IMG/VR virus record: IMGVR_UViG_3300035170_000083
Coordinates: 1,736 to 65,735 of that record
Origin: a virus
Taxonomy: Duplodnaviria > Caudoviricetes
Reading direction: 5' to 3' (one strand)
DNA length: 64,000 nucleotides
Shown here: positions 1-64,000 of the stretch, piece by piece
Layout: each line of letters opens with the position of its first letter
Position numbering within the stretch: position 1 is the first letter of the stretch
Translations under genes and position numbers: made by a program
Notes under the pieces: generated by a model
The model's database searches: none
What the model was told of the DNA's origin: nothing
The model's input: only the letters and a program-made list of their open reading frames with translations

Positions 1-1323
1 CGGAAGGACGCCGCGGCGCTCCCCGGCACGTTCGAGGACCTGACGGCGATCTTCCAGCGCGCCATCCCCGGCGGCGCCCAGGCCGGCAAGTCGGCGAACC
101 AGATCGAAGCGATGGCGTCGAAGATGATGGCCGTCGGTATCTCCTTCGGCATGCCGGCGGACTTCATCGGCCGCGAGATGGCCGAGATGATGGAGGGGCG
201 CGCCAGCTCGCGCGTGGCGCTCTTCTCGAAGCTGCGGCAGTTCATGGGCCCCGACATGGACGCTTCGAAGTTCAACGCCCTGGGGGCGCCCGAGAAGTGG
301 GAGAAGATTTCGGCCGCGCTCGAGAAGTTCAACCCGATGATTCAGGAGTACGCGTCGACGTGGGACGCGATCGAATCGACGGCGGAGAGCTATCTCACCA
401 ACATCATCCGCGTGGGGTCCTCGAGCCTCTTCGGCACGCTCAAGGACGACTTGGCGGCCGTCAACGCCTGGTACGAGCGCAACGAGGAGACGATCTTGGC
501 AGTGTCGCGCCGGCTCTTCGACGACCTGGGCGGGGCCATCAAGTTCGTCGTCGAGATGGTCCAGGGCAGCGTCGAGACGGTGCTCGACTGGATGAAGGCC
601 TTCGGTCTCGCCAACGACGACGCCGACGCGGTCCAGACGCTGGTGCGAGCGATGGAGGTCGCCGGCACGGTCATGGGGGTCATCATCGGCCTGACCGTCG
701 CGTGGCGGACCGCGCAGATGGCGCTGAACTTCGCGTTCCTCGCGAACCCCATCGGCCTGGTGGTGGTCGCGGTGACGGCGCTCGCCGCCGGCGTGCTGAT
801 GCTCATTTCGTACTGGGACGACCTGATGGACTCGATGACGCAGGCGATCGACTCGCCGATTATGCGCAGCCTGATGCGCAAGGCGGGATTCATCCCCGAG
901 GGCGCCACCGACGAGGACATCAACGATGCGATGGGCGGCGCGCGGCGCGACAAGGAGCGGCGCCAGGCGGAGCTCAAAAAGGAGTTCGGCGACGACGGCG
1001 TGATGGCGCACATCAAGGGGATGCTGGAGCAGCACGGCCTCTACGCTGGGACGCCGGCGGTGTCGGGCGCGCACGAGTTCATGCCGGGAGCGCAGGGGTT
1101 CCTGACGCCCGACCAGAAGGCGCAGCAGGACGCCAAGAGCCTGCTCGACAAGGCCGGGAAGCCGGTCACCCAGCACGTGACCAACATCGGCGCCATCAAC
1201 ATGTACAACAACATCTACGACGCCGAGGACCCTGCGCGCGTCATCACGCGCCTGGCCGCGAAGGCGGTGCGCGACCAGATCTCGCACCCCAACCAGAGCC
1301 CGTCGGCGGGCGTCTTCGAGTAG
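1..1323 (+). CDS. Tape measure protein, C-terminal part (5' truncated)
   Basis: Ala-rich helical protein with the typical 'ALNFAFLANPIGLVVVAVTALAAG' segment; the frame is open from the window start and lies upstream of the baseplate genes. Confidence 0.85.
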   Translation, partial: RKDAAALPGTFEDLTAIFQRAIPGGAQAGKSANQIEAMASKMMAVGISFGMPADFIGREMAEMMEGRASSRVALFSKLRQFMGPDMDASKFNALGAPEKWEKISAALEKFNPMIQEYASTWDAIESTAESYLTNIIRVGSSSLFGTLKDDLAAVNAWYERNEETILAVSRRLFDDLGGAIKFVVEMVQGSVETVLDWMKAFGLANDDADAVQTLVRAMEVAGTVMGVIIGLTVAWRTAQMALNFAFLANPIGLVVVAVTALAAGVLMLISYWDDLMDSMTQAIDSPIMRSLMRKAGFIPEGATDEDINDAMGGARRDKERRQAELKKEFGDDGVMAHIKGMLEQHGLYAGTPAVSGAHEFMPGAQGFLTPDQKAQQDAKSLLDKAGKPVTQHVTNIGAINMYNNIYDAEDPARVITRLAAKAVRDQISHPNQSPSAGVFE

Positions 1324-1327
1324 CCCG

Positions 1328-2725
1328 ATGCTGACCTCCGCCTTCACCGCGAGCGGCCTGGAGCCGGTCGGGCATGTGCTGAATCCGCGGTCGTGGGTCG
1401 AGATTCTGACCAGCGTTGACGGGGACGACGTTTCTACCGGCATCCAGCCGTCGAAGATGAGCCTGCACCGCGGCTCGCACAACAAGGCCGACGAGGCCAA
1501 AATCACGGTCGATTCCACGGCGTTCGACTTCCCGGTGCGGCTCATCGGCGGAGCCGTCGTGTCGCTGTACTTTGGCCTGGTCGAGGAGGCGCACGACCTG
1601 GCCAAGAAGCGTGAGTACGAGCGCTTCTTCGGAGCCGTTGTCGACTACGGCCTCGACACCCAGGGGCGCATTTCTTCGCTCGAGGCGCAGGACCTTTCGT
1701 ATCTTCTGCGGAAGAAGACCTACCCCATCCGCAAAACCATCGTCACGGACGGCAACGGCCGGTCCTCCACCATCGACCCGACACCGCGCTACTCGGATAC
1801 GCTCGAGCAGGCCATCCTGCGGCTGCTCTCCATCATCCCTGAGTTCGCTGACCCGACGCTGCCGCCGCCGCTCACGCTGCGCAAGACGGACGCGCTCCAG
1901 GGCGCCGTGCTCGGCAGCGTGGTCAGCGGCCGAGCCAAATCCGGGACGGTTCCGCTGAAGCCTGACAGCACGGTCTGGGAGGGGATTGAGCACCTCTGCG
2001 GCCTCTTCGGCCACCACGTCAAGGTGGACCTGCGCGAGATTGTCGTCCGCACCGCCGAGGAGGTCTTCGCCGGCCGCACCTCGCGCTGCACCTTTATCTT
2101 CGGCGGCCCGAACGCGAACGCCAACGGACCGAAATTCAACAAGAAGCCCCAGGCCAACCGGAACGGCGTGCGCGTCATCGTGCACGACCCGGAACAGCGC
2201 AAGACGCTGACCGCCATCTACCCCGATGAGGCGACGCAGGCGGCCATCTCCAGGAAGCAGCCGCGGCACCAGCGGGCGAAGCCGACGCGCCAGCAGCACA
2301 GCAAGCCGAAGGCCTCTCCGCCGCCGCCGCCGCGCGACGTCTACGAGCTCGACCCCGGCCACTACACCCAGGCGGCGCTCGATGCCAAGGCGAAGGCCAT
2401 CTACCTCGAGCGGTCGCGCCAGGAGGCCGATGGGTCGGTTTCGACGCCCATCTGGACTGAGGAAATCTGCAACCTGATGAACGGGGACCTCATCACGGTG
2501 AAGGTCAACCGCGACATCCAGCAGCAGCTGGCGCTCATCGGAGACGATGGCGCCGCGGCGCAGTTTCTGCGCGAACGGATGGGCTACTCGCAGGCCGCGG
2601 CCGACGCCTTGGTTCGCGCGTCGCGCAAGCCCTCGCGCGACGACTGGTACGCGAAAGAAATCACGTTCGATCATCCCTCGGAATCGTTGGCCACGGTGCG
2701 GTTCATCAACCTGGTGGAGATCTAA
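1328..2725 (+). CDS. Baseplate hub protein (gp27/late-control-D-like)
   Basis: 465 aa, located between the tape measure and spike genes; beta-rich hub-like pattern. Confidence 0.6.
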   Translation: MLTSAFTASGLEPVGHVLNPRSWVEILTSVDGDDVSTGIQPSKMSLHRGSHNKADEAKITVDSTAFDFPVRLIGGAVVSLYFGLVEEAHDLAKKREYERFFGAVVDYGLDTQGRISSLEAQDLSYLLRKKTYPIRKTIVTDGNGRSSTIDPTPRYSDTLEQAILRLLSIIPEFADPTLPPPLTLRKTDALQGAVLGSVVSGRAKSGTVPLKPDSTVWEGIEHLCGLFGHHVKVDLREIVVRTAEEVFAGRTSRCTFIFGGPNANANGPKFNKKPQANRNGVRVIVHDPEQRKTLTAIYPDEATQAAISRKQPRHQRAKPTRQQHSKPKASPPPPPRDVYELDPGHYTQAALDAKAKAIYLERSRQEADGSVSTPIWTEEICNLMNGDLITVKVNRDIQQQLALIGDDGAAAQFLRERMGYSQAAADALVRASRKPSRDDWYAKEITFDHPSESLATVRFINLVEI

Positions 2726-3516
2726 TGCGCGTCAACGAATCCCTCGAAGCCGCCTTCCAGCAGCTCAAGGAAATGTTCTCGGGGGCTACCTCGCGCGCCG
2801 TCGCCGGCATCAGGGACCTGGGCGAAGTCCTGGTCGCCACCGTCGGCGATGACACCAGCGACACGCACGCCGTCCACGACCAGAAGCACGACATCTGGAC
2901 GCGGTTCACCGACGTGCTCACCGGCCTCAGCGACTTTGGTCGCCTGTACATCCCCGCCGGCATTCTCTTCCGGCTCACGCCCAAGGGCATGGGCGCACAT
3001 GTCATCCGCGGCCGCAAGATGCGCGGTCCGGGCGCTTCGCTCGTCATCCCCGATGGCGGCGACGGCGACGCGGCGGTGGTTCCGGGCTTCGACGACTCCG
3101 ACCTCGACGAGAACAACACTGGCATCCTGCTGCCCGAGGGATTCCACGTCGAGTCCCAGAATGATCGGGTGCGCATCGTCGCCAATTCGTCAGGAGCGAA
3201 CGGTGGCTCGAAGTCGGTGTTCGAGATGGCGCAGGATGGGTCGGCCACGATGCAGGCGAGCGGGGCGACGATTGCGATTGGGTCCGACGGAGCGGTCTCT
3301 GTGACATCGGCACCGGGGAAGGCGGTCAATGTCACGCCCGGTGCTGGCGGCGCGGTCATCCTCGACAACGGCACGCAGCCGGTGTCGCGCGTGAATGACC
3401 AGACCCAGGGTCACATGCACAGCTTTTCCCTCGTTGCGGGGCCCTACGGAGTCTCGGGAGCCATCATCAGCGCCCAGGACAAGATGCAGGACGGCAACCC
3501 CAACGTGCTGGCATAG
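2725..3516 (+). CDS. Baseplate spike protein (gpV/gp45-like)
   Basis: Beta-helix-like repeats with a C-terminal 'VSRVNDQTQGHMHSF' HxH tip motif; synteny. Confidence 0.7.
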   Translation: MRVNESLEAAFQQLKEMFSGATSRAVAGIRDLGEVLVATVGDDTSDTHAVHDQKHDIWTRFTDVLTGLSDFGRLYIPAGILFRLTPKGMGAHVIRGRKMRGPGASLVIPDGGDGDAAVVPGFDDSDLDENNTGILLPEGFHVESQNDRVRIVANSSGANGGSKSVFEMAQDGSATMQASGATIAIGSDGAVSVTSAPGKAVNVTPGAGGAVILDNGTQPVSRVNDQTQGHMHSFSLVAGPYGVSGAIISAQDKMQDGNPNVLA

Positions 3517-3519
3517 GCA

Positions 3520-4167
3520 ATGGCGAGCTACGGGTACAACGCGAAGTACCCGACGGCCGCCGACGTGCTCGCGCTCGCGCAGCTGCTGGCGCAGCGGCAG
3601 AACGACTCCGGCCTGACCGTCTTCGGCGCCGCAGGCGGAATCGTCGCCAACGGTAACCCGACCGTGGCCCCGAATGCGACGCCCTCGGACGACCCGCTCA
3701 CGCTGAAGCTGGCCTATATGCAGGGGATTGCTGACGCCATTTTGTGCGCGCTTGCCTTCCAGGCGTTCAACGAGGCCCAGGCGCTCGGCGCGACATCGAC
3801 CAGTTCGACAACGTTCGTCGACATCGGCAACGGCACCTCGACCGGGTTTTCGACGTTCACCTTCAACGCCCCGCTCGCGAAGACGTACGAGGTTCGCGTC
3901 GACGTCGGGCTCTTCAATAGCGTTCTCGTCGCGACCGACGGTGTCGGCATCCAGCTGGTCAACACCACGACGGGTGTTACCGCCCCCAATGCCACGTCGT
4001 TCTACTGGCCCAGCGCCGCAAACCAGCGATACGTGTTCAACCGCGTCTACCCGATGGCCATGCAGGCTGGGAACAATGTGCTGAAGCTGCAGTGGCGCGT
4101 TGGCAATCCCGGCTCGACGGTCAATGTCGACGCCGCCGCGCTCCGCGTCTACAGCGTCAGGGGATGA
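3520..4167 (+). CDS. Putative virion structural protein
   Basis: 215 aa, Thr/Gly-rich beta-sandwich-like C-terminus, inside the baseplate cluster. Confidence 0.5.
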   Translation: MASYGYNAKYPTAADVLALAQLLAQRQNDSGLTVFGAAGGIVANGNPTVAPNATPSDDPLTLKLAYMQGIADAILCALAFQAFNEAQALGATSTSSTTFVDIGNGTSTGFSTFTFNAPLAKTYEVRVDVGLFNSVLVATDGVGIQLVNTTTGVTAPNATSFYWPSAANQRYVFNRVYPMAMQAGNNVLKLQWRVGNPGSTVNVDAAALRVYSVRG

Positions 4168-4169
4168 TC

Positions 4170-5195
4170 ATGGCTGACGACACGTACCTGCCGTTCGTCA
4201 TCGAAGAGGCGACTGGCCAGAATCGCATCAAGGTCGTGCTCGACCAGCATGAGACCCCGTTCGGCGCGGCGCGGAAGATGGAAGCCTTCAGGCTCGGCGG
4301 CAAGAACGAGCGCCATCTGATTCGGCTCGATGGTCGGCAGACGCCGATCGTGCACACGCGCTTCACCGCGTGGAAACCCAACGTCATCAAGGGACACATC
4401 CGGGACGCCTTCTATGGCGAGGATGGCCGCGCGCAGCGCATCGTCGATAGCCTGCAGGCGGTGCTCGACAACCAGCGCATGGTGACGCTGACCTGCGGCC
4501 CGTACACCTGGACGGCCTTCCCCGAGGATTTCGACATCCCCGTCGAGGGCTTGCGCGACTTCCGGTACGAGCTGAAGTTCGACATCCTTTCGCGGCCCGG
4601 CTACACGCCGCCGCCGAAGGACGACGACGGCGTCCTGCCGTTTCCCTTCGACACGACCGCCGAGGTCCGCGAGATCTTGGCGGAGGACCGCGCCAACCTG
4701 CTCGCGCAGGAGATTCAGTTCGCGGTCTTTCTCGCCTGGTCGCAGAGCCTAGACGCCATTGATCAGGCGCTCGACGATACGCTCCAGGCGGCGCAGGCCT
4801 TCGAGGCAGCCCCGGCCAAGGCCGACGCGGAAGCGCGTTCGATGCAGACCAAGGCGCTGCAGACGCAGCAGCTGTGCTCCGACTTCGCCGATGATCTCGC
4901 CGCCGCCGACCCCGCTTCGTCGATGACGGACACCAGCGAAGATGCCATCGTTTCGTTCCAGCTGGCGCAGTTCAATCTCCTCTTGTCGCTCGAGGAATGC
5001 CGGACGCGCATGCGCTCGGTCAGCTACACGGCCAACCAGCGCATCAGGCAGACCACGCGGCTCTATGTGGTCGTCGCCGGGGACACACTGGAGTCGATCG
5101 CCGAGCGCCAGCTGGGCACGGCCGCGCGCGTCGGAGATCTGGGTCTGCGCCCGCAGGACCTGAAGGCTGGCAAGACGATTCGCATCCCCGCCTAG
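4170..5195 (+). CDS. LysM-domain tail tube initiator/baseplate protein
   Basis: C-terminal LysM motif 'YVVVAGDTLESIAERQLG...LKAGKTIRIP'. Confidence 0.75.
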   Translation: MADDTYLPFVIEEATGQNRIKVVLDQHETPFGAARKMEAFRLGGKNERHLIRLDGRQTPIVHTRFTAWKPNVIKGHIRDAFYGEDGRAQRIVDSLQAVLDNQRMVTLTCGPYTWTAFPEDFDIPVEGLRDFRYELKFDILSRPGYTPPPKDDDGVLPFPFDTTAEVREILAEDRANLLAQEIQFAVFLAWSQSLDAIDQALDDTLQAAQAFEAAPAKADAEARSMQTKALQTQQLCSDFADDLAAADPASSMTDTSEDAIVSFQLAQFNLLLSLEECRTRMRSVSYTANQRIRQTTRLYVVVAGDTLESIAERQLGTAARVGDLGLRPQDLKAGKTIRIPA

Positions 5196-5207
5196 TCGAG
5201 GTCACCC

Positions 5208-5873
5208 ATGCCGCTCTCGGTTGTGCAGGTCTACGCGCGCTCCGCGTGGCGTGCCCGCGCGGTATTCAGCGGAGGCAGCCCATCGGGCGTGCTCCCCGGC
5301 GATTTCACCATCACGCGGCAGGACGGGGGGCCCACGACCGCCGCGGTGGCATCGGTGATGGTCATCGACGGCACTGCGCTCGAGCTTCGGCTCTCGGAGC
5401 AGCTGCTCGCCAAGATCGTGTACCTGCTGACCTGGAGCGCCACCTCGTTCCCGTTCAGCTTCATCAGACCGATCGACCTCGACCGGGACATCAAGCCTCT
5501 GGGCGACGACCCCGACGCCGAGGCGAACGGCGTGGACCTGGCCTGGGTCTCGGGAGACCCGACCCCTGACGGGGACCTTCCGCGGCGGAGCGGGCTGGCC
5601 TGCGTCGAGCACGACCTGCCAAACGTAGCCGTTCTCGTCCCGGGGGAACTCGTGCAGGCGCCGGCCAGGGGCGGCAACTTCAATGCCCTCGTCAACAGCT
5701 CCTCGAGCGATGCCGACATCCGGCGGGCAGGTGCCCTCCTTGAGGCCGAATTCCGCCGCGACGATCGCGTCGAGGACTCCGAAGTCGACGTGACGACGAC
5801 CTCGAACAGCGGGACCTTCGTCGGCCAGGTGCGGACGAGGGCAGGGCAGAGCGCACCGGTGAGGAGCACCTAG
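5208..5873 (+). CDS. Baseplate wedge/sheath initiator (gp25-like C-terminus)
   Basis: 'PGELVQAPARG...EFRRDDRVEDSEV' resembles gp25/W; immediately precedes baseplate J. Confidence 0.6.
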   Translation: MPLSVVQVYARSAWRARAVFSGGSPSGVLPGDFTITRQDGGPTTAAVASVMVIDGTALELRLSEQLLAKIVYLLTWSATSFPFSFIRPIDLDRDIKPLGDDPDAEANGVDLAWVSGDPTPDGDLPRRSGLACVEHDLPNVAVLVPGELVQAPARGGNFNALVNSSSSDADIRRAGALLEAEFRRDDRVEDSEVDVTTTSNSGTFVGQVRTRAGQSAPVRST

Positions 5874-5874
5874 C

Positions 5875-7065
5875 ATGGCTGACTTCCCGACGCCCCAGGA
5901 GACCGCCCAGTTCGTCGATGGTCTGCTGCGCAATGAGATCGACCCGACCGGAACCGGCGCCTACAACAACCAGGCGGGGTCGGACAATGCGAAGCTGATT
6001 TCGGTCCTGACGAAGGTCTCGACGAAGCAGTACGCGTATTCGGCCGACCGGAAGAAGGCATCGATTACCGCGTCTGCCGAGGGCGTGGACCTCGAAGACC
6101 ACATCCGCGACGTCTACTTCGACCAGAAGAAGGAAGAAAACGAGGCCGTGGGCACGGTCTACCTGCAGCGCTCGGGGGCCATGCCGGCTACCTCCATCCA
6201 GGTCGGCTCGCGCTTCGGCACCAAGAAGACCGACTCGCAGAACGCGGTCCCATTCGAGGCGACGGCCACCATCCCCGCCGGCTCCGGCGTCTCCAAGGTG
6301 GCGGTGCCGGTGAAGTGCCAAGTCGACGGCGTCGTGGGCAACGTCGACCTGGACGCCATCACGGAGAAGATGGACCCGCTGGACGACCCTGCCTGGACGC
6401 TCTACGTGCCCATCGCCGGGGACCCGGTTCTCGGCGGCGCTCCCGCGCCGGATTCGATTGGCGGCGGCGCGGAGCAGGAAACGGACGACGAGGTCAAGAC
6501 GCGCGTCCTCCGTCGTCCTGCGAGGGTGAGTCCCGGCACCGCAGCCGGAGTCTACAAGGGCGCGACGGACGTGGGTGGCATAGCCTCGGCCGTCCCGGTG
6601 GAAGTGGGCGACGGCACCGGGGTCGTGTTCTGTGGCGACATCAACGACCAGCTGCCGAGCGCGATCCAGTCGCAGGTCAGCGTCAACCTCGACGACTGGC
6701 GGCCGTTCGGCGTGCCCGTCAACGTGCGGGGCTACAGCCGCGTTCGGGTGTCGGTGGCGCTGCGCATCTTCATGCAGAAGCCTCTTAAAGACTTCAACAA
6801 AAACACACTGCTGGCGAACGCCGTGGCGGCGGTGAAGCGGTACTTCCTCGTCGAGAGACTGCACCTCGACGAGTACTTCGTCGACGCCATCAAGACCTCG
6901 GCGGCCAAGTCGAACGCGCAGACGCAGTCGGTGATTGCCGACTCCCCAATGCAGGACGTGCGCCGCTCGACCGACGCGGCCTACGGCGCGGCGACGCAGA
7001 TGACTCGCTACTACGTCGACGACACCAGCATTTCCATCCAGTTCTTCGACCCACTAACGAGCTGA
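5875..7065 (+). CDS. Baseplate J-like protein
   Basis: Characteristic motifs 'ASAEGVDLE', 'VPVKCQVDGVVGN' and 'GGAEQETDDEVKTRV...GT'. Confidence 0.9.
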   Translation: MADFPTPQETAQFVDGLLRNEIDPTGTGAYNNQAGSDNAKLISVLTKVSTKQYAYSADRKKASITASAEGVDLEDHIRDVYFDQKKEENEAVGTVYLQRSGAMPATSIQVGSRFGTKKTDSQNAVPFEATATIPAGSGVSKVAVPVKCQVDGVVGNVDLDAITEKMDPLDDPAWTLYVPIAGDPVLGGAPAPDSIGGGAEQETDDEVKTRVLRRPARVSPGTAAGVYKGATDVGGIASAVPVEVGDGTGVVFCGDINDQLPSAIQSQVSVNLDDWRPFGVPVNVRGYSRVRVSVALRIFMQKPLKDFNKNTLLANAVAAVKRYFLVERLHLDEYFVDAIKTSAAKSNAQTQSVIADSPMQDVRRSTDAAYGAATQMTRYYVDDTSISIQFFDPLTS

Positions 7066-7072
7066 GGGGACG

Positions 7073-7618
7073 ATGGCCTACCCTGACAACGTCTTCGAAA
7101 GCGATCAGCTCGAAGAGGACCAGTACGGCGGGGCTGACCCCGACATCTTCGACAACCAGGCGTGGACGTGGATTACGGGCCTCATCCGCTCGGTCTCGAA
7201 GCGGTTCCTCAGCCACGTCCGCGTGTCGTGGGACCAGATCGTCGTCACCGTGCAGGAGGGCGTCGCCATCGGCGACGTGCTCGCGGTGGACCTCTCGCAG
7301 GACGCGCTCGACCCCACAACGCAGGCGGTCCTCCACTACGTCAAGAAATACTCGACCATCGTGGGGGCGGGCGGGACGCCGAAGATCATCGGGGTCTGCG
7401 TAGCCGCGGCCAGCGCCCTTGGGCGCACGGCGGTGGCGACCGGCGGTCTACTTCCGCAGTCGATCTCCGGCATCACCTCGATCGGCGCGGCTTCACTGGT
7501 GGCTGCTGACGCCACCACGAGCAGGCTGCGCCTCGCGACGAACAGCGACGACACCATGGGCTACTCGAGCCCGCAGGGGAGCGTGCTCCTCGAGTTCATC
7601 GGCCGCGTGTCGGTGTAG
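7073..7618 (+). CDS. Hypothetical structural protein
   Basis: RBS GAGGGG; 181 aa in the tail cluster. Confidence 0.55.
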   Translation: MAYPDNVFESDQLEEDQYGGADPDIFDNQAWTWITGLIRSVSKRFLSHVRVSWDQIVVTVQEGVAIGDVLAVDLSQDALDPTTQAVLHYVKKYSTIVGAGGTPKIIGVCVAAASALGRTAVATGGLLPQSISGITSIGAASLVAADATTSRLRLATNSDDTMGYSSPQGSVLLEFIGRVSV

Positions 7619-7621
7619 GCC

Positions 7622-8440
7622 ATGCGCCTGTCCCTGGGAGCGCTGGACCTGTCCGACGGGCAGCGGTACTGCCTCGACGGCAGCGAGATTCCGTTCCCCG
7701 ACCTCGACTCAATGTTGGCGCTCCTGCCGGGATACGCGCAGGGAGAGGACGCCGGCGCCTATCGCGACATCGTCCTGCGGGTGCTGCGGCGCCTCGCCAA
7801 CAAGGTCTGGGCGGACACCGGCTCCGAGCAAAATGCCTTCGTCTCGCCGCGCTACGCGTCGGGCGGGCTCCTCGACGTCTGGGGCATCGCCCTCCAGGTG
7901 CCGCGCCTCCTCAACGAGCGGGACGGCTCCTATCGGACCCGGCTGCTGACGGCCTTCGTCGGCATCACCCCGAACGCCATCAAGTCGGTGGTCCTCGGAA
8001 TCGCCGCCGACTTCAACAACACGAAGGTCGCCTTCCAGGAGCCGGCCAACGACTGCATCTTCGCCGCCGGCGACGACCCGAACGCCCAAGCCTGGTGGGG
8101 CTACGCCCAGCCGGACAACCAGCTGCTCTGGAGCTCCGACCCTGGCAACCGCAACGGCACGCCGGGCGTCTTCGCAGCACCGGAAACCGTCGCCGCCTTC
8201 TACATCATCATCCAGCTCGGGGCCGGCGGCGACGGCGTGACGCCGTTCGCCCTGGACGACAACGACGTGACGACGACCGACGCAAACTGCTTCCTGTCGG
8301 ATGGCACCGTCGATTGGGGCTTCGCCGGGTTCGACGGCGACCCCTTCGAGTCGCGGCTTGTGGCCGAGGTCAACGCTCGCAAGGCCTTTGGCGTGGCCTG
8401 GGCGCTCATCGAATCCCCCTACTTGAACGGAGCACTCTGA
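7622..8440 (+). CDS. Baseplate wedge protein (tail protein I-like)
   Basis: 'GLLDVWGIALQVPRLLNERDGSYRTRL...ITPNAI' and C-terminal 'VNARKAFGV'. Confidence 0.75.
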   Translation: MRLSLGALDLSDGQRYCLDGSEIPFPDLDSMLALLPGYAQGEDAGAYRDIVLRVLRRLANKVWADTGSEQNAFVSPRYASGGLLDVWGIALQVPRLLNERDGSYRTRLLTAFVGITPNAIKSVVLGIAADFNNTKVAFQEPANDCIFAAGDDPNAQAWWGYAQPDNQLLWSSDPGNRNGTPGVFAAPETVAAFYIIIQLGAGGDGVTPFALDDNDVTTTDANCFLSDGTVDWGFAGFDGDPFESRLVAEVNARKAFGVAWALIESPYLNGAL

Positions 8441-8442
8441 GC

Positions 8443-9585
8443 ATGAGCGCGAAAAAGGAAGTTTGGTCCGTCGGCGAGGCCGTTCGAAAGTCGTCCCTGG
8501 ACCGCATGTCCGTTGGGGCTGCGACCGCCGACGACCGGGGGCTCGAGGTCGTGTTCTCGCCGGGCGCGGCCCTGAAGGCCGTGCATCCGTTGTCCGAAGA
8601 GACCCTCTCGCTGAACCCTCGGCTGCTCATCGCCGGCAAGGACACCGACGGCACGCTGGCCAACGCCAAGGTGCGCGTCCGGCCGGCCTGGTTCAAGGCT
8701 GGCTCGGACGCGTTCACCATCGCGCTCTCCGCGCGTCTCAAGGCGAATGCCGACTCTCCGACCATCGGCAACAACTCGTCGGGGTCCACGCGCACCGACC
8801 TGGTCTACGCGCAGATCAACTACGCCACGAGCCTATCCGAGACCGTGCGCCAGAAGCAGCTCTCCGGTGGTGACCCCGTCTCGAGTCTCCTCGTCACCCA
8901 GGTCGACATGGCGGTCACCATCGGCGTGGTCGCGGGTGTCGCAGCCGGCAACCCGCTGGCGTCGCTCCCCGCCGACGACACCGTCAACGGCGTCTACTAC
9001 TTCGGCCTGGCGGCGCTCTCCATCGCCAACGGCTACGCCGGCGGCGCCATCAACCAGTCGAGCATCACCCAGCTCTGGACGGGCGGCTGGCTCCAGCAGC
9101 AGCGCGTGCAAGGCCAGTTCCCCGGCAGCATCTCCGCTGGCGCCGCCGGAGAGCGCTCCGGTGATTCGTTCTCGTCGCGGTGGGGCGCGAGCCGTCGATT
9201 CCTGATTCCCTTCAAGATGCTGGCGGCGACGACCAACAACATGTCACCGGGCGTCATCCTCGATAGCACCATCGACTGGCGCAATCGCTGGCTCGACATC
9301 GTCCTCTACTACATGGGTTCCGCCGGGGCTGGCGGCAACGTCTTCCCCCTTTCTGGTTCGACAGGGCAGTTCTCGCAGAACTCCGTCTCGTGGTCTTCGA
9401 TTACGGGCGGTGGTGGCGCGAACACGAGCAAGATCTACTCGGGCGCCGCGAACCTACTTCTCGGCGTCGATACATCGGGGAATCTGCAGTACTGCCGAGG
9501 CTCGAGCGGACCGATCGATGCCGCGAACGGCGATGCGCTGGTGTTGTCGATCCATGCCAGCGACAAGATCGTGACGACCTTCTAA
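8443..9585 (+). CDS. Tail fibre/baseplate-attached protein
   Basis: Follows the wedge gene; 'NNSSGSTRTDLVYA' fibre N-terminal motif; Ser/Gly-rich. Confidence 0.65.
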   Translation: MSAKKEVWSVGEAVRKSSLDRMSVGAATADDRGLEVVFSPGAALKAVHPLSEETLSLNPRLLIAGKDTDGTLANAKVRVRPAWFKAGSDAFTIALSARLKANADSPTIGNNSSGSTRTDLVYAQINYATSLSETVRQKQLSGGDPVSSLLVTQVDMAVTIGVVAGVAAGNPLASLPADDTVNGVYYFGLAALSIANGYAGGAINQSSITQLWTGGWLQQQRVQGQFPGSISAGAAGERSGDSFSSRWGASRRFLIPFKMLAATTNNMSPGVILDSTIDWRNRWLDIVLYYMGSAGAGGNVFPLSGSTGQFSQNSVSWSSITGGGGANTSKIYSGAANLLLGVDTSGNLQYCRGSSGPIDAANGDALVLSIHASDKIVTTF

Positions 9586-9677
9586 GGCCGCCCCCTCCCA
9601 GGTAGCGCCCGCGCCACGCGTCACTGCTTCCCGATCCTCATCGGGAATCGCGTCGCCTTCAACTCGCAGGAGCAAGC

Positions 9678-11183
9678 ATGCATAAACTGTTGGCATTCGC
9701 CATCGCGATGGCGATGGCCGCCGTCGGCGCGCCCGCCCGCGCCGACCAGCCGGTCCCGGGCCGCTGGTTCCAGCTCAATACGTCGTTCGGCTCGAATCCG
9801 TGCGCGGCCGGCGTCGCCTGCGTCTATCGCAACGTCAACACGCTGCACTTCGTCGACACGACGGGGAGCGACACGGCCCTCGGAGCCGGCGGCGGCTCCC
9901 TGGGCAACTATACCGCGACCGGCAACAATCTCGACGTCAGCGTCTCGGGCGCGGCGGCGATTTACAACGGCAACACCAACGCGACGTCGCTCACGGTCGG
10001 CAGCGCCAGCGCGATGGGGCCGGTGCTGTTCAACGGCGGGCGCCTCCGTATGCAACAGCGCGCGCAGTCCGGCGCGGGCCTGCAAGCGTTATCGGTCATC
10101 GGCGGCGGCGCCACCAGCCTGACGGCGGCCACCGAGTACGTCAACGTCAACCTGCAGGGCAACCAGACATACCAGTTTGCAGCCGGCACCGTCGCGACTG
10201 AGCGGTTCAATCTGATCCAGGCGCCGACCATCACCGGCGTGAGCGCCACCGCAAACTTCACCAACATCGCCACGCTGGCGATCGACGCGCCGCCGACGGC
10301 GGGGACCAACGCGGCATTCACGAGCGCGTGGGCGCTGTGGCTGCAGACGGGCAACCTCGGCTTTGGTCCGAACGCGGCGATCGGGTTGAGCTCGCAGGCC
10401 GCGACCAATACCACCGCGTTCAGTATCAACCCCAACGTCGCCGACGGTGCCTCATCGGTGGCGCTGAATATCAACAACCTCACGACGCTTTCGAACGCAA
10501 GCGCGGTCCTGCTTCAGATTCAGAACAACGGCACCACGCGGTTCAAGACTTTGCTCAATTCCACCGACGGCTTCATCCTCACTGACGGCGGCGGCTCGGC
10601 CAAGCTCGCGCTCTCGACGAACGCGGGCGCGGTGTTCGGCTACGGCGGGGCGACGTTCAGCGCCGGCTCTGGCTCCGTCACCATGGGCGACGGCACCGGC
10701 TCTCTCGGTATGTCGGCCGGCAACCTGACGCTGACCATCATCCAGGGCGTGCCCGATGCCGACGGAACGCGCGACTGGGGGCTGACAGGGACGCGCTGGC
10801 GCACGGTGGCTGGCAAGGTCGTCTCCGCGCAGCACCCCGCAGGAAACGGCACCGCGCCCACGAAGGCGGCTGGCGCCTGCATCGGCGGCACCCAGACGGT
10901 CACGCTCGACGCGAACGCGACCGACGCCGCCGGCGCCATCACGCTGACCGGAACGGCCACGGGGACCGCGACCAGCACGTGTGCGACCGTGACTTTCAAC
11001 GCCACCTGGGCGACGGCGCCCCATTGTCAGCTCGCGCCGGCGAACCTGGCTGCATCCGCGTTGAGCGGAGCGGCGCAACTCTGGATCGACTCCGCCAGCA
11101 CCACGACGTCGGTCTTCCTGATCAAGAGCAACACGGCGCTCGTCGCCGGGACGTACATCTACAACTACGACTGCTACCAGTGA
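9678..11183 (+). CDS. Tail-fibre-like protein with an N-terminal Sec signal peptide
   Basis: Signal MHKLLAFAIAMAMAAVGAPARA; 'PDADGTRDWGLTGTRWRTV' fibre motif; Cys pairs; RBS AGGAG. Confidence 0.65.
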   Translation: MHKLLAFAIAMAMAAVGAPARADQPVPGRWFQLNTSFGSNPCAAGVACVYRNVNTLHFVDTTGSDTALGAGGGSLGNYTATGNNLDVSVSGAAAIYNGNTNATSLTVGSASAMGPVLFNGGRLRMQQRAQSGAGLQALSVIGGGATSLTAATEYVNVNLQGNQTYQFAAGTVATERFNLIQAPTITGVSATANFTNIATLAIDAPPTAGTNAAFTSAWALWLQTGNLGFGPNAAIGLSSQAATNTTAFSINPNVADGASSVALNINNLTTLSNASAVLLQIQNNGTTRFKTLLNSTDGFILTDGGGSAKLALSTNAGAVFGYGGATFSAGSGSVTMGDGTGSLGMSAGNLTLTIIQGVPDADGTRDWGLTGTRWRTVAGKVVSAQHPAGNGTAPTKAAGACIGGTQTVTLDANATDAAGAITLTGTATGTATSTCATVTFNATWATAPHCQLAPANLAASALSGAAQLWIDSASTTTSVFLIKSNTALVAGTYIYNYDCYQ

Positions 11184-11194
11184 GGAGACGAGCC

Positions 11195-11635
11195 ATGATT
11201 CGTCGCGTTCTTCCCGCCTTTCTGTTCGTCCTCGGCCTCGTCGTCGGTGTCGGAGTTGCGCATTCGGGCGGCGCGCCCAGCCTCATCGCGCCGAAAAAGT
11301 TCGCGGTCGGGGTCGGCGCGCCGCGCGCGGCAGGCGCGCCGATCCTGCGCGGTACGACTGCGCCCGGCGGCACGCTCACCGTCAACCGCACCGTCGTCTG
11401 CTTCCAGGCCGACGGCAGCCGCACAGTGGGGCTCCTCTACGCCAACGCCACGAGCCAATCTGTTTCGCAGCGGACGCTGTTCGTGGACGCGGCGTGCACC
11501 AAGGTCACCGACAACCTCGGGAATGTCGTCTCGTCGACCGGTCCGACGACTGAATGCAGCGCCGCGTCGACCTACGCGAGCCAGCTCGACAGCACCATCG
11601 CCTCCGCCGCAGCGGGCGGGAAGCTCAATCTCTGA
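11195..11635 (+). CDS. Secreted protein with signal peptide
   Basis: N-terminus MIRRVLPAFLFVLGLVVGVGVAHS; RBS GAGGAG. Confidence 0.65.
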   Translation: MIRRVLPAFLFVLGLVVGVGVAHSGGAPSLIAPKKFAVGVGAPRAAGAPILRGTTAPGGTLTVNRTVVCFQADGSRTVGLLYANATSQSVSQRTLFVDAACTKVTDNLGNVVSSTGPTTECSAASTYASQLDSTIASAAAGGKLNL

Positions 11636-11672
11636 AGCCAGTTCTCGACCTGACCACCAACACGGAGGGGCC

Positions 11673-12053
11673 ATGAGCCGAGACGACGAGAGCGCCGCTG
11701 GACAGCGGAACGCCAAGGACCTCATTACCGAGGCGGCGAAGACGGGGCACTTTTGGTTCGCGCTGCTCATTGCGGGGTCGGTGGCGCTGCTGCTGATGGG
11801 CATGGGCGTGGCCAGCTACTTCGGAAAGAAGGCGAGCGCCGCCACCGTCGAAGACCACGGGCAACGCCTCACGAAGATCGAGGAGTGGAAGAAGTACAAG
11901 GAAAAGCGGGACGACTACATGCTTCAGCGAATCGACGGCGTGGCCGAGCAGCTGAATCAGTGGGCGCTCATCAACCACCTTCCGACGGCTCCAACGCCGT
12001 CCCCTCCGCCGACGGGTCCATCGCCGGCGCCGCAGGACCATGGCCAGCGATGA
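11673..12053 (+). CDS. Single-TM membrane protein with coiled coil (holin/i-spanin candidate)
   Basis: RBS GGAGG; TM FWFALLIAGSVALLLMGMGVA followed by 'HGQRLTKIEE'. Confidence 0.55.
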   Translation: MSRDDESAAGQRNAKDLITEAAKTGHFWFALLIAGSVALLLMGMGVASYFGKKASAATVEDHGQRLTKIEEWKKYKEKRDDYMLQRIDGVAEQLNQWALINHLPTAPTPSPPPTGPSPAPQDHGQR

Positions 12054-12297
12054 GCGCGCTCCCGATGCGCGGTTCGTCGAAGAGCTGACGCCACTCCCCG
12101 TTCTCGGCCCCACGCCGTCGCCGCTCGAGGCAGAGCTGGCCGTGGCCCGAGCGACCTGCGAGCAGCAGCGCCTGGTGCTCGCCTCGCTGCAGGCGAAGAA
12201 CGACGAGAAGGACGCCCTCATCAAGCAGCTACGCGAAGACCGCCGCGCGCTCGCGGCGCGCGTGAAGTCGCTCGAACAGAAGCTCGCCTCGAAGTAG
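12040..12297 (+). CDS. Small coiled-coil protein
   Basis: 85 aa heptad-rich ORF overlapping the previous gene. Confidence 0.5.
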   Translation: MASDERAPDARFVEELTPLPVLGPTPSPLEAELAVARATCEQQRLVLASLQAKNDEKDALIKQLREDRRALAARVKSLEQKLASK

Positions 12298-12324
12298 CCC
12301 CACCAAAAATCGAAGGAGTTCCAA

Positions 12325-13398
12325 ATGCAGACCCTGCAGAAGTGGGCGAAGGTCTTCGCCTCGCTCGCGCTCGTCGCCATCCCCGTCGTCGCACACTCGG
12401 TCTATGGCGCCGGCACCCACGTGCAGATGGCCCTGAGCCTCATCACGATGGCGCTCGGAGTCTTCGGGTTCACCGTCGCCAAGCCGCTCATCATGGGCGA
12501 CCCGGCCGAGTGGCAGCGCACGCACAAGTGGCTGGGCACCCTGGGCATGCTGGCCATGATCGTGCTCCCCGCCGTCTCGCAGACCACGCTGGGCGCTTCT
12601 CCCGCGGTGAAGCTGGGTCTCGACCTGGCCGCGTCCTTCCTGGGCCTCTGCGGCTTCGTGGCGGTCCGCCCGCTGGCCGGTAAGGTCGACGAGACGACCC
12701 TGCGCGCCGTGCTTCCGCTCCTGCTAATCCCGGCGCTCCTCATCGGGGGTTGCGCCGTGCTGGGCCGGTGCGAGCTGGGCACGCTGCCTTCCGCCGCCGG
12801 GTCGGTCATCGCCGAGGTCGTGTCCATCGCGCTCTCCGGCGGCAACTATGAGCAGCAGCTCGAGCAGGCCGGCATCCAGGCCGCCGAGACCAATGCGGCC
12901 CCGCAGTTCTCCTGCGTCGTGCAGGCGGTGGCCGCCTGGATGGCCGGCAAGAAGGGGCAGATTTCCCCGGACCGCGTCGCCGCCATCAAGGCGTTCAACG
13001 CGTTCCTGGCCAAGCACCCCGCGACCGCGTGCGGGCCGGCGCCGGCGGTGGCGAACATCATGCTGGCGCCTCGAACCAGCGCCGCGCCGCTCGACTGCCG
13101 CCGAATCCCGCGGGACGACCTGGCGGAGCTGGAATGCGTGGCGGGCGCGAACGGGCACGGCCTGAGCGCGTACGCGACCACCTACGATTCTGTCAGCCGT
13201 CCGAATGGGCGCATCCGAATCTCGCCCAACGGGGCGACGCACATCCAGGTCTGCGACTCCGGCACAGAGGGTGGCGCGGATGCCTGTCGGCCGGTCGTGT
13301 TCAACGACGACATGCCCATGACCATCAGCGTCCCGTCGGAAGACTTCTGGCGCACCGCCACGCCTGCCGTCACGTTGGCGGCACCGCAGGCCCCGTGA
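12325..13398 (+). CDS. Multi-TM membrane protein with an internal lipobox-like motif (holin/spanin-like)
   Basis: RBS AAGGAG; four TM helices in two similar pairs, then LLIGGC and a soluble domain. Confidence 0.6.
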   Translation: MQTLQKWAKVFASLALVAIPVVAHSVYGAGTHVQMALSLITMALGVFGFTVAKPLIMGDPAEWQRTHKWLGTLGMLAMIVLPAVSQTTLGASPAVKLGLDLAASFLGLCGFVAVRPLAGKVDETTLRAVLPLLLIPALLIGGCAVLGRCELGTLPSAAGSVIAEVVSIALSGGNYEQQLEQAGIQAAETNAAPQFSCVVQAVAAWMAGKKGQISPDRVAAIKAFNAFLAKHPATACGPAPAVANIMLAPRTSAAPLDCRRIPRDDLAELECVAGANGHGLSAYATTYDSVSRPNGRIRISPNGATHIQVCDSGTEGGADACRPVVFNDDMPMTISVPSEDFWRTATPAVTLAAPQAP

Positions 13399-14162
13399 AG
13401 TTTCAGCTGGTTAACCAGTCGGCGCTTCCGGTCGTCGCCGCGGCGCTGCCCAAGATCGCCGAGGCGGCGCGGCTGGGGCTGGCGCGCGTCGCCGCCGACT
13501 GGGACCTGGCGCCCCCGGCCGTGGCGTTCGACCCCGCCGTGTCGGGGCCGCCGGCAGGCTGGGCGGCCCTCTACGTGCGCGACCGTCCGTCCAAGCCCGA
13601 AGAGGAGGGCGTCGAGGGCTACCACGACCGCACGGCGGACGGGCAGCCGGTGGGCTATGCCTTCGAGGGCTTCGTCCCCGGCGGCGAGCTCCTGCGCGAC
13701 CCTGGAGGCCGTGGCGCGTCCCTGGCCGGCCTGGTGACGCACGAGCTGGTGGAGATGGTGGGCGACCGGCTCGCCGACCAGTATCGGCGGCGCAACTTCC
13801 GCGACCTCGTCAGCGGCAAGACCTATCCCTGGGTGGCGGAGGAGTGGTGCGACCCCGTGCAGGAGAGCGCCCTCGGCATCAGCATCGCCAGCGGCGAGGT
13901 CGTCGACTTCTCCAACTGGGTCAAGCCCAACTGGTTCAGCCCCGAGGCCACCAGCGGCTTCGATGCGCTCGGGCTGCTGACGGCGCCGCTCTCCATCGCC
14001 AGCGGCGGCTACGTCATCGTCGGAGATGGCGAGGGCAACGACGGCGACGTCTTCGGCCGGCTGCAGGTCGTTCACCACCCGAGCCCCATGGCCGCCTGGC
14101 GGGCGCACATGAAGGCCAGCAACCCCGGCTCGCGCACGGCGCGCCGGCGGCGCAGCGCGTAG
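13395..14162 (+). CDS. Putative zincin-like metallopeptidase
   Basis: 'GYHD...THELVEMVGD...EEWCDPV' pattern; GTG start overlaps the previous stop. Confidence 0.55.
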   Translation: MKFQLVNQSALPVVAAALPKIAEAARLGLARVAADWDLAPPAVAFDPAVSGPPAGWAALYVRDRPSKPEEEGVEGYHDRTADGQPVGYAFEGFVPGGELLRDPGGRGASLAGLVTHELVEMVGDRLADQYRRRNFRDLVSGKTYPWVAEEWCDPVQESALGISIASGEVVDFSNWVKPNWFSPEATSGFDALGLLTAPLSIASGGYVIVGDGEGNDGDVFGRLQVVHHPSPMAAWRAHMKASNPGSRTARRRRSA

Positions 14163-14174
14163 AGGAGTGTGACC

Positions 14175-14462
14175 ATGGCGAGGCTCAGACGAGCAGAGGA
14201 AGGGCTGGCGACGTTTATGTGCCCCGGCTGCGACTCTGCGCACGCGGTCAGGATCGAAGGTCCTCACGCCTGGGGCTTCAATGGGGACTTCGATAAGCCG
14301 ACGCTGACGCCGTCGGTCCTCGTCCGCGGCGGAGGCGTCGGCGGCAAGCCATGGGGAGAGCCTGGCGTCTGCCACTCGTTCGTGCGTGACGGTCGAATCG
14401 AGTTCCTCGGCGACTGCACGCACGCGCTCGCGGGCCGGACCGTCGACCTGTCCGACTTCTGA
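14175..14462 (+). CDS. DUF6527-like Cys/His protein
   Basis: 'FMCPGC..AH...WGFNGDFDKPTLTPSVLV...CHSFVRDGRIEFLGDCTHALAG'. Confidence 0.8.
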   Translation: MARLRRAEEGLATFMCPGCDSAHAVRIEGPHAWGFNGDFDKPTLTPSVLVRGGGVGGKPWGEPGVCHSFVRDGRIEFLGDCTHALAGRTVDLSDF

Positions 14463-14484
14463 CGAAACACCCCCGAGGTAGCCC

Positions 14485-14616
14485 ATGCACCACATCAGGA
14501 GCGCCATCGGCGAGCTGTTGTTCTGGCTCGGCTTCGGCCTGTTCTGGTTCGCCGCCGGCCTCATCGGCGTCTGCCTGGTGTGGCTGGTCGAGGACCGAAA
14601 GCGAGGTCGGCCATGA
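14485..14616 (+). CDS. 43-aa membrane peptide (holin candidate)
   Basis: MHHIRSAIGELLFWLGFGLFWFAAGLIGVCLVWLVEDRKRGRP; RBS GAGG; stop overlaps the endolysin start. Not in the ORF track. Confidence 0.55.
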   Translation: MHHIRSAIGELLFWLGFGLFWFAAGLIGVCLVWLVEDRKRGRP

Positions 14617-15260
14617 GCCTGCAGATCGTCGGCTCCCTCACGACGCGCGAGCTTCCCGAGCGCCAGCACAGCATCGACGCGCTGCTGTTCCACACGACCG
14701 GGGACACGGACCTCGCCAGAATCATGAGCTTCTACCACGCGCCCGACGGGCTCCAGCCGCACTTCATGATCGACTACGACGGGACCGTGCGCCGCATCGT
14801 CTGGGAGCACCAGGTCGCCTACCACTGCAAGATCGACCCCGCCGAGGCCCGGCTCTACCAGCGCGGTTACGCCGAGTGGTCGTGCTGGAAGTGGCTCAAC
14901 GAGCGCCCCGTGCACAACGGCGACGAGTTCTCGGGCTACCGCTTCTGGCGCGACGAGTGGCGCGCCGCGGGGATGGAAAGCCCGCTCGAGCTCGTCACCG
15001 GCGCCCATCCCAACAGCTCGAGCATCGGCATCGAGTTGCGCCAGCCCGAGAAGCCGGGCCCCGACATCTTTACACCGGAGCAGTACCAAGCGGCGGCGGA
15101 GCTCGCCGCGGACCTGCACGGTCGGCTGGGAGTCCAGCTCGACCGGAAGCACGTGCTGGGGCACCAGGACTGCTCGCCGATGCGCAGATGCTCCGCCGCC
15201 GGCGGATGGGACCCGGGCTACGCGTTCAAGTGGAATCGTCTCTGGGATTTGCTGCACTGA
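14613..15260 (+). CDS. Endolysin, N-acetylmuramoyl-L-alanine amidase (Amidase_2)
   Basis: 'LLFHTTG', 'PHFMIDYDG', 'VAYHC', 'NSSSIGIEL', 'VLGHQD...WDPG'. Confidence 0.9.
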   Translation: MSLQIVGSLTTRELPERQHSIDALLFHTTGDTDLARIMSFYHAPDGLQPHFMIDYDGTVRRIVWEHQVAYHCKIDPAEARLYQRGYAEWSCWKWLNERPVHNGDEFSGYRFWRDEWRAAGMESPLELVTGAHPNSSSIGIELRQPEKPGPDIFTPEQYQAAAELAADLHGRLGVQLDRKHVLGHQDCSPMRRCSAAGGWDPGYAFKWNRLWDLLH

Positions 15261-15324
15261 CACCGCGGCGCGCCGCTCGAGCGCGCCCGTCTCTCGCCTA
15301 GCGCCGTCCGGCGCGACCTACTCC

Positions 15325-15564
15325 CTATCCCTCCTCAGCCGTCGAATCCTCTTGCGCCGCCTGCCAGGCGCTGACCGCATCGCCGTCGCTCCGCCGCATG
15401 CATCCGCCGCGGTGGCGGCAGCGGCCGTCGTGCGCCAGGTGCTCGCAAAGCGGCGCGCGGCAGTCGCGGCACGTCACCAGCGGCAGGACATCCGTCTGTC
15501 CGTCGTCGTCGCAGAAGTCGCAAAGCACCGCGTTCGGGTGCGCCTCCAACGTGGCATGCGGCAT
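15325..15564 (-). CDS. Small Zn-finger protein
   Basis: CDFC...CRDC..LCEH...C; preceded by the hairpin element and its SD. Confidence 0.6.
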   Translation of the reverse strand: MPHATLEAHPNAVLCDFCDDDGQTDVLPLVTCRDCRAPLCEHLAHDGRCRHRGGCMRRSDGDAVSAWQAAQEDSTAEEG

Positions 15565-15572
15565 GGTCATCG

Positions 15573-15620
15573 CCTCCATCGACGGGCGCAGCCGTCGCCA
15601 GCTGCGCCCGCCTGTGCAGG
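15573..15620 (-). repeat. TGCACAG-hairpin-CGATGGAGG element, copy A
   Basis: Minus strand reads CCTGCACAG GCGGGCGCAGC tggcgacg GCTGCGCCCGT CGATGGAGG, directly after the TGA of the 15621-16400 gene. Confidence 0.9.
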
Positions 15621-16400
15621 TCAGACGGCCCAGGCCTTGCCCGATTCGGCCGTCTTGGTGATGCCGCTCACTTCCGCGCGGCACTTCACGCACCAGATCG
15701 TGGCGCCGTTCACGTAGCACTTGTCCGTCGGCTTGCGGCAACGGGTGCATTTGAGCGCGGACCGCTTCGCCGGAGCGGATGCGGCCTGGGCGGCGCGTGT
15801 CGCGCGCGACAACTCGGCGGCCCATTCCTTCGCCTCGCGAGCGGCATAGGCCTCGCGGATGGCCAGGAACGCGGACACGACGCCGGTAACCACCTCCATG
15901 TTCATGGCTGCCAGGAACGCAGGTGCGTCAACTTGGCGCGCCATCTTGGCGATGCGAGGCGACGGCCGAACGATGACCGGAGCAGGCTGCGCGGCGCGCT
16001 CAGCGCGGTCGGTCTCTGCCATGGCCGCCATCGGCAACACGGCGGCGGCATCGGTACGGGTCGGAGGCTCCGCCGCCCACTCGCGCGCAGCCTCTTCCGC
16101 ATCCGCCAGCGGAGCGGCCTCCGCGGTCGCCTCAGCCGGCGCTCCCTTCCAGGCGCCGCGCCAAGCCACGCGCACGTCCTTTGGGTCCATGAGGTCGACA
16201 ACTTCGGCGGCATCGTCCGGAGCGGGCACAACCGCAGCCGAGTGGCCCATGTGACCGTAGCGGTCCGCCTCGCGGCGCGCGGCCATGGCGGTCATGCGAA
16301 TGGAGTCCGTGTAGCGCTCCTTGCCGCCCTGGCTCGTGTAGTAGACGCGGCAAACGAAGTTCCTCTTGCTCGTCGGCTTGGCCGTTGTCGTGGTTTCCAT
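15621..16400 (-). CDS. Hypothetical protein with a C-terminal Zn ribbon
   Basis: METTTTAK... start; CTRC...CVKC; first gene of the leftward sigma54 transcript. Confidence 0.65.
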   Translation of the reverse strand: METTTTAKPTSKRNFVCRVYYTSQGGKERYTDSIRMTAMAARREADRYGHMGHSAAVVPAPDDAAEVVDLMDPKDVRVAWRGAWKGAPAEATAEAAPLADAEEAAREWAAEPPTRTDAAAVLPMAAMAETDRAERAAQPAPVIVRPSPRIAKMARQVDAPAFLAAMNMEVVTGVVSAFLAIREAYAAREAKEWAAELSRATRAAQAASAPAKRSALKCTRCRKPTDKCYVNGATIWCVKCRAEVSGITKTAESGKAWAV

Positions 16401-16413
16401 GCTTGACGGACAT

Positions 16414-16430
16414 TGCAAGCATGTGGCCAA
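16414..16430 (-). promoter_or_regulatory. Sigma54-type promoter, leftward
   Basis: Minus strand TTGGCCACATGCTTGCA gives GG-N10-GC with TTGC at -12. Confidence 0.75.
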
Positions 16431-16481
16431 GTAACACCGTGCTGCGCCGCGTGGACTTCATGAGTCGCCTACATCGGCGGC

Positions 16482-16610
16482 TGTGGCAAAGTGACACTTA
16501 GGCCACGCAAAACCGCCACACAGCCAAGGCGTTACATAGCCACACGAATTCGACCGACGCAATCGGTCATTTTGCAAGTGGCTGATTCGCCGTGTGGCAA
16601 AGTGCCACTT
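16482..16610. promoter_or_regulatory. Enhancer-like repeats TGTGGCAAAGTG(A/C)CACTT (16482-16499 and 16593-16610) plus GCCAC half-sites
   Basis: Near-palindromic direct repeat lying between the two divergent sigma54 promoters. Confidence 0.6.
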
Positions 16611-16660
16611 TTGACCGCGAGCGCTTCCGTCGAAGTCCGCGCAAATCGCAGAAGTGTTAC

Positions 16661-16677
16661 TTGGCAACATCTTTGCT
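16661..16677 (+). promoter_or_regulatory. Sigma54-type promoter, rightward
   Basis: TTGGCAACATCTTTGCT gives GG-N10-GC with TTGC at -12. Confidence 0.8.
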
Positions 16678-16702
16678 AGGACCCTAATGCATGGAGGCAG
16701 CC

Positions 16703-16900
16703 ATGAAACGGACTTCGGCGGTTCTTCCGGCGGGCGGCGACGCGTTCGATGCGCATTGCATGGAGGACGGCCACACGGTGGCGTATCTCGGCTGCGAGAC
16801 GCGTGAGCAGGCCGAGCGCGTGGCGTGCGCCTACGTGGAGCGCGGCATCGCAGCGGCGCAGGAAGAGAAGTGGTCGCGCGCTGGCAAGCGCGCCGGCTGA
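16703..16900 (+). CDS. Hypothetical protein
   Basis: SD GGAGG; an alternative in-frame ATG lies at 16691. Confidence 0.6.
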   Translation: MKRTSAVLPAGGDAFDAHCMEDGHTVAYLGCETREQAERVACAYVERGIAAAQEEKWSRAGKRAG

Positions 16901-16902
16901 CA

Positions 16903-16944
16903 CCTGCACAGCGCGCCCGAGGCGACTCGGGCGCGCGATGGAGG
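16903..16944 (+). repeat. TGCACAG-hairpin-CGATGGAGG element, copy B
   Basis: CCTGCACA GCGCGCCCGAG gcga CTCGGGCGCGC GATGGAGG, with a GNRA loop. Confidence 0.9.
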
Positions 16945-16952
16945 CAAAGCCG

Positions 16953-17252
16953 ATGGAAATCGAAATGGATCGCGCGAACGTGCTCACCTACGAGCGAGAT
17001 TTCGCCGCATGCGTCGCGGCCATGGCTGCGGGCGAGCGCGTCGAGATCGATCACGAAATGTATTTCTACTGGCTCGAAGTGTCGCCGCCCGTCTACATGC
17101 GGCGCGTCATCGCGCTGCCGGGAGACGGGAAACGTGTCACCGCGTTCGGATTCGCAGAGGGCAGCGAGCGCATCACCGCGTTCTGGTGCCAAGGTAACGG
17201 AGACTCCGCCCGCTACTTCTGCCAGCGCACCGAAGAGGTGAACCGTGGCTGA
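16953..17252 (+). CDS. DUF1419-like protein
   Basis: 'EIDHEMYFYWLEVSPPVYM...FGFAEG' pattern. Confidence 0.55.
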   Translation: MEIEMDRANVLTYERDFAACVAAMAAGERVEIDHEMYFYWLEVSPPVYMRRVIALPGDGKRVTAFGFAEGSERITAFWCQGNGDSARYFCQRTEEVNRG

Positions 17253-18162
17253 TTTCTCCTCTGATATTCCGGTGGAGCTGGCACGTGCGGCTCACTCGGG
17301 AACGTCGTTTACGCCGGACGTGCGCGCAGAGCAGGAGCGCAGCGGTTATGCGGCGACGCTGGCAAAGGACTTCGCAAACCTGTCGCGCTACGCGACGACG
17401 GATGAGAAACGCGCCCAGCTCGCGGAGGAATTCGAGCGCTATCGGACCGGCTATCGTCGGCGCTACCTGGTCTATCTCGGCGCGCGCTCGCGGTGCATGT
17501 CGTCCATGATTGCCGGACCTTCGAATTTCCCGACGGCGCGGAATCAGAAGCGCAACGCTAGCGCCGACCGCCGCTCCGACGATTTGCAGTCGTTTCGCGA
17601 GCGTGCGCTCAAGGCCATCACGAAGGCGCTGACGCCGGAGCTGCAGCCGATCGCCTCCGGCGCGTCTGACGCGGTCGAGCGGCTGCGCGCCGAGATTGCC
17701 AAAGCGACGTCGGTGCAGGAGCGCATGCGGGCGGCGAACGCGGCGATTCGCAAGCACGCGAAGGGCGGCGCGGATGCGCAGGTCGCCGCGCTGGTGGCTT
17801 TCGGCTTCAGCGAGGCGATGGCGCGCGAGGTCATCACGCCGGACTGCATGGGCCGCATCGGATTCGCCGACTACCAACTCAAGAACAACGGCGCGAACGT
17901 CCGCCGCATGCAACAGCGCCTTGCCGAAGTCGAGCGGGCGAAGTCGACGGCAGACACCGTGACGGAAGGAGGCGACGGTATCCGCGTCGAGGATTCGCCG
18001 GCAGACAACCGGGTGCGCCTCTTCTTTCCCGGCAAGCCCGCCGACGACGTGCGGGCGGATTTGAAGGCGCACGGCTTTCGCTGGGCGCCCAGCCTCGGAT
18101 GTTGGCAGGCCTACCGCAACCATCGCGCCCTGACCCGGGCGCAGCGGTTCGCCGCGACGTAG
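17245..18162 (+). CDS. DUF3560-like/polyvalent-protein-associated protein
   Basis: 'SSMIAGPSNFP', 'YQLKNNGANVRR', 'NRVRLFFPGKP...LKAHGFRWAPS.GCWQ'; a family typical of mobile-element early or leading regions. Confidence 0.7.
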   Translation: MADFSSDIPVELARAAHSGTSFTPDVRAEQERSGYAATLAKDFANLSRYATTDEKRAQLAEEFERYRTGYRRRYLVYLGARSRCMSSMIAGPSNFPTARNQKRNASADRRSDDLQSFRERALKAITKALTPELQPIASGASDAVERLRAEIAKATSVQERMRAANAAIRKHAKGGADAQVAALVAFGFSEAMAREVITPDCMGRIGFADYQLKNNGANVRRMQQRLAEVERAKSTADTVTEGGDGIRVEDSPADNRVRLFFPGKPADDVRADLKAHGFRWAPSLGCWQAYRNHRALTRAQRFAAT

Positions 18163-18168
18163 GCCGCG

Positions 18169-18204
18169 CCTGCACAGCGCGGCGCGTGCGCCGCGCGATG
18201 GAGG
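18169..18204 (+). repeat. TGCACAG-hairpin-CGATGGAGG element, copy C
   Basis: CCTGCACA GCGCGGCG cgtg CGCCGCGC GATGGAGG. Confidence 0.9.
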
Positions 18205-18227
18205 TGTCGCCATGGTCCGCAAGTAGC

Positions 18228-18269
18228 CTTGCACAGCGCGTCGGAGACCGCTCCGGCGCGCGATGGAGG
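18228..18269 (+). repeat. TGCACAG-hairpin-CGATGGAGG element, copy D
   Basis: CTTGCACA GCGCGTCGGAG accg CTCCGGCGCGC GATGGAGG. Confidence 0.9.
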
Positions 18270-18275
18270 GCGAAT

Positions 18276-18692
18276 ATGAAAGCGTTGTGTGTGCGGCAGC
18301 CGTTCGCGGAGCTCATCGCGCGCGGCATCAAGAGGCTCGATATCCACTCGTGGGACACGAGCTATCGCGGTCCGCTGGCGATCGTCGCGCCCGACAGCTG
18401 GCATCGCTACGCGGACGAAGTGATGGAGGAGTATGGCCTGGTCGAGGCCGATTGCCCGCGCTCCATCACGGTGTGCATCGTCGAATTGCACGATACGGAG
18501 CGACGGCCGCAGCGGATCAGCCGCGCCGCCGCGCGTCGGATCGATGAGGCCGCGTGCGTGAACGTCGCACCCGGAGAATTCATGTTCATGATGCAGGGCC
18601 CGCGTCGCGTCGCGCCGGTCAAGGTCCGGCGACTGTTGCGGATCTACAGCATTCCAGACGAGAGCATTCGCGTTCTCCCGGTGCGGCCGTGA
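18276..18692 (+). CDS. ASCH domain protein
   Basis: 'MKALCVRQPFAELIARGIKRLDIHSWDTSYRGPLAI'; the GxKxxExR motif is degenerate. Confidence 0.85.
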   Translation: MKALCVRQPFAELIARGIKRLDIHSWDTSYRGPLAIVAPDSWHRYADEVMEEYGLVEADCPRSITVCIVELHDTERRPQRISRAAARRIDEAACVNVAPGEFMFMMQGPRRVAPVKVRRLLRIYSIPDESIRVLPVRP

Positions 18693-18892
18693 CACGCGAG
18701 GTCAACGCGCCGACCGAGCTAATCGCCGAGTGCAACACGAAGCGTTGGACCGTGGCCGACCTGGACGTCCGGCGCATGTTCGACGCAGCCGAGGTGGCCG
18801 AGGTGGTGCAGGAGGCGACGGCGGCGCTTGCCGAGGCGCAAACGGAAATGCTGCGCGACGTGGCGCGGCGGCTGGCCATCAGCTTTTGCTAG
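18689..18892 (+). CDS. Hypothetical protein
   Basis: GTGA overlap with the ASCH stop. Confidence 0.45.
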   Translation: MTREVNAPTELIAECNTKRWTVADLDVRRMFDAAEVAEVVQEATAALAEAQTEMLRDVARRLAISFC

Positions 18893-18905
18893 GCGAGGTG
18901 ACTCG

Positions 18906-19070
18906 ATGGGACCGACGACAAGCTACAGCAATTGGTGCGTAGCGCTGGGCACCGCGGCTGCGAAATTCAACCGGGTGATCCGATTCGGCCCTGACACGTT
19001 CGACGCCTGGCGGCGAGGCCAGTCGCCCGAGGGTTACGCACAGACGCAACCGAAGCCGCGCGGCTTCTGA
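18906..19070 (+). CDS. Hypothetical protein
   Basis: SD GAGG; MGPTTSYSNW... start. Confidence 0.5.
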   Translation: MGPTTSYSNWCVALGTAAAKFNRVIRFGPDTFDAWRRGQSPEGYAQTQPKPRGF

Positions 19071-19110
19071 CCTGCACAGCGCATCCGGTGCGACGGGTGC
19101 GCGATGGAGG
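19071..19110 (+). repeat. TGCACAG-hairpin-CGATGGAGG element, copy E
   Basis: CCTGCACA GCGCATCCG gtgcga CGGGTGCGC GATGGAGG, directly after a TGA. Confidence 0.9.
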
Positions 19111-19118
19111 ACCAGACC

Positions 19119-19307
19119 ATGGAAGATCGTCCGTTGACCGATGCCGAGCTGATCGCTGTCGCTGCGCTGGCGCAGTGCGACGTCGTGAGCATGAAATCCG
19201 AAAACGACTACCGCGTCTCGTGCGGCGCGGCGCCCGCCTGGGCGACGCTGGCGTCTGACGCGACCGCGCGGCTCGAGCGCGAGCTGCGCCGGCGGGGTGC
19301 GCTCTGA
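19119..19307 (+). CDS. Hypothetical protein
   Basis: Start lies 8 nt after the element's GGAGG. Confidence 0.6.
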   Translation: MEDRPLTDAELIAVAALAQCDVVSMKSENDYRVSCGAAPAWATLASDATARLERELRRRGAL

Positions 19308-19348
19308 AGCTCGACGGCGCCGACTGCGAGTGTGTTAAAGTACCACTA

Positions 19349-19738
19349 ATGGCGGGTGCGCGACTTCAGAAGATCGGCGAAAAGGCGCTGTGGGAAGCAC
19401 TCAAGAAGCACAACGGCCGCGTCCAGCCCGCCGCGCTCGAGCTGGGCGTGCGCCAGTCGAGCCTGCAGAAGGCGCTGGAGACCTGGGCGAAGCACGTAGG
19501 GGACGAGGCCAAGAAGCTGCGTGAGGCCGACGGCTACACGTTCGGGAGGCCGGGGGAAGTAGACCGCCAGGTCTCGGCGGAACAGTTTTTGAAGCTCTGG
19601 GAGGAGCACGACCGCAAGGTCTTCACGGTGGCGAAGGTGCTCGGGGTCGATCGGTACGCGGTGCGCCGCCTGGCGCGCCTGTACAGCGCCCCAGGGGCGC
19701 CGCCGCCGCGCGCACGAAGGAGGAAGGACGATGGTTGA
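19349..19738 (+). CDS. Tandem Fis-type (HTH_8) DNA-binding protein
   Basis: 'ALKKHNGRVQPAALELGVRQSSLQKAL' and 'LWEEHDRKVFTVAKVLGVDRYAVRRLA'. Confidence 0.75.
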   Translation: MAGARLQKIGEKALWEALKKHNGRVQPAALELGVRQSSLQKALETWAKHVGDEAKKLREADGYTFGRPGEVDRQVSAEQFLKLWEEHDRKVFTVAKVLGVDRYAVRRLARLYSAPGAPPPRARRRKDDG

Positions 19739-19982
19739 AGAGATGGTAGGGGAGCCCGCGATGGTCAGCATGGACAGGTTCGGGGAGCGGGCAGCGGAGG
19801 CCGTGCAGGTCGGCGACCAGCTGCTCAACTTCTCGACGGTGGCGCGGTACATGGACCCAGCGCTGCTGCTCGAGGCGATGGAGTGGGCCGGGCACGGCGC
19901 GACGGCGCAGGCCATCGTCGACGAGTACGTGCGGCTGCATCGGCGGCGATACGGAGACGAGTTCGTCCAGCCGACGGTCTGA
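19731..19982 (+). CDS. Hypothetical protein
   Basis: SD GGAGG; overlaps the previous stop. Confidence 0.55.
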   Translation: MVEEMVGEPAMVSMDRFGERAAEAVQVGDQLLNFSTVARYMDPALLLEAMEWAGHGATAQAIVDEYVRLHRRRYGDEFVQPTV

Positions 19983-20000
19983 CCAGCTGGCGCGGCGACT

Positions 20001-20609
20001 CTAAGGGGCCGGGTCGGCGGGAAGCTTTTCCGCCACGCGGCCCGTCCTCGCCGGCCACCGCGCGTAGAACTCCGCCTTGTCGCGGTCCATCAGCTTGGCA
20101 GCATCGACGCTCGACGTCATGAGGTTGCCGGAGGGCAGGTGGTCGAGCCCGAGCGCGTGACCGATCTCGTGGGCGGCGACGGCCGCGCAACCATCCTGGC
20201 CCTGGCAAGCCATGTCAGCGACGTGAATTTCGCCGTCGACCTCGTTCCACCACTGCTGGTTGTCCGAGTACTCGCCCTTGGTCCCGAGGACCACGCCGAT
20301 AGAACTCGCGGCGACCTGGCCGGGAACCTCGCGCGCGCAGCGCACCTGAGCGCCAACCGCGTCCCAGAGGTGCGCGCCGCGGCAGTACGCGTCCACCATG
20401 TCGCCGGGAGGCGTCTCGCTTGCCTCGAGCCACGCCTGCTGCTGGTCGTTCCAGTAGTTCGTGACGGCCTTGGGGTAGGTCAGGTCGTGGAGCTTGTCGC
20501 TGATCACGATGACCGCGAGCGAGCCGTCTCCTCGCAGTCCCGAGGAGCAGCCCGCCAGCGCGGCCGCCACAGCGACCCAACACCATCCCGTCGCCCGCAT
20601 TGACTCCAT
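20001..20609 (-). CDS. Lipoprotein metzincin (matrixin-like) metalloprotease
   Basis: Lipobox LAGC; HEIGHALGLDH followed by a Met-turn (GNLM). Confidence 0.85.
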   Translation of the reverse strand: MESMRATGWCWVAVAAALAGCSSGLRGDGSLAVIVISDKLHDLTYPKAVTNYWNDQQQAWLEASETPPGDMVDAYCRGAHLWDAVGAQVRCAREVPGQVAASSIGVVLGTKGEYSDNQQWWNEVDGEIHVADMACQGQDGCAAVAAHEIGHALGLDHLPSGNLMTSSVDAAKLMDRDKAEFYARWPARTGRVAEKLPADPAP

Positions 20610-20719
20610 GTAACCCTATACAAAGGGTACGACCGATTTATTTCCGGAAGCACCCGCGTGATCGCGTGCGGTGAATTGTCGCATGGGTAAGATGGCGACC
20701 GGCCAAGAAATTTTGGGAT

Positions 20720-21466
20720 GTGCGGTCCCCAATTGACAACCAGTCGACCGCCGATCAGAAGCTCGTCAGCGTGCGAACCCTGGTAGTGTTTCTCGCGCTC
20801 TTTGTTGCAGCGCCCGCGTTCTCCGACGAGGCTGATATCAGCGAGGAGGCGCGCCGCCATTTCGACGTCGGATCAAAGGCCTACGACCTACTGCGCTGGA
20901 CCGAGGCCCTGGAGCACTTCCAAGCGGCCTACGAGCTCCGGCAGGACCCGGCGCTGCTCTTCAATATCGGGCAGTGCCAACGGCAACTTGGCCAACGCGC
21001 GGCCGCCGTCCACAGCTATCGCGCCTATCTCGAGCACGTACCCAACGCGCCGAATCGGCAGACGGTCTTGGACAAGATAGCCGAACTCGAGGCTGGTGCA
21101 CCTCCGCCGCCGGCGCCGCTGGCCTCGGCGAAGCCGCAACCCGCCGAGTCGCGCGTCGCCACGGTGGCGCCGCCGCCGGTGCGCCCGCGCCGATGGCGCC
21201 CAGGCGCGGCCGGCCCCGTTCTCATAGCGCTGGGCACGGCAGCCGCTGCTACGGGGATAGGCCTCGCCGCATACGGCAACCAGGTCGACGGCCGCGTGGC
21301 CGGTGCCCCTTCGCTGGCGCAGGCCGAGCGGTACGAGAGCGACCGCGACAAATTCGAAAATGCGGGATGGGCTATGATCGCCGTCGGAGGTGCTGCCGCA
21401 GTGGCGGGCATCGTCGTCCTGACGGTCGATTCGGTTCGGGCTCGTCGCCGGGAGCGCGCCCGATGA
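20720..21466 (+). CDS. TPR membrane protein (myxobacterial type)
   Basis: Signal peptide; TPR 'ARRHFDVG..AY...EALEHFQAAYELRQDPALLFNIGQC'; two C-terminal hydrophobic helices. Confidence 0.85.
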   Translation: MRSPIDNQSTADQKLVSVRTLVVFLALFVAAPAFSDEADISEEARRHFDVGSKAYDLLRWTEALEHFQAAYELRQDPALLFNIGQCQRQLGQRAAAVHSYRAYLEHVPNAPNRQTVLDKIAELEAGAPPPPAPLASAKPQPAESRVATVAPPPVRPRRWRPGAAGPVLIALGTAAAATGIGLAAYGNQVDGRVAGAPSLAQAERYESDRDKFENAGWAMIAVGGAAAVAGIVVLTVDSVRARRRERAR

Positions 21467-22659
21467 GCCGACGCCGCTGGTCACTCGCGCTGTTGCTCCT
21501 GGCCGCGAGCTGCCCCAAGAGCACGCCGCACGTTCGGTGCACGAACGACGACCAGTGCTCACTCCCCGGGCGCCCGGCCGTCTGCATCGACCATGTCTGC
21601 GCGGTGGCGTCGTCGAGCTGTCCGTCGGGGTATCGCATCGACTACCGCTCCGAAGGAAGCGCCGACTGTGTCCCGGCGGCACCGGACATGGCCGTGGGCT
21701 CCGGCGATGACCTGGCTACGTCCACGCCGAGCGACATGGCGGTCCCGCCCGGCACGCCGCTGACGTGGAGCCCCGTGTCGAATCCCGCGGCTGACCACGG
21801 GACAACGCTGCGCAGCATCTCCGGCCTCGGGCCCAACGAGGCGTGGGCTGTGGGGGATTCGTCGACGGTGCTCTACTGGCTGGCGGGGCAATGGTTGGCT
21901 CGAACCGCGATCCAGGGCCCGTTTCCTCCGGCCCTCGACTCGTTCACAACGGTCGTGGCCGGCCCGACGTCGGCGGAATGCTTCATCTTCGACGGCCACC
22001 CTCGGTTCCAGCACGTGCAGAGCCTGATGGGTGCCTCGTGGACGACGCTGCAACCCCGCTCTCAGCAGACGACAATCGACGGCGCAACCATCAACAGCTC
22101 CGAGGTCTGGGCCGTGGGAACCAGCGACGGCATCATTCACACGGTCGCCGGGATGTCGCCGACCCTGGTGACGGGGGTCGACGCCGTGACGCCGCCGGCC
22201 TTCAAGGCCGTCTGGTCGGTCGGCAACGACACGTGGGTCGTCGGGCTCGGCGGCGTGATTGTGCACGTCACAGCCGCGGCACCTGGCGGTCCATGGGCGG
22301 GGACGCAGATCGCCACCACGTCCACCGCGGACCTCTTCGCGGTCTGGGCCGGCGCGGGCGACGTCTGGGCGGCCGGCGCCGGCGGCGCGGTCGTGCACCT
22401 GGTGGCGGGCGGTGGCGGCTGGGCCAGCGCACCCAGCTCGAGCGGCGCCGCGGTTGACCTCCACGGCATCTGGGGCAGCGCAGGGGACGACGTCTGGGCG
22501 GTCGGGGATGGCGGCGCGCTGCTGCACTGGACCGGAGCCGCCGCGGGCTGGCAATCGGCCGCCAGCGGCACGAGCGCGCGCCTCAACGCGGTCTGGGGCA
22601 GCGGCCCGCGGGACGTCTGGGCGGTGGGCGACGGCGGCATCATCCTCCACGGTCAATAG
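21463..22659 (+). CDS. Lipoprotein with a Cys-rich N-terminus and beta-propeller repeats
   Basis: Lipobox AASC; repeated 'L.GIWGS...DVWAVGDGG.LLHW' blades. Confidence 0.85.
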   Translation: MSRRRWSLALLLLAASCPKSTPHVRCTNDDQCSLPGRPAVCIDHVCAVASSSCPSGYRIDYRSEGSADCVPAAPDMAVGSGDDLATSTPSDMAVPPGTPLTWSPVSNPAADHGTTLRSISGLGPNEAWAVGDSSTVLYWLAGQWLARTAIQGPFPPALDSFTTVVAGPTSAECFIFDGHPRFQHVQSLMGASWTTLQPRSQQTTIDGATINSSEVWAVGTSDGIIHTVAGMSPTLVTGVDAVTPPAFKAVWSVGNDTWVVGLGGVIVHVTAAAPGGPWAGTQIATTSTADLFAVWAGAGDVWAAGAGGAVVHLVAGGGGWASAPSSSGAAVDLHGIWGSAGDDVWAVGDGGALLHWTGAAAGWQSAASGTSARLNAVWGSGPRDVWAVGDGGIILHGQ

Positions 22660-22846
22660 CCGCCACCAGGCGGTCACTCTCCCTCCGCTCATCGCGCAGC
22701 AGGCGCCGCAGCACGTCGCTCTCCATCTTCTCCCGGTCGAGCGTCGCCAGCAGGCGCACCAGCGGGTCGTGCGGCGGCAGCTTCGCGCAGCGCTGGCGCA
22801 GCTCGAGCAGCTCCTCGGGCAGCAGCGGGGCGGTCTCCTGGGCCAT
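22640..22846 (-). CDS. Hypothetical protein
   Basis: MAQETAPLLPEELLELRQRC...; divergent from the LexA-box gene. Confidence 0.5.
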   Translation of the reverse strand: MAQETAPLLPEELLELRQRCAKLPPHDPLVRLLATLDREKMESDVLRRLLRDERRESDRLVAAIDRGG

Positions 22847-22907
22847 GCGGTAGCGTACGAGAGCAGCCGGCCGACCTTCCCGACGGCGCTCGTAGATCCC
22901 GCTTGAC

Positions 22908-22923
22908 CTGAAACTTTGTTCAG
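22908..22923. promoter_or_regulatory. Myxococcus-type LexA (SOS) box overlapping a TTGACC -35
   Basis: CTGAAACTTTGTTCAG against the M. xanthus consensus CTRHAMRYBYGTTCAGS; TTGACC at 22903-22908. Confidence 0.7.
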
Positions 22924-22937
22924 TCCAGGGTCCGGAC

Positions 22938-23318
22938 ATGAAGACCGGGGTGCCGACCTGCGAGCGGTGCGGCGGCGTCAAGGACGTCTGCAAGGCGTGC
23001 GGTGGCCGCCAGGGCGGCGTTCTGTACGGCACCGCCGCCCTGCGGGGCGCGTTGTGGGCGGAGCACGTCGTGAAGCAGCTGGTGGAACGCTGGCCGCTCC
23101 GCTGGCCCCGCTCGCCGAAGGCGGTCTACAAGGCCGGGGAGCGCATCAAGGACATCGCCGGCAGCGACCCAGAGCTCTACGGCTACCTGCTCGACGTGTG
23201 CATGAAGGCGGCGGCCAAGCGCTACGGCGAGATGCTCGACTACCTGCGCGGCGCGCGACAGCGGCTGCCGCCGAGGCCGCAGCCGATCGAGGCGAAGGAC
23301 GAGGATACGCCGCTGTGA
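22938..23318 (+). CDS. Putative SOS-inducible Zn-finger protein (antirepressor candidate)
   Basis: CERC...CKAC; starts 14 nt downstream of the LexA box. Confidence 0.55.
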   Translation: MKTGVPTCERCGGVKDVCKACGGRQGGVLYGTAALRGALWAEHVVKQLVERWPLRWPRSPKAVYKAGERIKDIAGSDPELYGYLLDVCMKAAAKRYGEMLDYLRGARQRLPPRPQPIEAKDEDTPL

Positions 23319-23368
23319 AGAGAGGGCCCGGCTGACGCTACGGACGAGGTCTAGGGTACCCTGGAAAA

Positions 23369-23923
23369 ATGAAAACGATCGACGACGACGACATCGCTTT
23401 CTTCGAAAAACAGTTCAAGGCCGCAGAGGGCAGACGCTCGATCGCGGTCGACGCGGCCGACATGACCGCGCTTGCCGTGGGGGACTACATCCTGACGTTC
23501 GCCGCGATGGAAGCGGCAATCGACTATGCAATTGCACTACTGCTTCACGCTCAGGACAAGAACCTGGGTTCGATGGTAGTGGCGCATGCGGGGTTTTCCG
23601 CGAAGCTGGACCTGCTTGGAGCGCTCCACAAGTATCGGTGCTCCACCAAGGGAGAGCGGGATGCAGTGGACGAGTTGATAAACGGCTGCCGTCAGGTGGC
23701 TGAGACGCGCAATCGCATTGTGCACGCAGACTGGGCCCAAGGTCACAGGGACGACAAGCCGTTCCTGCGGGTCGTCCGCGCCAGAGCAAAGGACGGCCTG
23801 CGAGTCGAACTTGTCGACATGCCAGCCGCGAAGCTGGTGGAAGCGACGACGGCCGCCGGCCGGATGATGAATGAGGTCTACGACGTCTTTGGAACGCCTG
23901 CCGGCGAGATCGACCAGTACTAG
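23369..23923 (+). CDS. HEPN-like helical protein (moron beside attP)
   Basis: All-helical with an Rx4H motif 'RNRIVH'; appears lower in GC than its flanks. Confidence 0.55.
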   Translation: MKTIDDDDIAFFEKQFKAAEGRRSIAVDAADMTALAVGDYILTFAAMEAAIDYAIALLLHAQDKNLGSMVVAHAGFSAKLDLLGALHKYRCSTKGERDAVDELINGCRQVAETRNRIVHADWAQGHRDDKPFLRVVRARAKDGLRVELVDMPAAKLVEATTAAGRMMNEVYDVFGTPAGEIDQY

Positions 23924-23930
23924 CTCTGTT

Positions 23931-24104
23931 TCGAGTAACGCCGAAAACCGAAGCATGACCAGCGGATGCGGCGTCAGTTACTCGATTCGCGCTAAAACAC
24001 CGTCGACGGAAGGTTAATACGCGTAAGGTTCTCAGTTCGATTCTGAGAGGAGCCACCAGTACTTACGCGACATTCCCCGCCGAAGTTACTCGATAGTTAC
24101 TCGA
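23931..24104. other. attP: attP: tRNA 3'-half core (about 24019-24058) flanked by arm-type repeats GTTACTCGA
   Basis: GCGTA AGGTT CTCAG TTCGATT CTGAG AGGAGCC A CCA forms anticodon 3' strand, T-arm, acceptor strand and CCA. Arm repeats are at 23931-23939 (inverted), 23977-23985, 24085-24093 and 24096-24104. Confidence 0.9.
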
Positions 24105-24155
24105 ATCAAGGTCGCCTTGGACGGTGTCTCCAGCACCATCCGGGGCGGCCTCGTT

Positions 24156-24335
24156 TCATTCCTGGCGCGCCTGCAGGACGTCGTCCCACGTCACCGTGAC
24201 CGGCCAGGCGCCGGCGTCGAAGATCTCGCGCAACCGCTCGATGGTCATCGCCTTGATCTCGGTGCGCGTCGGTCCTGCGCTGGGCGGTCGGCGGTCCGCC
24301 AATCTCGCTTTGATATCCTCGTCGTGGTCGCTCAT
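24156..24335 (-). CDS. Hypothetical 59-aa protein between integrase and attP
   Basis: ATGA overlap with the integrase stop; SD GGAGG. Confidence 0.5.
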   Translation of the reverse strand: MSDHDEDIKARLADRRPPSAGPTRTEIKAMTIERLREIFDAGAWPVTVTWDDVLQARQE

Positions 24336-25477
24336 CTCTTCCCTCCTGCGATCAGCTTGAATGCCTGCTCGGCCTGCGCGCCCTCGACCAGGCGCCGGTC
24401 GACGTAGTGCCGGAACGTCGTCGCTTCGTCCTCGTGTGACAGGTGGTTCATGATGTCGTTCGCCGCCGCCCCTCGCTTGGCAAGCACGGTGCCCGACGCG
24501 CTCTTGAGACCGTGAGGAGGGAAGCGGGGCACGCCGGCGCCATCGCAGAAGCGAGCCATCCCCTCCCAAAGCCACTTGTGCGTGTGATAGCCGTCCTCGG
24601 TGTACGGCGTCTTGAACAACGGCTCCTCCGGGTCTCGCCCCTCGATCAGCTCTCGAAAGAACGGCTGCAGCTTGTCGGGGATGACGCGCGGCTCGTTCGA
24701 CTTCTCGGTCTTCCCGTCGTGGACGTTCAGCTGGGTGCATCCCATGTCGACGTCTCGAACCTGGCGAATCACCAAGTCTTTCGACCGCAGCGACATGGAG
24801 AACGCAGACAGGAGGCCCAGCGCCGTCCAGTCCCGCAGTAGAAGCCGAGACCAGACGTAGTCGTACCATCGCTGCAGCTCGTTGCCGGTGGGCTTGCGCT
24901 TGCCGCTCTTGCGCTTGCCCAGCCCCTCGACGTCGTCGAATGGGTTGACGGTCACCCACCCCTGCTTCTTGCAGAACTTGTACAGGGACCGCGCGTTGAT
25001 GAGCGCCGCCCGGTGGTAGGCCACCGAGATCGGCTCTCCATCGGCGCGCTTCCGCTCGCGGAAGGCGTCGTAGAGCTCGCCGGCGCGCTCGACCCTGATG
25101 CTGCCGATCGCGGCCCCGAGGTCGGGGAAGAAGAGGCGGAGGCGACGGACCGTCTCCGTGTAGCTCTGCTCGACGGTGCCCTTGTCCTTGAGGTGCTGTT
25201 GGTAGGCGACGATGCCCGCCTCGAGCGAGAGCGTACGGGTGCGCTCTATTCCGTCCCTGAGTTTCTGCGCGTCCTGTTCGGCTTCGACTCGGACACGCTC
25301 GCACTCGGCCTCGTCGAGGTCGGCCGCGTCGCCGACTCGGTAATGCGTAGCCTCCTTTCGATCTTTCGGATCCTTCGCTCTCGGCTCGATGTGGATGATG
25401 CGCCAGTAGACCGTGCCTCGGATGGTGACCTTGGTCGGTCCGACGACGCGCGGTTCTTCGTCTGCTCGTCGAGACAT
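24332..25477 (-). CDS. int: Tyrosine integrase
   Basis: SAM-like core 'VNPFDDVE', catalytic R (SLRSKD), K (DGKT), HGLK, LSH and RHY; adjacent to attP. Confidence 0.92.
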   Translation of the reverse strand: MSRRADEEPRVVGPTKVTIRGTVYWRIIHIEPRAKDPKDRKEATHYRVGDAADLDEAECERVRVEAEQDAQKLRDGIERTRTLSLEAGIVAYQQHLKDKGTVEQSYTETVRRLRLFFPDLGAAIGSIRVERAGELYDAFRERKRADGEPISVAYHRAALINARSLYKFCKKQGWVTVNPFDDVEGLGKRKSGKRKPTGNELQRWYDYVWSRLLLRDWTALGLLSAFSMSLRSKDLVIRQVRDVDMGCTQLNVHDGKTEKSNEPRVIPDKLQPFFRELIEGRDPEEPLFKTPYTEDGYHTHKWLWEGMARFCDGAGVPRFPPHGLKSASGTVLAKRGAAANDIMNHLSHEDEATTFRHYVDRRLVEGAQAEQAFKLIAGGKR

Positions 25478-25611
25478 TCCGTCCCCTTTCTTGTCGACGA
25501 CGCAGCCGCTTGGTCATGCGGCGCCGAGATTCCCACGGCCTCTAGTTCGGCGCGTACTGCGCGCCTGAACAGTGACACCAGCTCGTCACGGTCTTCGTCG
25601 GTGAGCGCCAT
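25246..25611 (-). CDS. Hypothetical protein overlapping the integrase 5' end (excisionase/regulator candidate)
   Basis: MALTDEDRDELVSLFRRAVRAELEA start is coupled to the upstream stop; the ORF runs 232 nt into int in another frame. Confidence 0.45.
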   Translation of the reverse strand: MALTDEDRDELVSLFRRAVRAELEAVGISAPHDQAAASSTRKGTECLDEQTKNRASSDRPRSPSEARSTGASSTSSRERRIRKIERRLRITESATRPTSTRPSASVSESKPNRTRRNSGTE

Positions 25612-25886
25612 CAGACCAGCCCGTCCTCGGTCGCCTTCTTGTGGTGCCAGGCGCAGAGCGGCGTCTTCCGTTTCCCCGCCAGGTTCGCGTGCTTGGGGCA
25701 GAGCTTCAGACCGCACTTCTCGCCGGTGTAGATGCGCTCCCCGGTCTCGGGGTGCTTCTCATGCATCAACCAGCCACACGTCGCCGTCGCCTCCTCGGTG
25801 CAGCTCGGCACGCAGCAGCTGGTCGCGTTCTTCTCGCGCGGGCGCGGCGGGTCGTCAAGACGCGGCTGGGCGGCGCGGCGGGCCAT
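25611..25886 (-). CDS. Zn-finger protein
   Basis: CCVPSC...CG...CGLKLCPKH...LCAWH. Confidence 0.6.
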   Translation of the reverse strand: MARRAAQPRLDDPPRPREKNATSCCVPSCTEEATATCGWLMHEKHPETGERIYTGEKCGLKLCPKHANLAGKRKTPLCAWHHKKATEDGLV

Positions 25887-26266
25887 CAGCCGTCGACCTG
25901 CACGATGGGACGGTTCTGCCGAGCGAATACGGTCGGGAATGCCTCTCGTGCGGCCGCCAGCATCTCGTCGAATGACCACAGGCCGCGCGCCAGGAAGGTC
26001 GAATGCGAACCGGTGCGATGGTCGACGGAGCGGTCCCACCAGGCTACGACCGTCCAATCCTGGGAGCCGAGCAGGCGGCGGGACAGCAACGCACGTCCTT
26101 CCTCCTGCGGCCCCCTGGGGCACCACTCGCCATCGAGAGGAAAGGGAGCGAGCGAATAGGAGACGTACAGCCCCCCTTCCCGGTCCCAGAGATGATGACC
26201 GGAATGTGCGCCCACCCGAGGCTCGCAACCGAAGTACCAGACGCGAGCGGCGGCGTTCGGTGTCAT
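25886..26266 (-). CDS. Hypothetical phage protein
   Basis: 'WYFGC...GHHLW...WTVVAWWDRSVDHRTGSHSTF'; coupled starts and stops. Confidence 0.6.
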   Translation of the reverse strand: MTPNAAARVWYFGCEPRVGAHSGHHLWDREGGLYVSYSLAPFPLDGEWCPRGPQEEGRALLSRRLLGSQDWTVVAWWDRSVDHRTGSHSTFLARGLWSFDEMLAAAREAFPTVFARQNRPIVQVDG

Positions 26267-26502
26267 AGGTCCAAGCACTTTCCGCCGCAGTGCTGACGAC
26301 AATGGGCCGTGCACTGACCACCCTGGCAGCGGTCATCGGCGATGCCCTGGCAGCGAGGCACACCGCCTGCCCAGTTGCCACCGGCCACCGCGGCGCAGCG
26401 CCGTTCGGCCGGTGGCGCCGGCGGTCGCTTGCGCGGGAACGCGCGGCCGATGAGCAGCCCGACCGCGCCCGCGGCGCCGCCGAAAATGAAGTCGAGGATC
26501 AT
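26263..26502 (-). CDS. Small membrane protein with a Cys-rich tail
   Basis: N-terminal TM helix; several Cys. Confidence 0.5.
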   Translation of the reverse strand: MILDFIFGGAAGAVGLLIGRAFPRKRPPAPPAERRCAAVAGGNWAGGVPRCQGIADDRCQGGQCTAHCRQHCGGKCLDL

Positions 26503-26717
26503 CGGCTGCCTCCTCGGTCCTCGATCGGGCTGTACTTCTTCGGGTCGCGCCCGTCTTTGAGAGCGAACTTCGTGCAGCTGGCGCACACGTTGTCGTGCAT
26601 GCCTTTGTGGTCGACCGTCCACGGGTCGACGAGTTTGCGCCCGCAGAGCGCCGTCTTCGTCGACGCGCCCCACAGGCTGAACAGGTGGTATCGCTTCTTC
26701 GCCGCGTCCGCGCTCAT
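26499..26717 (-). CDS. Small Zn-binding protein
   Basis: H...ALCG...CASC. Confidence 0.5.
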   Translation of the reverse strand: MSADAAKKRYHLFSLWGASTKTALCGRKLVDPWTVDHKGMHDNVCASCTKFALKDGRDPKKYSPIEDRGGSR

Positions 26718-27223
26718 AGCGCCCACCTGGTCGGCTGGAGCGTCTCCTTGAGGTAGAGCGGATGGTGCGGCTCGGTCTTGGTCAGCTTCAGGAAGTGGAG
26801 CGGGCGGTCGTCCAGCATCCCTCGGACGTACCTGCTGCGCTCGTGCAGTTCGCCGTGGGTCCCCCAGGCGCAGACGACCATCGCCGCGGCGGCGGACTGC
26901 GTTTGCCGGCGCAGCACATCATCGTTCTCGCGCCCAACCGGATCGGCGAGGTCATAGAGCTCCAGCGGGTCCGTCGCGCGCCAAGCGAAGATGTTGAGGA
27001 TGCCGACCGAGCCATAGCCCCAGCGCTGCGCGAAGCGGCAGCACTTCGCCACCGTGGGGTCATTCTTCAGGTGCGTGGCCGTGCTGGGGTTGAGCATGAC
27101 GAAGACGCAGCGCTGGCCGACGCCCGACAGCTGGATGTCGAGCCAGTAGCGGTAGCGCTCGCACTCGCTGAACCACGCCTCCCGGCGCAGCCCATCGAGG
27201 CCGACCTGGTTGCGGACGATCAC
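26714..27223 (-). CDS. DUF1643 family protein
   Basis: 'YRYWL...FVMLNPSTA...DPTV..C..FA..WGY...NIFAWRATDP...VCAWG...PHHPLY'. Confidence 0.92.
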   Translation of the reverse strand: MIVRNQVGLDGLRREAWFSECERYRYWLDIQLSGVGQRCVFVMLNPSTATHLKNDPTVAKCCRFAQRWGYGSVGILNIFAWRATDPLELYDLADPVGRENDDVLRRQTQSAAAAMVVCAWGTHGELHERSRYVRGMLDDRPLHFLKLTKTEPHHPLYLKETLQPTRWAL

Positions 27224-27299
27224 GGCTCACCCGTGGCGGCCAATGCCACCAGCACGGCGAAGGCGACGGCGCCGCCGGCGAGGCAGAGCAGGACGGCCA

Positions 27300-27896
27300 T
27301 CACGCGGCCTCGGGCGGTGCCGGGGCCGGCTGCTCGGCGGCCAGTTCGGCGCGGATGGCCTCCTTGAGGCGCGGCAGGATACGCTCGACGAACTGCCTCG
27401 ATTGAGGCTCTGGCATCTCGCGGAACATCTCTTCGTAGAGATCTCGGTAGCCGCCGATCAGATGAGCGCCGCGAGAGTGATTCGCCCAGTCGTTCCATTC
27501 GAACTCGGTATGCAACTGGCCGTAGTCGTCATCGATCTCGTCCCACGCCGCGCGCGCGTCCTCCTTTTCGAGCCACCCCTCGCGGCGCAGCTCGCAGATT
27601 GCGCGTCGGGCGGCCTGCAGAGACGAACGGTCGTCGTAGATGTCCGACTTCCGATTCGAGCACGCCATGATCTTGCTGCGCACGTAGTGCTCGTCGACGC
27701 CGAGCAGCCACGCGCGGAAGTCTCGGTCGCCGAAGTGCGTCCAGCGGAACGAGTAGTTGCCGTAGTCAGAGACCGCCGAGAAGAAGCCGTTGGAGCCGAG
27801 CACCACCTCGGCCCACTCGAAGGACCGGCCATCCGTCGGCGGCAGGCGGTAGAACCAGAGGCGCGGGCTGTGCCCGTCCGTTCCCGGGTTGGCCAT
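27300..27896 (-). CDS. Hypothetical phage protein
   Basis: 'SDYGNYSFRWTH...DEHYVRSKI'; translationally coupled. Confidence 0.6.
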   Translation of the reverse strand: MANPGTDGHSPRLWFYRLPPTDGRSFEWAEVVLGSNGFFSAVSDYGNYSFRWTHFGDRDFRAWLLGVDEHYVRSKIMACSNRKSDIYDDRSSLQAARRAICELRREGWLEKEDARAAWDEIDDDYGQLHTEFEWNDWANHSRGAHLIGGYRDLYEEMFREMPEPQSRQFVERILPRLKEAIRAELAAEQPAPAPPEAA

Positions 27897-28615
27897 TACG
27901 CCGCCTCCGGCGCTTCGGGGACGACGACGATGAGGCTGTCGTCGGCCCAGTAGGTCGTCGACAGCGCGACGTGCTCCTCGAACCACTTGTCGAGTGCCAC
28001 CTGCAGCGCCTGCTTGCCCTCGTCGGAAACGTCGACCATGTCCGCGCCATCTTCGACGGCATCGCTGGCGCGGTCGGCCATCCGGTCGAGCACGTCGTCG
28101 GCATCAGGCGCGACCCAGTCTTTGGACTCGCGGCAGGCGAAGTAGACGCGTCCCGGCTCCATCGAATCGACGCTGACGTAGTCGTCGAGGTCGGCGTCGT
28201 AGACCATCTCGACGGTGTATTCCGCCAGGGTGATGCGCGGCAGCCCCTCCCGCCGCTGTGCCTCCGCTTCGTCGCGGCGCCGATCCTGCTCGGCCTGCTG
28301 GCCGGGGCACGCGTTGTTCAGGTGCTGCAGCTCGAACCGGTTCAACAGCTTCTGGCAATGGGGGCATCGCCGGCGGATGCCGTTGCAGCATTGCTCGCAG
28401 CCGACGAGCGTCTGATGGCGGTACGGGAAATGCTCTCGGGCGTCGTCGCCCTGGAGTCCGTACTGATTCTGCTCGAGCCGCAGCCCCGTCCCTTTGCAGG
28501 TCTCGCAGAGCACGTCGCCCTCCTGCAGGTCGTGCAGGAGCTTGGTGGTCGCCGGGAACACCTCGCCTAGCGCGGCGAACAGGGGGACCTCGACGCGATT
28601 GGGCTTGGTGATCAT
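27896..28615 (-). CDS. DnaJ-like Zn-finger protein
   Basis: CETCKGTG...CEQCCNG...CPHC. Confidence 0.6.
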   Translation of the reverse strand: MITKPNRVEVPLFAALGEVFPATTKLLHDLQEGDVLCETCKGTGLRLEQNQYGLQGDDAREHFPYRHQTLVGCEQCCNGIRRRCPHCQKLLNRFELQHLNNACPGQQAEQDRRRDEAEAQRREGLPRITLAEYTVEMVYDADLDDYVSVDSMEPGRVYFACRESKDWVAPDADDVLDRMADRASDAVEDGADMVDVSDEGKQALQVALDKWFEEHVALSTTYWADDSLIVVVPEAPEAA

Positions 28616-28833
28616 CAGCGCTTCCTCCAATCGCCGGCGTCGGCGCAGGTTGAGAAGTGGCTCGTGTACGTCTCGCGGTGCAGCCGGCGGTCCTCGTCCG
28701 TGACGGTCCGCGCGACGCCGCCGACGAACACCAGGTTCCCCTTCGAGGTCGGCTTCGCGTCGAGCGGCATCTTCTTGCCGTGCTTCGTGTCGGCCCAGAT
28801 GACCTCGGCTTCGCAGCTACGGCAGCGGGCCAT
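28615..28833 (-). CDS. Small Zn-finger phage protein
   Basis: 'CRSCEAEVIWA.T..GKKMPLDA.P...SHFSTC'. Confidence 0.7.
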   Translation of the reverse strand: MARCRSCEAEVIWADTKHGKKMPLDAKPTSKGNLVFVGGVARTVTDEDRRLHRETYTSHFSTCADAGDWRKR

Positions 28834-29071
28834 CGTCGCCCTCCTCGTCGGTGACTTTGAGACAGCGGCGGCACTGCATGGCCTCGTCGCCGCAGAACAG
28901 GTGCGTGGGGCAGAAGTAGCCGCCGCATCCGTCATCGCCGCCGCCCGGCGTGCGGCCGCACAGGTAGGCCAGCCCGCGGTTGATCTTGTTCGTGCAGCCC
29001 GGCTCCTCGCAGGTCGCTTCGACCGAGTAGCCGCAGGGCTTGCCGTTGACCTCGTAGTAGGCCCAGCCCAT
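28817..29071 (-). CDS. Cys-rich phage protein
   Basis: 'MGW...GYSVEATCEEPGC..KINRGLAYLCG...GCGGYFC..H'. Confidence 0.7.
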   Translation of the reverse strand: MGWAYYEVNGKPCGYSVEATCEEPGCTNKINRGLAYLCGRTPGGGDDGCGGYFCPTHLFCGDEAMQCRRCLKVTDEEGDDGPLP

Positions 29072-29328
29072 CAGCGTTGACCCCGAAGAAGAGCTCGCGC
29101 GGACCGCTTGCGGCGCCCGGGAACGACCTCGATCGTGATGCGGCAGACTTCGAGGCGTTCGTCTCCGACGGCGTAGTCCTTGAGCACCTCGGCCGGCGGC
29201 TTAGCCGGCGGAAGACCGGCGTAGTCGTTGAGAAACGTCGGGACCATCCAGCCGAGCGCGCCGTCGGCATAGCGACCGACGTAGCCGAAGGTGACGATGC
29301 GGTCCGATGGCTGTCGTCGCTTACCCAT
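29071..29328 (-). CDS. Hypothetical protein
   Basis: Coupled ORF in the early-left operon. Confidence 0.5.
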   Translation of the reverse strand: MGKRRQPSDRIVTFGYVGRYADGALGWMVPTFLNDYAGLPPAKPPAEVLKDYAVGDERLEVCRITIEVVPGRRKRSARALLRGQR

Positions 29329-29902
29329 GGTCGCCGCCTTCCTCGTCGAGCGCGGCGAGCTTCATGATGACGTCCTTGACGCGCTCGTCGGTGTACACGT
29401 CGAGCGCGTTCTCCGATGCCTCCTGCAGCTCGCGCCATAGCGGCAGTCGCGCGGCGAGGTCACGGCTTCCCTCGTCGAGGGCCTTCTTCGTGGCCTCGCG
29501 AGCTTTGTTGGCCATGGTCCGCACCTCGTCGCTCCCGCTGGCCCCGTGAATCGCCGCCATCACCAGTGCGCTGCGTACCTCTTCGTGCTCAGCCCACGAC
29601 GACTGCAGGATGAGCGCCTCGCGCATCGCCGCCGCCTGGGCCTGCGTGCGGGCGTGGGCTTGAATCTCCTCGCCGGCTCGCCGTTGCCAATCAGCGCTCT
29701 CCGCTCGGCTGCGGTCCAGCCCCGCCTCCAGCTGCGCGATACGCTCATCGGGAAGCGGCGGCGCAGCGCCGGGTCCATCGAGGTTCGGCTCGTGCGGCCC
29801 CGGACCCGGATCGATTTGCGGAAGCCCATTCGAGTCGAGGCCGCCGCGGTCCGGGTAGCACCGCAGGCAAGTGGTGTTGGCTAGGTCGTGGCGGCAGCTC
29901 AT
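29321..29902 (-). CDS. Hypothetical coiled-coil protein
   Basis: SD GGAGG; MSCRHDL start. Confidence 0.55.
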   Translation of the reverse strand: MSCRHDLANTTCLRCYPDRGGLDSNGLPQIDPGPGPHEPNLDGPGAAPPLPDERIAQLEAGLDRSRAESADWQRRAGEEIQAHARTQAQAAAMREALILQSSWAEHEEVRSALVMAAIHGASGSDEVRTMANKAREATKKALDEGSRDLAARLPLWRELQEASENALDVYTDERVKDVIMKLAALDEEGGDHG

Positions 29903-29903
29903 G

Positions 29904-30404
29904 TCACCCCTCCGGCATCTCGCGCCAGGGCTTGAGCGCGGTCTTGAGTTCGTCCAGTGCCCGCGCGGCGTCGAGGAAGTTCTTCCCGGGCTCCATGTTC
30001 TCGACCAGGCGGTCGGCGGCCCGGGCGATCTCATCCATCAGCCCGACGAACTTGCGCAGCGTCTCCGGCGTCACCCCGCCCGGATCGCCGCCGGCGAGCA
30101 GTCCGGTCGCCTCCTGCCACTCGACGGTGTGAGCGTCGAGTGCGTCCGCCGCTCTGTCACGTTCGTATCGGAGCGACACGCGGATGGAATCGGCCAGCGA
30201 CGCCGTCTCGGGGTCGTCGGCTGCATCTTCGGCGGTGGTGCCGAGCGCCTTCCACGCGTCCGCAAGTTGCGCCTCGAGCTGCGCGATGCGAGCCGCGGGC
30301 CCCGCGGAGCCTCCGAAGAAGCAGCGCATGCACGGGAGCGCGTTGCCCATCGAATCGCGCTCTGGCACTGCGCCGCATTTACAGACGACGTCGCTGACGC
30401 TCAT
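29904..30404 (-). CDS. Hypothetical protein with an N-terminal Zn ribbon
   Basis: CKCG...PCMRC followed by 'RIAQLEA', which the neighbouring gene shares. Confidence 0.55.
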   Translation of the reverse strand: MSVSDVVCKCGAVPERDSMGNALPCMRCFFGGSAGPAARIAQLEAQLADAWKALGTTAEDAADDPETASLADSIRVSLRYERDRAADALDAHTVEWQEATGLLAGGDPGGVTPETLRKFVGLMDEIARAADRLVENMEPGKNFLDAARALDELKTALKPWREMPEG

Positions 30405-30961
30405 CGCCCGCCCCCGCGCCGCGCGTCGACGGCGGAGAGCTTGACGTCTAGTTCGGCGAGGGCGGGGCAGTTTGGCAGCGCGCAATAGCAAGCCTTTGCC
30501 TTCCGTGTCGCCTCGACTGCTTCCTCGAGGGCGGTAACGTATGCGCCCGCCTGCGCGCTCGTCGGGTCGGCGAGGACGGTGTCGATCTCTACCTCCAAGA
30601 GAAGCCACTCTCGCGGGCTCAATTCGTGGTCGCGCTTCACGCGCTGCAGCGCCGCGACCGCGCGGCCGAGGGCGGCTTGCGCCGCGTTGCGCTCATGAAT
30701 GACGCTGAATCGGTCTTCCTCAGTCGACTTCAAATCGATTCGCAGCCGCGCGATCTCCTCCCGCGCCTGGTTGCGCTCGGCCAGCGCCTGGCTGAGGTCG
30801 CCGCGCACCGCCTCGTTCTCCTTGACCAGGTTCATCACCTGCTCCCCGGCGTCGCGCATGGCGGTCTCTAGCGCCTTGACGCGCTCGTCGACCTTCTGCT
30901 CGTGCTCGGCCATGCGCGCGTTGAACCGTTCCTCGAGCCAGTGCACCGGCTGGTCGCTCAT
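30401..30961 (-). CDS. Coiled-coil protein
   Basis: MSDQPVHW start; heptad repeats. Confidence 0.55.
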   Translation of the reverse strand: MSDQPVHWLEERFNARMAEHEQKVDERVKALETAMRDAGEQVMNLVKENEAVRGDLSQALAERNQAREEIARLRIDLKSTEEDRFSVIHERNAAQAALGRAVAALQRVKRDHELSPREWLLLEVEIDTVLADPTSAQAGAYVTALEEAVEATRKAKACYCALPNCPALAELDVKLSAVDARRGGGR

Positions 30962-31641
30962 GCTGCCCTCTGTCGTTCGGCGACGACGCGGTCGATGACT
31001 TCCGACGGCACGCGGCGCACCACGCGCGGCGCCCCCTTCGGACGTACCTCCAGCACGCCAGCCTGCGTGAGCCACCGAGCCAGCGTCATGTCGGTCAGTC
31101 CGCGGGCGCGCGCCGCGCCATTCACTGTTTCCGTCGCGTGCCAGCGCTCGACGGCGTCGTCGATCTCCAGCGGGCAAACGAAGTGGCGATGCCACGCCGC
31201 GGGACGCTCTTTTCCGCGACGCGACGGGTCGGAGATCGCCATGCGCCGCCTGACCCCCGCCCAGCGCATGATGTTGCGCAGCGTCTCGACCTCGTAGCCG
31301 GTCCGGTCGGCGGCGTCTGTGATGTACTCGAACCCTTCCGGGCATCCGGCCGTAAGGCCAAGCTGGACGCCGCGGTCATACAGGCTTTGCGGGGTTCGCC
31401 CTCCCATCTCCTCGGCGATGGCGGAGAGGCGCAAGCCGGAGTCCCAGAGCAACGCCAGCTTCTTGTCCTCGGTGGCCGTGTAGTGCTTTTTGACGCCGAC
31501 GCCGAGTCGGTGCGCGCGCATTCGGATGGCGTTCCACGTCCGCCCCGGCAGCGCCGCCATGATCGCCTGCTTGTCCTGCAACGGGTAGAGCTGTCGCAAC
31601 ACTTCGTGCTCCGCGTCGGTCCAGTCGGGGTTCTTCGCCAT
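30958..31641 (-). CDS. Myb/HTH-repeat DNA-binding protein
   Basis: 'WTDAEHEVLRQLYP...LPGRTWNAIRMRAHRLG' repeated, with further HTH segments. Confidence 0.7.
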   Translation of the reverse strand: MAKNPDWTDAEHEVLRQLYPLQDKQAIMAALPGRTWNAIRMRAHRLGVGVKKHYTATEDKKLALLWDSGLRLSAIAEEMGGRTPQSLYDRGVQLGLTAGCPEGFEYITDAADRTGYEVETLRNIMRWAGVRRRMAISDPSRRGKERPAAWHRHFVCPLEIDDAVERWHATETVNGAARARGLTDMTLARWLTQAGVLEVRPKGAPRVVRRVPSEVIDRVVAERQRAA

Positions 31642-31643
31642 GG

Positions 31644-32957
31644 CTAGGCCAGCGGGTCCGGAAAGTCTTCGAACAGCGACGGCGCCTCCACTGCAGCCGG
31701 CGGCGAGTCCTCGGCCGCGTCGGCCTCGACCACCTCCCCGTCCTCGATGACGACGCCGACACCGACGTCACCGTCCGTGACGCGCTCCATTACCACCTGC
31801 ATGTCGTTCGCCTCGGCCCACTCGGCGACCAGGCGCATCCCATCGCTGTCCAGGAGGGAGCCGTCGCGCACGATGATGAGGCGCAGCTTCGGGTTGAGCG
31901 CCGCGCCGATGGCCAGGCAGCACCGCAGCTGCTCGGCGCTCGAGGCCTGGGAGAACGGGACGCCGTTCATGGTCACGACGTCGTCGTCGACCGAGAGCCC
32001 CGGCACGGGAAACTTGGCGCCGTCGAGCGCTTTGGCCTTTGCGGCATCGATGTCCGCGATGGCCTTTGTCAGCTTGGCAGCGGCGCTCTCCCGCGCCTCG
32101 AGCTCTGCCGCCTTGGCCGCGCGTGCCTTCTTCGCCCGCACGGCGCCGTTGGTTTGCTCGGCCGTCTGCATCTTGGCAGCGATGGCATCGAAGTCGAGCG
32201 GCGCGATGGCCCGGATGGCCATGGTCGCGATATCAACATCGGCCTCGGCTCTGCTCAGACGCTCCTGGGCATCGGCAAGTCGACGCTGAGCTTCTTCGAC
32301 CGCGACCTTGCACGCCGTCGCATGGTGGACGGCATCACGGTGGTCTCGGCGGACTCGCTCGTTCGCCGCGTGCTGGTCGGATGCGGCCTTGTGCTCCTTG
32401 GCCAGGTCGGACAGCGACACTTCTTCGTCCGGGGCGTCGACCTCGGGCATGCCAGCGAGCTGCCCCTTGAGCTTGGTCACGTCGCGGTTGACGTCGGTGC
32501 GGCTTTCGAAGTGCTTCTTCCGCTCGGCGTCCAGCTTCGACGTGTCGAGCCCCACCAGCGTGCGCAGCATCTGCGCCTGCTTCTTCGGGTCCATCCGCGA
32601 GAACTCGAGCGGGTCGAAATTCAGCTGACCGACCGCCGCGTCCAGCACTGACTGCGGCGAGGGATAGCGCGCCCCGTCCTTCGACTCTACGACGAGGGTG
32701 GACTTGCCGTCGGCGGAAAACTTCCGCGTGACGAGGATGTCGCCCAGGTCGAGGACGACGGTCGCCTTATCGGCGCCGTCGAGCACCGGCTTCTGCGGCG
32801 CCGCGTCCTTGCCGCCCAGCGCCGCCTGGATCGCGTCGAGCACCGACGACTTCCCCGCGCCGTTCCGGCCGGAGATGACCGCCAGCGTCGGGTCCGGCTG
32901 GATGCGCACCGCCTTCAAACGCTTGAACTTCTCGGCGCGTAGCTCGATGACTCGCAT
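31644..32957 (-). CDS. SMC/RecN-like AAA ATPase
   Basis: Walker A GRNGAGKSS, long coiled coil, signature 'SQASSAEQ' and 'IIVRDGSLLD'. Confidence 0.9.
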   Translation of the reverse strand: MRVIELRAEKFKRLKAVRIQPDPTLAVISGRNGAGKSSVLDAIQAALGGKDAAPQKPVLDGADKATVVLDLGDILVTRKFSADGKSTLVVESKDGARYPSPQSVLDAAVGQLNFDPLEFSRMDPKKQAQMLRTLVGLDTSKLDAERKKHFESRTDVNRDVTKLKGQLAGMPEVDAPDEEVSLSDLAKEHKAASDQHAANERVRRDHRDAVHHATACKVAVEEAQRRLADAQERLSRAEADVDIATMAIRAIAPLDFDAIAAKMQTAEQTNGAVRAKKARAAKAAELEARESAAAKLTKAIADIDAAKAKALDGAKFPVPGLSVDDDVVTMNGVPFSQASSAEQLRCCLAIGAALNPKLRLIIVRDGSLLDSDGMRLVAEWAEANDMQVVMERVTDGDVGVGVVIEDGEVVEADAAEDSPPAAVEAPSLFEDFPDPLA

Positions 32958-33051
32958 CGTTCGTTCTCCTAAAGCGCGCAGCGACGCGGCCGCAGGCCAG
33001 GGGGAGAGAGGAGGGGGCTCTCCGCCCGCGGCCGCGTCGAGCGCACAGCTG

Positions 33052-34209
33052 TTACCCGGCGGACTTGACCGCCGTGACCTGAGCCTTGTGGGACTTCCGC
33101 AAGCCGCCGGCCTTCGCGATGCCGGCCAGCAGCTTTTCCTCGAGCGATTTCATGGTCTGCCCGGTCGCCTTCGCCGGGCCCCGCACCGCTTCGTGCAGCG
33201 CATTCTTCGAGACCTTGCGCGTGACGCTGCGGTCGGCGATCTCCGCGCCCAGCTGCTCGCGCAGAACGTCGTACGCCACTTTCTCATCCAGGCTTTCCCG
33301 AGAGACCATCACCTGCTTGACGACGCGGCCGTCGGGCAGGCGGATGGGGTCCTCGACCGCCCAGTCGCGCAGCTGCGCGTCCATCATGTCGAGCACGGGG
33401 CGCACGCGCTCGAGCAGCATCCAGGCCGTGGCGCGGTCCTCGCGGGCCAGCGGCGCGCCCGTCTGCAGCTGCACCAGCTCGCCCACCAGGTTGCGGTAGC
33501 CGGGGCAGTGGTCCTTGCTCTCGCAGAACCGGCACCAGGGCCCGCGCGACACGTCCGGCACCGGGGCCGCGTTCGCCGCCGCCGCCTGGAGGCGCGCCAG
33601 CAGCGCCACCAGCTCATCGGCGATGTCGTCCAGGTCGAAGGCGTCGAGCTCTGCCGTCTCCTCGAAGATGTCCCCGGACTCCTTGAGGTACCAGAAGGAG
33701 ATGCGGGCCTTCGACAGGCCGAGGACCCGGCACGCGCACAACGCCAGAAACCGTAGCTGCCAGGCGCGCTTCGCGGGGCCGAGGTTATAGAAGCCCGTCT
33801 TCCAGTCGATGACGATGACGGTGTCGCCGGCGACGCCCACCAGGTCGGCCGTGCCTGGGACCTCATGCGCCTGGAGCCCGTGCTCCTTGTAGCGCCGGCC
33901 GATGTTGTAGCCGAGGATGCGCGCCGTCCCCGTCCGCGGGTCGTAGGCGTAGGCCACCTCGAGGTGGCCGCCCTCGGGCAGGCGATCGAGCCGCAGGTTC
34001 TCGCAGAACACGCGATGCTCCGCGTCCTCTGGAATCGCGGCAAGCGCCGCCCCTTCCCCCTCCGCTCGGGCGCAGACGATGAAGTCGTGCACCGCGATTC
34101 CGAGCAGCGCCGCCGCCGACGAGACGTCCATCACCCGCGGCAGGAAGTGCGACGGGGGGCAATTATCCGCGCGGTCGAGCGACGATGCCGATGGCATGTG
34201 AAAGGTCAT
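33052..34209 (-). CDS. PD-(D/E)XK exonuclease (Cas4/DUF2800-like)
   Basis: 'SASSL...CP', 'EVAY', 'GTADLV', 'IDWKTG', 'QL', 'WCRFC....CP'. Confidence 0.88.
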   Translation of the reverse strand: MTFHMPSASSLDRADNCPPSHFLPRVMDVSSAAALLGIAVHDFIVCARAEGEGAALAAIPEDAEHRVFCENLRLDRLPEGGHLEVAYAYDPRTGTARILGYNIGRRYKEHGLQAHEVPGTADLVGVAGDTVIVIDWKTGFYNLGPAKRAWQLRFLALCACRVLGLSKARISFWYLKESGDIFEETAELDAFDLDDIADELVALLARLQAAAANAAPVPDVSRGPWCRFCESKDHCPGYRNLVGELVQLQTGAPLAREDRATAWMLLERVRPVLDMMDAQLRDWAVEDPIRLPDGRVVKQVMVSRESLDEKVAYDVLREQLGAEIADRSVTRKVSKNALHEAVRGPAKATGQTMKSLEEKLLAGIAKAGGLRKSHKAQVTAVKSAG

Positions 34210-34212
34210 GCG

Positions 34213-35286
34213 TCAGCTCGCCTTCGGCGCGTGCTTCTTGCAGCGGTAGCCGAAGCCCGAGTACCTGACGCCCTCGTTGGTGCAGCACTCGCCGCTCACG
34301 CCGTCGGACCAAAGGCACTGCCCGCTGTCCTCTTCCTTCTGGTTGCCAGCCGGCGCGTCCGCCTTCGGGGCCGACGCCAGGGCGGCCTTCACGCGATCGC
34401 AGGCCACCCTGTAGGCCTCGGCGACGCTCGCGCGTTGCGGTCCGGGTGGCAACGTCAGGCTCTCCCCGCGGATACCGGTCAGCTGCTCGAGCGTGGTCGC
34501 GTTCTCGGACTCCTTGAGAAGACGCTTGACGACGGCGTCGACGTCGGGCTGCGGCTCCTTCGCCGGCGTCGTGGGCGCGGCATCCGTCGCCGGCTTCATG
34601 TCGAGCACCACCTTGGCGGGGGAGGCTTTCTCCCATGACCGCTCCTGGTCGGCGGCCCCGATCATGTCGTCGGGGAAGTCCTCCAGATCCTGATGGAAGA
34701 GGTTGCTCGTGCGGGTCACGCCGAGGACGGCGTGCACCAGCGACCGCTTGCACGCCATCTTCTCGATGGTGTTGACCAGCGTGTAGATGTCCTCGTTGGG
34801 CAGCCGAAACTTGACGTAAGTCGAGTTGTTGCGGCCGTTGAATTCCTTCGACTTCAGCGTTCGCTTGTCGATGCCGTTGGGGACCTGATTGTCGTAGACC
34901 CAGCGCCACGCATAGCGGTCTTCCTTGCTGTTGCAGGAACCGAGGCCGATGCCAGCGAATGCTCCGCCCCGCCGTGTCAGTCGGCAGCGCTTCCGGTAGA
35001 AGAAGAACGGCCTGTCCCAGTCCTGGACGGTCTCCGCGTCCTCGTACTCGAAGGCGAGAGAGTAGATTTCGCAGAGCTTCTGCGCCCCCGGCTGGTAGAG
35101 CGTCCGCTTTTCCGTGCCCGGAATGACGCCGTAGTCGATGCCGTCCTTCATCGTCTCGGAGACGAAGGCCTGCAGCTCCTGTAGCCGCTTCAGCGACTCC
35201 GCCGGACTGCAGTGCATGGCGAGCCCCAACGGCTCGGGCTGCGCAATCAACTGCTGCTGCGGAATCACTGCCAACTCACCGCCCAT
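34213..35286 (-). CDS. Putative ssDNA-annealing/recombination protein
   Basis: 'DYGVIPGT.K.TLYQPGAQKL...G.GSCNSKE...NTIEKMACKRSLV...FHQDLED'; adjacent to the exonuclease. Confidence 0.65.
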   Translation of the reverse strand: MGGELAVIPQQQLIAQPEPLGLAMHCSPAESLKRLQELQAFVSETMKDGIDYGVIPGTEKRTLYQPGAQKLCEIYSLAFEYEDAETVQDWDRPFFFYRKRCRLTRRGGAFAGIGLGSCNSKEDRYAWRWVYDNQVPNGIDKRTLKSKEFNGRNNSTYVKFRLPNEDIYTLVNTIEKMACKRSLVHAVLGVTRTSNLFHQDLEDFPDDMIGAADQERSWEKASPAKVVLDMKPATDAAPTTPAKEPQPDVDAVVKRLLKESENATTLEQLTGIRGESLTLPPGPQRASVAEAYRVACDRVKAALASAPKADAPAGNQKEEDSGQCLWSDGVSGECCTNEGVRYSGFGYRCKKHAPKAS

Positions 35287-35315
35287 GGTCGTTTCCCCTC
35301 TTCTCTCGTCGGTCT

Positions 35316-35516
35316 CTATCGAACCCAGGCGCTCGCGCATGTCATCGCGTCGGCCGACTGCGTGGCGAGCACGTACAGCACCCCGGCGACGGCCATGACC
35401 GCGAAGCAGATGCCGGCAATCACCGCGCTCGCCTCGCGCGACCGCTCCCGGTGCGTGTCGTAGTGCTCGCTACCCGTCGTGATCTTCGGCGGCTCCATGT
35501 CCCCCTCCTTCGCCAT
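35316..35516 (-). CDS. Small membrane protein
   Basis: One TM helix; translationally coupled. Confidence 0.45.
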   Translation of the reverse strand: MAKEGDMEPPKITTGSEHYDTHRERSREASAVIAGICFAVMAVAGVLYVLATQSADAMTCASAWVR

Positions 35517-36043
35517 CACGCTTCGCCCTTGATGACCGTCAGGTGGTTCCCTTGCTGCGCGCGTTGCGTATGCTGGACGTCTTCGTCGAGGAGCATCCGC
35601 AGCTGTTCGATGTGCGCCTTGCCGACGACAACCTGCATCACCCGCACGGAGTTCGCGGCGACCATCGACCCCCACAGCCCGCGCTTCCGGGTCCAGTTCT
35701 GCAGATGGACCAGCAGGCCGTTGGCCCGCTCGAGCAGGTCCACCACGTCCCGCACGAGGCGGGCTCCCTCCCGGTACTCAGGAGCGGAGCCACACATAGG
35801 GCAGGGCAGGGCGTCGTCTTTCACGACCGCCTGGCAATGCCAGCAGGGCCGTCCGTCTGCCACCGCGGCGCTGGCACGGGCCTCGACGGCGGCCCGCACT
35901 TCCTCGAGAGCGGCCACCGCCGCGGGCTCGCTGTTGTTCCGCGCGAGGGCGCTGTCGATGAGCAGCGTCACGGCGTGCCGCTCGAACGCCATCGCGACAC
36001 GGGTGTCGGCATGCTTGTCGGCGGTCTTGACGGTTCCACTCAC
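35516..36043 (-). CDS. Hypothetical protein with a Zn ribbon
   Basis: CWHC...CPMC; SD GGAGG before a GTG start. Confidence 0.55.
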   Translation of the reverse strand: MSGTVKTADKHADTRVAMAFERHAVTLLIDSALARNNSEPAAVAALEEVRAAVEARASAAVADGRPCWHCQAVVKDDALPCPMCGSAPEYREGARLVRDVVDLLERANGLLVHLQNWTRKRGLWGSMVAANSVRVMQVVVGKAHIEQLRMLLDEDVQHTQRAQQGNHLTVIKGEA

Positions 36044-36054
36044 GATGAGGCCTC

Positions 36055-36231
36055 CTACTTCCCGAACGCCCACAGGGCGTCCAACTCGACGTCGGCGGCG
36101 CAGTCGCAGCCGTCGCTCTCGCCCTCCAGAACGGGCGTCCGCAGAGGGCCCTCAATCACCTCCGCGCAAACGTCCGAGCAGTAGTCCTCGTCGGTGAGCT
36201 TGCGGCAGTCGGGATTCGAGCACTCGAACAT
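36055..36231 (-). CDS. 58-aa Cys-rich protein, first gene of the PL operon
   Basis: MFECSNPDCRKLTDEDYCSDVC...; SD GGAGGG. Confidence 0.55.
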   Translation of the reverse strand: MFECSNPDCRKLTDEDYCSDVCAEVIEGPLRTPVLEGESDGCDCAADVELDALWAFGK

Positions 36232-36290
36232 CCGTCCCTCCCTCGCGCCCGACGCGTCCTGAGAAGGAAGTGCGTCGGGACGAATGCGAG

Positions 36291-36339
36291 AGTAGCAGTT
36301 TGCTACTTTCGGTCAAGCAGAAAGTAGCGAAATGCTACT
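36291..36339 (-). promoter_or_regulatory. PL promoter with operators OL1 and OL2
   Basis: AGTAGCAGTTTGCTACT (36291-36307) and AGTAGCGAAATGCTACT (36323-36339); minus-strand TTGACC-N16-TACTCT straddles OL1. Confidence 0.85.
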
Positions 36340-36446
36340 CACGTTATGAGCGCAGAAGCGTGAGGCCGCGCACTCGCGTGCGGCGTTATGTCGCATGGAC
36401 GTAAGGGCCCGATTTGCGCTAGAGATTCAGCGACAGGGAGGAGGAC

Positions 36447-36860
36447 ATGCAGTTATTGCTCATCATCCCGGACGGTGATGTTCGCGAGGCCCTACGCGTC
36501 CGACTTGGCGAAGGCAACATCCTCCGGGCAGGCGACTACAACTATGGCGTCGTACTCGCGGAGCAAAGCTGCCCGACGGAGATCGTGCTCTGGTCACCGA
36601 GGGGTCCGAACGCCCATGCAGTCGACGCACTGAGGCGGCTTCAGCGACTGCACCGCGGCGCGCGCTACATCGTGATGACGCCCGAGGTTACGAAGGCAGG
36701 AGTGGCGGTCTTCTGCGACCACTTCGATGTCGAGGCCTACGTCGTCGACACCAACATCGAGCTGGTGGCCAACAAGATCTTGGGTGTTCCCGAAATCGTC
36801 GAAGGGGGCCGCCCTCCGCCTAGGTTTCGCTCGAACGGCTCTTCGTTCCCGCGGAACTAG
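36447..36860 (+). CDS. Degenerate receiver (REC)-like protein
   Basis: Beta/alpha pattern 'LLLIIPDGDVREALRVRL...IVLWS...AVDALRRL...RYIVMT...EAYVV'; SD GGAGG; no phospho-acceptor Asp. Confidence 0.55.
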   Translation: MQLLLIIPDGDVREALRVRLGEGNILRAGDYNYGVVLAEQSCPTEIVLWSPRGPNAHAVDALRRLQRLHRGARYIVMTPEVTKAGVAVFCDHFDVEAYVVDTNIELVANKILGVPEIVEGGRPPPRFRSNGSSFPRN

Positions 36861-37311
36861 ATGGCCGCCGCTGCGCCGGCGACTTCTTCACTAAGCTACC
36901 GTCGGGGTCCACGGCTTCGTATCCCGTCGACTTCGGCTTGGCGCCCAGCGGCGGAAGAGGCAGCTCGCCGCGTTCATCGAGCCCATCGTAGAGGGCCTTC
37001 ACTTCGTTAAGTAGCATCCGCAAGCTGAGCTTATTGAAGGTCTTTGCGAGCGCCATCAGGTTCTCGGTGCTCATGGACTGGCGTCCGTTCTCCATGTGCA
37101 CGATGGAGATACGGTTGATGCCGCTCTCGGTCGCCAGCTCGGTCTGATTCCAGCCCTCGCCTTTTCTCCGACGAATCATCCACTCGATCAGTAGACGACT
37201 GAAGTCGTCCAGCGGCCCCTGCCGGCGCTGGGTCTTCCCCTTCTTCCGTGGCTCCGAGGCGGACAACGGGTCTCCTGTCGTCCACGGTACCAGCGAAGTA
37301 GCAAATTGCAT
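36820..37311 (-). CDS. XRE-family CI-like repressor (true start possibly TTG at 37266)
   Basis: 'RRKGEGWNQTELATESGINRISIVHMENGRQSMSTENLMALAKTF'; divergent from cro; no S24 peptidase domain. Confidence 0.85.
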   Translation of the reverse strand: MQFATSLVPWTTGDPLSASEPRKKGKTQRRQGPLDDFSRLLIEWMIRRRKGEGWNQTELATESGINRISIVHMENGRQSMSTENLMALAKTFNKLSLRMLLNEVKALYDGLDERGELPLPPLGAKPKSTGYEAVDPDGSLVKKSPAQRRPSSSAGTKSRSSET

Positions 37312-37375
37312 CTAATTCCCCGTGGTTGTAGCGACACGTAACAACGATGCTTGACACAAGTAGCGGAATGCTACA
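37297..37375. promoter_or_regulatory. OR operators and PR promoter
   Basis: AGTAGCGGAATGCTACA (37359-37375), degenerate TGTAGCGACACGTAACA (37327-37343, the same 32-bp spacing as OL) and AGTAGCAAATTGCATCT (37297-37313); TTGACA at 37351. Confidence 0.85.
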
Positions 37376-37389
37376 AAGCTGACTTCAGA

Positions 37390-37692
37390 ATGCACCCTCT
37401 CGACCGTTACTTCGAAGCGACGGGTGTGGGCCCCGAGGACCTCATTGGGAGGATGAAAAAGCGCGGGCATCGACCGACTACGGTCGAGTACCTGCGCATG
37501 TTGCGTGGCGGATGGAGGCATCCGTCGCGCAAGCTGGCTCGCTCGATCTCGGCGACCACCGATGGTCAGGTCTCGGTGGCCGAATTGCTGGAATACGAGC
37601 GCCCGCCCAGCGAGGCCTCGCCGCGCAAAGCTTCGCGGCGCAAAGCTTCGCGCAAACGTCGTTCTGCGCAGGTCCGGAAAAAGGCCTCGTGA
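37390..37692 (+). CDS. Cro-like protein
   Basis: 'YLRMLRGGWRHPSRKLARSISATTDGQVSVAELL' with a basic tail. Confidence 0.85.
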   Translation: MHPLDRYFEATGVGPEDLIGRMKKRGHRPTTVEYLRMLRGGWRHPSRKLARSISATTDGQVSVAELLEYERPPSEASPRKASRRKASRKRRSAQVRKKAS

Positions 37693-37786
37693 TGTACCCG
37701 CGCGCTCCATTCAGCGTCCCCGCGTCCCGCGGCGGCGCGTCTGCCATCCCCTCCACGCCAACCACCTACGAAGGAATCTGACGTCC

Positions 37787-38341
37787 ATGTCGAATCGCAT
37801 GAACGCAAAGCTGCGCCCGGAGGGGTTGTTAAGAGCAGGGCAAGACGGTAGCCCCGCTGTTAACCCGCAGGTCGATCTTCCAATCGGCGAGGTCGCGGCA
37901 GAGCGCGCAAAGCGGCGTGAGGCCGTGACTTATGAGCGGAACGCCGTCGTTGCTAAGTGGCTCGATGCGGCGCTCGACAGCCACCCCAAGGCTGGGTCGG
38001 TGGCGGCCGAGTGCGGCATCTCGGAGGCGTATCTCTCGCAGATGCGCGGCGGGGAGCGAACGATCCCGGCGCATCTTTTGTTGTCGCTTCTGGACTGGAC
38101 GCCTTCGGCGCAGGTGCTGCTGGCGAGCATGGCCACTCACAATGGCAAACTCACCGTGCAGCCGCTCCGCAAGGTCGATCCCGAGTTCGCGCGCAGGCGA
38201 TACATCGAGCGCGCCCGCAAGGTGGCCATCATCCATGCGGCGCTACGGGCCGAAGTCGCCGCCGACTGCGGCACGACCGAGGAAGAAATCGACTGGGCTA
38301 TCGAGGATACAGCGGTGCGCCAGGCGGGAGGCGGTCGGTGA
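37787..38341 (+). CDS. CII-like HTH regulator
   Basis: 'SVAAECGISEAYLSQMRGGER'; positioned after cro. Confidence 0.65.
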   Translation: MSNRMNAKLRPEGLLRAGQDGSPAVNPQVDLPIGEVAAERAKRREAVTYERNAVVAKWLDAALDSHPKAGSVAAECGISEAYLSQMRGGERTIPAHLLLSLLDWTPSAQVLLASMATHNGKLTVQPLRKVDPEFARRRYIERARKVAIIHAALRAEVAADCGTTEEEIDWAIEDTAVRQAGGGR

Positions 38342-38991
38342 ATCCCGTCGTCTACTTCATCCAGTCGGGAGATGGGCACATCAAGATCGGCTTCTCCCGC
38401 AACGTGGCTTCGCGGATGCAGGCGCTGCAGGTCAGTCACCCGACGCCGCTGACGCTCATCGGGGCCTGCCCTGGGTCGTTCGAGCTCGAGGGGCTGCTGC
38501 ACTCGCATTTTGCTCCTCTTCGGGAAGAGGGCGAGTGGTTCAAGTCTCATCCAGCGCTGCTTGAGATGATGACTCGGCTTCGGCGCGACCCTGGTTATCT
38601 GTTTCGACTCGCGAACGCGCTGAAGAAGGCGAGCGAGGCAGCCGACATCATCTTCGGCGAGCATTACGACGAATGCCTTTGGAACGTCGCCAAGCGTTCA
38701 ATCGAAATGTTCGGGGGCGCCGACCGAATCGAGGCCGAACTCGGAATACCTCGTCACCGCGCGCTCGACATTGAGCATCTTCCGCTACGCATCCTTGTCG
38801 GCATCTGCCGACGCGATCCGCAGGCGGCGAGGTTCTTCGCAACGGCGCTCGCGCTGCTCGAGAACGCCCGCGAGCAGCTGCGGTCGATAGCACTCGCCGA
38901 GACCGCGCGCTTTCGCCGCCAGCTCGAGCTCGATTACCAGCTCGGGCCTGGCCAGTTGGACTCCGAGTTCGAAATCCGAAAGGTGCTGTAG
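38338..38991 (+). CDS. GIY-YIG (T5orf172-type) nuclease domain protein
   Basis: 'VYFIQ...IKIGFSRNVASRMQALQ...E..LH..F....GEWF'. Confidence 0.85.
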   Translation: MNPVVYFIQSGDGHIKIGFSRNVASRMQALQVSHPTPLTLIGACPGSFELEGLLHSHFAPLREEGEWFKSHPALLEMMTRLRRDPGYLFRLANALKKASEAADIIFGEHYDECLWNVAKRSIEMFGGADRIEAELGIPRHRALDIEHLPLRILVGICRRDPQAARFFATALALLENAREQLRSIALAETARFRRQLELDYQLGPGQLDSEFEIRKVL

Positions 38992-39041
38992 CAGGTCCGC
39001 GCCGGGCTGGCCGGCGCTTGCACGGAAGCACGGAGGTCGAC

Positions 39042-39443
39042 GTGAGCGTTCACAGGGGAACGTCGAATAGCAACGTGCGCGGGAACGTCTTCGACCGCCG
39101 GCGGTTGCGGGCCTGGATGATCGAAGAGTTCGGCATCCCGCGGAAGAAGGACGGAAAGAAGACGCGGATTCGGTGCAGCCACTGCCCGCGGGTCATGCGC
39201 GCGGCGGCCGAGTGGCGCTGGATTGCAGGCCGCGACGGCATGAAAGTCCGCGCTCGCGTCCACTCGTGGGAGATCGACCGCATCCCGGTCTGCGGCCACG
39301 ACGGCGGCCGCTACTTGCGCACGAATGTCGCCCCCGCGTGCCGGGACTGCAACCAGGCCCGTTGCACGGTGACGAAGAAGTGCCGCGCTGGCGCCCCGAC
39401 GAACAAGTGGAAGGCGCGCAAGACAGCGCGCCACGCCGCGTAG
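39042..39443 (+). CDS. HNH-like endonuclease
   Basis: 'CSHC...EIDRIPVCGHDGGRY...NVAPACRDCN'. Confidence 0.75.
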   Translation: MSVHRGTSNSNVRGNVFDRRRLRAWMIEEFGIPRKKDGKKTRIRCSHCPRVMRAAAEWRWIAGRDGMKVRARVHSWEIDRIPVCGHDGGRYLRTNVAPACRDCNQARCTVTKKCRAGAPTNKWKARKTARHAA

Positions 39444-39460
39444 GCGGCGAGAGGAGATTC

Positions 39461-40345
39461 ATGGGTAAGCACTTTCGACCGGAGGGGTTCCTTGCGCGCG
39501 GCGGTGACGTGCCGCTCGTGCGCCCGCACGACGTCCTCATCGTGGGCTTCGACGTCGCCGAGAGCGATGAACTCTGGTACGCGCGCTGCCCGCGCGCCGC
39601 CGAGATGCCCGACACCGACTTCGTGCAGTCGATCCGCGGTCCCAACAAGGTCGAGCAGCCGGTCGCGGTCTTCCGCGATGGCGAGCGCATCCTGGCCCTC
39701 GCCGGGCGGCGCCGCATCAAGGCTGCGCGCCTGGTGTGGGACGAGCAGGACGCGGCTCGCGTGCCAGAGGAAGAGCGCGTCGAGCTGCGCTACATCCTCC
39801 ACGCCGGTACCCCCGAAGAGCTGTACGCCATCAACGTCCGGGAGAACAACGCCCGGAAGGACCTGACGCCGATGCAGCGCGCGGATGGCTGGCGCGCGGT
39901 GTCCGACCGGCTCGGCGTGGCCCGGGTCGCGGCGCTCAACGGGGTGAGCGAGAAGACGGTGCGCGACGCGCTGGCCATCTTCGAGTGCGCACCGAAGGTC
40001 CAACGCGCCTTCGAGGACGGCAAGCTCGCCGCCGCCCTGGCGCCGAAGTTCGCCGGCCTCCCTCGGACCGAGCAGGCCGCGTTGTTTGACGAGATGGTGG
40101 CGAAGGGAGCCACAAAGGGGAGGGCGGCGAAGAAGGCCATCGAGGAGAAGAAGAAGGGCAACGAGGTCCAGGCGCCGCGCCGCATGCGTCCGCGCGCCGT
40201 GGTCGAGCGCCTGCGTGAAGCGCTGATGTCGAACCGGGACGCCACCTGCATCCTCGACTTCGTCCTGGGCGAGGACATGGTGGAGCACATCCCGTCGCTC
40301 CACGCGGCCGCCCAGAAGGCGCTCGGCCAGGAGACTCAGTCGTGA
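39461..40345 (+). CDS. ParB/Spo0J-like protein
   Basis: 'VEQPV...LAGRRRIKAA...EN..RKDLTPMQRA' followed by an HTH. Confidence 0.85.
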   Translation: MGKHFRPEGFLARGGDVPLVRPHDVLIVGFDVAESDELWYARCPRAAEMPDTDFVQSIRGPNKVEQPVAVFRDGERILALAGRRRIKAARLVWDEQDAARVPEEERVELRYILHAGTPEELYAINVRENNARKDLTPMQRADGWRAVSDRLGVARVAALNGVSEKTVRDALAIFECAPKVQRAFEDGKLAAALAPKFAGLPRTEQAALFDEMVAKGATKGRAAKKAIEEKKKGNEVQAPRRMRPRAVVERLREALMSNRDATCILDFVLGEDMVEHIPSLHAAAQKALGQETQS

Positions 40346-40611
40346 AGGCCGCCGCCGCACGAAGGAAGCGCCGCGGCCGTGCGGCGGCAGCCAAGCACCA
40401 AGGGAAGTCCCGCTTCAGGTCTGAAGACTTCCTGAAGCGGTGGCTCGTTGAATTGAAGCGGTTCGGCGAGCCACATGCTGTTGCCATCGTGGCTTTCGTG
40501 TTGGGGGACGACGCCGCGATCAAGCCCTACCCGTTCCTCTGCTGGGCCGCGAAAGACGCCGCGGGCATGAGCGTGGGCAACACGGACCTGCTCGAGGACG
40601 ACTCGCGATGA
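40342..40611 (+). CDS. Hypothetical protein
   Basis: Coupled ORF; 'AFVLGDD' resembles the ParB C-terminus 'DFVLGED'. Confidence 0.5.
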   Translation: MKAAAARRKRRGRAAAAKHQGKSRFRSEDFLKRWLVELKRFGEPHAVAIVAFVLGDDAAIKPYPFLCWAAKDAAGMSVGNTDLLEDDSR

Positions 40612-40835
40612 GCGATGCCGAGCAGAAGGTCCTCGACGAGGCCGTGGCCGCGATGAAGGCGGCGGCGGACCATGCGATGGCCTGCGCGCTCCATCTGCAG
40701 TCGGTCGCCATGAACCCGTGGGGTGGCGACGTGGTGCACCAGGCCGAGCGACTGCAGGGCTCGGTCAGGTGGTTCCGCAGCACCGAAGAGAAGCGGCTCG
40801 CCGACTTGGCGGAGCTCGCGAAGGAGGGACGCTGA
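40608..40835 (+). CDS. Hypothetical protein
   Basis: Coupled ORF. Confidence 0.5.
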   Translation: MSDAEQKVLDEAVAAMKAAADHAMACALHLQSVAMNPWGGDVVHQAERLQGSVRWFRSTEEKRLADLAELAKEGR

Positions 40836-41041
40836 TGCCTGGTACGATTCACGACGTCGAGACCTTCACGGGGACCTGCCTCGATTGCGGGAAGCCCATC
40901 GCCGCCGGCAGGCGCTGCGCTCCGTGCGGCGTCAAGCGGCTTGAGACCCCGCCGGATTTCAAGTGGCGCGACGACCATGGCCCGGCGTGCTGCTGCATGT
41001 CGTGCGTCCTCGAGCGCGCGAAGGTCCGCAATGGCGGGTAG
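40835..41041 (+). CDS. Small Zn-finger protein
   Basis: CLDC...CAPC...CCCMSC. Confidence 0.5.
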   Translation: MPGTIHDVETFTGTCLDCGKPIAAGRRCAPCGVKRLETPPDFKWRDDHGPACCCMSCVLERAKVRNGG

Positions 41042-41411
41042 CCCCATCATGAAGGACGGCGAGCTGCTGTCGTCCGTTTACACCGAGTGGGTCCGCTCGC
41101 AGCCTTGCTCGAGCTGCAGCAGGGCGGGGCGGAGCGAGCAGAACCATGCGCCGACGCGCGGCGCGAACGGCTGCATCAACGACCTACGCTCGCACCCGGC
41201 GTGCCGGCGCTGCCACATCCGTTGCACCGGCGGGACCCTGTTCGAGGGCGGGAAGAGGCTGGGGCCGATCTCGCTCGACCAGCAAGAGCACTGGGTGCGC
41301 GAGACGTTCTTCGGCTTCCTGGGCCGCGCGCCGTGGAGAGATGTCGAGCGCGTGCTCGCCGACGTCCGCGTGTGGCGCGAAAACCGCGTCTACGTGGAAA
41401 TTCCGTCGTGA
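41031..41411 (+). CDS. DUF968/HNH-like nuclease
   Basis: 'YTEWVRSQPCSSC...NH...D....PACRRCH'. Confidence 0.65.
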   Translation: MAGSPIMKDGELLSSVYTEWVRSQPCSSCSRAGRSEQNHAPTRGANGCINDLRSHPACRRCHIRCTGGTLFEGGKRLGPISLDQQEHWVRETFFGFLGRAPWRDVERVLADVRVWRENRVYVEIPS

Positions 41412-41424
41412 AAGCGGCGCGCCG

Positions 41425-41832
41425 ATGAAGACGGGCCTCAGCATCACGGCGTGGTCTCCCATTGAGGGGAACGACTTCGACCGCGCCGGCCGCTTCATGC
41501 CGAAGGTCACGCGCGTGCGCATCGAGGCCATCCTGGTGGACGAAAAGAGCGCCGACGCGACCCTGTCATGGCAGCCGCCGCACCCGTTCATCCCGGCCGG
41601 GGTCGGCCAACGCGAGAACCGCCACGACCCGCACGCCGCACGTCTCGTCAGCGCGCGCGACGCGCAGATGAAGGCCGAGCGCGAGCGCGACCTGGCCGTG
41701 GCCGAGCGCGACGAACAGCGCCGGCTCAACGACCAACTCCGTGCGCTCCTGGTCGTCACCAAAGGGCTCCCCGAGCGGTCGAAGGCCTTCCCCGCGGCAA
41801 CCACCCGTTTCAGCTGGCTCGAGGTCGATTGA
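41425..41832 (+). CDS. Hypothetical protein
   Basis: Coiled coil; ends 'TTRFSWLEVD'. Confidence 0.5.
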   Translation: MKTGLSITAWSPIEGNDFDRAGRFMPKVTRVRIEAILVDEKSADATLSWQPPHPFIPAGVGQRENRHDPHAARLVSARDAQMKAERERDLAVAERDEQRRLNDQLRALLVVTKGLPERSKAFPAATTRFSWLEVD

Positions 41833-42773
41833 TGGCCCGCCACCGCAAGATCGACGTGCGCATGCGCTCGGACGAGAAGTTCCGCGCGCTCTCCGCACCG
41901 CCGCCGAACGGCCAGGACTGCTGGATCTACCTCCTGACCAACCGCTACACGACCAGCGTCCCCGGCGTGTACGCCGCCTTCGAAGAGACTTTGGCGAGGG
42001 ACCTCGGATGGCCCCTCGAAGGGTTCCGCAAAGCCTTCGCCGAAGTCTCGTCGAAGGGTATGGCGAAAGCAGACTGGGGGGTCGGCCTGGTCTTCATTCC
42101 GAAGGCTTTCCAGTACAACCCGCCGGAGAACCCGAACGTCGTCAAAAGCTGGCGCTCGCACTGGGACGAGTTGCCCGAGTGCCCGCTGAAAACAGAAGCA
42201 AATTCGCATCTAAAAGCCTCTGTCGAAGGCATGGGGAAAGGCTTTCGCGAAGCTTTCGCGAAGGTTATGCCAAAACAGGAGCAGGAACAGGAGCAGGAGC
42301 AGGAACCTTTCGAGAGAGAGGACGCGCGCGGGGGCGAAGCCCTGGATGGGCAAGAGGAACGCGAGGTCCTGCCCCTGCAGCTGCTGCCGCGTGTGACCGG
42401 GAATCAGCTGCTCAAGGCCTGGCACGACGCCGGCTTCGTCGGCCTCCCGAAGTTCGCCGAGCTGGAGCTGGCGTTGAACGCCCTGCCCGAGGCGCATCGG
42501 CCGCCGGGGGCTCTGGCCGGGGCCTTCTGTGCGGCGGCGGCGAAGTACGCGGCGGCTTACCTCGAGCACAAGCACGCCAAGATTCCGGCGACGCCTGAGA
42601 CCTTCGCGTCGGGCAAGCACTTCGGGAACATCGTCGAGGTCATGCTGGGGCGCTTCGACGTGGCGAAGCTCGCGGGCGATCGCGCTCCTCCTCGCCCGGC
42701 TGACGGCCGGCGCGGCGGTCAAATCCCCGTCGTCACCGACGTGGGACGCAACTGGAAGGGGGGCGCCAAGTGA
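41832..42773 (+). CDS. Phage replication initiator
   Basis: 'RKIDVRMRSDEKFRALS...IYLLT...PGVY...YNPPENPNVVKSW' with a QEQEQEQEQE linker; precedes the loader. Confidence 0.8.
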   Translation: MARHRKIDVRMRSDEKFRALSAPPPNGQDCWIYLLTNRYTTSVPGVYAAFEETLARDLGWPLEGFRKAFAEVSSKGMAKADWGVGLVFIPKAFQYNPPENPNVVKSWRSHWDELPECPLKTEANSHLKASVEGMGKGFREAFAKVMPKQEQEQEQEQEPFEREDARGGEALDGQEEREVLPLQLLPRVTGNQLLKAWHDAGFVGLPKFAELELALNALPEAHRPPGALAGAFCAAAAKYAAAYLEHKHAKIPATPETFASGKHFGNIVEVMLGRFDVAKLAGDRAPPRPADGRRGGQIPVVTDVGRNWKGGAK

Positions 42774-43792
42774 CCGACGGCGACTTCCCGCTCCCGCCGC
42801 GGACGCCCGAGCAGATCGCCGCCGACCGCGCGCGACTCGAGCGCGAGACCGCCGCCGAGCGCCAGCGCTGGGAGGCGCGGGGCGGGTTGCCAATCGTGCT
42901 CAGCCGCAAGCGCGAGCAGGGCGACCTCGACCAGGCGCTGCAGGGCATCATGGCCAAGGCCGAGGACCAGGAGAACCGGCGCCGCGCGCTGCCGTGCTAC
43001 GAGCCGAGCGAGCAGGGCGACGACGACCGCGCCGTGGACGCCTGCGAGGCGGCCCGCGCCTTCGAGGGATGCGAGTGGGCGAAAACCTTCACGGCCTGCC
43101 CACGGCTGCGCGCCCCGGACGTCTACGCGGAGACGGTGAAGCGCCTGAGCGACGGCAAGGTGCTCGACGACTTCAGCGACCGCATCCTGGAAGCCGCGCG
43201 CCGGGTCGACCGCCGGCCGCTGCTCGAGCTCGACTCGCTGCGCCTGGTGCGCGGGGTCCTACCGGACGCGAACGGCCGCCGCCGGCGCTGCCGCGTCGAC
43301 TTCAAGGACGCCGGCGAGGCGATGCCCGACGGGACCTACCACGCCAACCACGCCTTCCTGACGGGGTCGGAGCGCATCGTGGCGCTCATCGGCAACCAGG
43401 GGCGCGGCAAGAGCCTGGCGACCGCCTACGCGATCGCGCGCATCGGCGGGTATTACACGACGGCGCCGCAGTGGACGCGCCGCAACGGCGTCGATTACGA
43501 GCTGGCGCAGGCGGCGGCCGTGCTGGTGGTGGACCAGTTCGGCCGCGAGGACTGGGGCAACGGCGACTGGATGCGGTCGCAGTTCGAGGACGTCATCGAC
43601 CACCGCTACCAGCGACGCCGGCTGACCTTCCTGGTGGCGAACCTCGACCGCGCCACGCTCGACCGGCACGTGGTCGCCGACTTCAACGCGTCGAGCATGG
43701 GCGACCGCCTGAAGGGCGAAGCGGTCGTCGTCGAGTTCGCCGGGGAGAGCATTCGCCAACAGCTGCGCCTCAAGGCGCTGGAGGGAGCATGA
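42770..43792 (+). CDS. DnaC/IstB-like helicase loader
   Basis: Walker A GNQGRGKS, Walker B VLVVDQFGRE, 'VIDHRY...TFLVANL...DRL'. Confidence 0.85.
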   Translation: MTDGDFPLPPRTPEQIAADRARLERETAAERQRWEARGGLPIVLSRKREQGDLDQALQGIMAKAEDQENRRRALPCYEPSEQGDDDRAVDACEAARAFEGCEWAKTFTACPRLRAPDVYAETVKRLSDGKVLDDFSDRILEAARRVDRRPLLELDSLRLVRGVLPDANGRRRRCRVDFKDAGEAMPDGTYHANHAFLTGSERIVALIGNQGRGKSLATAYAIARIGGYYTTAPQWTRRNGVDYELAQAAAVLVVDQFGREDWGNGDWMRSQFEDVIDHRYQRRRLTFLVANLDRATLDRHVVADFNASSMGDRLKGEAVVVEFAGESIRQQLRLKALEGA

Positions 43793-44064
43793 GCCAGAGG
43801 AATCCGATTCTGTTCGCTGAACTGAAAGCCCGCCTCGACCAGATGACGCCAGAGCAGCTGGCCATGCCGGTCTACTGGGTCGGCGAGGACCGGGGCGCGC
43901 CCATCGTCGGGCTCGAGATGCTCAACGAGGATCATATCAATCCGAGCGGCGACGGGATGGAGCCTTTGAGCGCCTACGCCGACGACGAGGACTTCGAAGC
44001 GATAAAGGCAGAGCAACCGGTCGTCGCGCGCAAGGGCCAGTTGTTGTTGCTGGTCGACGGTTGA
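43789..44064 (+). CDS. Hypothetical protein
   Basis: Coupled ORF. Confidence 0.55.
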   Translation: MSQRNPILFAELKARLDQMTPEQLAMPVYWVGEDRGAPIVGLEMLNEDHINPSGDGMEPLSAYADDEDFEAIKAEQPVVARKGQLLLLVDG

Positions 44065-44788
44065 AACGGATGAGGCCCATCAAGAAAATCGGCGAGCGCA
44101 AGATCGACCAGCGCCACCTGGATGCCGCGCGGGAGCTGGAGTGGTTCGCCAAGCAGAATCGTTCGTGGGCGCAGTCGTGGCGCAAGGCTTCGAAGAAGGC
44201 GAACGACTACGAGCATGGTCGCAGCGTCGCCTATGCGTTGGTCGCGGGGACCTTGGCGCGACGCGCGCGCGTCATCCGCAACGCGGCCCGCGCCCGAGGG
44301 AGCCGGTGACGGTCCTCGGGATCGCGCGACGCATCGCCTATCCGATGCAGGACGGCCGGCGCGTCGCCAGAGCGGTGGTGTCCGGCCTGGTCGCCTGCGC
44401 CATCTTCGGGCCGGCCGTGCTCGCGCTCGATGCCGCCCAGAGCATCGCCGAGTGGCTGGAGGCGCGCCGTGGGTAAGTTCGTCATCGGCGCACTCGCGGC
44501 GCTCTGCGTGCCAGGGGGGCTCATCGGTGGAGCCGCGGTCGTCGCTGCCCAGTGGTGGCTGGGGCGTGGCGACAACCGCGTGGTCATCGTCCCGCGCACG
44601 CGCACGATGGCGACCCCTCGCGTGATGCTGACGGTGATGCGGTGACGAAGAAGCGCCGCATCGTCCCTTGCTTCAACAAGGAGGGCCGCGTCGACGGCTA
44701 CGTGGTCCATCCCGACGACCGCGATGTGCGCGAGGTGTCGCAGCCTCGGGCCAAGTTCACCGCCAAGAAGAGGAGCAATAAGCGATGA
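44061..44788 (+). CDS. Four small coupled ORFs (44061-44309, 44306-44476, 44469-44645, 44642-44788)
   Basis: Chain of overlapping starts and stops; two encode hydrophobic peptides. Confidence 0.45.
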
Positions 44789-45603
44789 GCGACGACGAGA
44801 CCGAGAGCGACGAGGCCGAGCAGACGTCGGACGAGATCTGGGGCGACCGCGCGCAGTCGGTCGTCCTCGCCGTCAAGAACAACGGCCGCCCGATGAGAAT
44901 GGCGTCGTTGAACGTCTTCGCGCAGCGCAAGGGATGGGAGCCCCAGACGCTGCGCGGTGCCCTGCTGCACTGCGAGAATCGCAAGCTGCTCGTGAAGTTC
45001 AAGAGCATTACCGGGGAGCCGGCCTACAAGCTGCCGACGATGTCGGAGAGCGAGGGCGTCACGGAAGCGCTCGACCAGGTCGGCCGTGCGGTGGGAGGCG
45101 TGCGCCACCATGTCCGTGTCCTGCTCAACGTCGGTGAGCCAGCCGCGGCGCTGGCCGCCGCAGCCAAGGAGAAGACCGTGGAGAAGAAGGACTGGGTGTC
45201 GTTCACCCTCGCTGCTCAGATGCTGGGCTTGTCGAAGCCGATGATTTCGTTGCTGGTGAAGTCGGGCAAGCTCGAGCGGCGTGGGGAGGGCGCCGATTCC
45301 GAGGTCTCGCGCGCCTCGGTCATCAAGGTCCGCGCCGAGCGTTCCGCGAAGGCGAAGGCGAAGGCCGAGGCGAAGCCCAAGGCGGCAAAGCAGAAGGCCA
45401 AGGCGAAGCCGCGCGCCGCACGCGCCGCGCAGGCCGTGCCGCCGGCGCAATCTGCCGCCGAGGTCGCCGCTCCGAGCCCCGACATGGCCACGGCCGTCTC
45501 TCACGTGCGCGAAGTCGTGGGCGCGTTCGCAACGTGCGTCCAGATCGGGGCCATGACGCTGCAACAGGCCTGGGACCAGCTCGTGGCCTGGTCGGCGCGA
45601 TGA
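44785..45603 (+). CDS. DNA-binding protein (wHTH plus excisionase-like HTH, Lys/Ala-rich linker)
   Basis: 'WVSFTLAAQMLGLSKPMISLLVKSGKL'. Confidence 0.65.
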   Translation: MSDDETESDEAEQTSDEIWGDRAQSVVLAVKNNGRPMRMASLNVFAQRKGWEPQTLRGALLHCENRKLLVKFKSITGEPAYKLPTMSESEGVTEALDQVGRAVGGVRHHVRVLLNVGEPAAALAAAAKEKTVEKKDWVSFTLAAQMLGLSKPMISLLVKSGKLERRGEGADSEVSRASVIKVRAERSAKAKAKAEAKPKAAKQKAKAKPRAARAAQAVPPAQSAAEVAAPSPDMATAVSHVREVVGAFATCVQIGAMTLQQAWDQLVAWSAR

Positions 45604-46268
45604 ACACCTGCGGCATCTGCGGCACCGAGTGGGACCCGTCCTTCGTCAAGGAGTGCCCGGTGTGCTTCAAGTGGGCGACGGCGGCGCCCGGCGGTCCAGT
45701 CGAGCAGCTGGACCCGAACGACCCCGTCAATCGCGCCCTGGCGATGGCGGTGCTCTGCTTCAACGCGCTCTACGAGGCCGCGCAGACCTTCGTCGACGAC
45801 AAGATGCACGCCGCCCACAAGGCCGGGTTCACCGGATGGCTCGATGTGCGCGGTACCGTGGACGGCGACAAATGGATCGTGCGCCGCCGCCTCCGAGCCC
45901 ACGGCGAGAAGCTGCCCCCCGGTCGCGGCTGGTGGCACATCCCCGTCTCGCCGACCATCCTCGACGAGTTCTTCGAGCGCGTGAAGCCGGCGCCGCCGGA
46001 GGAGCCCGAGAAGGCGATTGACGTCGACGCAGCCACGGAAGAGCAGGGTGCACCGGCCCCGCTCGACGTGAACGCGCTCCTGCGCGCTCGCGCTCGCGAA
46101 GTCGATGCCCTGGCGGGGAACATGTGGCGCACGAAGGATGAGCTGCTGACCGCGCTCGGGGACGCCGCGGGCCCGGTCGTCGAAGTGCTGAAGGAGGCGC
46201 GGCTGGCGCTGCTCCGAATCTCCGACGCCATCGCGCGCGAGGTCGAGGCGCGCGGGACGCTCCAATAG
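45600..46268 (+). CDS. Hypothetical protein with an N-terminal Zn ribbon
   Basis: CGIC...CPVC. Confidence 0.55.
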   Translation: MNTCGICGTEWDPSFVKECPVCFKWATAAPGGPVEQLDPNDPVNRALAMAVLCFNALYEAAQTFVDDKMHAAHKAGFTGWLDVRGTVDGDKWIVRRRLRAHGEKLPPGRGWWHIPVSPTILDEFFERVKPAPPEEPEKAIDVDAATEEQGAPAPLDVNALLRARAREVDALAGNMWRTKDELLTALGDAAGPVVEVLKEARLALLRISDAIAREVEARGTLQ

Positions 46269-46270
46269 CC

Positions 46271-46672
46271 TTGGCCCGCCGGCCCGCAGAGCTGTGCGCC
46301 GTCTGCGACAACACCAACGAGACCACGCGACTGTGCCCGACCTGTCGCGCCGACCCCTCTAACCGGGATTGGATGGAGCAGAGCGAGCTCGAGCAGGGCA
46401 CCCAGGATGTGGATGTGGCGGCCGCCGGCGGCGTGCGTCTTGAGTCTGTGTTCGGCGGCAGGCGGAAGGGCGATACCGAGATGGCACGGCGAATCGTCGC
46501 CATCGCGCTCCGAGAAAAGGTCATGCGCCGCAGGCGCCGTCGGAATGCCAACGGCGATCTCCTGCGGGGATGGGTGACCGTCGAGGAGGACCTCACCCTT
46601 CGCGAGATTGCCGAGCGGGCCGGATGCTCTCGGGAGTACGCACGAAAGGTCATCAATCGGATCATCGGATGA
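46271..46672 (+). CDS. Zn-ribbon plus sigma70 region 4-like HTH protein (late regulator candidate)
   Basis: CAVC...CPTC; 'LTLREIAERAGCSREYARKVI'. Confidence 0.65.
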   Translation: MARRPAELCAVCDNTNETTRLCPTCRADPSNRDWMEQSELEQGTQDVDVAAAGGVRLESVFGGRRKGDTEMARRIVAIALREKVMRRRRRRNANGDLLRGWVTVEEDLTLREIAERAGCSREYARKVINRIIG

Positions 46673-46799
46673 GAATCAACAAGCACGAACAACGAAGCTC
46701 CATGCGCATTTCCGCGCAGCCTGGATGAGGGGAGAGTGGTTCCGGTCGACGGGAGACCTCATGCGTTTCATACGAGAGCTGAGAACCACTAAGCCGTGA
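46669..46799 (+). pseudogene. GIY-YIG (T5orf172) C-terminal remnant
   Basis: 'KLHAHFRAAWMRGEWFRSTGDLMRFIRELR' matches 'LHSHFAPLREEGEWFKSHPALLEMMTRLR' in the 38338 gene; the N-terminal part is missing. Confidence 0.6.
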
Positions 46800-46833
46800 C
46801 CTCGGTTTGTCAACTCCCTCCCCGGCTACTTGT

Positions 46834-47187
46834 ATGAGCACGGGAAAGCGGCTCGCGGACGTCGCCTTCGAGGAGTACAAGGTCACCCGCCAGATCAGCA
46901 CCGGCAACGGCGATCTCTACTGCGCTCAGTGGCGTACCCCGGGCTGGTTCATCCGCGAGGAGCTGGGCTATGACGGCCCCGTCGGCCTCCGGCTCTACAC
47001 GATGATTCCGCAGGAGCGCCTGGAAGAGCGGCACAGGGCGGCGATGGTCGTGCCGCCCCCGAAGCGCCTCAGCAAGAAGGCGAAGAAGGCGCAGGCGCGC
47101 GAGACCCGCTACAGCCGCCGCCTCAAGCTCGAGCAGCTCGAGATGCGGGCGCGGATGCAGGCGCTGGCGATGCGCCACGCCGCCTGA
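46834..47187 (+). CDS. Hypothetical basic protein
   Basis: ORF with phage-like codon usage. Confidence 0.5.
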   Translation: MSTGKRLADVAFEEYKVTRQISTGNGDLYCAQWRTPGWFIREELGYDGPVGLRLYTMIPQERLEERHRAAMVVPPPKRLSKKAKKAQARETRYSRRLKLEQLEMRARMQALAMRHAA

Positions 47188-47251
47188 CCTCGTCGTCGTC
47201 CTCCCCACACACCCAACCTGCCGCCTGTAGCACCGCGGCGAGGAGTCCATC

Positions 47252-47488
47252 ATGGCCAAGGCATTCGGCGCCACCCGGCGCGACAGCGGCGTTCGTTCGA
47301 ACCTCGGCGCGGCGGCGCGCACCGGCGGCGGCGGCGCGGCGACCGTCGCCAAGGTCGCCAACTTCCTGGCGCGCGGCGGCGGCCCCAAGGCCAACTTCGT
47401 CAACAAGGCCGGGCGGCTGAATTCCGCCCGCCCGCGCGGCGCGGCTCCCCGGGGCAAGGGCGGCGGCGCCGGCGGCAAGGAGAGCTGA
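47252..47488 (+). CDS. Gly/Arg/Ala-rich peptide 1 ending RGAAPRGKGGGAGGKES
   Basis: SD GAGGAG; paralogous to the next gene. Confidence 0.8.
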   Translation: MAKAFGATRRDSGVRSNLGAAARTGGGGAATVAKVANFLARGGGPKANFVNKAGRLNSARPRGAAPRGKGGGAGGKES

Positions 47489-47490
47489 CG

Positions 47491-47676
47491 GTGGCGCGGC
47501 AGGGATTCGGCGCTCGCGTCGCCGCGGGCGCGGCCCGGGCAGGTGACGCTGCGCTGCGCTTCCTGGGCTTGCGGCGCAACCTGTTCTTCCCGGGCGGCAA
47601 GAAGGGCGCCGGCGGTGGCCGACGCGGCGCCGCGCCTCGTGGCAAGGCCGGTGGCGCCGGTGGCAAAGAAAGCTGA
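47491..47676 (+). CDS. Gly/Arg/Ala-rich peptide 2 ending RGAAPRGKAGGAGGKES
   Basis: The last 17 codons differ from peptide 1 by 8 synonymous changes and 1 non-synonymous change. Confidence 0.8.
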   Translation: MARQGFGARVAAGAARAGDAALRFLGLRRNLFFPGGKKGAGGGRRGAAPRGKAGGAGGKES

Positions 47677-48382
47677 TCCCGGCCCCGTCCTTCCACTTCC
47701 CGAGGCCAGAGCTCTCCTGCAGCGTGCGCGCGCGGAGACCGGCCTCATCCTTGTCGCCCTGAGCGGCGGCAAGGATTCGCTCTGCACGCTGGACCTGGCG
47801 GTCGAGGTCTTCGGCCCGCGCAACGTGGTCGCGTTCTCGATGTACCTGGTCAAGGGGTTGCGCTGCTTCGAAGGGCCGATCGAAGCCGCCGCCCGCCGCT
47901 ACGGCGTTCGCGTCGAGTACGTGCCGCACTGGATGCTCGGGCGCATGTACAAGTTCGCGTACCTGATGCCGCATCGGGGCAACGCGCACGAGTGGCGCGA
48001 GACCAAGCTGACGGACATCGAGCAGCTGGTGCGGAAACGCACGGGCATCGACTGGATCGCCTACGGGCACCGCGCCGCCGAGTCGCCGCACCGGCGGGGC
48101 ATGCTCAACAGCTTCCAGGGCTTCAACGACAGGCAGAAGCGCGTGTACCCCGTGTGGCGCTGGCGGGTGGGCGACGTCTACGCGTACGTGCGGGCGCGGC
48201 GCATCCCGTTGCCGCCGACGTTCGGCACGTACCGGGCGGGCGGCGTGAGCCTCAACCCGGAAGCGCTGACCTTCATCAAGAAGCACTTCCCCGACGACTA
48301 CGGAAAGATCTTGGAGGTCTTCCCGTTCGCCGAGGTCCAGCTCAAGCGGCGGGAGCTCTACCCGCCCGAGGAAGACACATGA
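47660..48382 (+). CDS. PAPS-reductase-like PP-loop (adenine nucleotide alpha-hydrolase) protein
   Basis: 'ILVALSGGKDS', 'AYGHRAAESPHRR', 'YPVWRWRVGDVYAYV'; lacks the CC/CxxC and ECG motifs. Confidence 0.88.
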   Translation: MAKKADPGPVLPLPEARALLQRARAETGLILVALSGGKDSLCTLDLAVEVFGPRNVVAFSMYLVKGLRCFEGPIEAAARRYGVRVEYVPHWMLGRMYKFAYLMPHRGNAHEWRETKLTDIEQLVRKRTGIDWIAYGHRAAESPHRRGMLNSFQGFNDRQKRVYPVWRWRVGDVYAYVRARRIPLPPTFGTYRAGGVSLNPEALTFIKKHFPDDYGKILEVFPFAEVQLKRRELYPPEEDT

Positions 48383-49074
48383 AACTCGCCATCTGCCTCG
48401 CGGTCACGCTGCTCATCCCCGCCTGCTCATCGTCGCGTGTCGGCGTGGCCACCGGCCACCTCGACCAGGCGGCGGACATGAGCGCTGCCGCCGACATGTC
48501 CCAGGTGCCCGATTTGGCAACCGTGCCCGACATGGCGCAGCCGCTGCCGCTGGCGCTCGGAGACCGCTGCAACATCGGCGACTGCGCCTTCGTCACCGAC
48601 CTAACCGGCGATCCCTGCCCAAGCGACGGCTCGATGGACTGTCACCTGTCGTGCCCGCTCTGCGGCGCCGGCAACACCTGTACGGTGGTCGGCAATGATC
48701 CCGACGACCCGACGAAGGCGCTGACCGAGTGCGCCGGCCCGGTCTGTGGCAACGGCGATGTGGTCTGCGACCCCGGCACGCTCTGCGCCGTGCGCGGCGG
48801 CGGCGCCCACGATTGCCTGCCCCAGTGCACGAAGAACGGCGCCACGGTCTACCGGACCGGAAGTAACTGCGAGGCGCGCGGCCTGTTCCTCGACGAGCTG
48901 ACGGGCAAGTGTTTCGTGCCCTGCTTCTACGACCAGTGTCTCGACGTGGGCGACAACTACTGCGGCCTGCCGGTGGACCTCGCGCGGCGGCTGCAGGCGT
49001 CGAAGCGTAAGCACGACGCGCAACTGAGGGCGTTCCGCGCGGCCCAGCGCCATGCGGCCCCCGTGGCCCGGTGA
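48379..49074 (+). CDS. Cys-rich lipoprotein
   Basis: Lipobox IPAC; DMS/DLA/DMA linker repeats; many Cys. Confidence 0.7.
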   Translation: MKLAICLAVTLLIPACSSSRVGVATGHLDQAADMSAAADMSQVPDLATVPDMAQPLPLALGDRCNIGDCAFVTDLTGDPCPSDGSMDCHLSCPLCGAGNTCTVVGNDPDDPTKALTECAGPVCGNGDVVCDPGTLCAVRGGGAHDCLPQCTKNGATVYRTGSNCEARGLFLDELTGKCFVPCFYDQCLDVGDNYCGLPVDLARRLQASKRKHDAQLRAFRAAQRHAAPVAR

Positions 49075-49337
49075 GCGCCTTCTGGGTCTGGGTGATGCTG
49101 GCGCTGCAGCCGGCGCAGGCCACCAACAGCACCTTCGCTATCTCAGGGCCACCCATCCCGCTGAGGACGACCGGGGCGACGTTCAGCTCGTTCTCGCTCT
49201 TCCTGGTACAGGACTCCGCCCGCGTGCTGTTCAGGGTGTCGCCCGACAAGAAGGTCCACGTCACCCCGGGCGTCACCGCCGAGCACATCGCGGAGACCTG
49301 GTACCGCTACGCGTCGGAAGGGCATTGCCGGTGGTGA
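49071..49337 (+). CDS. Small exported protein
   Basis: Signal-like N-terminus; translationally coupled. Confidence 0.4.
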   Translation: MSAFWVWVMLALQPAQATNSTFAISGPPIPLRTTGATFSSFSLFLVQDSARVLFRVSPDKKVHVTPGVTAEHIAETWYRYASEGHCRW

Positions 49338-49434
49338 CCGCGCTGCGGTGGGAGGTCTATCGCCTCATGCGCCTGGGGTTTCGCCTGGTGGATGCGCTGG
49401 CCATCGCCCAGCTGACGATGGCCGAGGGACGCTG

Positions 49435-49698
49435 ATGGCCGAGGACGACGTCATCGACCTACACGAGCGGCGCAGCCAGCGCGAACAGCAGGTCGGGGCC
49501 GAGGCCCACGCGCGCGGCCAGGCCTTCGCCTTCGCGCCGTACGACTTCGACGAGACCTTCGTGGGGCACATCGAGACCAACGACAACCGGACGGTCGTGC
49601 TCATCACCGACCCCACGCAGCTGGTCGGCATCTGCATGACGCCCGAGGACGCGGTGAAGCTCGGCGCAGCCCTGGTCGCCGCAGGCAAGGTCGAGTGA
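49435..49698 (+). CDS. Hypothetical protein
   Basis: MAEDDVIDL... start; translationally coupled. Confidence 0.5.
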   Translation: MAEDDVIDLHERRSQREQQVGAEAHARGQAFAFAPYDFDETFVGHIETNDNRTVVLITDPTQLVGICMTPEDAVKLGAALVAAGKVE

Positions 49699-50579
49699 TG
49701 GCGAAGGCAGCCGCGAAGAAGCGCACGACCGACGCGCCGCCGAAGCGCACCGCCGTCCCAGCGCGCAAGCCGTCGGCCGCCACGGACCTGCTCGAGCCGC
49801 AGGGCACGCCCCCGCTGTCCAAGTACCAGGGCTACCGGCAGGGCCGGGTCGCGCGCCGCGACCTGAAGAACGCCGAGTACAACCCGCGGCAGATCGACCC
49901 CCACGCCCGCAAGGAGCTGCTGCGCATCATCCGCTCCAAGAAGCTGGTCAGCTCGCTCACCTGGAACGAGCGCACCGGCAACCTGGTCGGGGGCCACCAG
50001 CGCCTCAACATCCTGGACGCGCTGGAGAAGTCGGAGAACTACTCGCTCGACGTCGACATCGTGGACGTCTCGCTCGAGGAGGAGAAGGAGCTCAACCTCA
50101 TCCTCAACAACTTCGAGATCCAGGGGCAGTACGACCCGGTGAAGCTCGAGGCGTTGTTCGAGAGCGGGGTCAACTTCCAGAGCGCCGGCTTCCTGCCGAT
50201 GACCATCCAGACGCTCTTCCCGGAGTCGCCGCGCTTGGAGTCGATGTTCTCGGTCGCCAGCGCCCCGCCCGCCGTGCAGCGGGACATGGCGGACCTGCAG
50301 GAGCTGTCCGAGCAGGAGCGCCCGGCGGCGAAGAAGAAGCGCCAGGCGGACGAGACGCCCGAGGAGCGCATCACGCGCATGAAGGCGGAGAAGAAGCGCC
50401 ACCGCGAGGACATGTCCAAGCGGGACGACACCGAGTTCTACGCCCCGGTCATCTGCCAAAACCGGGAGGAGCGCGAGCACCTGATGGAGCGACTGGGGCT
50501 GCACCCGAACGAGCGCTACATCGACCTGCGCGTGCTCCTGGCGCACCTCGAAGTGGCGCGGATAGGCAAGGCGTCGTGA
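49698..50579 (+). CDS. ParB/Srx-like N-terminal domain protein (terminase-linked)
   Basis: 'LKNAEYNPRQI...LTWNERTGNLVGGHQRL...EEKELNLILNN..IQGQYD'. Confidence 0.9.
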   Translation: MAKAAAKKRTTDAPPKRTAVPARKPSAATDLLEPQGTPPLSKYQGYRQGRVARRDLKNAEYNPRQIDPHARKELLRIIRSKKLVSSLTWNERTGNLVGGHQRLNILDALEKSENYSLDVDIVDVSLEEEKELNLILNNFEIQGQYDPVKLEALFESGVNFQSAGFLPMTIQTLFPESPRLESMFSVASAPPAVQRDMADLQELSEQERPAAKKKRQADETPEERITRMKAEKKRHREDMSKRDDTEFYAPVICQNREEREHLMERLGLHPNERYIDLRVLLAHLEVARIGKAS

Positions 50580-50869
50580 TTCCGGTCTACGTCGTCACGC
50601 CGATCAGATTCTCCTGGCGCTGGGACGACCTCGAGCTGCGGTCGTGCAACCAGTCGCTGCTGCAGGACGGGGAGCACACGACGGCCGAGGTCGTTCGGTG
50701 GCTGGCGAGCGGAGGCTGTATCGCCATCGCCGCCTGGGTGCACACCAGTGACGGGAACCACGAGCTGAGGTTCGTTGGCGACCGCCCCTTTCAAGTCGAC
50801 GCGGCGAGGTTCATGGAGATGGCGAAGCACGGCCACGAGATGTTGCGCCGCACCGAGTTAGGCCGATGA
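50576..50869 (+). CDS. Hypothetical protein
   Basis: Coupled ORF. Confidence 0.45.
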   Translation: MIPVYVVTPIRFSWRWDDLELRSCNQSLLQDGEHTTAEVVRWLASGGCIAIAAWVHTSDGNHELRFVGDRPFQVDAARFMEMAKHGHEMLRRTELGR

Positions 50870-51063
50870 AGGTCCCCAAGCACCACCAGGCGCCCAAGGA
50901 CCTGCTCTGGTCGCTCGCCGACCGCGTGCAGGCGCACTCCGATGAGCGGCGCGAGCGCACGGGAGCGGCGGCGCAGGTGGACACCGACCTGCTGGCGCGG
51001 GCGCGGCTGTCCGGGTGGAAGCCGGTGGCGGAGCGGCGGATGCCTCCGCGGAGAGCCCCATGA
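50866..51063 (+). CDS. Hypothetical protein
   Basis: Coupled ORF. Confidence 0.4.
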   Translation: MKVPKHHQAPKDLLWSLADRVQAHSDERRERTGAAAQVDTDLLARARLSGWKPVAERRMPPRRAP

Positions 51064-51584
51064 GCAGCGACAAGTCGAAGGGCGGCCGCCCCCGCAAGCT
51101 GGACGAGGTCATCACCGTCCGCACGATGGAGGACGGCAAGGCGGTCGAGCGCAAGATGACCGTGGGCGATCGCATCCTCATGGTGGTGCGCGCCGGCAAC
51201 TTCCCGACCCCGGCCGCGGTCGCGTGCGGCGTCTCGGAGCGCGCGTTCATGGCCTGGATGAGAGCCGGGCGCGAGGGCAAGGACGAGCAGTTCGCGCAGT
51301 TTTATCAGGCCGTAAAAGAGGCCGAGAGCGAGGCCGAGGCGGTCGCGGTCGGGACCATCATGGCCAACCCCATGTGGCAGGCCAAAGCATGGTTCCTCGA
51401 GCGGAAGTTCCCCGACCGCTGGGGTCAGACCCTGAAGGTCGAGCAGAAGGTCGAGCAGGAGCTCGAGGACGCGATGGAGCGCCTGCGGGCGAGGTTGCCG
51501 CATGAGGTCTTCCAGCAAGTCGTCTCCATCCTCGCTGATGACGAGGGTGGCGAAGCGGAAGCTGGCGAGCCTTCGATCCAATAA
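51060..51584 (+). CDS. terS: Terminase small subunit-like HTH protein
   Basis: 'GRPRKL...GN..TPAAVACGVSERAFMAWM...WQAKAWFLERKFPDRWG'; precedes TerL. Confidence 0.8.
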   Translation: MSSDKSKGGRPRKLDEVITVRTMEDGKAVERKMTVGDRILMVVRAGNFPTPAAVACGVSERAFMAWMRAGREGKDEQFAQFYQAVKEAESEAEAVAVGTIMANPMWQAKAWFLERKFPDRWGQTLKVEQKVEQELEDAMERLRARLPHEVFQQVVSILADDEGGEAEAGEPSIQ

Positions 51585-53013
51585 CGCCACCGCCGAGTTC
51601 GCCAAGTACCGGGACGACCCCGAGGGCTTCGCCCGTGACGTCCTGGGCATCGACCCTTGGGCCCGCCAGGCTGAGATTCTTCGCGCTGTAGCCGCCAACG
51701 ACAAGACGGCCGTTCGGTCGGGTCACAAGATCGGCAAGTCGACCAGCTGCGCCATCCTGGCCCTCTGGTGGTACTGCACCCGGCCCCGCGCGCTGGTCGT
51801 CATGACCTCGGCGACGGATGAGCAGATCGGCAAGATCTTGTGGCCGGAGCTGCAGCGGCTCCATCGCAACGGTCGCCGGCGCATCGCCGGGCAGATGAAC
51901 GCCTCGCACCGGTCGGGCTTCAAGAGCCCCGACGGCCGGTGGATCTTCGGCATCTCGACGAACAAGACCGAGAACATGGGCGGCTACTCGGGCGCCGAGT
52001 TGCTGTTCATCGTCGACGAGGCCTCTGGTGTTGACGATGCCATCTTCAACGCCATCGAAGGCAACCGCGCCGGCGGCGCGCGGCTCATCATGTTCGGCAA
52101 CCCGACGCAGATGTCGGGGCGCTTCTACGAAGCGTTTCATGACAGCGCCGAGTTCTGGCACCCCATCCACGTTTCGAGCACCGAGTCGCCGAACGTCGTC
52201 GAGGGCCGCGTCGTCATCCCGGGCCTGGCCACGCGCGAGTACATCGACGAGAAGACGAAGGAGCTGGGCGGCCCCGGCAACAGCGAGTGGGACATCCGCA
52301 TCGGCGGAAACTTCCCGTCGCAGGGAAAGAACAGCGTCATCGGCCTGGTGCTGGTCGAGAACGCGAACAAGGACTGGCGCCAGCCAACTGTCGAGGACGG
52401 CCCCTTGGAGATTGGCGTCGACGTCGCGCGCTACGGCGACGACGAGACGGTCATCTGGGCGCGCCGGGGGAAGTTCCTGTACGAGCCGACGGTCATCCGC
52501 AGCATGGACGGACCGGAGGTCGCAGGCGCAGTTCTGGAGCTAGTGCGCGAGCTGCGCCATCGCACGGTGAAGCGCGTGGGCACACTGACGACCACGGGGC
52601 AGGAGATTGAGTCCATCGAGCTCGAACGCCCGCTGGTCAAGATCGACTCCATCGGCGTGGGCTCCAGCCCCTACGACGTCCTCAAGCGCAGCAAAGAGGT
52701 CAAGACCGTCGCCGTCGACGCCGGGTGCACGGCCGACAACGAAGAGGACTTCTTCAACCTGCGCTCTCAGCTGTGGTTCGCGCTGCAGAGCTGGCTGGCC
52801 GAGGGCGGCAAGTTCAAGCACGACCGGATGGCGCGCGGCGAGCTGCTGGCCCCCGTCTACGGCTTCGACGCACGCGGGCGCAAGCAGGTCGAGTCGAAGG
52901 ACCAGATCAAGAAGCGCATCCATCGGTCCCCGGACCGCGCTGACGCGATGGCGCTGGCCATCTACAAGGCTCCCGTGCGGAAGGGTCGCACCGGCGAGAC
53001 CTACTACGAGTAG
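51538..53013 (+). CDS. terL: Terminase large subunit
   Basis: Walker A 'RSGHKIGKS', Walker B 'FIVDEASG', 'GNP', nuclease motifs 'GVDVARYGDD' and 'SPDRADA'. Confidence 0.95.
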   Translation: MTRVAKRKLASLRSNNATAEFAKYRDDPEGFARDVLGIDPWARQAEILRAVAANDKTAVRSGHKIGKSTSCAILALWWYCTRPRALVVMTSATDEQIGKILWPELQRLHRNGRRRIAGQMNASHRSGFKSPDGRWIFGISTNKTENMGGYSGAELLFIVDEASGVDDAIFNAIEGNRAGGARLIMFGNPTQMSGRFYEAFHDSAEFWHPIHVSSTESPNVVEGRVVIPGLATREYIDEKTKELGGPGNSEWDIRIGGNFPSQGKNSVIGLVLVENANKDWRQPTVEDGPLEIGVDVARYGDDETVIWARRGKFLYEPTVIRSMDGPEVAGAVLELVRELRHRTVKRVGTLTTTGQEIESIELERPLVKIDSIGVGSSPYDVLKRSKEVKTVAVDAGCTADNEEDFFNLRSQLWFALQSWLAEGGKFKHDRMARGELLAPVYGFDARGRKQVESKDQIKKRIHRSPDRADAMALAIYKAPVRKGRTGETYYE

Positions 53014-53025
53014 GCGAGGTCACCC

Positions 53026-54642
53026 ATGGGGCAGCGGCAAGACCTCGAATGGTTCTACGCCCAGCTGCAGACGATGGGCGTCAGCCAGCGCTACCAGGAC
53101 GCCTCCCTCGCCGAGATGTACTGCGCCGGCACGCAGTACGACGGCCTGCCCGGCCCCGACGACACGTCCGTCCCGATCCGCCAGCGCCGCCCGCGCGTCA
53201 TCGTCCCGCTCCTGAAAGAGGCCGTCGACGAGATCATCCGCTTCACCTGGGGCGGGCACAACTTCCCGTCGCTGTCGATCGAGGCCACGCGCAGCGACGA
53301 CGACGTCGAGCGCGCCGATGAGATCGGGCCCCGGCTCGACAAGGAGCAGGCCGAGAAGCTGACGCGCTTCGTCCGCGCCATGATGCGATCCTCGCAGCTG
53401 GCGCAGGCGGTGAAAGAGGCCTCCCGCAAGGCGGCCGTGGGCCGCTCGGCGCTGCTGCTCCTGCAGTGCCGTAACGGCTACCTGACGACGCACACCGAGC
53501 TGGGCAAGCACTGCACGCCGACCTGGGACCCCGACCGGCCGCGCCGTCTCAAGTCGGTCGACATCACCTACCAGCACCCGAAGGACGTCGAGGTCACCCC
53601 GGGAACCTGGAAGGTCTTGCAGTACTGGTACAAGCGCGTCATCGACGAGCAGCGCGACATCGTCTACGAAGAGGTCCTGGTGGTTCCCGGCGTCAAGCCC
53701 ACCTGGGTCGAGGACAAGGAGAAGACGGTCGACCACGGCCTGGGCTTCTGCCCGGCGGTGTGGTTCAAGCCGCTCTCTGACGACGTGAACCAGATCGACG
53801 GCCAGCCCATCGTCGACCCCCAGCTCTACCCGCTGATCGACGACGTCAACTACACGATTTCCCAGCGGTCGCGGTCCATCAAGTTCATCACCGACCCGCA
53901 GCCCGTCGTCACCGGCGTCGACGAGGACGAGGGCGACTTCGCCAAGAACCCCGGCAAGCCCTGGTACCTGCCGACGGGCGCCGACGCGAAGTACATCGAG
54001 ATGACCGGCGTGGGCGCGGTGCGCGCCTCCGAGCACGCGACCGACCTGGTCGAACGCTTCCGCGACGCCGTCCACTACGTCAAGGCCAACCCCGAGACGA
54101 CGAGCGGCAACATCAGCGGCGTCGTCCTCGAGTTCCTGCACGCGCCGATGATCGCGCTCGCCGCCGACCTGCGCTCCGACTTCGGCAACAACGGCCTGGT
54201 CATCGCCGTGGCGGTGATGCTGCAGATGGTGGTGGCGATCTGGGACCGCGGACAGGCGGTGTGGATTCAGGGAGTAGGGGAGGCCGTCGAGATCTTGAAG
54301 GCCGCGCAGCTGTCGGGCGTGTGGCTGGACCCGCCGGTGTGCATCCACTGGGCGCCGTACTTCCCCGAGACCGCCGGCGACAAGCAGACCAAGGTCACGT
54401 ATACGACGTCGGCGCAGCAGGCCGGGTTCATCAGCCGCTCGACAGCGACGAAGCACCTGGCGTCCGTCTTCGGGGTCGAGGACCACGAGGCCGAGCAGGA
54501 CGAGGTCGACGAGGACGAGGCCGAGGCGCAGAAGAACGAAATGGCGTCGCTCGAGGAGCGCACCAGCATCGCGACCGCGGCGAAGCAGCCGAAGCCCGCC
54601 GGGTCGAAAGAGACGGTCCCCGAGGAGGGCGACGAGTCATGA
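53026..54642 (+). CDS. Portal protein (SPP1 gp6-like)
   Basis: Follows TerL; 'DHGLGFCPAVWF', 'LIDDVNYTIS', 'GNISGVVLEF'; acidic tail. Confidence 0.88.
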   Translation: MGQRQDLEWFYAQLQTMGVSQRYQDASLAEMYCAGTQYDGLPGPDDTSVPIRQRRPRVIVPLLKEAVDEIIRFTWGGHNFPSLSIEATRSDDDVERADEIGPRLDKEQAEKLTRFVRAMMRSSQLAQAVKEASRKAAVGRSALLLLQCRNGYLTTHTELGKHCTPTWDPDRPRRLKSVDITYQHPKDVEVTPGTWKVLQYWYKRVIDEQRDIVYEEVLVVPGVKPTWVEDKEKTVDHGLGFCPAVWFKPLSDDVNQIDGQPIVDPQLYPLIDDVNYTISQRSRSIKFITDPQPVVTGVDEDEGDFAKNPGKPWYLPTGADAKYIEMTGVGAVRASEHATDLVERFRDAVHYVKANPETTSGNISGVVLEFLHAPMIALAADLRSDFGNNGLVIAVAVMLQMVVAIWDRGQAVWIQGVGEAVEILKAAQLSGVWLDPPVCIHWAPYFPETAGDKQTKVTYTTSAQQAGFISRSTATKHLASVFGVEDHEAEQDEVDEDEAEAQKNEMASLEERTSIATAAKQPKPAGSKETVPEEGDES

Positions 54643-55007
54643 TGAACAAGACGCGAATCCTGCCGAACGCCACCGGCGGCCCGACGTTCACGGCGAATGC
54701 CACCGGCCAGGCCGTCGATATCAGCGACCTCGGGGAGAAGGACATCATCGTGTGGCCCACGTCGGGGGCGATGAGCGCCAGCGTCCAGATCCAGGTGTCG
54801 GCGCTGGGCGGGCCCTCCGCTCCGGGCACGGCCGACCCCAGCTGGGTGGCTCTCGGCTCCGCGATTACCACCGCCGGCGCCACGCACACCCTGACGCGAG
54901 CGCTGTGGATGCGCGCGGTGGTCTCCAGCTACGTCAGCGGCGCCGTCGAGGTCGCGGTCGTCGGCGACTTCGCGCACGAGCCCGGCGGACGAAGGGTCTC
55001 CGGCTGA
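54639..55007 (+). CDS. Hypothetical beta-rich structural protein
   Basis: 'VQIQVS...WVAL...WMRAVV' pattern, similar to the 59076 gene. Confidence 0.55.
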   Translation: MMNKTRILPNATGGPTFTANATGQAVDISDLGEKDIIVWPTSGAMSASVQIQVSALGGPSAPGTADPSWVALGSAITTAGATHTLTRALWMRAVVSSYVSGAVEVAVVGDFAHEPGGRRVSG

Positions 55008-55249
55008 TGCGGTACGAGATGAAGGTCTTCGCGCTCCGGGGCAACCCGCACGAGCTCGAGAAGAAGCTGTGCGAGCTGGGCGCCGAGGGCTGGGCCATCG
55101 CCGGCGCCGTCGAGACGCTGGTCGTGCTGCAGCGCCCGATCGGCGCGCCGCCGGCGACCACGGTCTACAACATGAACTACGATCCCGGGGACATGGCGCA
55201 GGCGCTGGCGAAGGCCGTCAGGGACGCCATCCAGAACCCGAAGCGGTAG
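55007..55249 (+). CDS. DUF4177-like protein
   Basis: 'YEMKV...LEKKLCELGAEGW...VVLQRP'. Confidence 0.6.
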   Translation: MRYEMKVFALRGNPHELEKKLCELGAEGWAIAGAVETLVVLQRPIGAPPATTVYNMNYDPGDMAQALAKAVRDAIQNPKR

Positions 55250-55252
55250 CCG

Positions 55253-56248
55253 ATGCAGACGACCGACGTCGCACCGCCAGGCAGGAAGGCCCCGAGGCGG
55301 CCGACGGCGGCGCAGGTGGCGGCGGTCCAGTCGACGCTTCGCCAGCACCAGGCCGAGGTCATCCAGGTCGAGACGGAACATGTGCGGGCGCTGGCGCCGA
55401 TGCTCCGCCAGGCGCAGGACGAACTGGCGCGGGCGCTGCGCGGCTGGGTGCAGCGGGCCCCGAGCGGGTCACTTCGCTGGACGGCTCACCGGTACCGCTC
55501 GGCGCTGCTGCAGATGCAGGGGGTCGTCACCACGCTCGAGCAGGGCATGGGCATCCAGCTCGAGCGAGCCGGCCGCGATGCGCAAAAGCTGTCGGCGCGG
55601 CACCTGACCACGGAGGTCGCTCGGTTCTCGACGGTATTCGGAGACTCGGTCCCCGACCTCCGCTTCCGCCTGGCTGCCATCCTCGCCAAGGCCGATTCGG
55701 CTCGTGTGCCGCGCTTTCGCAGCTCGGCGGAGCGCTACGCCTGGGGCCGGTCGAAGGGCGTCTATGCGGACCTCAAGCGGCGGCTGGCGATTGACGTCCT
55801 GAACGGCGTGGCGGTCGAGCGCACCATCGACAACCTGCAGGAGCACGGCGGGCCGCGCGGCCTGGTGGCGCTCCAGGGCATCGCAGGCGAAGAGGGCGCC
55901 GTCGTCGAGCTCATCCCCGAAGGCCTGTTCAAGCGCTACCGCTGGCGCGCCGAATTGTACGTCCGCACGGAGATGGCATCGGCCTACGGCGAGCAGACAC
56001 GCCAGGGGTTCGAGACCGCGCGCGCCATCCTGCCGGACCTCCAGCGCCGCTGGTGCACCGACGGCAGCGGGTGCCCGAAGATTTGCCAGCCCATGGACGG
56101 ACAGACGGTTGGCCCCGACGAGTCGTTCATCGACGGCGAGGGCATGGTGGTCGACCACGACGGCGGCGCGCATCCGAATTGCCGATGCAGGTGGTGCGCG
56201 TGGCGGCCGCACTGGGGCCAGCTGCTCGACTCTCTGGGCGTGAACTAA
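55253..56248 (+). CDS. Minor head protein (SPP1 gp7/Mu gpF-like)
   Basis: 'RAELYVRTEMASAY...CPKICQPMDG...AHPNCRC'. Confidence 0.88.
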   Translation: MQTTDVAPPGRKAPRRPTAAQVAAVQSTLRQHQAEVIQVETEHVRALAPMLRQAQDELARALRGWVQRAPSGSLRWTAHRYRSALLQMQGVVTTLEQGMGIQLERAGRDAQKLSARHLTTEVARFSTVFGDSVPDLRFRLAAILAKADSARVPRFRSSAERYAWGRSKGVYADLKRRLAIDVLNGVAVERTIDNLQEHGGPRGLVALQGIAGEEGAVVELIPEGLFKRYRWRAELYVRTEMASAYGEQTRQGFETARAILPDLQRRWCTDGSGCPKICQPMDGQTVGPDESFIDGEGMVVDHDGGAHPNCRCRWCAWRPHWGQLLDSLGVN

Positions 56249-56399
56249 CCCTGAAAAAGCAACGGGCCGCCGTCGGCGACCCGTTGGGTTCGAGCGTCGG
56301 CAGCTTCAGCTACTCCCGTCGAACCATCGAAGCCAACGATAGCACGTCTCATTGGGCGCGCGCAGCGTCCGTGACCAACCCCAACAGAGGAACGCAACC

Positions 56400-56816
56400 A
56401 TGTCGACGACCACCACGATCCTCGGCGTCAACGAGCTGCGCGGCCCGTCCGGTCCGAAGGGCGAGCAGCGCATCTTCGAGATCCCGGTCCGCGTCGCGGG
56501 CACCTATGCCACCGCGGCCAAGCCCAACTTCGACGTGTTCACGGCGATCGCCAACGCGCACTTCGGCGCGGTCCCCGGCAGCTTCACCGTCAAGAACGTG
56601 CTGATCCTCCGCGATCGGTACGACGGCACCAACCGCTACACCGCCCCGGACGCCAACGTCGCCCTGAGCTCCGGCCTCGCCGGCAACTCGCTGGCGACCT
56701 TCCGCATCGACTCGGGCGCCGTGAACGGCACCGCGGGGACCGAGGTCACCGACGGCACCGACGTCACCGGCATCTACGTGTTCATCGCGCGCTGCACGGC
56801 GTTCTCGGCCGAATAG
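56400..56816 (+). CDS. Putative head decoration/structural protein
   Basis: SD GAGG; highly biased codons; located in the head cluster. Confidence 0.6.
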   Translation: MSTTTTILGVNELRGPSGPKGEQRIFEIPVRVAGTYATAAKPNFDVFTAIANAHFGAVPGSFTVKNVLILRDRYDGTNRYTAPDANVALSSGLAGNSLATFRIDSGAVNGTAGTEVTDGTDVTGIYVFIARCTAFSAE

Positions 56817-56972
56817 CTCCTCTTTCGGTTCGACCCTTGGCGCCACCTGGCCGGGCGCCTCGATTACGAGGGGGACGAACCGTTTTCTTGGCACGCGTCG
56901 CCGCCGGGCAGGCGATGGCACGCGCGCCGCTCCCTCGGCTCGTCGGTCCGTCATCCGACGTAGGAGGCCACG

Positions 56973-57677
56973 ATGCTCCACCGTTACCGCTCTGCCTTCA
57001 TGCAGGGGGCCGACGCGGCTCCCGCCGGTTCCGCTGCGCCTGCGCCCGCCGCGCCGGCTCCCGCCGCCCCCGCGGCGCCGGCTGCCGGCGAGGAGTGGCG
57101 CCAGATGTCGAACGAGGCCTTCAACCAGCGCCTCGCCGACGCCGGAAAGTCCCGTGAAGCCGCGCTCCTCAAGGAGTTCGGCGTCAAGACCCCGGCCGAT
57201 CTGAAGTCGCTTCTCGACGAGGGCAAGAAGCTCCGCGAGGCGCAGATGACCGAGCAGCAGCGCCTGGAGGCAGCCGTCAAGAGCCTCGAGCCCGTCGCCG
57301 CCAAGTCCAAGGCGCTCGAGGAGGACGTCGCGTTCTTCCTCCAGACGGAAGAGGCGGCTATCCCCGACGACAAGAAGAGCCTGCTCGAGCTGGCGCCGCC
57401 GGCCGACAACCCGGGCGCGCGCCTGCGCTGGATCGCCCAGGCGAAGGCCAAGGGCATCTTCGGCGCGTCCGCGGCGACCGCCGCAGCTACCACGACCACG
57501 ACCACCGCGGCGCCGCGCATCGGCGCCACCACGAGCGCGCCCAACGGTCCCGCCGCGCCCGCCCCGGCGGGCAGTCAGACGCCGCAGCAGCAGTACGACG
57601 CTCTCAAGGCCGCGGGCAAGACGTTCGCCGCGGCTGCCTTCTACGCCGCGCACCGCCCGCAGATCGCCAAGAAGTAG
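56973..57677 (+). CDS. Capsid scaffolding protein
   Basis: AP-rich N-terminus, coiled coil 'EAQMTEQQRL', upstream of the capsid gene. Confidence 0.75.
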   Translation: MLHRYRSAFMQGADAAPAGSAAPAPAAPAPAAPAAPAAGEEWRQMSNEAFNQRLADAGKSREAALLKEFGVKTPADLKSLLDEGKKLREAQMTEQQRLEAAVKSLEPVAAKSKALEEDVAFFLQTEEAAIPDDKKSLLELAPPADNPGARLRWIAQAKAKGIFGASAATAAATTTTTTAAPRIGATTSAPNGPAAPAPAGSQTPQQQYDALKAAGKTFAAAAFYAAHRPQIAKK

Positions 57678-57792
57678 CCCCTCCCGACCATCGCCGCGCA
57701 GCGGAAGCGCGCCCGTCTTCTGACGGGAAGCGTTGGCCGGTCTTCGCCAATTCTTCCCCGGCCTATTGGCCGGCCAACCACGAGGTAGACCA

Positions 57793-58962
57793 ATGGCCGA
57801 TTCAGTCAACGTGCTCACGCCGGGAGCCATTCCGGCCGAATTCAACGACTGGCTGGCGCAGGAGCTGCTGCTCGCCCCCGACGCCCAGTTCGTCCTGGCG
57901 CGCAGCGCGTTCTCCGCGGCGCTGGCGGCGCAGTTCGAGGGCGACGGCGCCTTCGACCTGGCGATGATGCAGTTCAAGGAAGGCCGCATGGGCCCGCAGG
58001 GGTTCCTGGCCAACATGCCCGAGGCGATGAGCCAGGGCATGGGCGGCCCGCTCACGCCGCTCGGCCAGATGACCTACCCCGGCTTCGTCAAGGTCGTGAC
58101 GGACCCGGCCAAGGCGATGCCCGGCGAGGTCATCAAGATCAACCGGCCGAAGTTCCTCGCCAACCCGACCACCGAGGCGTCGCGCCTGCTGGCCCCGCAG
58201 GACCAGGTGTTCGGCGGCGCGTCGCAGGTTCCCGGCATGGACCAGGTGCCGGTGACCATCAAGGAATACTTCGGCCCCACCGACGCCGCCGGCAACAAGG
58301 CGCCGCTCAACCTCGCCGAGTTCACCCGCAACCGCTCGATGCACGACCTGCTGGCGTACGTGGGGATGCTGCTGCGGCGCGACCGCTACGCGCTGGTCGA
58401 CTTCCTCATGCACCTGCGCCTGCTCGACGCGGCCGTCGCGGCCGGCAACGTGACCTTCGCCAGCAACATGACGGCGCTGTCGCAGTACACCGCGCCCGGC
58501 AACGAGTCGTGCTCGTTCGACATGCTGGTGCGCGCCAACGAGGCGATGCGCAGCACGCCGCGCTTCGCCCCGGGCGTCGAGAACAAGAACCGGTACGTCA
58601 CCTTCCTCGACACGCACCAGATCAGCGACCTCAAGCTCGACCCCCAGTACCAGAAGCTGTCGCAGTACCACAAGGAGCTCGACCCGCTCTTCCCGGGCTA
58701 CATCGCGACCGTCGAGAACCTGATCATCTGCGAGGACAACAACATGCCCCGGCTCACCGGCCAGGGCGTGAACTCGAACCTCACGGTCTACCAGGGCATC
58801 ATGGTGGCCCCCGGCGTTCTCGGCTGGGCGAACACCAAGGGCGCCACGCCGCTGCGCGACCGGAACGACGACGGCGGCCGCTTCGACCGCTACGCCTGGA
58901 ACGTCTTCGAGGGCTGGCAGGTCCTCGACGATCGCTTCGTCCAGGCGATCCAGACCGGCTGA
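57793..58962 (+). CDS. Major capsid protein
   Basis: 389 aa; 'GEVIKINRP', 'VTIKEYFGP', 'YVTFLDTHQISDLKLDP..', 'GYIATVENLII'; synteny. Confidence 0.88.
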   Translation: MADSVNVLTPGAIPAEFNDWLAQELLLAPDAQFVLARSAFSAALAAQFEGDGAFDLAMMQFKEGRMGPQGFLANMPEAMSQGMGGPLTPLGQMTYPGFVKVVTDPAKAMPGEVIKINRPKFLANPTTEASRLLAPQDQVFGGASQVPGMDQVPVTIKEYFGPTDAAGNKAPLNLAEFTRNRSMHDLLAYVGMLLRRDRYALVDFLMHLRLLDAAVAAGNVTFASNMTALSQYTAPGNESCSFDMLVRANEAMRSTPRFAPGVENKNRYVTFLDTHQISDLKLDPQYQKLSQYHKELDPLFPGYIATVENLIICEDNNMPRLTGQGVNSNLTVYQGIMVAPGVLGWANTKGATPLRDRNDDGGRFDRYAWNVFEGWQVLDDRFVQAIQTG

Positions 58963-59075
58963 TAGCGCGCCGCGTCCAAGTCCCCTGCCGGGTTCTCAGC
59001 CTCGGCGGACACCAGTGAAACGCGACCTCCGGCCTGGCGCTGCTGGGCCGGAGGTCTTCGAAAAAGGACACCACC

Positions 59076-59465
59076 ATGGGCAAGCGCTCAGTGCATGGCG
59101 GCAGTGGCGGGGCGCTCGTCGCCCGCACCGTGGCCGCCGGCGTCGTCGCCAACGCGTCGACCGGCGCCACGATGATCGCCATCAACCAGACGCTCGACGG
59201 CATCATCAACGTCGACGTCAACTTCACCCTGGGGTCGCTCACCAACGCGACCTTCACGCCGCAGGTCTCCGACGACGGCGTCAACTGGAGCACGCTGACC
59301 GACCCCGGCGCGCTCGGGCCGCTCACCGCGACCGGTCGCTTCTCGTTCCCGTGCATCGTCAAGGGGCGCCAGTTCTTCCGCGTCGCCGCGGCCTCGACCG
59401 GGACCCCGACCAGCTCCTCGGCCGCCATCGCGTATACCTGGCAGACGCAGGGCGGGGCGAACTAG
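59076..59465 (+). CDS. Putative capsid decoration protein
   Basis: 'PQVSDDGVNW...QFFRV' beta-sandwich pattern. Confidence 0.6.
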   Translation: MGKRSVHGGSGGALVARTVAAGVVANASTGATMIAINQTLDGIINVDVNFTLGSLTNATFTPQVSDDGVNWSTLTDPGALGPLTATGRFSFPCIVKGRQFFRVAAASTGTPTSSSAAIAYTWQTQGGAN

Positions 59466-59467
59466 CC

Positions 59468-59905
59468 ATGGCGCGCCGCAAGCGACGCATGGCGCCGCCG
59501 GCGCGCGCTGTCGGCACCACGGCCGCCGCCGACCCGCAGCCGGAGCAGCAGCCGGAGCAGCAGCCGGAGGCGGAGACGGTCGAGGGTGCCGACGGCGCCG
59601 AGGACGACGAGGTCGGCGCCGTGCAGGATGACGCCGCCACCCCGGATGCCGCCGCCACCCCGGATGCCGGTGACGACGACGGAGGCGACGACGACCAGGA
59701 GGATGGCGACACTGCGGCTGAAACCGCGGCCGAAGCCTCCACCCAGGAGACCAGCGCTGCCGAGCCTCCGCCGGAGCAGCAGCCGGAGCAGCAGCCGGGC
59801 GAAGGCGAGGAGCACCACTCCAAGGGGAGGGTGCTGCGTGGAATGCAGGGCTTCAAGCACGTGGCGCTGCACACCAACGCTCACGTGAAGCTGCACCAGT
59901 CATGA
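59468..59905 (+). CDS. Acidic low-complexity protein
   Basis: PEQQ and DAAATP repeats; SD not obvious. Confidence 0.5.
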   Translation: MARRKRRMAPPARAVGTTAAADPQPEQQPEQQPEAETVEGADGAEDDEVGAVQDDAATPDAAATPDAGDDDGGDDDQEDGDTAAETAAEASTQETSAAEPPPEQQPEQQPGEGEEHHSKGRVLRGMQGFKHVALHTNAHVKLHQS

Positions 59906-59925
59906 CCTCGAGCGCGAGGTAGCCG

Positions 59926-60303
59926 ATGCCGAATGCAGCTCTGAGCGACGCGGAAATCCAGCAGTGCAAGAACCTGCTGGGGTACCCGAACGTCCTGCTT
60001 CAGGCGAATCCGATCATCGGCACCTCGCGCGTCTTCGAGGACATCCTGCAGAAGTACGCCGACGACTACGGCATCGGCTACATCCGCAACACCATCCTCG
60101 TCAACATCACGCAGCTCGAAACGGAGCTGCAGGCGACGCGGTCCCGCTTCAAGGTCTCCCAGGCCGAGGAGTTCACGCAGAACCCCGACGAGATGCGGAA
60201 GTACAAGCAGCTGCGGGAGTTCTGGATCAAGAGGCTCGAGCAGACCACCGGCATCAAGCGCTATCGGGGCCCCGGCGGTCGTTCCGGCGGCGACGTGTTC
60301 TGA
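59926..60303 (+). CDS. Head-tail adaptor
   Basis: 'LSDAEIQQCKNLLGYP'; synteny. Confidence 0.65.
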   Translation: MPNAALSDAEIQQCKNLLGYPNVLLQANPIIGTSRVFEDILQKYADDYGIGYIRNTILVNITQLETELQATRSRFKVSQAEEFTQNPDEMRKYKQLREFWIKRLEQTTGIKRYRGPGGRSGGDVF

Positions 60304-61043
60304 TGAGCCTCCGGGACGACCTGCTTCCGGTCTTCAACGACACGAGGCAGGTCATCGACGACCTGGGCCTGCGCCGCTTCCAGGTGACGCTGCGCCGCCG
60401 CGTGTGGAGCGGGGGAAAAGACGTTGGCGACGGGACGCCGACGAACCAGGACATCGTCATCACCCCTTCTCCGAAGGTGCGGTTCCAGTCGCCGGACGCG
60501 CGCCAGATGCAGTACCTGCTCACCTCGGGCGGTTCCATTCGCGACCGGTACTACCTCATCAACAAAATCACGCCAGCGTACGTCGACCCGCTCACGGGGC
60601 TCTCCGGCGGGTACTCGCCCGACCAGCTGCGCCTGCGCGTGGGACCCGACCTGGTGAACGTCGAGGCGATCGTCGTGCTCGTCGGGGACGACGGCATGAA
60701 GCGCGAGTGCACCCAAATCTTGCTCGAGGACGACCGCTCTTTCGGCTATTCGATGCTGTGCCAGGAAGTCGACCGTCCGGCGGTCTCGCTGGTGTCCATC
60801 GCGGTCACCCCAAGCCCGGCCGGCGTCGCCGTCGGCGCCTCGCTGCGGATGGTCGCCACCGGGACCTTCGAGGACGGGGATTCGTACGACATTACGTCGA
60901 CGGCGAAGTGGACTTCGTCCAGCGGAGCTGTCGCGTCCGTGAACGTCCTCGGAGTGGCCAAAGGATTGTCGGCAGGGACGTCGACCATCACCGCCAGCGT
61001 GGGCGGCATCGTGGCGCCGGGCGTCACCCTGACGGTGACCTAG
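60303..61043 (+). CDS. Head closure protein with a C-terminal Ig-like (Big_2) domain
   Basis: 'SIAVTPSPAGVAVGAS....ATGTFEDG...DIT....WTSSS..VASV...G......GTSTITAS'. Confidence 0.8.
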   Translation: MSLRDDLLPVFNDTRQVIDDLGLRRFQVTLRRRVWSGGKDVGDGTPTNQDIVITPSPKVRFQSPDARQMQYLLTSGGSIRDRYYLINKITPAYVDPLTGLSGGYSPDQLRLRVGPDLVNVEAIVVLVGDDGMKRECTQILLEDDRSFGYSMLCQEVDRPAVSLVSIAVTPSPAGVAVGASLRMVATGTFEDGDSYDITSTAKWTSSSGAVASVNVLGVAKGLSAGTSTITASVGGIVAPGVTLTVT

Positions 61044-61044
61044 C

Positions 61045-61503
61045 GTGTCGAAGGTCTGGGAGGTCAACAGCAAGGACCTTCCGTCGCTGTTCCGCGAGGT
61101 CGAGTCCAAGCGCCCCGCCGCGGTCGTCCGCGGCATCGCCTCGGCCATCCTGCTCAGCGCCGAGGTCGTGCGGCGCGCCGCTCCGAAGGACACCAAGGAG
61201 CTGACCAAATCGGTCCGAGGCGTCCTGCAGCCCGGCGGTGGCTACATCATCGTCGATGCGCCGCACGCGGGCGTCGTCGAGATGGGCGCCCGGCCGCACT
61301 GGACGTCGGTCAAAAACCTCATCCCCTGGTGCATGCGGCACTTCCCGCGAAGCGAGGCGGTGCGGGTCGCCTACGCCCTGCAGGCCAAGATCGCCCGCGA
61401 GGGGCAGAAGCCCACCTACTTCATGCGCAAGACCCTGCCTATCCAGCGGCGGATCTTGAAGGCCGAGGTAGAGCGCGAGCTGCGCGCGGAGGACACACGC
61501 TGA
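61045..61503 (+). CDS. HK97 gp10-like neck/tail completion protein
   Basis: 'APKDTKELTKSV...APHAGVVEMGARPH...GQKPTYFMR'. Confidence 0.8.
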   Translation: MSKVWEVNSKDLPSLFREVESKRPAAVVRGIASAILLSAEVVRRAAPKDTKELTKSVRGVLQPGGGYIIVDAPHAGVVEMGARPHWTSVKNLIPWCMRHFPRSEAVRVAYALQAKIAREGQKPTYFMRKTLPIQRRILKAEVERELRAEDTR

Positions 61504-62156
61504 TGGCCGAGCCCGAAATCGAGGCCGTGCGCGGGGCGCTGGCGACCTACCTGCAGGGGCAGCTGCGGACGCAGTTCCCGACCGTCGAGGTCCTGGCTCG
61601 GTGGCCCAACTCCCCGCAGCTGCCGGAGCTGGCCGTCTCGCTGCTGGCCACCGGCGAATCCGACCTGGTGGCGCACGACGCGATGGAGGTTGCGACCGTC
61701 GTGGGCTCAGGGGTCTCCGGGACCGTCACCTACGTCTACGGCTACGCCGAGGGCATCCAGCTCGAGCTCGACTGCTGGGCGTCCACCAAGCCCAAGCGGG
61801 ACGCTTTGCAGCTGGCGGTGCGGCGCGCGCTCAACCGGCCGGTGCAGACGACGATCCCAGGTGCGGATGACGGCTGGCCGCGGATGGCGCACTCGCCGAA
61901 CCTGACCATCCCGGTCCCCGGCCTGTACGGCGCGCTCTTCACCTTCCGCTTCGCGCAGGTCCCCACCATCGACGAGTCGTCCGGGAACGCGCAGCGCAAC
62001 GAGTGGCGCTCGCACTTCCGCGGCACCGCCGACGGTCCGCTGTGGGAGCAGGACGTGGTCGTGCTCCGCCAGCGCATCCACATGATCGGCAACATCGGCC
62101 CCGGCGCACTCGGCTCCACCGTCGGCAACCAGGCTCTCAACAAAACCATTCCCTGA
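61503..62156 (+). CDS. Tail terminator protein
   Basis: 'IQLELDCWAST...RD'; located just before the sheath gene. Confidence 0.65.
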   Translation: MAEPEIEAVRGALATYLQGQLRTQFPTVEVLARWPNSPQLPELAVSLLATGESDLVAHDAMEVATVVGSGVSGTVTYVYGYAEGIQLELDCWASTKPKRDALQLAVRRALNRPVQTTIPGADDGWPRMAHSPNLTIPVPGLYGALFTFRFAQVPTIDESSGNAQRNEWRSHFRGTADGPLWEQDVVVLRQRIHMIGNIGPGALGSTVGNQALNKTIP

Positions 62157-62203
62157 CCTCGCGCGCCGCGTAGCGCCGCGCCTGCACCTCCAGGAGGGGC
62201 ATC

Positions 62204-64000
62204 ATGAACGTCGTTTCTTCGGCGTCCGCTGCGCGTTCGCCCGGTGTCTACGGCATCCTCGTCCGCCCGGCGCGCGTTATCCGCGGCATCAGCTTGGGAT
62301 ACCTGGCCTATTGCGCGCAGTTCGACGCGGGCCAGGTCAAGGTCGGCTATCTGCCCCAGGACGGCGACGACCTGGTGCAGACCTACGAGCCTCGCGGCAC
62401 CGCGCGGAAGAAGTCCGGGTGGTACGGCATCATCGGCCAACTCGGCGCGCCCTGGTTCATCGTGCGCGTCAACGGCGGCTCGGCGGGCCTGGCGCCGCCA
62501 ACCAACGTCATCATCACCCAGGCGGGCACACCGGGGGCCGCCACCGTCAAGTATCGCATCACGGCGGTCAACGCCGCTGGTGAGACGGTGGGCAGCCAGG
62601 AGTTCACCACCACGACGGCGAACGCCACCCTCAACGGCACGAACTACAACGTCCTCAACTGGACGGGCGTGACCGGGGCGCTGACCTACAACGTCTATCG
62701 CACCTCGGGCGGCGCGACGCAGGGCAAGATCGCCACCGGACTCGCCGTCACCACCTACAACGACCAGGGCGCCGCCGGCTCCGGCTCGCTGCCCACGTCG
62801 AACGCCTCCGGCTGGACCTCGTCCTCGCTCGAGCTCATCGGCACGGGCGGCCAGCTCATCGCGGTGTGCGAGTCGCCCGGCCTGTGGGGCAACAGCATCA
62901 GCTGGCAGATCGCAGCGGCCTCCAACGGCGACGCGACCAAGCGCGACCATACCTTCACCGTTACCGACCCCATCACCGGGACGACGCAGGAGACCTACCG
63001 CAACGTCGCCCTGAACCAGTCGATGGCGTCGCTGCTGTCGAAGTCGCGCCTGCTGGCGTCGCTCACCTTCGTGGGGACCATGACGGTTTGGCCGGCCAAC
63101 GGCACCTACACCCTCACCAACGGGTCCGACGGCGCCGCCGTCACCGCCGCCGACTACCAGGCGGCGCTCGACCAGCTGGCGCTCGAGGAGAACGTCACCG
63201 TCGTCGTCACCGACGACTGCGGGGATTCGATCCGTGCCGCGGTCAACAGCAACGTCGTCACGCACTGCGCGAACCTCTACAACCGCGTCTGCCACATCAC
63301 GGGGTCGAAGTCGAACGACTGGACGACCACGAAGACGGACAAGGCGAACTACCAGAGCGAGCTGTCGACGTACTACGGCGCCTGGGTGCAGGTGCTCGAC
63401 GACTCGGGGACCAACCTGGTGGACGTGCCGCTGTCGATCTTCAGCGGCGTCATCCGGGTGAACATCCCGGTGCACTGGTCGATCGCCAACCACGACGCGA
63501 ACGCCACGAAGTACCTCGGCAACATCAAGGGCATCTCCACGAGCGTGCCCTACTCGGTGGGGTCGAAGGCCATCCGCGACGAGGCGACGGACAGCCAAAT
63601 CGTGCTGCCCATCCAGGGCGTCGGCCCGCAGCCGGGCACGCGCGGCCCCTGGCAGCTGCTCCACGGCCGCGACGCGAACCTGACCAGCGGCTACCAGTAC
63701 GAGTGCGTCACCTGGTACCGCATCTATCTCCTGCGCGTGTTGGCGCCGCAGCTCGACGCCTACACGAACGGGCCGAACGACCTGACCAGCGGCCTCGAGA
63801 TCCAGACGATCGTCAACGCCTGGTTGGCCGGTGAAGCCTCGGCGGGGCACTTGACGCAGACCTACGACACCGACGGAATCACGCTGCTGCCGGCGTTCTC
63901 GACGGACATCCTCGGCGTCAACAGCGCCGCCACGCTGGCCAACGGCGAGTTCTACATCCAGATCGACGGCCACCACCCCGGCGTGCGCGAGAAGATCTTC
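62204..64000 (+). CDS. Tail sheath protein (3' truncated) with an Fn3-like insertion
   Basis: SD AGGAGG; 'SPGVYGI', 'SPGLWGNSI', 'LTNGSDGA...DY..AL..L'; the frame is open to the window end. Confidence 0.88.
   Translation, partial: MNVVSSASAARSPGVYGILVRPARVIRGISLGYLAYCAQFDAGQVKVGYLPQDGDDLVQTYEPRGTARKKSGWYGIIGQLGAPWFIVRVNGGSAGLAPPTNVIITQAGTPGAATVKYRITAVNAAGETVGSQEFTTTTANATLNGTNYNVLNWTGVTGALTYNVYRTSGGATQGKIATGLAVTTYNDQGAAGSGSLPTSNASGWTSSSLELIGTGGQLIAVCESPGLWGNSISWQIAAASNGDATKRDHTFTVTDPITGTTQETYRNVALNQSMASLLSKSRLLASLTFVGTMTVWPANGTYTLTNGSDGAAVTAADYQAALDQLALEENVTVVVTDDCGDSIRAAVNSNVVTHCANLYNRVCHITGSKSNDWTTTKTDKANYQSELSTYYGAWVQVLDDSGTNLVDVPLSIFSGVIRVNIPVHWSIANHDANATKYLGNIKGISTSVPYSVGSKAIRDEATDSQIVLPIQGVGPQPGTRGPWQLLHGRDANLTSGYQYECVTWYRIYLLRVLAPQLDAYTNGPNDLTSGLEIQTIVNAWLAGEASAGHLTQTYDTDGITLLPAFSTDILGVNSAATLANGEFYIQIDGHHPGVREKIF

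What the first reader, a model, noticed from the sequence alone, without database searches (positions are those of the whole stretch)
15573..19110. Five copies of a structured junction element, C(C/T)TGCACAG-[variable hairpin]-CGATGGAGG
Seen: copies lie at 15573-15620 (-), 16903-16944, 18169-18204, 18228-18269 and 19071-19110. Each begins 0-6 nt after a stop codon and ends in the SD of the next gene. The flanks are fixed while the 8-12 bp stems differ in sequence but stay paired. Non-canonical pairs are G-U on the sense strand and one loop is GNRA, pointing to an RNA-level structure. CCUGCA can also pair with UGGAGG (one mismatch) across a CA/GA internal loop, which would hide the SD. I saw the element only in the two operons driven by the sigma54 promoters. 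Inference: it is a cis-regulatory RNA, acting as a protein-bound translational switch, processing site or antitermination site. Alternatively it is a cassette-junction site that lets accessory genes be shuffled, as attC sites do.
Basis: partly seen in the sequence, partly recalled or inferred. Interest (0 to 1): 0.82.

Follow-up and report, generated by a model that had tools for sequence, protein, structure and literature searches.

The report
Stop-adjacent hairpin junctions in phage operons
Five gene junctions in a temperate phage carry the same small hairpin, which starts right after one gene's stop codon and hides the next gene's ribosome-binding site; the same element turns up in unrelated uncultured phages and appears to be an undescribed family.

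Summary
TGCACAG-N15-45-CGATGGAGG occurs exactly five times in the window, at the stated places (0 of 100 shuffles). A possible sixth copy at 19678 is not one.

The element is a family, not a local oddity. The same 9-nt arms, enclosing different but fully paired stems, occur in other viral and metagenome contigs (22 further copies). These share almost no DNA or protein with the window. A covariance model built without window sequences finds all five copies (E 6e-18 to 1e-9). There is no Rfam match, and no paper holds both arm strings in a relevant context.

All 27 copies lie in sense orientation, 0-13 nt after a stop codon (at most 2 nt in 20). In 18 of 27, GGAGG lies 4-10 nt before a start codon.

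Best reading (about 0.4): an mRNA clamp that pairs the downstream Shine-Dalgarno with the 9 nt after the upstream stop, so a terminating ribosome opens it (translational coupling).

Rivals: an RNase III-type processing site, a DNA junction or recombination site, or a protein operator.

The sigma54 link holds only in this window. attC membership fails: no core sites and no co-occurring integrase.

The parts
15573..15620 (-). Copy 1, between gene J (stop 0 nt upstream) and gene K. CCTGCACAG, 13-pair stem with GCGA loop, CGATGGAGG.
   Evidence: 40.3 bits, E 1.2e-9; z -6.0
16903..16944 (+). Copy 2, between gene A (stop 2 nt upstream) and gene B (ATG 8 nt after GGAGG). 10-pair stem, GCGA loop.
   Evidence: 67.6 bits, E 5.9e-18; z -6.9
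18169..18204 (+). Copy 3, 6 nt after the stop of gene C. Followed by a 4-codon mini-ORF.
   Evidence: 46.3 bits; z -3.5
18213..18227 (+). Mini-ORF ATG GTC CGC AAG TAG (MVRK*). It starts 7 nt after copy 3's GGAGG and ends 1 nt before copy 4. It is either a relay ORF or the remnant of a lost gene.
   Evidence: (sequence read directly)
18228..18269 (+). Copy 4 (CTTGCACAG variant; the U pairs G as a wobble). ATG of gene D (ASCH domain) lies 6 nt after GGAGG.
   Evidence: 57.6 bits; z -4.9
19071..19110 (+). Copy 5, 0 nt after the stop of gene F. ATG of gene G lies 8 nt after GGAGG. The stem is nearly identical to a copy in unrelated metagenome contig L352, differing by an A-U to G-C double change.
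   Evidence: 54.5 bits; z -3.9
16662..16677 (+). Sigma54-type promoter-like site TGGCAACATCTTTGCT heading the rightward operon (genes A to I, 16703-19982).
   Evidence: one of only two matches in the window; function not tested
16414..16429 (-). Sigma54-type promoter-like site TGGCCACATGCTTGCA heading the leftward operon (genes J 15621-16400 and K 15325-15570).
   Evidence: function not tested
15325..16400 (-). Leftward two-gene operon. J is 259 aa with C-terminal CxxC..CxxC. K is 81 aa and Cys-rich. Neither has a Pfam, PHROG or NCBIfam match.
16703..19982 (+). Rightward operon of small genes A to I. C matches phrog_6744/phrog_19458, D is ASCH, and H has weak sub-cutoff HTH matches (HTH_8 Fis-type, 21.1 bits against a 22-bit cutoff; HTH_29). 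The rest are ORFans.
19678..19723 (+). Rejected candidate 'sixth copy' (CCTGTACAG..CGAAGGAGG) inside the 3' end of gene H. It is not significant and does not fold.

Best explanation
The five copies belong to an apparently undescribed family of 36-48-nt intercistronic hairpins. So far the family is seen only in uncultured phage and metagenome contigs. I think it most likely works in the mRNA as a stop-codon-adjacent clamp on the next gene's ribosome-binding site.

Proposed mechanism:
1. The 9 nt that follow the upstream stop codon (CCUGCACAG) pair with CGAUGGAGG. The stable variable hairpin between the arms holds this weak, mismatch-containing helix together. GGAGG is therefore mostly paired.
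2. A ribosome terminating on the upstream gene must draw about 9-12 nt past the stop into its mRNA channel. That is essentially the 5' arm, and not necessarily the inner hairpin.
3. This frees GGAGG, so the downstream cistron is initiated only when the upstream one is translated (translational coupling or ribosome hand-over).
4. The inner hairpin would also protect the upstream message's 3' side.

Shown: the copies, the fold, the covariation, the stop and start geometry, the predicted SD masking, and the spread among unrelated phages.

Inferred: that the folded molecule is RNA, that the ribosome is what opens it, and that coupling is the purpose.
For: (1) Geometry. In 25 of 27 copies a long ORF ends 0-13 nt before the element, and at most 2 nt before it in 20. 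The other two are the mini-ORF stop and a contig edge. Among exact-arm matches without a hairpin, 10 of 142 show this. An ORF of 30 or more codons starts 4-10 nt after GGAGG in 18 of 27 copies, against 32 of 142 controls.

(2) SD masking. The mean unpaired probability of GGAGG is 0.20 in context. It rises to 0.40-0.66 in 4 of 5 window copies when the 9-nt 5' arm is removed.

(3) Structure under selection.
- 98.9% of cells are paired. 11 of 16 pairs show double changes. 0 of 500 shuffles reach this, and slid controls give 37-51%.
- In the outer helix, A6-U4' is U-A once and C-G is U-G three times.
- Four contigs with homologous flanking DNA (L077, L254, L294, L365; 70-81% identical DNA flanking the element) differ in the stem by compensating changes.

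(4) Sense strand. 27 of 27 copies are in sense orientation. G.U versus A.C is 12 to 3. GNRA loops occur in copies 1 and 2, L020 and L254.

(5) Extended pairing. Pairing extends beyond the fixed arms, between the stop-codon region and the SD-start spacer. The energy is -9.6 versus -6.7 +/- 0.5 kcal/mol with swapped partners (0 of 200). 23 of 26 copies fall below the mean of their own shuffles (Wilcoxon p 7.5e-6). This is not expected for a DNA site defined by its conserved core.

(6) No shared phage factor. Six element-bearing viral records share no protein family common to all (blastp at 1e-4). This fits a universal partner such as the ribosome.

(7) The mini-ORF between copies 3 and 4 would keep a coupling relay intact.

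(8) From recall, not from any call here: a terminating ribosome covers roughly 9-12 nt 3' of the stop codon (ribosome helicase and footprint literature).
Against: (a) SD masking alone does not need fixed sequence, yet the arms are nearly invariant. Of 10 secondary copies found in multi-copy loci, 6 are exact, 3 have one mismatch and 1 has three. In IMG/VR, 0 of 55 matches to arm variants at the A6/U4' pair carry a hairpin, against 7 of 32 for the exact arms. The CA/GA loop and the G.G mismatch never vary. This points to sequence-specific recognition or to recent spread.

(b) 9 of 27 copies have no ORF start within 12 nt. L015 sits at an operon end before a convergent terminator-like hairpin. 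L077 and L294 are followed by a second hairpin and then an SD of their own. L254 and L365 have their own SD about 20 nt further on. The constant feature is therefore the upstream stop, not the downstream start.

(c) For copy 5 the predicted SD masking is not relieved by removing the 5' arm.

(d) Outside copies were gathered with exact arms and a hairpin filter. Arm conservation and covariation are partly circular (my own selection).

(e) In compact phage operons any intergenic element must abut a stop and a start.

(f) No expression or end-mapping data exist.
Confidence: 0.4

Rival explanations
1. RNase III-type processing signal. The full hairpin is an irregular helix of about two turns: lower variable stem, conserved mismatched middle and upper variable stem. 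The host's double-strand-specific RNase III would cut it between cistrons, as at the five signals in the phage T7 early transcript. Cutting would release the downstream SD and leave the upstream mRNA with a protective 3' hairpin.
For: The position is intercistronic in polycistronic operons. The helix extends beyond the arms to roughly 20-28 positions. The conserved internal 2x2 loop and G.G mismatch are the kind of irregularities that restrict RNase III to single-strand cleavage and yield stabilising 3' hairpins (passages read in PMC3867540). This reading explains all 27 copies, including those with no adjacent start. No phage protein is needed, since no family is shared.
Against: Bacterial RNase III recognises helix shape with degenerate sequence boxes, so 18 fixed nucleotides are not explained. 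Inner stems vary from 7 to 13 pairs, so the distance from loop to conserved middle is not constant. The record encodes no RNase III. That is neutral, because T7 also uses the host enzyme. There are no cleavage data.
Confidence: 0.2
2. DNA-level junction. The element would be a recombination linker, or a small selfish palindromic element, that spreads between and within phage genomes and marks where accessory genes are gained, lost or swapped. That is attC-like in effect but not in family. Any RNA effects would be secondary.
For: Between unrelated contigs the element is the only shared DNA, as 40-48-nt islands at 80-96% identity. Very few proteins are shared. L281 has three identical copies at three junctions, with identity extending a few nt outside the arms. 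Copies within one genome resemble each other (L301, L381). The link is with gene 3' ends in 27 of 27 copies rather than with starts. Related contigs differ in gene content beside the element (L077 versus L254; L280 versus L281). Two elements flank a 4-codon remnant. If replication starts between the divergent operons, the sense strand is the lagging-strand template on both sides, so orientation does not exclude single-stranded DNA (inference).
Against: There is no recombinase partner. 0 of 5 other element-bearing viral records, including the complete G004, have PF00589, and no protein family is common to all. The window's integrase is an ordinary phage type, below every integron or Xer model cutoff. 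attC core sites are absent. The same gene family carries the element upstream in L301 and downstream in L281, so there is no fixed gene-site unit. Pairing outside the conserved core, the G.U excess and the built-in SD geometry fit RNA better. No empty-site versus filled-site pair was found.
Confidence: 0.15
3. Operator for a sequence-specific RNA-binding protein, either a host translational regulator or an unrecognised phage factor. It would bind the conserved mismatched middle of the hairpin and repress or time translation of the downstream genes.
For: The arms are nearly invariant, including the non-canonical G.G, C.A and A.G positions, next to a freely varying stem. GGAGG stays conserved where it is not the SD (L077 group). 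AUGGA within the 3' arm fits the ANGGA core of CsrA/Rsm sites (recalled, not tested).
Against: No candidate protein is shared among six viral records. No known RNA-binding family was found in the two operons. No rRNA segment that the element could mimic was found in two test genomes beyond chance 1-mismatch 9-mers. The 5' arm has no GGA.
Confidence: 0.12

Closest known systems
Start-associated sequences and extended SAS (SAS/ESAS) of Cluster K mycobacteriophages (PMC3203893; passages read)
   Same: Both are short repeats containing the SD, in one orientation, just upstream of start codons. Both are confined to the non-structural part of the genome and partly accompanied by an inverted repeat immediately upstream. 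The SAS/ESAS function is also unknown and suspected to be translational. One element-bearing phage group here (L077, L254, L294) has its own box of that type, CCGACAGARAGGAG.
   Different: The sequences are unrelated (GGGATAGGAGCCC versus CGATGGAGG). In ESAS the 17-bp inverted repeats are conserved and the spacer varies. Here the outer arms are fixed and the inner inverted repeat varies while staying paired. This element is tied to the upstream stop codon and pairs across the hairpin with the SD. It occurs in phages sharing no detectable proteins, whereas SAS/ESAS belong to one phage cluster.
RNase III processing signals of the phage T7 early polycistronic mRNA (review PMC3867540, passages read; details of individual sites recalled)
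   Same: Both are several hairpins with an internal irregularity placed between cistrons of one transcript. Cleavage can free a downstream ribosome-binding site and leave a stabilising 3' hairpin.
   Different: Cleavage is untested here. These elements are shorter and have 18 fixed nucleotides with hypervariable upper stems. They are shared across unrelated phages.
Integron attC sites (features recalled from the integron literature, not read here)
   Same: Both sit at the 3' end of co-oriented, promoterless small ORFs. Both have conserved paired ends, an unpaired spacer and a variable terminal stem, with the structure rather than the sequence of the middle conserved. Strand asymmetry is present in both.
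   Different: There are no RYYYAAC/GTTRRRY core sites and no integron integrase. This element is much shorter, has a built-in SD, and shows no fixed gene-site cassette unit.
REP/BIME elements close to stop codons in enterobacteria (recalled: REP within about 15 nt of a stop codon affects translation of the upstream gene; mRNA 3' stabilisation)
   Same: Both are GC-rich, imperfectly conserved palindromes directly after stop codons, acting at the RNA level on translation or stability. Both can also recombine.
   Different: REPs are host-chromosomal, present in hundreds of copies and linked to RAYT transposases. Here no clean copy was found among 4 arm matches in 401 Myxococcota genomes, nor in the 120 stretches listed by the looser (7+9-nt) pattern scan of genome contigs. 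All clean copies lie in viral or metagenome contigs.
PeSL promoter-stem-loop cassettes of T4-type phages and 'boundary sequences' of lambdoid phages (recalled, not read here)
   Same: Both are repeated junction motifs in plastic regions of small accessory genes, proposed to mediate modular shuffling.
   Different: No promoter lies in or next to the element. The arms are only 9 nt. No shuffling event has been shown.

Membership tests
Any Rfam 15 family | Covariance-model match at the gathering score, or at least a suggestive E-value | tested here: not met
   0 matches at gathering score over the whole window. In 15300-20000 at E up to 10 there were five weak matches (E 1.6-5.3, all far below gathering). 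One (RF02038 SPRY4-IT1_1, 15579-15660 +, 18.5 bits against 50, E 2.5) overlaps copy 1 on the opposite strand. None is a credible match to a copy.
Integron attC site | Inverse core R'' RYYYAAC and core R' GTTRRRY at the two ends | tested here: not met
   The ends are CCTGCACAG and CGATGGAGG in all copies. No AAC..GTT pair is present. The consensus itself is recalled.
Integron attC site | Integron-type tyrosine integrase (IntI) in the same element | tested here: not met
   The window's integrase (24332-25477, -) scores 28 bits against a 220-bit cutoff on the Xer/integron-integrase model. 0 of 5 other element-bearing viral records have PF00589.
Integron attC site | Sits at the 3' end of co-oriented ORFs; folded strand has paired conserved ends, an unpaired spacer and a variable terminal stem | tested here: met
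   This is a resemblance in layout only.
RNase III processing signal (T7 type) | Irregular helix of roughly two turns between cistrons of a polycistronic RNA | tested here: met
   In silico only. The criterion comes from PMC3867540.
RNase III processing signal (T7 type) | Site-specific cleavage by RNase III | not testable with these tools
   No RNA run is listed for this DNA.
Cluster K SAS/ESAS | 13-bp SAS 5'-GGGATAGGAGCCC upstream of start codons; 17-bp conserved inverted repeats with a variable spacer | tested here: not met
   The sequence differs, and the conserved and variable parts are the other way round.
REP/BIME | High copy number in the host chromosome | tested here: not met
   There were 4 arm matches in 401 Myxococcota genomes. 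None has a hairpin in the element's register between the two arms; one (G244) has an 8-bp palindrome in a shifted register that includes the CGAT of the 3' arm. None of the 120 genome contigs stretches listed by the looser (7+9-nt) pattern scan has a hairpin. Both are samples, and the host is unknown.
Intrinsic terminator | GC-rich hairpin followed by a U tract | tested here: not met
   Each hairpin is followed by CGAUGGAGG. None of the 5 terminator-like sites in 15200-20100 coincides with a copy.
   True in the window, where the only two sites head the two operons. None occurs in 11 other element-bearing loci, but those are short fragments.

The most novel reading that the evidence does not exclude
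The element is a portable 'plug-in' gene junction that phages exchange as a unit. It would be a self-contained RNA device that hands ribosomes from a stop codon across a hairpin to the next start, a bacterial counterpart of viral termination-reinitiation signals. Its fixed arms would at the same time serve as recombination linkers. Any newly acquired gene could then be slotted into an operon and expressed at once, giving an integrase-free cassette system for phage accessory genes.
Probability: 0.12. Interest if true: 0.85.

Novelty: new variant of a known kind. Interest (0 to 1): 0.62.

Why it matters
Phage accessory and early operons are packed with small genes of unknown function. How these genes are expressed in balance, and how they are swapped between phages, is poorly understood.

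This is a 40-nt motif with 18 fixed nucleotides. It survives in phages that no longer share recognisable proteins, always sits at a stop codon, and usually carries the next gene's ribosome-binding site. It is a concrete, testable handle on both questions.

If it is a coupling or processing device, it is a compact natural part for building synthetic operons. It would also be a new entry for RNA family databases, which would improve phage annotation of gene starts and operon structure. If it is a recombination linker, it would give a sequence-level mechanism for mosaicism in a group of uncultured soil and freshwater phages.

Tried and rejected
- Loose pattern scans. The genome-contig scan was thereby spent, and none of its 120 stretches held a hairpin copy.
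- Relatives through gene C. L242 (61% identity) and L243 (42%) do not carry the element.
- Sixth copy at 19678 and a weak hit at 37491. Both rejected.
- Shared phage-encoded factor. tblastn of all window ORFs against all held loci and blastp among six viral records found no family common to the element bearers.
- rRNA mimicry. Only chance-level 1-mismatch 9-mers were found in the 16S and 23S loci of two genomes.
- Cultured phages (INPHARED). No match to the 4.7-kb region. Only insignificant partial hits to a 66-nt junction (blastn needs 11-nt words, so this is a weak search).
- Unbiased orthologues of the L077 junction. Only two relatives exist in IMG/VR, and both carry the element.
- Compensatory arm variants. 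0 of 55 variant-arm matches have hairpins.
- Readthrough fusion or in-frame use of the ATG inside CGATGGAGG. The frames are inconsistent between copies (read).
- Considered from sequence and recall only, and dropped: promoter, K-turn, hammerhead or other ribozyme, CRISPR-repeat mimic, Chi site. None had a supporting feature. Rfam covers the known ribozymes.
- No RNA holder is listed for this DNA.
- No support was sought from complex prediction, structure prediction or the protein atlas. None bears on a nucleic-acid element.
- Paper searches. No paper holds both arm strings in a relevant context; there were 4 irrelevant hits. Two keyword searches for repeated intergenic stem-loops in phages found nothing matching. 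Searches were used for listings only, except PMC3867540. The REP/stop-codon paper I recalled was not in the listing. Supplements were not opened.

Full report
THE OBSERVATION

None appeared in 100 shuffles. Four copies begin CCTGCACAG and one begins CTTGCACAG. The whole 65.7-kb virus record that holds the window has the same five.

Each copy folds as (((.((..[stem]..)).))). That is CCU/AGG, a G.G mismatch, CA/UG, a 2x2 CA/GA loop, an invariant G-C pair and a variable stem. The z-scores are -3.5 to -6.9.

A candidate sixth copy that I noticed at 19678-19723 is not significant with either covariance model and does not fold.

SETTING

The window is a tailed, temperate phage:
- tape-measure and baseplate genes at 0.1-7 kb;
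- endolysin at 14580-15260;
- tyrosine integrase at 24332-25477;
- SbcC-like ATPase and exonuclease at 31.6-34.2 kb;
- DnaC-like loader, large terminase at 51502-53013, portal and major head protein.

The elements lie between the lysis gene and the integrase, in two divergent operons of small, mostly ORFan genes. These are J and K leftward and A to I rightward.

The only two GG-N10-GC (sigma54-type) matches in the window head these operons. The record has no bEBP AAA+ domain and no RNase III. No sigma70-type promoter or intrinsic terminator coincides with an element.

Junctions in the same operon that lack the element are overlapping or closely spaced stop-start junctions.

IT IS A FAMILY

Of the 164 exact-arm matches held outside the window, 17 have a perfect hairpin filling the whole interval. 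My arithmetic, (6/16)^6 per match, expects about 0.5.

A relaxed rescan of the positive loci gives 22 copies outside the window. Multi-copy contigs are L281 (4 copies), L301 (3 in 1.4 kb) and L381 (2). Five further IMG/VR records have one copy each, including the complete 48-kb G004.

Model R2 was built only from 21 non-window copies. It finds the five window copies at E 5.9e-18 to 1.2e-9, and no other full-length sense-strand match below E 0.01. The next hit (16911-16936 on the minus strand, 26.9 bits, E 1.4e-5) is only the palindromic stem of copy 2 read on the other strand.

Rfam 15 has no match. No paper holds both arm strings in context. Two keyword searches found no description. INPHARED phages have no copy, though that search was weak.

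In 401 sampled Myxococcota genomes there are 4 arm matches. None has a hairpin in the element's register; one (G244) has an 8-bp palindrome in a shifted register. I therefore cannot support a Myxococcota host. The host is unknown.

HOW CONSERVED, AND THE BIAS

On the 27-copy alignment, 98.9% of cells pair and 11 of 16 pairs show double changes. No shuffle reaches this (0 of 500), and slid controls give 37-51%.

This is partly circular, because outside copies were chosen with exact arms and a hairpin filter. Less biased evidence is as follows:
- The five window copies were not filtered.
- Of 10 secondary copies in multi-copy loci, 6 have exact arms, 3 have one mismatch (two of them C to U opposite G) and 1 has three mismatches, including an A6-U4' to U-A swap.
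- Scans for arm variants at that pair gave 55 matches with 0 hairpins, against 7 of 32 for the exact arms.
- Four contigs with homologous flanking DNA (70-81% identical flanking DNA) keep the arms while their stems differ by compensating changes.

Between unrelated contigs the element is the only shared DNA. Very few proteins are shared.

GEOMETRY

All 27 copies are in sense orientation. In 25, a long ORF stops 0-13 nt upstream, and at most 2 nt upstream in 20. The other two are the mini-ORF stop and a contig edge. Controls show this in 10 of 142.

An ORF of 30 or more codons starts 4-10 nt after GGAGG in 18 of 27 copies, against 32 of 142 controls.

Exceptions matter:
- L015 ends an operon before a convergent terminator-like hairpin.
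- L077 and L294 are followed by a second hairpin and their own SD box.
- L254 and L365 have their own SD about 20 nt on.

Pairing tends to continue outside the arms, between the stop-codon region and the SD-start spacer (Wilcoxon p 7.5e-6; mean z only -1.0 per copy).

GGAGG is predicted mostly paired (unpaired probability 0.20). It is freed in 4 of 5 window copies when the 5' arm is removed. G.U exceeds A.C 12 to 3 under a symmetric filter.

MECHANISM

I commit, at about 0.4, to an RNA clamp for translational coupling. The 9 nt after the stop pair with the SD-bearing arm, and the inner hairpin holds this weak helix closed. A terminating ribosome covers about 9-12 nt beyond the stop (recalled). 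It must therefore open the arm but not the inner hairpin, which exposes GGAGG. The 4-codon ORF between copies 3 and 4 would relay this.

Against this reading:
- Masking needs no fixed sequence, yet the arms and their non-canonical positions are nearly invariant.
- A third of the copies have no adjacent start.

Those facts keep three rivals alive:
- An RNase III-type processing signal (0.2). The irregular helix of about two turns and the stabilising 3' hairpin fit the review passages read, but the enzyme does not demand such sequence.
- A DNA-level linker or selfish palindrome (0.15). In favour are the islands of homology, the identical triplicate in L281 and the differing gene content beside the element. 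Against are the lack of a recombinase in 0 of 5 other records, the absence of attC core sites and the lack of a fixed gene-site unit.
- An operator for an unknown sequence-specific RNA-binding protein (0.12). No candidate was found.

These are not mutually exclusive.

COMPARISON AND NOVELTY

In layout the nearest described things are:
- the SAS/ESAS repeats of Cluster K mycobacteriophages, whose function is also unknown;
- T7 RNase III signals;
- attC sites;
- stop-proximal REP elements.

The element meets none of their sequence-defining features (see the membership table). I rate it a new variant of a known kind: structured intercistronic, start-associated phage elements. It seems an undescribed family, with unusually strong sequence conservation across unrelated phages.

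No RNA data were available.

Noticed in passing
window 16400-16700: The two sigma54-like promoters are inverted copies of one another (GTGTTACTTGGC[A/C]ACAT..TTGC). Two further repeats TGTGGCAAAGTG(A/C)CAC lie between them, at about 16481 and 16593. These are possibly activator or repressor sites. Gene H (19349-19738) has weak sub-cutoff HTH matches (HTH_8 Fis-type and HTH_29, both below their Pfam cutoffs). The record has no sigma54-activator AAA+ domain.
   Followed up: partly
window 16398-16429 (-): The ATG of gene J lies only about 14 nt downstream of the -12 element of the leftward promoter-like site, with no SD. Either the mRNA is near-leaderless or the promoter or start call is off.
   Followed up: no
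L077 1541-8170; L254 879-4243; L294 (reverse) 893-2817: This phage group has its own start-associated box CCGACAGARAGGAG a few nt before the start codons of at least 8, 6 and 4 genes. It is often preceded by a different hairpin at each junction. This is a second SAS-like system beside the single copy of the studied element.
   Followed up: partly
L077 2683-2740; L294 (reverse) 2031-2087: A second, conserved long hairpin (..CCCAGGGTTT(T)CCCCCTTCGGGGTTTGAAGGGGGAAACCCTG..) is inserted between the element and the next SD box in two of four related contigs. L254 instead has an extra 71-codon gene there.
   Followed up: partly
L281 1103-2301: Three copies with identical stems lie at three successive junctions. 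Identity extends to (agcgcc)TAG before and TACGGA after the arms. This suggests recent duplication or gene conversion of the junction itself.
   Followed up: partly
L015 (reverse) 3164-3200 versus L352 (reverse) 2069-2105: A second 37-nt stretch is 97% identical between two otherwise dissimilar contigs, a few hundred nt upstream of their element copies. It is unexplained.
   Followed up: no
window 20001-24300: Between the rightward operon and the integrase lie host-like genes. One is a 202-aa lipoprotein with an HExxH-like metalloprotease motif (20001-20609, -), which has no NCBIfam match (Pfam and PHROGs not searched). Another is a TPR-like ORF starting near 20720. They may be moron or cargo genes next to the attachment end.
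   Followed up: no
window 31644-34209 (-): An SbcC-like ATPase (phrog_1499; phrog_77 N-terminal match) lies next to an exonuclease (phrog_69). This is a phage SbcCD/Mre11-Rad50-like pair, enzymes known to attack DNA hairpins. The element's 8-14-bp stems are probably too short to be targets (the last point is recalled).
   Followed up: no
window 18198-18692: The ATG inside copy 3's CGATGGAGG is in frame with gene D, through the mini-ORF region and copy 4, without a stop (ORF 18099..18692). The same in-frame relation holds for copies 1, 2 and 5 and for L029 and L095, but not for copy 4, L280 or L281. I treated it as chance.
   Followed up: partly

What the first reader, a model, noticed from the sequence alone, without database searches (positions are those of the whole stretch)
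47252..50579. Two paralogous basic peptides plus a PP-loop enzyme and ParB ahead of terminase: candidate peptide-conjugation or DNA-modification system
Seen: two tandem small genes (78 and 61 aa) are rich in Gly, Arg, Ala and Lys. They have similar N-termini (MAKAFGA / MARQGFGA) and a near-identical 17-aa C-terminus, RGAAPRGK(G/A)GGAGGKES. Those 17 codons carry 8 synonymous changes and only 1 non-synonymous change, so selection acts on the peptide tail. Peptide 2 overlaps the start of a PAPS-reductase-fold PP-loop protein (SGGKDS) that lacks the Fe-S cysteines and the catalytic ECG. A ParB/Srx-domain gene follows, then terS and terL. Known: PP-loop enzymes such as TilS, ThiI, QueC and DndC adenylate a substrate and then ligate a nucleophile, and ParB-terminase loci often host DNA-modifying enzymes. 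Inference: the peptides are substrates. They may be ligated to DNA or to each other through the Lys or the C-terminus, or matured RiPP-style into protamine-like core proteins at packaging, which could protect DNA from host defences. I know of no characterised system of this form.
Basis: partly seen in the sequence, partly recalled or inferred. Interest (0 to 1): 0.85.

Follow-up and report, generated by a model that had tools for sequence, protein, structure and literature searches.

The report
Tiny basic partner proteins of phage PP-loop enzyme
Two tiny, very basic, glycine-rich phage proteins are real genes from an unnamed family that sits directly in front of a mislabelled "PAPS reductase" ATP-activating enzyme and its ParB-like partner in many unrelated phages, so the three probably work together on phage DNA by a chemistry nobody has measured.

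Summary
The two small genes are 47252-47488 and 47491-47676. Each has its own ribosome-binding site. Their shared 17-codon tails differ by 8 synonymous changes and 1 non-synonymous change (P about 0.001).

By a simple rule, 19 of 32 loci with this type of PP-loop enzyme carry a tiny basic ORF that ends at the enzyme's start. Random anchor positions give about 5%, and distant PP-loop loci give 1 of 12. Positive loci range from 34% to 69% GC and include cultured Bacteroides and Riemerella phages. On the enzyme tree, all positives fall in one clade with 100/100 support. No Pfam or PHROG family covers these small proteins.

The enzyme is a PP-loop ATP pyrophosphatase with no conserved cysteine, so it is not a true PAPS reductase. 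The ParB-like fold is confirmed.

The peptide-as-substrate idea remains untested. The co-fold gave no verdict, and no RNA data exist.

My best reading is that the small proteins are a dedicated polycationic partner that binds nucleic acid or docks onto the enzyme pair. Covalent substrate is the main rival.

The scan has already found the same motif on other DNA (e1-5982918, e1-6316074).

The parts
47240..47245 (+). Shine-Dalgarno-like GAGGAG, 6 nt before the pep1 ATG
   Evidence: read directly from the sequence
47252..47488 (+). pep1: 78-aa basic Gly/Ala/Arg/Lys-rich protein, predicted disordered. Member of a small orthologous family (P0002, P0003, P0093, P0094, P0095).
   Evidence: ORF; GC3 0.92; homologues; the Atlas's own model has pLDDT 0.38; no Pfam, PHROG or NCBIfam hit
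47435..47485 (+). pep1 C-terminal tail RGAAPRGKGGGAGGKES. Its AAGGAG (47477-47482) doubles as the ribosome-binding site of pep2.
   Evidence: 8 synonymous and 1 non-synonymous change against the pep2 tail, P 0.00097
47491..47676 (+). pep2: 61-aa paralogue of pep1, GTG start. Its end overlaps the start of the PP-loop gene.
   Evidence: ORF; tail comparison; no homologue other than itself in the 5.8-billion-protein word search
47623..47673 (+). pep2 C-terminal tail RGAAPRGKAGGAGGKES
47651..48382 (+). PAPS-reductase-fold PP-loop ATP pyrophosphatase (IbrA-like in domain type, no DUF3440). Start is GTG 47651 or 47660.
   Evidence: PF01507 E 3.2e-11; phrog_2302 and phrog_424; 88 homologues; AF2 pLDDT 89.4; Foldseek best matches TtuA, LarE, APS reductase, TilS; no invariant Cys
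48379..49074 (+). 231-aa Cys-rich ORF with a signal-peptide/lipoprotein-like N-terminus, inserted between the PP-loop and ParB-like genes. Probably a moron, not part of the cassette.
   Evidence: ORF with GC3 0.89; no Pfam, PHROG or NCBIfam hit. The lipoprotein-like reading is by eye only.
49348..49698 (+). 116-aa ORF of unknown function
   Evidence: no Pfam or NCBIfam hit
49695..50579 (+). ParB/Srx-fold protein (IbrB-like in domain type). The first ~45 residues are basic and modelled with low confidence.
   Evidence: phrog_9353 E 1.9e-50 and phrog_620 E 1.1e-15; profile hit to Spo0J 6sdk E 3.5e-4; AF2 pLDDT 75.9; Foldseek best matches ParB-CDP, Noc, KorB, sulfiredoxin; invariant G100 H101 Q102 R103
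50576..50869 (+). 97-aa ORF of unknown function
   Evidence: no hits
51015..51584 (+). terminase small subunit
   Evidence: phrog_4102 E 5.7e-20
51502..53013 (+). terminase large subunit
   Evidence: phrog_2 E 4e-35; tblastn to annotated terminases

Best explanation
pep1 and pep2 are genuine protein-coding genes. They belong to an unnamed family of tiny (about 30-90 aa), polycationic, Gly/Ala/Ser-rich proteins that are predicted to be disordered. This family is a third, translationally coupled component of the widespread phage cassette 'PAPS-reductase-like PP-loop enzyme + ParB-like protein', which sits ahead of the terminase genes.

SHOWN. The reading frame, the selection on it, the tight coupling to the enzyme gene, and the recurrent synteny across distant phage lineages.

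INFERRED. The small protein is a dedicated partner of the enzyme pair. Its polycationic body binds the nucleic-acid substrate, and its conserved basic Gly-rich tail docks on the enzyme. The cysteine-free PP-loop enzyme, which has no DNA-binding domain, could then adenylate a target on phage DNA with help from the ParB-like protein, around the time of packaging. In this phage the partner gene has duplicated.
For: CODING. The tails differ by 8 synonymous and 1 non-synonymous change. GC3 is the highest codon position in 14 of 15 small ORFs from loci with GC of at least 0.56. For L027/L119, differences by codon position are 5/2/10, with 10 synonymous-only and 5 non-synonymous codons. For L006/L118 they are 17/16/30. 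Ribosome-binding sites precede the starts.

LINKAGE. 19 of 32 IbrA-type loci have such an ORF ending within -100 to +45 nt of the enzyme's start. Random anchors in the same loci give 5.3%, and distant PP-loop loci without ParB give 1 of 12. With a Lys-rich filter, 14 of the 18 passing ORFs, out of 1,588 small ORFs in 186 kb, lie at that one position.

COUPLING. Stop and start overlap or lie a few nt apart.

BREADTH. Positive loci include low-GC DNA where chance ORFs are rare: L018 at GC 0.34, L115 at 0.43, Bacteroides phage BS-TP2 gp53, and Riemerella phage RAP44. All 22 positives (19 by rule, 3 by eye) fall in one clade of 29 rows with 100/100 support on the enzyme tree.

DNA LINK OF THE ENZYME. 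Homologues occur fused to a ParB-like domain (P0057) or to an HNH/AP2-like C-terminal domain, the latter named by eye only (P0005, P0006, P0008, P0010-P0013). A ParB-like gene lies downstream in 16 of the 19 positive loci.

PRECEDENTS IN PRINT. A phage ParB homologue activates a DNA-modifying dioxygenase (PMC13229309, abstract and passages read). A YejK-like nucleoid protein is found in operons with a PAPS reductase, some also with Arc and ParBc proteins (bioRxiv 10.64898/2026.04.06.716658, sections 11 and 40 read).
Against: No experiment or computation here shows binding to DNA or to the enzyme.

Across clades the family is recognisable only by composition, position, an MA- N-terminus and an (R/K)RGK-type Gly-rich tail. 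It is not recognisable by significant sequence similarity, so common descent across clades is not shown.

13 of 32 IbrA-type loci fail the rule. Three of these look similar by eye, so the partner is not obligatory.

In this window the ParB-like gene lies about 1.3 kb downstream, with two unrelated ORFs between.

Conserved tails among tandem paralogues fit a recognition tag on a substrate at least as well as a docking motif.

Sampling is biased: 15 loci came from a single DNA-motif scan of one clade.
Confidence: 0.42

Rival explanations
1. Covalent substrate or carrier. The PP-loop enzyme adenylates the peptide, or adenylates a DNA phosphate or base that a peptide amine then attacks. This yields a modified peptide, a peptide-peptide product or a peptide-DNA conjugate.
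For: Within this genome the tail is conserved between paralogues while the rest has diverged. The ortholog P0093 keeps a near-identical RGAARRGKAGG tail. Tandem short genes directly before a modifying enzyme, with tight translational coupling, resemble precursor-enzyme arrangements. The best structural matches of the enzyme include TtuA, which takes the flexible Gly-Gly tail of TtuB into its active site (the TtuA-TtuB mechanism is recalled). Earlier scan notes report shared C-terminal tags among tandem basic peptides in other phages (unchecked).
Against: The C-terminal residue and the last five residues vary widely across the family (KES, GGG, SKG, SGQ, SDD, KDG, EAS, GAI). No residue apart from Met1 is invariant. 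No Cys is present. No recognised RiPP enzyme class is in the cassette. Part of the tail may be constrained by the ribosome-binding site of the next gene (AAGGAG in pep1).
Confidence: 0.25
2. Independent DNA-condensing or virion core proteins (protamine/H1-like). They are merely co-transcribed with the late packaging operon and have no functional tie to the PP-loop enzyme.
For: They have polycationic, disordered composition, and some members look like H1 tails (L006, L118, L010). They lie at the head of the packaging genes.
Against: Their position is tied to the PP-loop gene, not to the terminase. The stop overlaps or abuts the enzyme's start in nearly all positive loci. The ORF also follows the enzyme in loci that have different upstream neighbours (Dcd-like in L119, ASCH-annotated in BS-TP2). 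It is absent from the 4-row sister clade of PP-loop genes.
Confidence: 0.12
3. A translational-coupling device. The small ORF exists mainly to deliver ribosomes to a PP-loop gene that lacks a good start of its own, and the peptide product has no function.
For: In 10 loci of one clade the enzyme's first aligned codon is CTG (GTG in L119) and overlaps the small ORF's TGA as CTGAC. No canonical start lies nearby.
Against: The amino-acid sequence is under purifying selection. The unusual composition is maintained from 34% to 69% GC. In L115, L009 and L010 the enzyme has its own start after a gap. Duplication into two paralogues, as in this window, serves no coupling purpose.
Confidence: 0.08
4. 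Chance ORFs in GC-rich DNA or a non-coding repeat.
For: High-GC DNA is full of open frames (98 ORFs of at least 40 aa in 12 kb). pep2's GC3 is not the highest of its three positions.
Against: 8 of the 9 tail differences fall at codon position 3. Orthologues are found by HMMER at E values down to 7.8e-19. The same kind of ORF occurs in loci with 34-43% GC.
Confidence: 0.02

Closest known systems
Phage/prophage 'PAPS reductase' + 'ParB-like nuclease' gene pairs ahead of the terminase (IbrA/IbrB type; E. coli YbdN/YbdM)
   Same: Same two domain types, in the same order and at the same place: a PP-loop PAPS_reduct protein, then a ParB-fold protein, then terS/terL. Seen in RAP44, BS-TP2, LR1 and JNU_P7. 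[quoted passage not shown]
   Different: The window's enzyme has 240 aa and no DUF3440. It is only 21% identical to YbdN (E 3e-4). The ParB-like protein shows no significant pairwise similarity to YbdM (E 0.63). The small basic partner gene is not part of any description I found. In RAP44 it is unannotated, and in BS-TP2 it is a 'hypothetical protein'.
Dnd DNA phosphorothioation (DndB ParB-like, DndC PAPS-reductase-like, DndE small DNA-binding protein). The roles given here are recalled, apart from the DndB and DndC remarks in PMC12839542 (passages read).
   Same: A PAPS-reductase-fold ATP pyrophosphatase teamed with a ParB-fold protein and a small DNA-binding protein, acting on DNA.
   Different: The enzyme here has no conserved cysteine, so sulfur chemistry of the DndC type is unlikely. 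DndE is a folded protein, whereas these are predicted to be disordered. I did not search the record for DndA or DndD.
TtuA-TtuB (a PP-loop enzyme with a small partner whose flexible Gly-Gly C-terminus enters the active site)
   Same: TtuA chains, including the TtuA-TtuB complex 5gha, are among the best structural matches of the enzyme model. In both cases the partner is small and has a Gly-rich tail.
   Different: TM-scores are only about 0.5, which is general PP-loop fold similarity. There are no Fe-S cysteines. The partners here are polycationic and disordered rather than beta-grasp, and their C-terminal residues are not conserved.
ParB-dependent phage thymine dioxygenases (PMC13229309)
   Same: A phage ParB homologue that lacks an obvious DNA-binding domain is required to activate a neighbouring DNA-modifying enzyme.
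   Different: The enzyme class differs (Fe/2OG dioxygenase), and no small basic protein is described there.
PANGU-like operons pairing a YejK-type nucleoid protein with a PAPS reductase, some with Arc and ParBc proteins (bioRxiv 10.64898/2026.04.06.716658, sections 11 and 40)
   Same: A DNA-coating protein genetically coupled to a PAPS-reductase-family enzyme and a ParB-domain protein.
   Different: That nucleoid protein is a folded protein of about 333 aa from bacterial defence islands, not a phage mini-protein of 30-90 aa. Its clusters 8 and 9 are only catalogued, not tested.

Membership tests
PAPS_reduct / PP-loop ATP pyrophosphatase superfamily | PP-loop motif SGGKDS and a Pfam PF01507 match above the gathering score | tested here: met
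   44 bits against a cut-off of 22.5, E 3.2e-11. S38 G39 G40 K41 D42 S43 are invariant in 26 homologues.
PAPS_reduct / PP-loop ATP pyrophosphatase superfamily | Adenine nucleotide alpha-hydrolase fold | tested here: met
   AF2 model with pLDDT 89.4. Foldseek finds 172 PDB matches at E<=0.001, led by TtuA, LarE, APS reductase, TilS and the FAD synthase PAPS domain.
True PAPS/APS reductase (CysH) | C-terminal catalytic Cys in an ECG(L/I)H motif (motif recalled) | tested here: not met
   The protein ends ...RRELYPPEEDT and contains no ECG. No Cys column is invariant. The NCBIfam cysH models score far below their cut-offs.
Fe-S PP-loop enzymes (TtuA, DndC, APS reductase) | Conserved cysteines that ligate the cluster | tested here: not met
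   The protein has only two Cys, and neither is invariant across the 26 homologues.
IbrA / YbdN | PAPS_reduct domain followed by DUF3440 | tested here: not met
   PF01507 is the only Pfam hit. The protein has 240-243 aa against 405 aa for YbdN. The pairwise comparison gives 21% identity and E 3e-4 over the PP-loop domain only.
IbrA / YbdN | A ParB-like partner gene next to it | tested here: met
   A ParB-like gene lies on the same strand downstream in 16 of the 19 rule-positive loci, usually within 40 nt. In the window it lies 1.3 kb downstream.
ParB/Srx fold (IbrB-like) | ParB N-terminal domain fold with a GxxR-type box | tested here: met
   Profile hit to Spo0J 6sdk at E 3.5e-4. Foldseek best match is ParB-CDP at E 9e-6, and sulfiredoxin is also matched. 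G100 H101 Q102 R103 are invariant in 12 sequences. Pfam gave no hit at E<=0.01.
IbrB / YbdM orthology | Significant sequence similarity to YbdM | tested here: not met
   BLASTP E 0.63.
Ubiquitin-like sulfur carriers / C-terminally activated small proteins (TtuB, ThiS, Pup) | An invariant C-terminal Gly-Gly (or GGQ/E) and a defined fold or tag (features recalled) | tested here: not met
   The C-termini end in S, G, K, R, D, Q, H or I. The Atlas model of pep1 has pLDDT 0.38.
RiPP precursor plus maturase | A recognised RiPP enzyme class next to precursor genes | tested here: not met
   Pfam, PHROG and NCBIfam scans of the neighbouring genes found only PAPS_reduct, ParB-like and terminase families. 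Whether this PP-loop enzyme could itself be a new maturase cannot be tested with these tools.
Histone H1 / protamine-like or nucleoid-associated proteins | Demonstrated DNA binding or condensation, or membership of a named family | not testable with these tools
   The similarity is in composition only. None of the 12 small proteins scanned has a Pfam or PHROG family.

The most novel reading that the evidence does not exclude
The cysteine-free PP-loop enzyme uses ATP to activate a phosphate or a base on phage DNA, for example the ends newly cut by terminase. A lysine or terminal amine of the polycationic mini-protein then attacks that activated site. Short basic peptides would thereby become covalently attached to packaged DNA, with the ParB-like protein loading or timing the reaction. 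This would be a peptide-type DNA hypermodification, or end-capping, that neutralises charge and blocks host nucleases.
Probability: 0.1. Interest if true: 0.95.

Novelty: new variant of a known kind. Interest (0 to 1): 0.6.

Why it matters
The 'PAPS reductase + ParB-like' pair is among the commonest uncharacterised cassettes next to phage terminases. It is routinely misread as a sulfur-metabolism gene: a myxophage survey calls it cysH (bioRxiv 10.64898/2026.09.14.751636, passage read).

Showing that a large clade of these enzymes comes with a dedicated, translationally coupled polycationic mini-protein has three consequences:
- It adds a missing component that any reconstitution experiment would need.
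- It argues for a nucleic-acid or peptide target rather than a metabolic role.
- It exposes a systematic annotation error. Gene callers skip the small gene and instead extend the enzyme ORF through it in the wrong frame.

Two cultured phages, Bacteroides phage BS-TP2 and Riemerella phage RAP44, carry the arrangement. The question is therefore directly testable at the bench.

Tried and rejected
PROGRAMMED -1 FRAMESHIFT fusing the small protein to the enzyme. I considered this because, in one clade, the enzyme's frame stays open through the whole small ORF. I rejected it. There is no conserved in-phase slippery heptamer, and Lys is almost always AAG. Substitutions are fewest at position 3 of the enzyme's frame: 10/5/2 for L027/L119 when recounted.

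N-TERMINAL EXTENSIONS of the enzyme in database proteins (P0014, P0015, P0018, P0023). These are out-of-frame readings of the small gene, not real domains.

CO-FOLD of the enzyme (alignment A3) with pep1 (alignment A1). No verdict: score 0.01 against a mark of 0.32. This is neither support nor evidence against binding.

RNA EVIDENCE. No RNA holder is listed among the public runs. Laying three DNA contig sets on 46800-48400 gave mostly GC-rich cross-matches and nothing usable on variation or expression.

ATLAS LOOK-ALIKES of pep1. No usable feature hit, and structure hits are below TM 0.5.

PROFILE FAMILY SEARCHES. Pfam, PHROG and NCBIfam found nothing for pep1 and pep2; Pfam and PHROG found nothing for 10 further small proteins.

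PROMOTER/TERMINATOR SCAN of 46000-51600. Nothing above the shuffled controls.

Dcd-LIKE GENE. One lies upstream in the sister clade (L119), but the window's record has none.

The peptide-alignment scans of viral and metagenome contigs gave no tblastn-confirmed locus. P0007 gave nothing in viral contigs. Whether those phages also carry two tandem peptides is therefore unknown.

RULE VARIANTS. A first version of the co-occurrence rule that also demanded at least 10% Gly gave 13 of 44 loci, against 1.3% background. I replaced it with the simpler charge/hydrophobicity rule and report both. Before counting I dropped L117 (same contig as L027), L013 (its best upstream ORF is the same as that of L012), L004 (no PP-loop hit), and L110 and L121 (fewer than 150 nt upstream).

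SUPPLEMENTS. Supplementary files of papers were not opened. The cluster tables of the PANGU preprint and the BREX paper's supplements might list small neighbouring ORFs that I could not see.

Full report
WHAT THE WINDOW IS. The window is 64 kb of a 65.7-kb linear IMG/VR virus record, estimated 83% complete, with 62-71% GC. The finding lies at the head of the packaging genes. terS (51015-51584, phrog_4102, E 5.7e-20) and terL (51502-53013, phrog_2, E 4e-35) follow it.

THE OBSERVATION.
- pep1 (47252-47488, 78 aa) has an ATG preceded at 6 nt by GAGGAG.
- pep2 (47491-47676, 61 aa) has a GTG preceded at 8 nt by AAGGAG. That AAGGAG is formed by pep1's own Lys-Glu codons.
- The two 17-codon tails (47435-47485 and 47623-47673) differ at 9 nucleotides. 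Eight of these are third codon positions, giving 8 synonymous codons and 1 non-synonymous codon (binomial P 0.00097).
- Translated in the other two frames, the same stretches agree at only 7 of 16 and 8 of 16 residues.
- pep1 has GC3 0.92. pep2 has GC3 0.77, below its GC1 of 0.81, so for pep2 it is the tail comparison that identifies the frame.

The PP-loop gene matches PF01507 (44 bits, cut-off 22.5) and the phage families phrog_2302 and phrog_424. Its longest ORF starts at 47543, but 25 homologues align only from about LPLPEARALL. The real start is therefore probably GTG 47651 (as in the database protein P0004) or GTG 47660, overlapping pep2 by 17-26 nt. The ParB-like gene (49695-50579) is not adjacent to it: a 231-aa Cys-rich ORF (48379-49074) and a 116-aa ORF (49348-49698) lie between.

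pep1 IS A MEMBER OF A REAL PROTEIN FAMILY. The word-based search of 5.8 billion proteins found two relatives, P0002 (71 aa) and P0003 (47 aa). An exhaustive HMMER profile search of 1.84 billion representatives found four at E<=0.001: P0003, P0093, P0094 and P0095, with E from 7.8e-19 to 4e-4. They share MAK..GATRR.S.V...LGAAARTGGGG..TI.KV..FL...ANFV...G.LN followed by a basic Gly-rich tail. P0093 ends RGAARRGKAGGGGSSG, close to the window's tail. P0003 is recorded on a contig of 55,524 bases. pep2 has no database relative other than itself, so the duplication may be specific to this lineage.

THE CO-OCCURRENCE TEST. I collected DNA around relatives of the PP-loop enzyme from five sources:
- metagenome and genome contigs, using an alignment of 26 homologues;
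- viral contigs, using ParB-like and PP-loop queries;
- a degenerate DNA motif for the W..YGHR..(D/E)S..R..M block (15 loci, all confirmed as relatives by hmmsearch);
- eight GenBank phages found by tblastn;
- the window itself.

The recurrent pattern is a very basic ORF of 29-77 aa, read from its own start codon, whose stop overlaps or abuts the enzyme's start. It has almost no acidic residues and is rich in Gly, Ala and Ser. It usually begins MA- and ends in small residues.

With a simple rule, 19 of 32 IbrA-type loci are positive. The rule is: 25-95 aa; net charge per residue at least 0.18; at most 25% FWYILMVC; stop within -100 to +45 nt of the enzyme's start. Random anchors in the same loci give 5.3%, and distant PP-loop loci that lack a ParB neighbour give 1 of 12. 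L009, L111 and BS-TP2 gp53 miss the rule but look alike by eye. One rule-positive, L003, is a weak 27-aa TTG ORF. A stricter first rule gave 13 of 44 loci against 1.3% background. A Lys-rich filter passes only 18 of 1,588 small ORFs in 23 loci (186 kb), and 14 of those 18 sit at this one position.

Positive loci include DNA where chance ORFs are rare:
- a Clostridia MAG at 34% GC (L018: MATLKQAIARVSGGGSAASRFRKSARTSARAFAQSGALGAAARRRKSLGGKGG, with AAAGGAGG before its ATG);
- L115 at 43% GC;
- Bacteroides phage BS-TP2 gp53 at 38% GC (annotated hypothetical, lying between an ASCH-annotated gene and the 'PAPS reductase');
- an unannotated 44-aa ORF in Riemerella phage RAP44.

No such ORF was seen in JNU_P7, Pm86, LR1, BigBern1, CA1NRNZ, Morgana, L005, L007 or L008.

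On a maximum-likelihood tree of 33 enzyme sequences, all 22 positives (19 by rule, 3 by eye) fall in one clade of 29 rows with 100/100 support and occur in each of its main branches. The other clade, four GenBank phages, has none. The label needs 6 changes on the tree (4 forced by well-supported branches), and 3 of 500 shuffles give as few. The sample is not independent: many loci come from one motif scan and several are close relatives.

WHICH FRAME IS REAL IN THE RELATIVES. In ten loci of one clade the enzyme's own frame is also open for 50-96 codons (145 in L006) upstream. Public gene calls (P0014, P0015, P0018, P0023) extend the enzyme through that stretch. Three observations show the small ORF is the coding frame:
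- GC3 is the highest position in the small-ORF frame in 14 of 15 small ORFs from loci with GC of at least 0.56.
- For L027/L119, differences by small-ORF codon position are 5/2/10, with 10 synonymous-only and 5 non-synonymous codons. For L006/L118 they are 17/16/30. In the enzyme's frame those same differences would be fewest at position 3.
- The conserved 'RRR' of the supposed extension is the AGGAGG ribosome-binding site of the small ORF (read by eye from the sequence; not printed by any search).

No in-phase slippery heptamer is conserved, so a frameshift fusion is unlikely. A side effect is that in this clade the enzyme's first aligned codon is CTG (GTG in L119), overlapping the small ORF's stop as CTGAC. 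This suggests termination-coupled initiation.

WHAT THE ENZYMES ARE.
- PP-loop protein. Its AF2 model is confident (pLDDT 89.4). Foldseek's best matches are PP-loop ATP pyrophosphatases: TtuA (including the TtuA-TtuB complex), LarE, APS reductase, TilS and the FAD synthase PAPS domain, at TM about 0.5. The invariant columns among 26 homologues contain the PP-loop and several Arg, His, Trp, Tyr and Asp residues but no Cys, and there is no ECG motif. It is therefore not a PAPS reductase and not an Fe-S thiolase. It is only remotely like E. coli YbdN (21% identity, E 3e-4, no DUF3440). 'IbrA-like' thus describes its domain type and gene context, not orthology.
- ParB-like protein. It has no Pfam hit at E<=0.01. 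It matches ParB-like PHROGs, Spo0J by profile (E 3.5e-4), and ParB-CDP, Noc, KorB and sulfiredoxin by fold. It shows no significant pairwise similarity to YbdM.
- Links to DNA. Homologues of the enzyme occur fused to a ParB-like domain (P0057) or to a C-terminal domain that I read by eye as HNH/AP2-like, without a profile test (P0005, P0006, P0008, P0010-P0013).

HOW IT MOST LIKELY WORKS. What is shown: a small polycationic protein is co-inherited with, and translationally coupled to, a cysteine-free PP-loop enzyme that itself travels with a ParB-fold protein ahead of the terminase. What is inferred: the mini-protein is a dedicated partner. Its charge suits nucleic-acid binding. Its conserved basic Gly-rich tail, (R/P)RGK(A/G)..GG, recurs as RRGKAGKKAGTSGGG in L027 and RGAARRGKAGG in P0093, and would dock it to the enzyme. 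The enzyme would adenylate a target on phage DNA, with the ParB-like protein acting as loader or activator. A phage ParB is known to do this for a thymine dioxygenase (PMC13229309). A PAPS-reductase-family enzyme paired with a DNA-coating protein, and with Arc and ParBc proteins, has been catalogued in bacterial operons (bioRxiv 10.64898/2026.04.06.716658, sections 11 and 40).

The within-genome conservation of the tail between diverged paralogues favours it. The lack of any conserved C-terminal residue across the family counts against it. Nothing I could run separates the two.

LITERATURE. Seven full-text searches found no biochemical characterisation of phage PAPS-reductase-like/ParB-like pairs and no mention of a small basic partner. 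[quoted passage not shown] The ParB-CTPase survey (bioRxiv 10.1101/2025.10.10.680097) contains none of the six terms I searched it for, such as PAPS and phosphoadenosine.

EARLIER SCAN NOTES. After my own tests I looked up the scan's notes. The PP-loop/ParB-like cassette has been noted many times (153 notes hold the search words). One followed-up note, e1-5982918, describes the same thing on other DNA: two tiny basic glycine-tailed proteins in front of the PP-loop enzyme and a ParB-like gene. Two first-reader notes describe tandem basic peptides with a shared C-terminal tag (e1-6316074) or an H1-like peptide in such a cassette (e1-6227286). These are unchecked AI notes. They agree with my reading but are not independent evidence.

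VERDICT. The link between the peptides and the enzyme is supported by comparative data. The proposed chemistry is open. This is a new, unannotated component of a known but uncharacterised kind of phage cassette.

Noticed in passing
L027:7990-8010, and the same junction in L006, L107, L108, L109, L113, L116, L118, L119, L120: In ten related loci (nine with CTG, L119 with GTG) the PP-loop gene's first aligned codon overlaps the small ORF's stop as CTGAC, and no ATG, GTG or TTG lies nearby. This suggests termination-coupled initiation at a non-canonical codon.
   Followed up: partly
database proteins P0014, P0015, P0018, P0023 (relatives of window 47651-48382): Public gene calls give these enzymes 50-96-aa N-terminal 'extensions' rich in R/E/G/Q. 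These are the small basic gene read in the wrong frame, so the small gene goes unannotated.
   Followed up: yes
database proteins P0005, P0006, P0008, P0010-P0013 and P0057: Close homologues of the PP-loop enzyme carry a C-terminal domain that I read by eye as HNH/AP2-like. One (P0057) is fused to a ParB-like domain. Both point to DNA as the place of action.
   Followed up: no
window 48379-49074: A 231-aa Cys-rich ORF (GC3 0.89) with a lipoprotein-like signal sequence (MKLAICLAVTLLIPAC, judged by eye) is inserted between the PP-loop and ParB-like genes. It matches no family and may be a moron such as a surface or exclusion protein.
   Followed up: no
L119:1795-2646 and the same positions in L006, L027, L107, L109, L113, L120: In the sister clade the cassette is preceded by a dCTP-deaminase-like gene (PF22769, E 1.9e-33) and a conserved 79-aa protein with no Pfam hit. 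The window's record has no Dcd-like gene.
   Followed up: partly
L124:2300-2434 (Riemerella phage RAP44) and L128:1773-1934 (Bacteroides phage BS-TP2 gp53): Two cultured phages carry the small basic ORF directly before their 'PAPS reductase'. In RAP44 it is not annotated at all.
   Followed up: partly
window 49695-49830: The first ~45 residues of the ParB-like protein (MMAKAAAKKRTTDAPPKRTAVPARKPSA...) are basic, low-complexity and modelled with low confidence. They resemble the small proteins in composition.
   Followed up: no
window 46271-46672: A 133-aa ORF two genes upstream of pep1 has a weak sigma-70 region-4/HTH match (E 1.4e-4, below the Pfam cut-off). It may be a late-gene regulator.
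   Followed up: no
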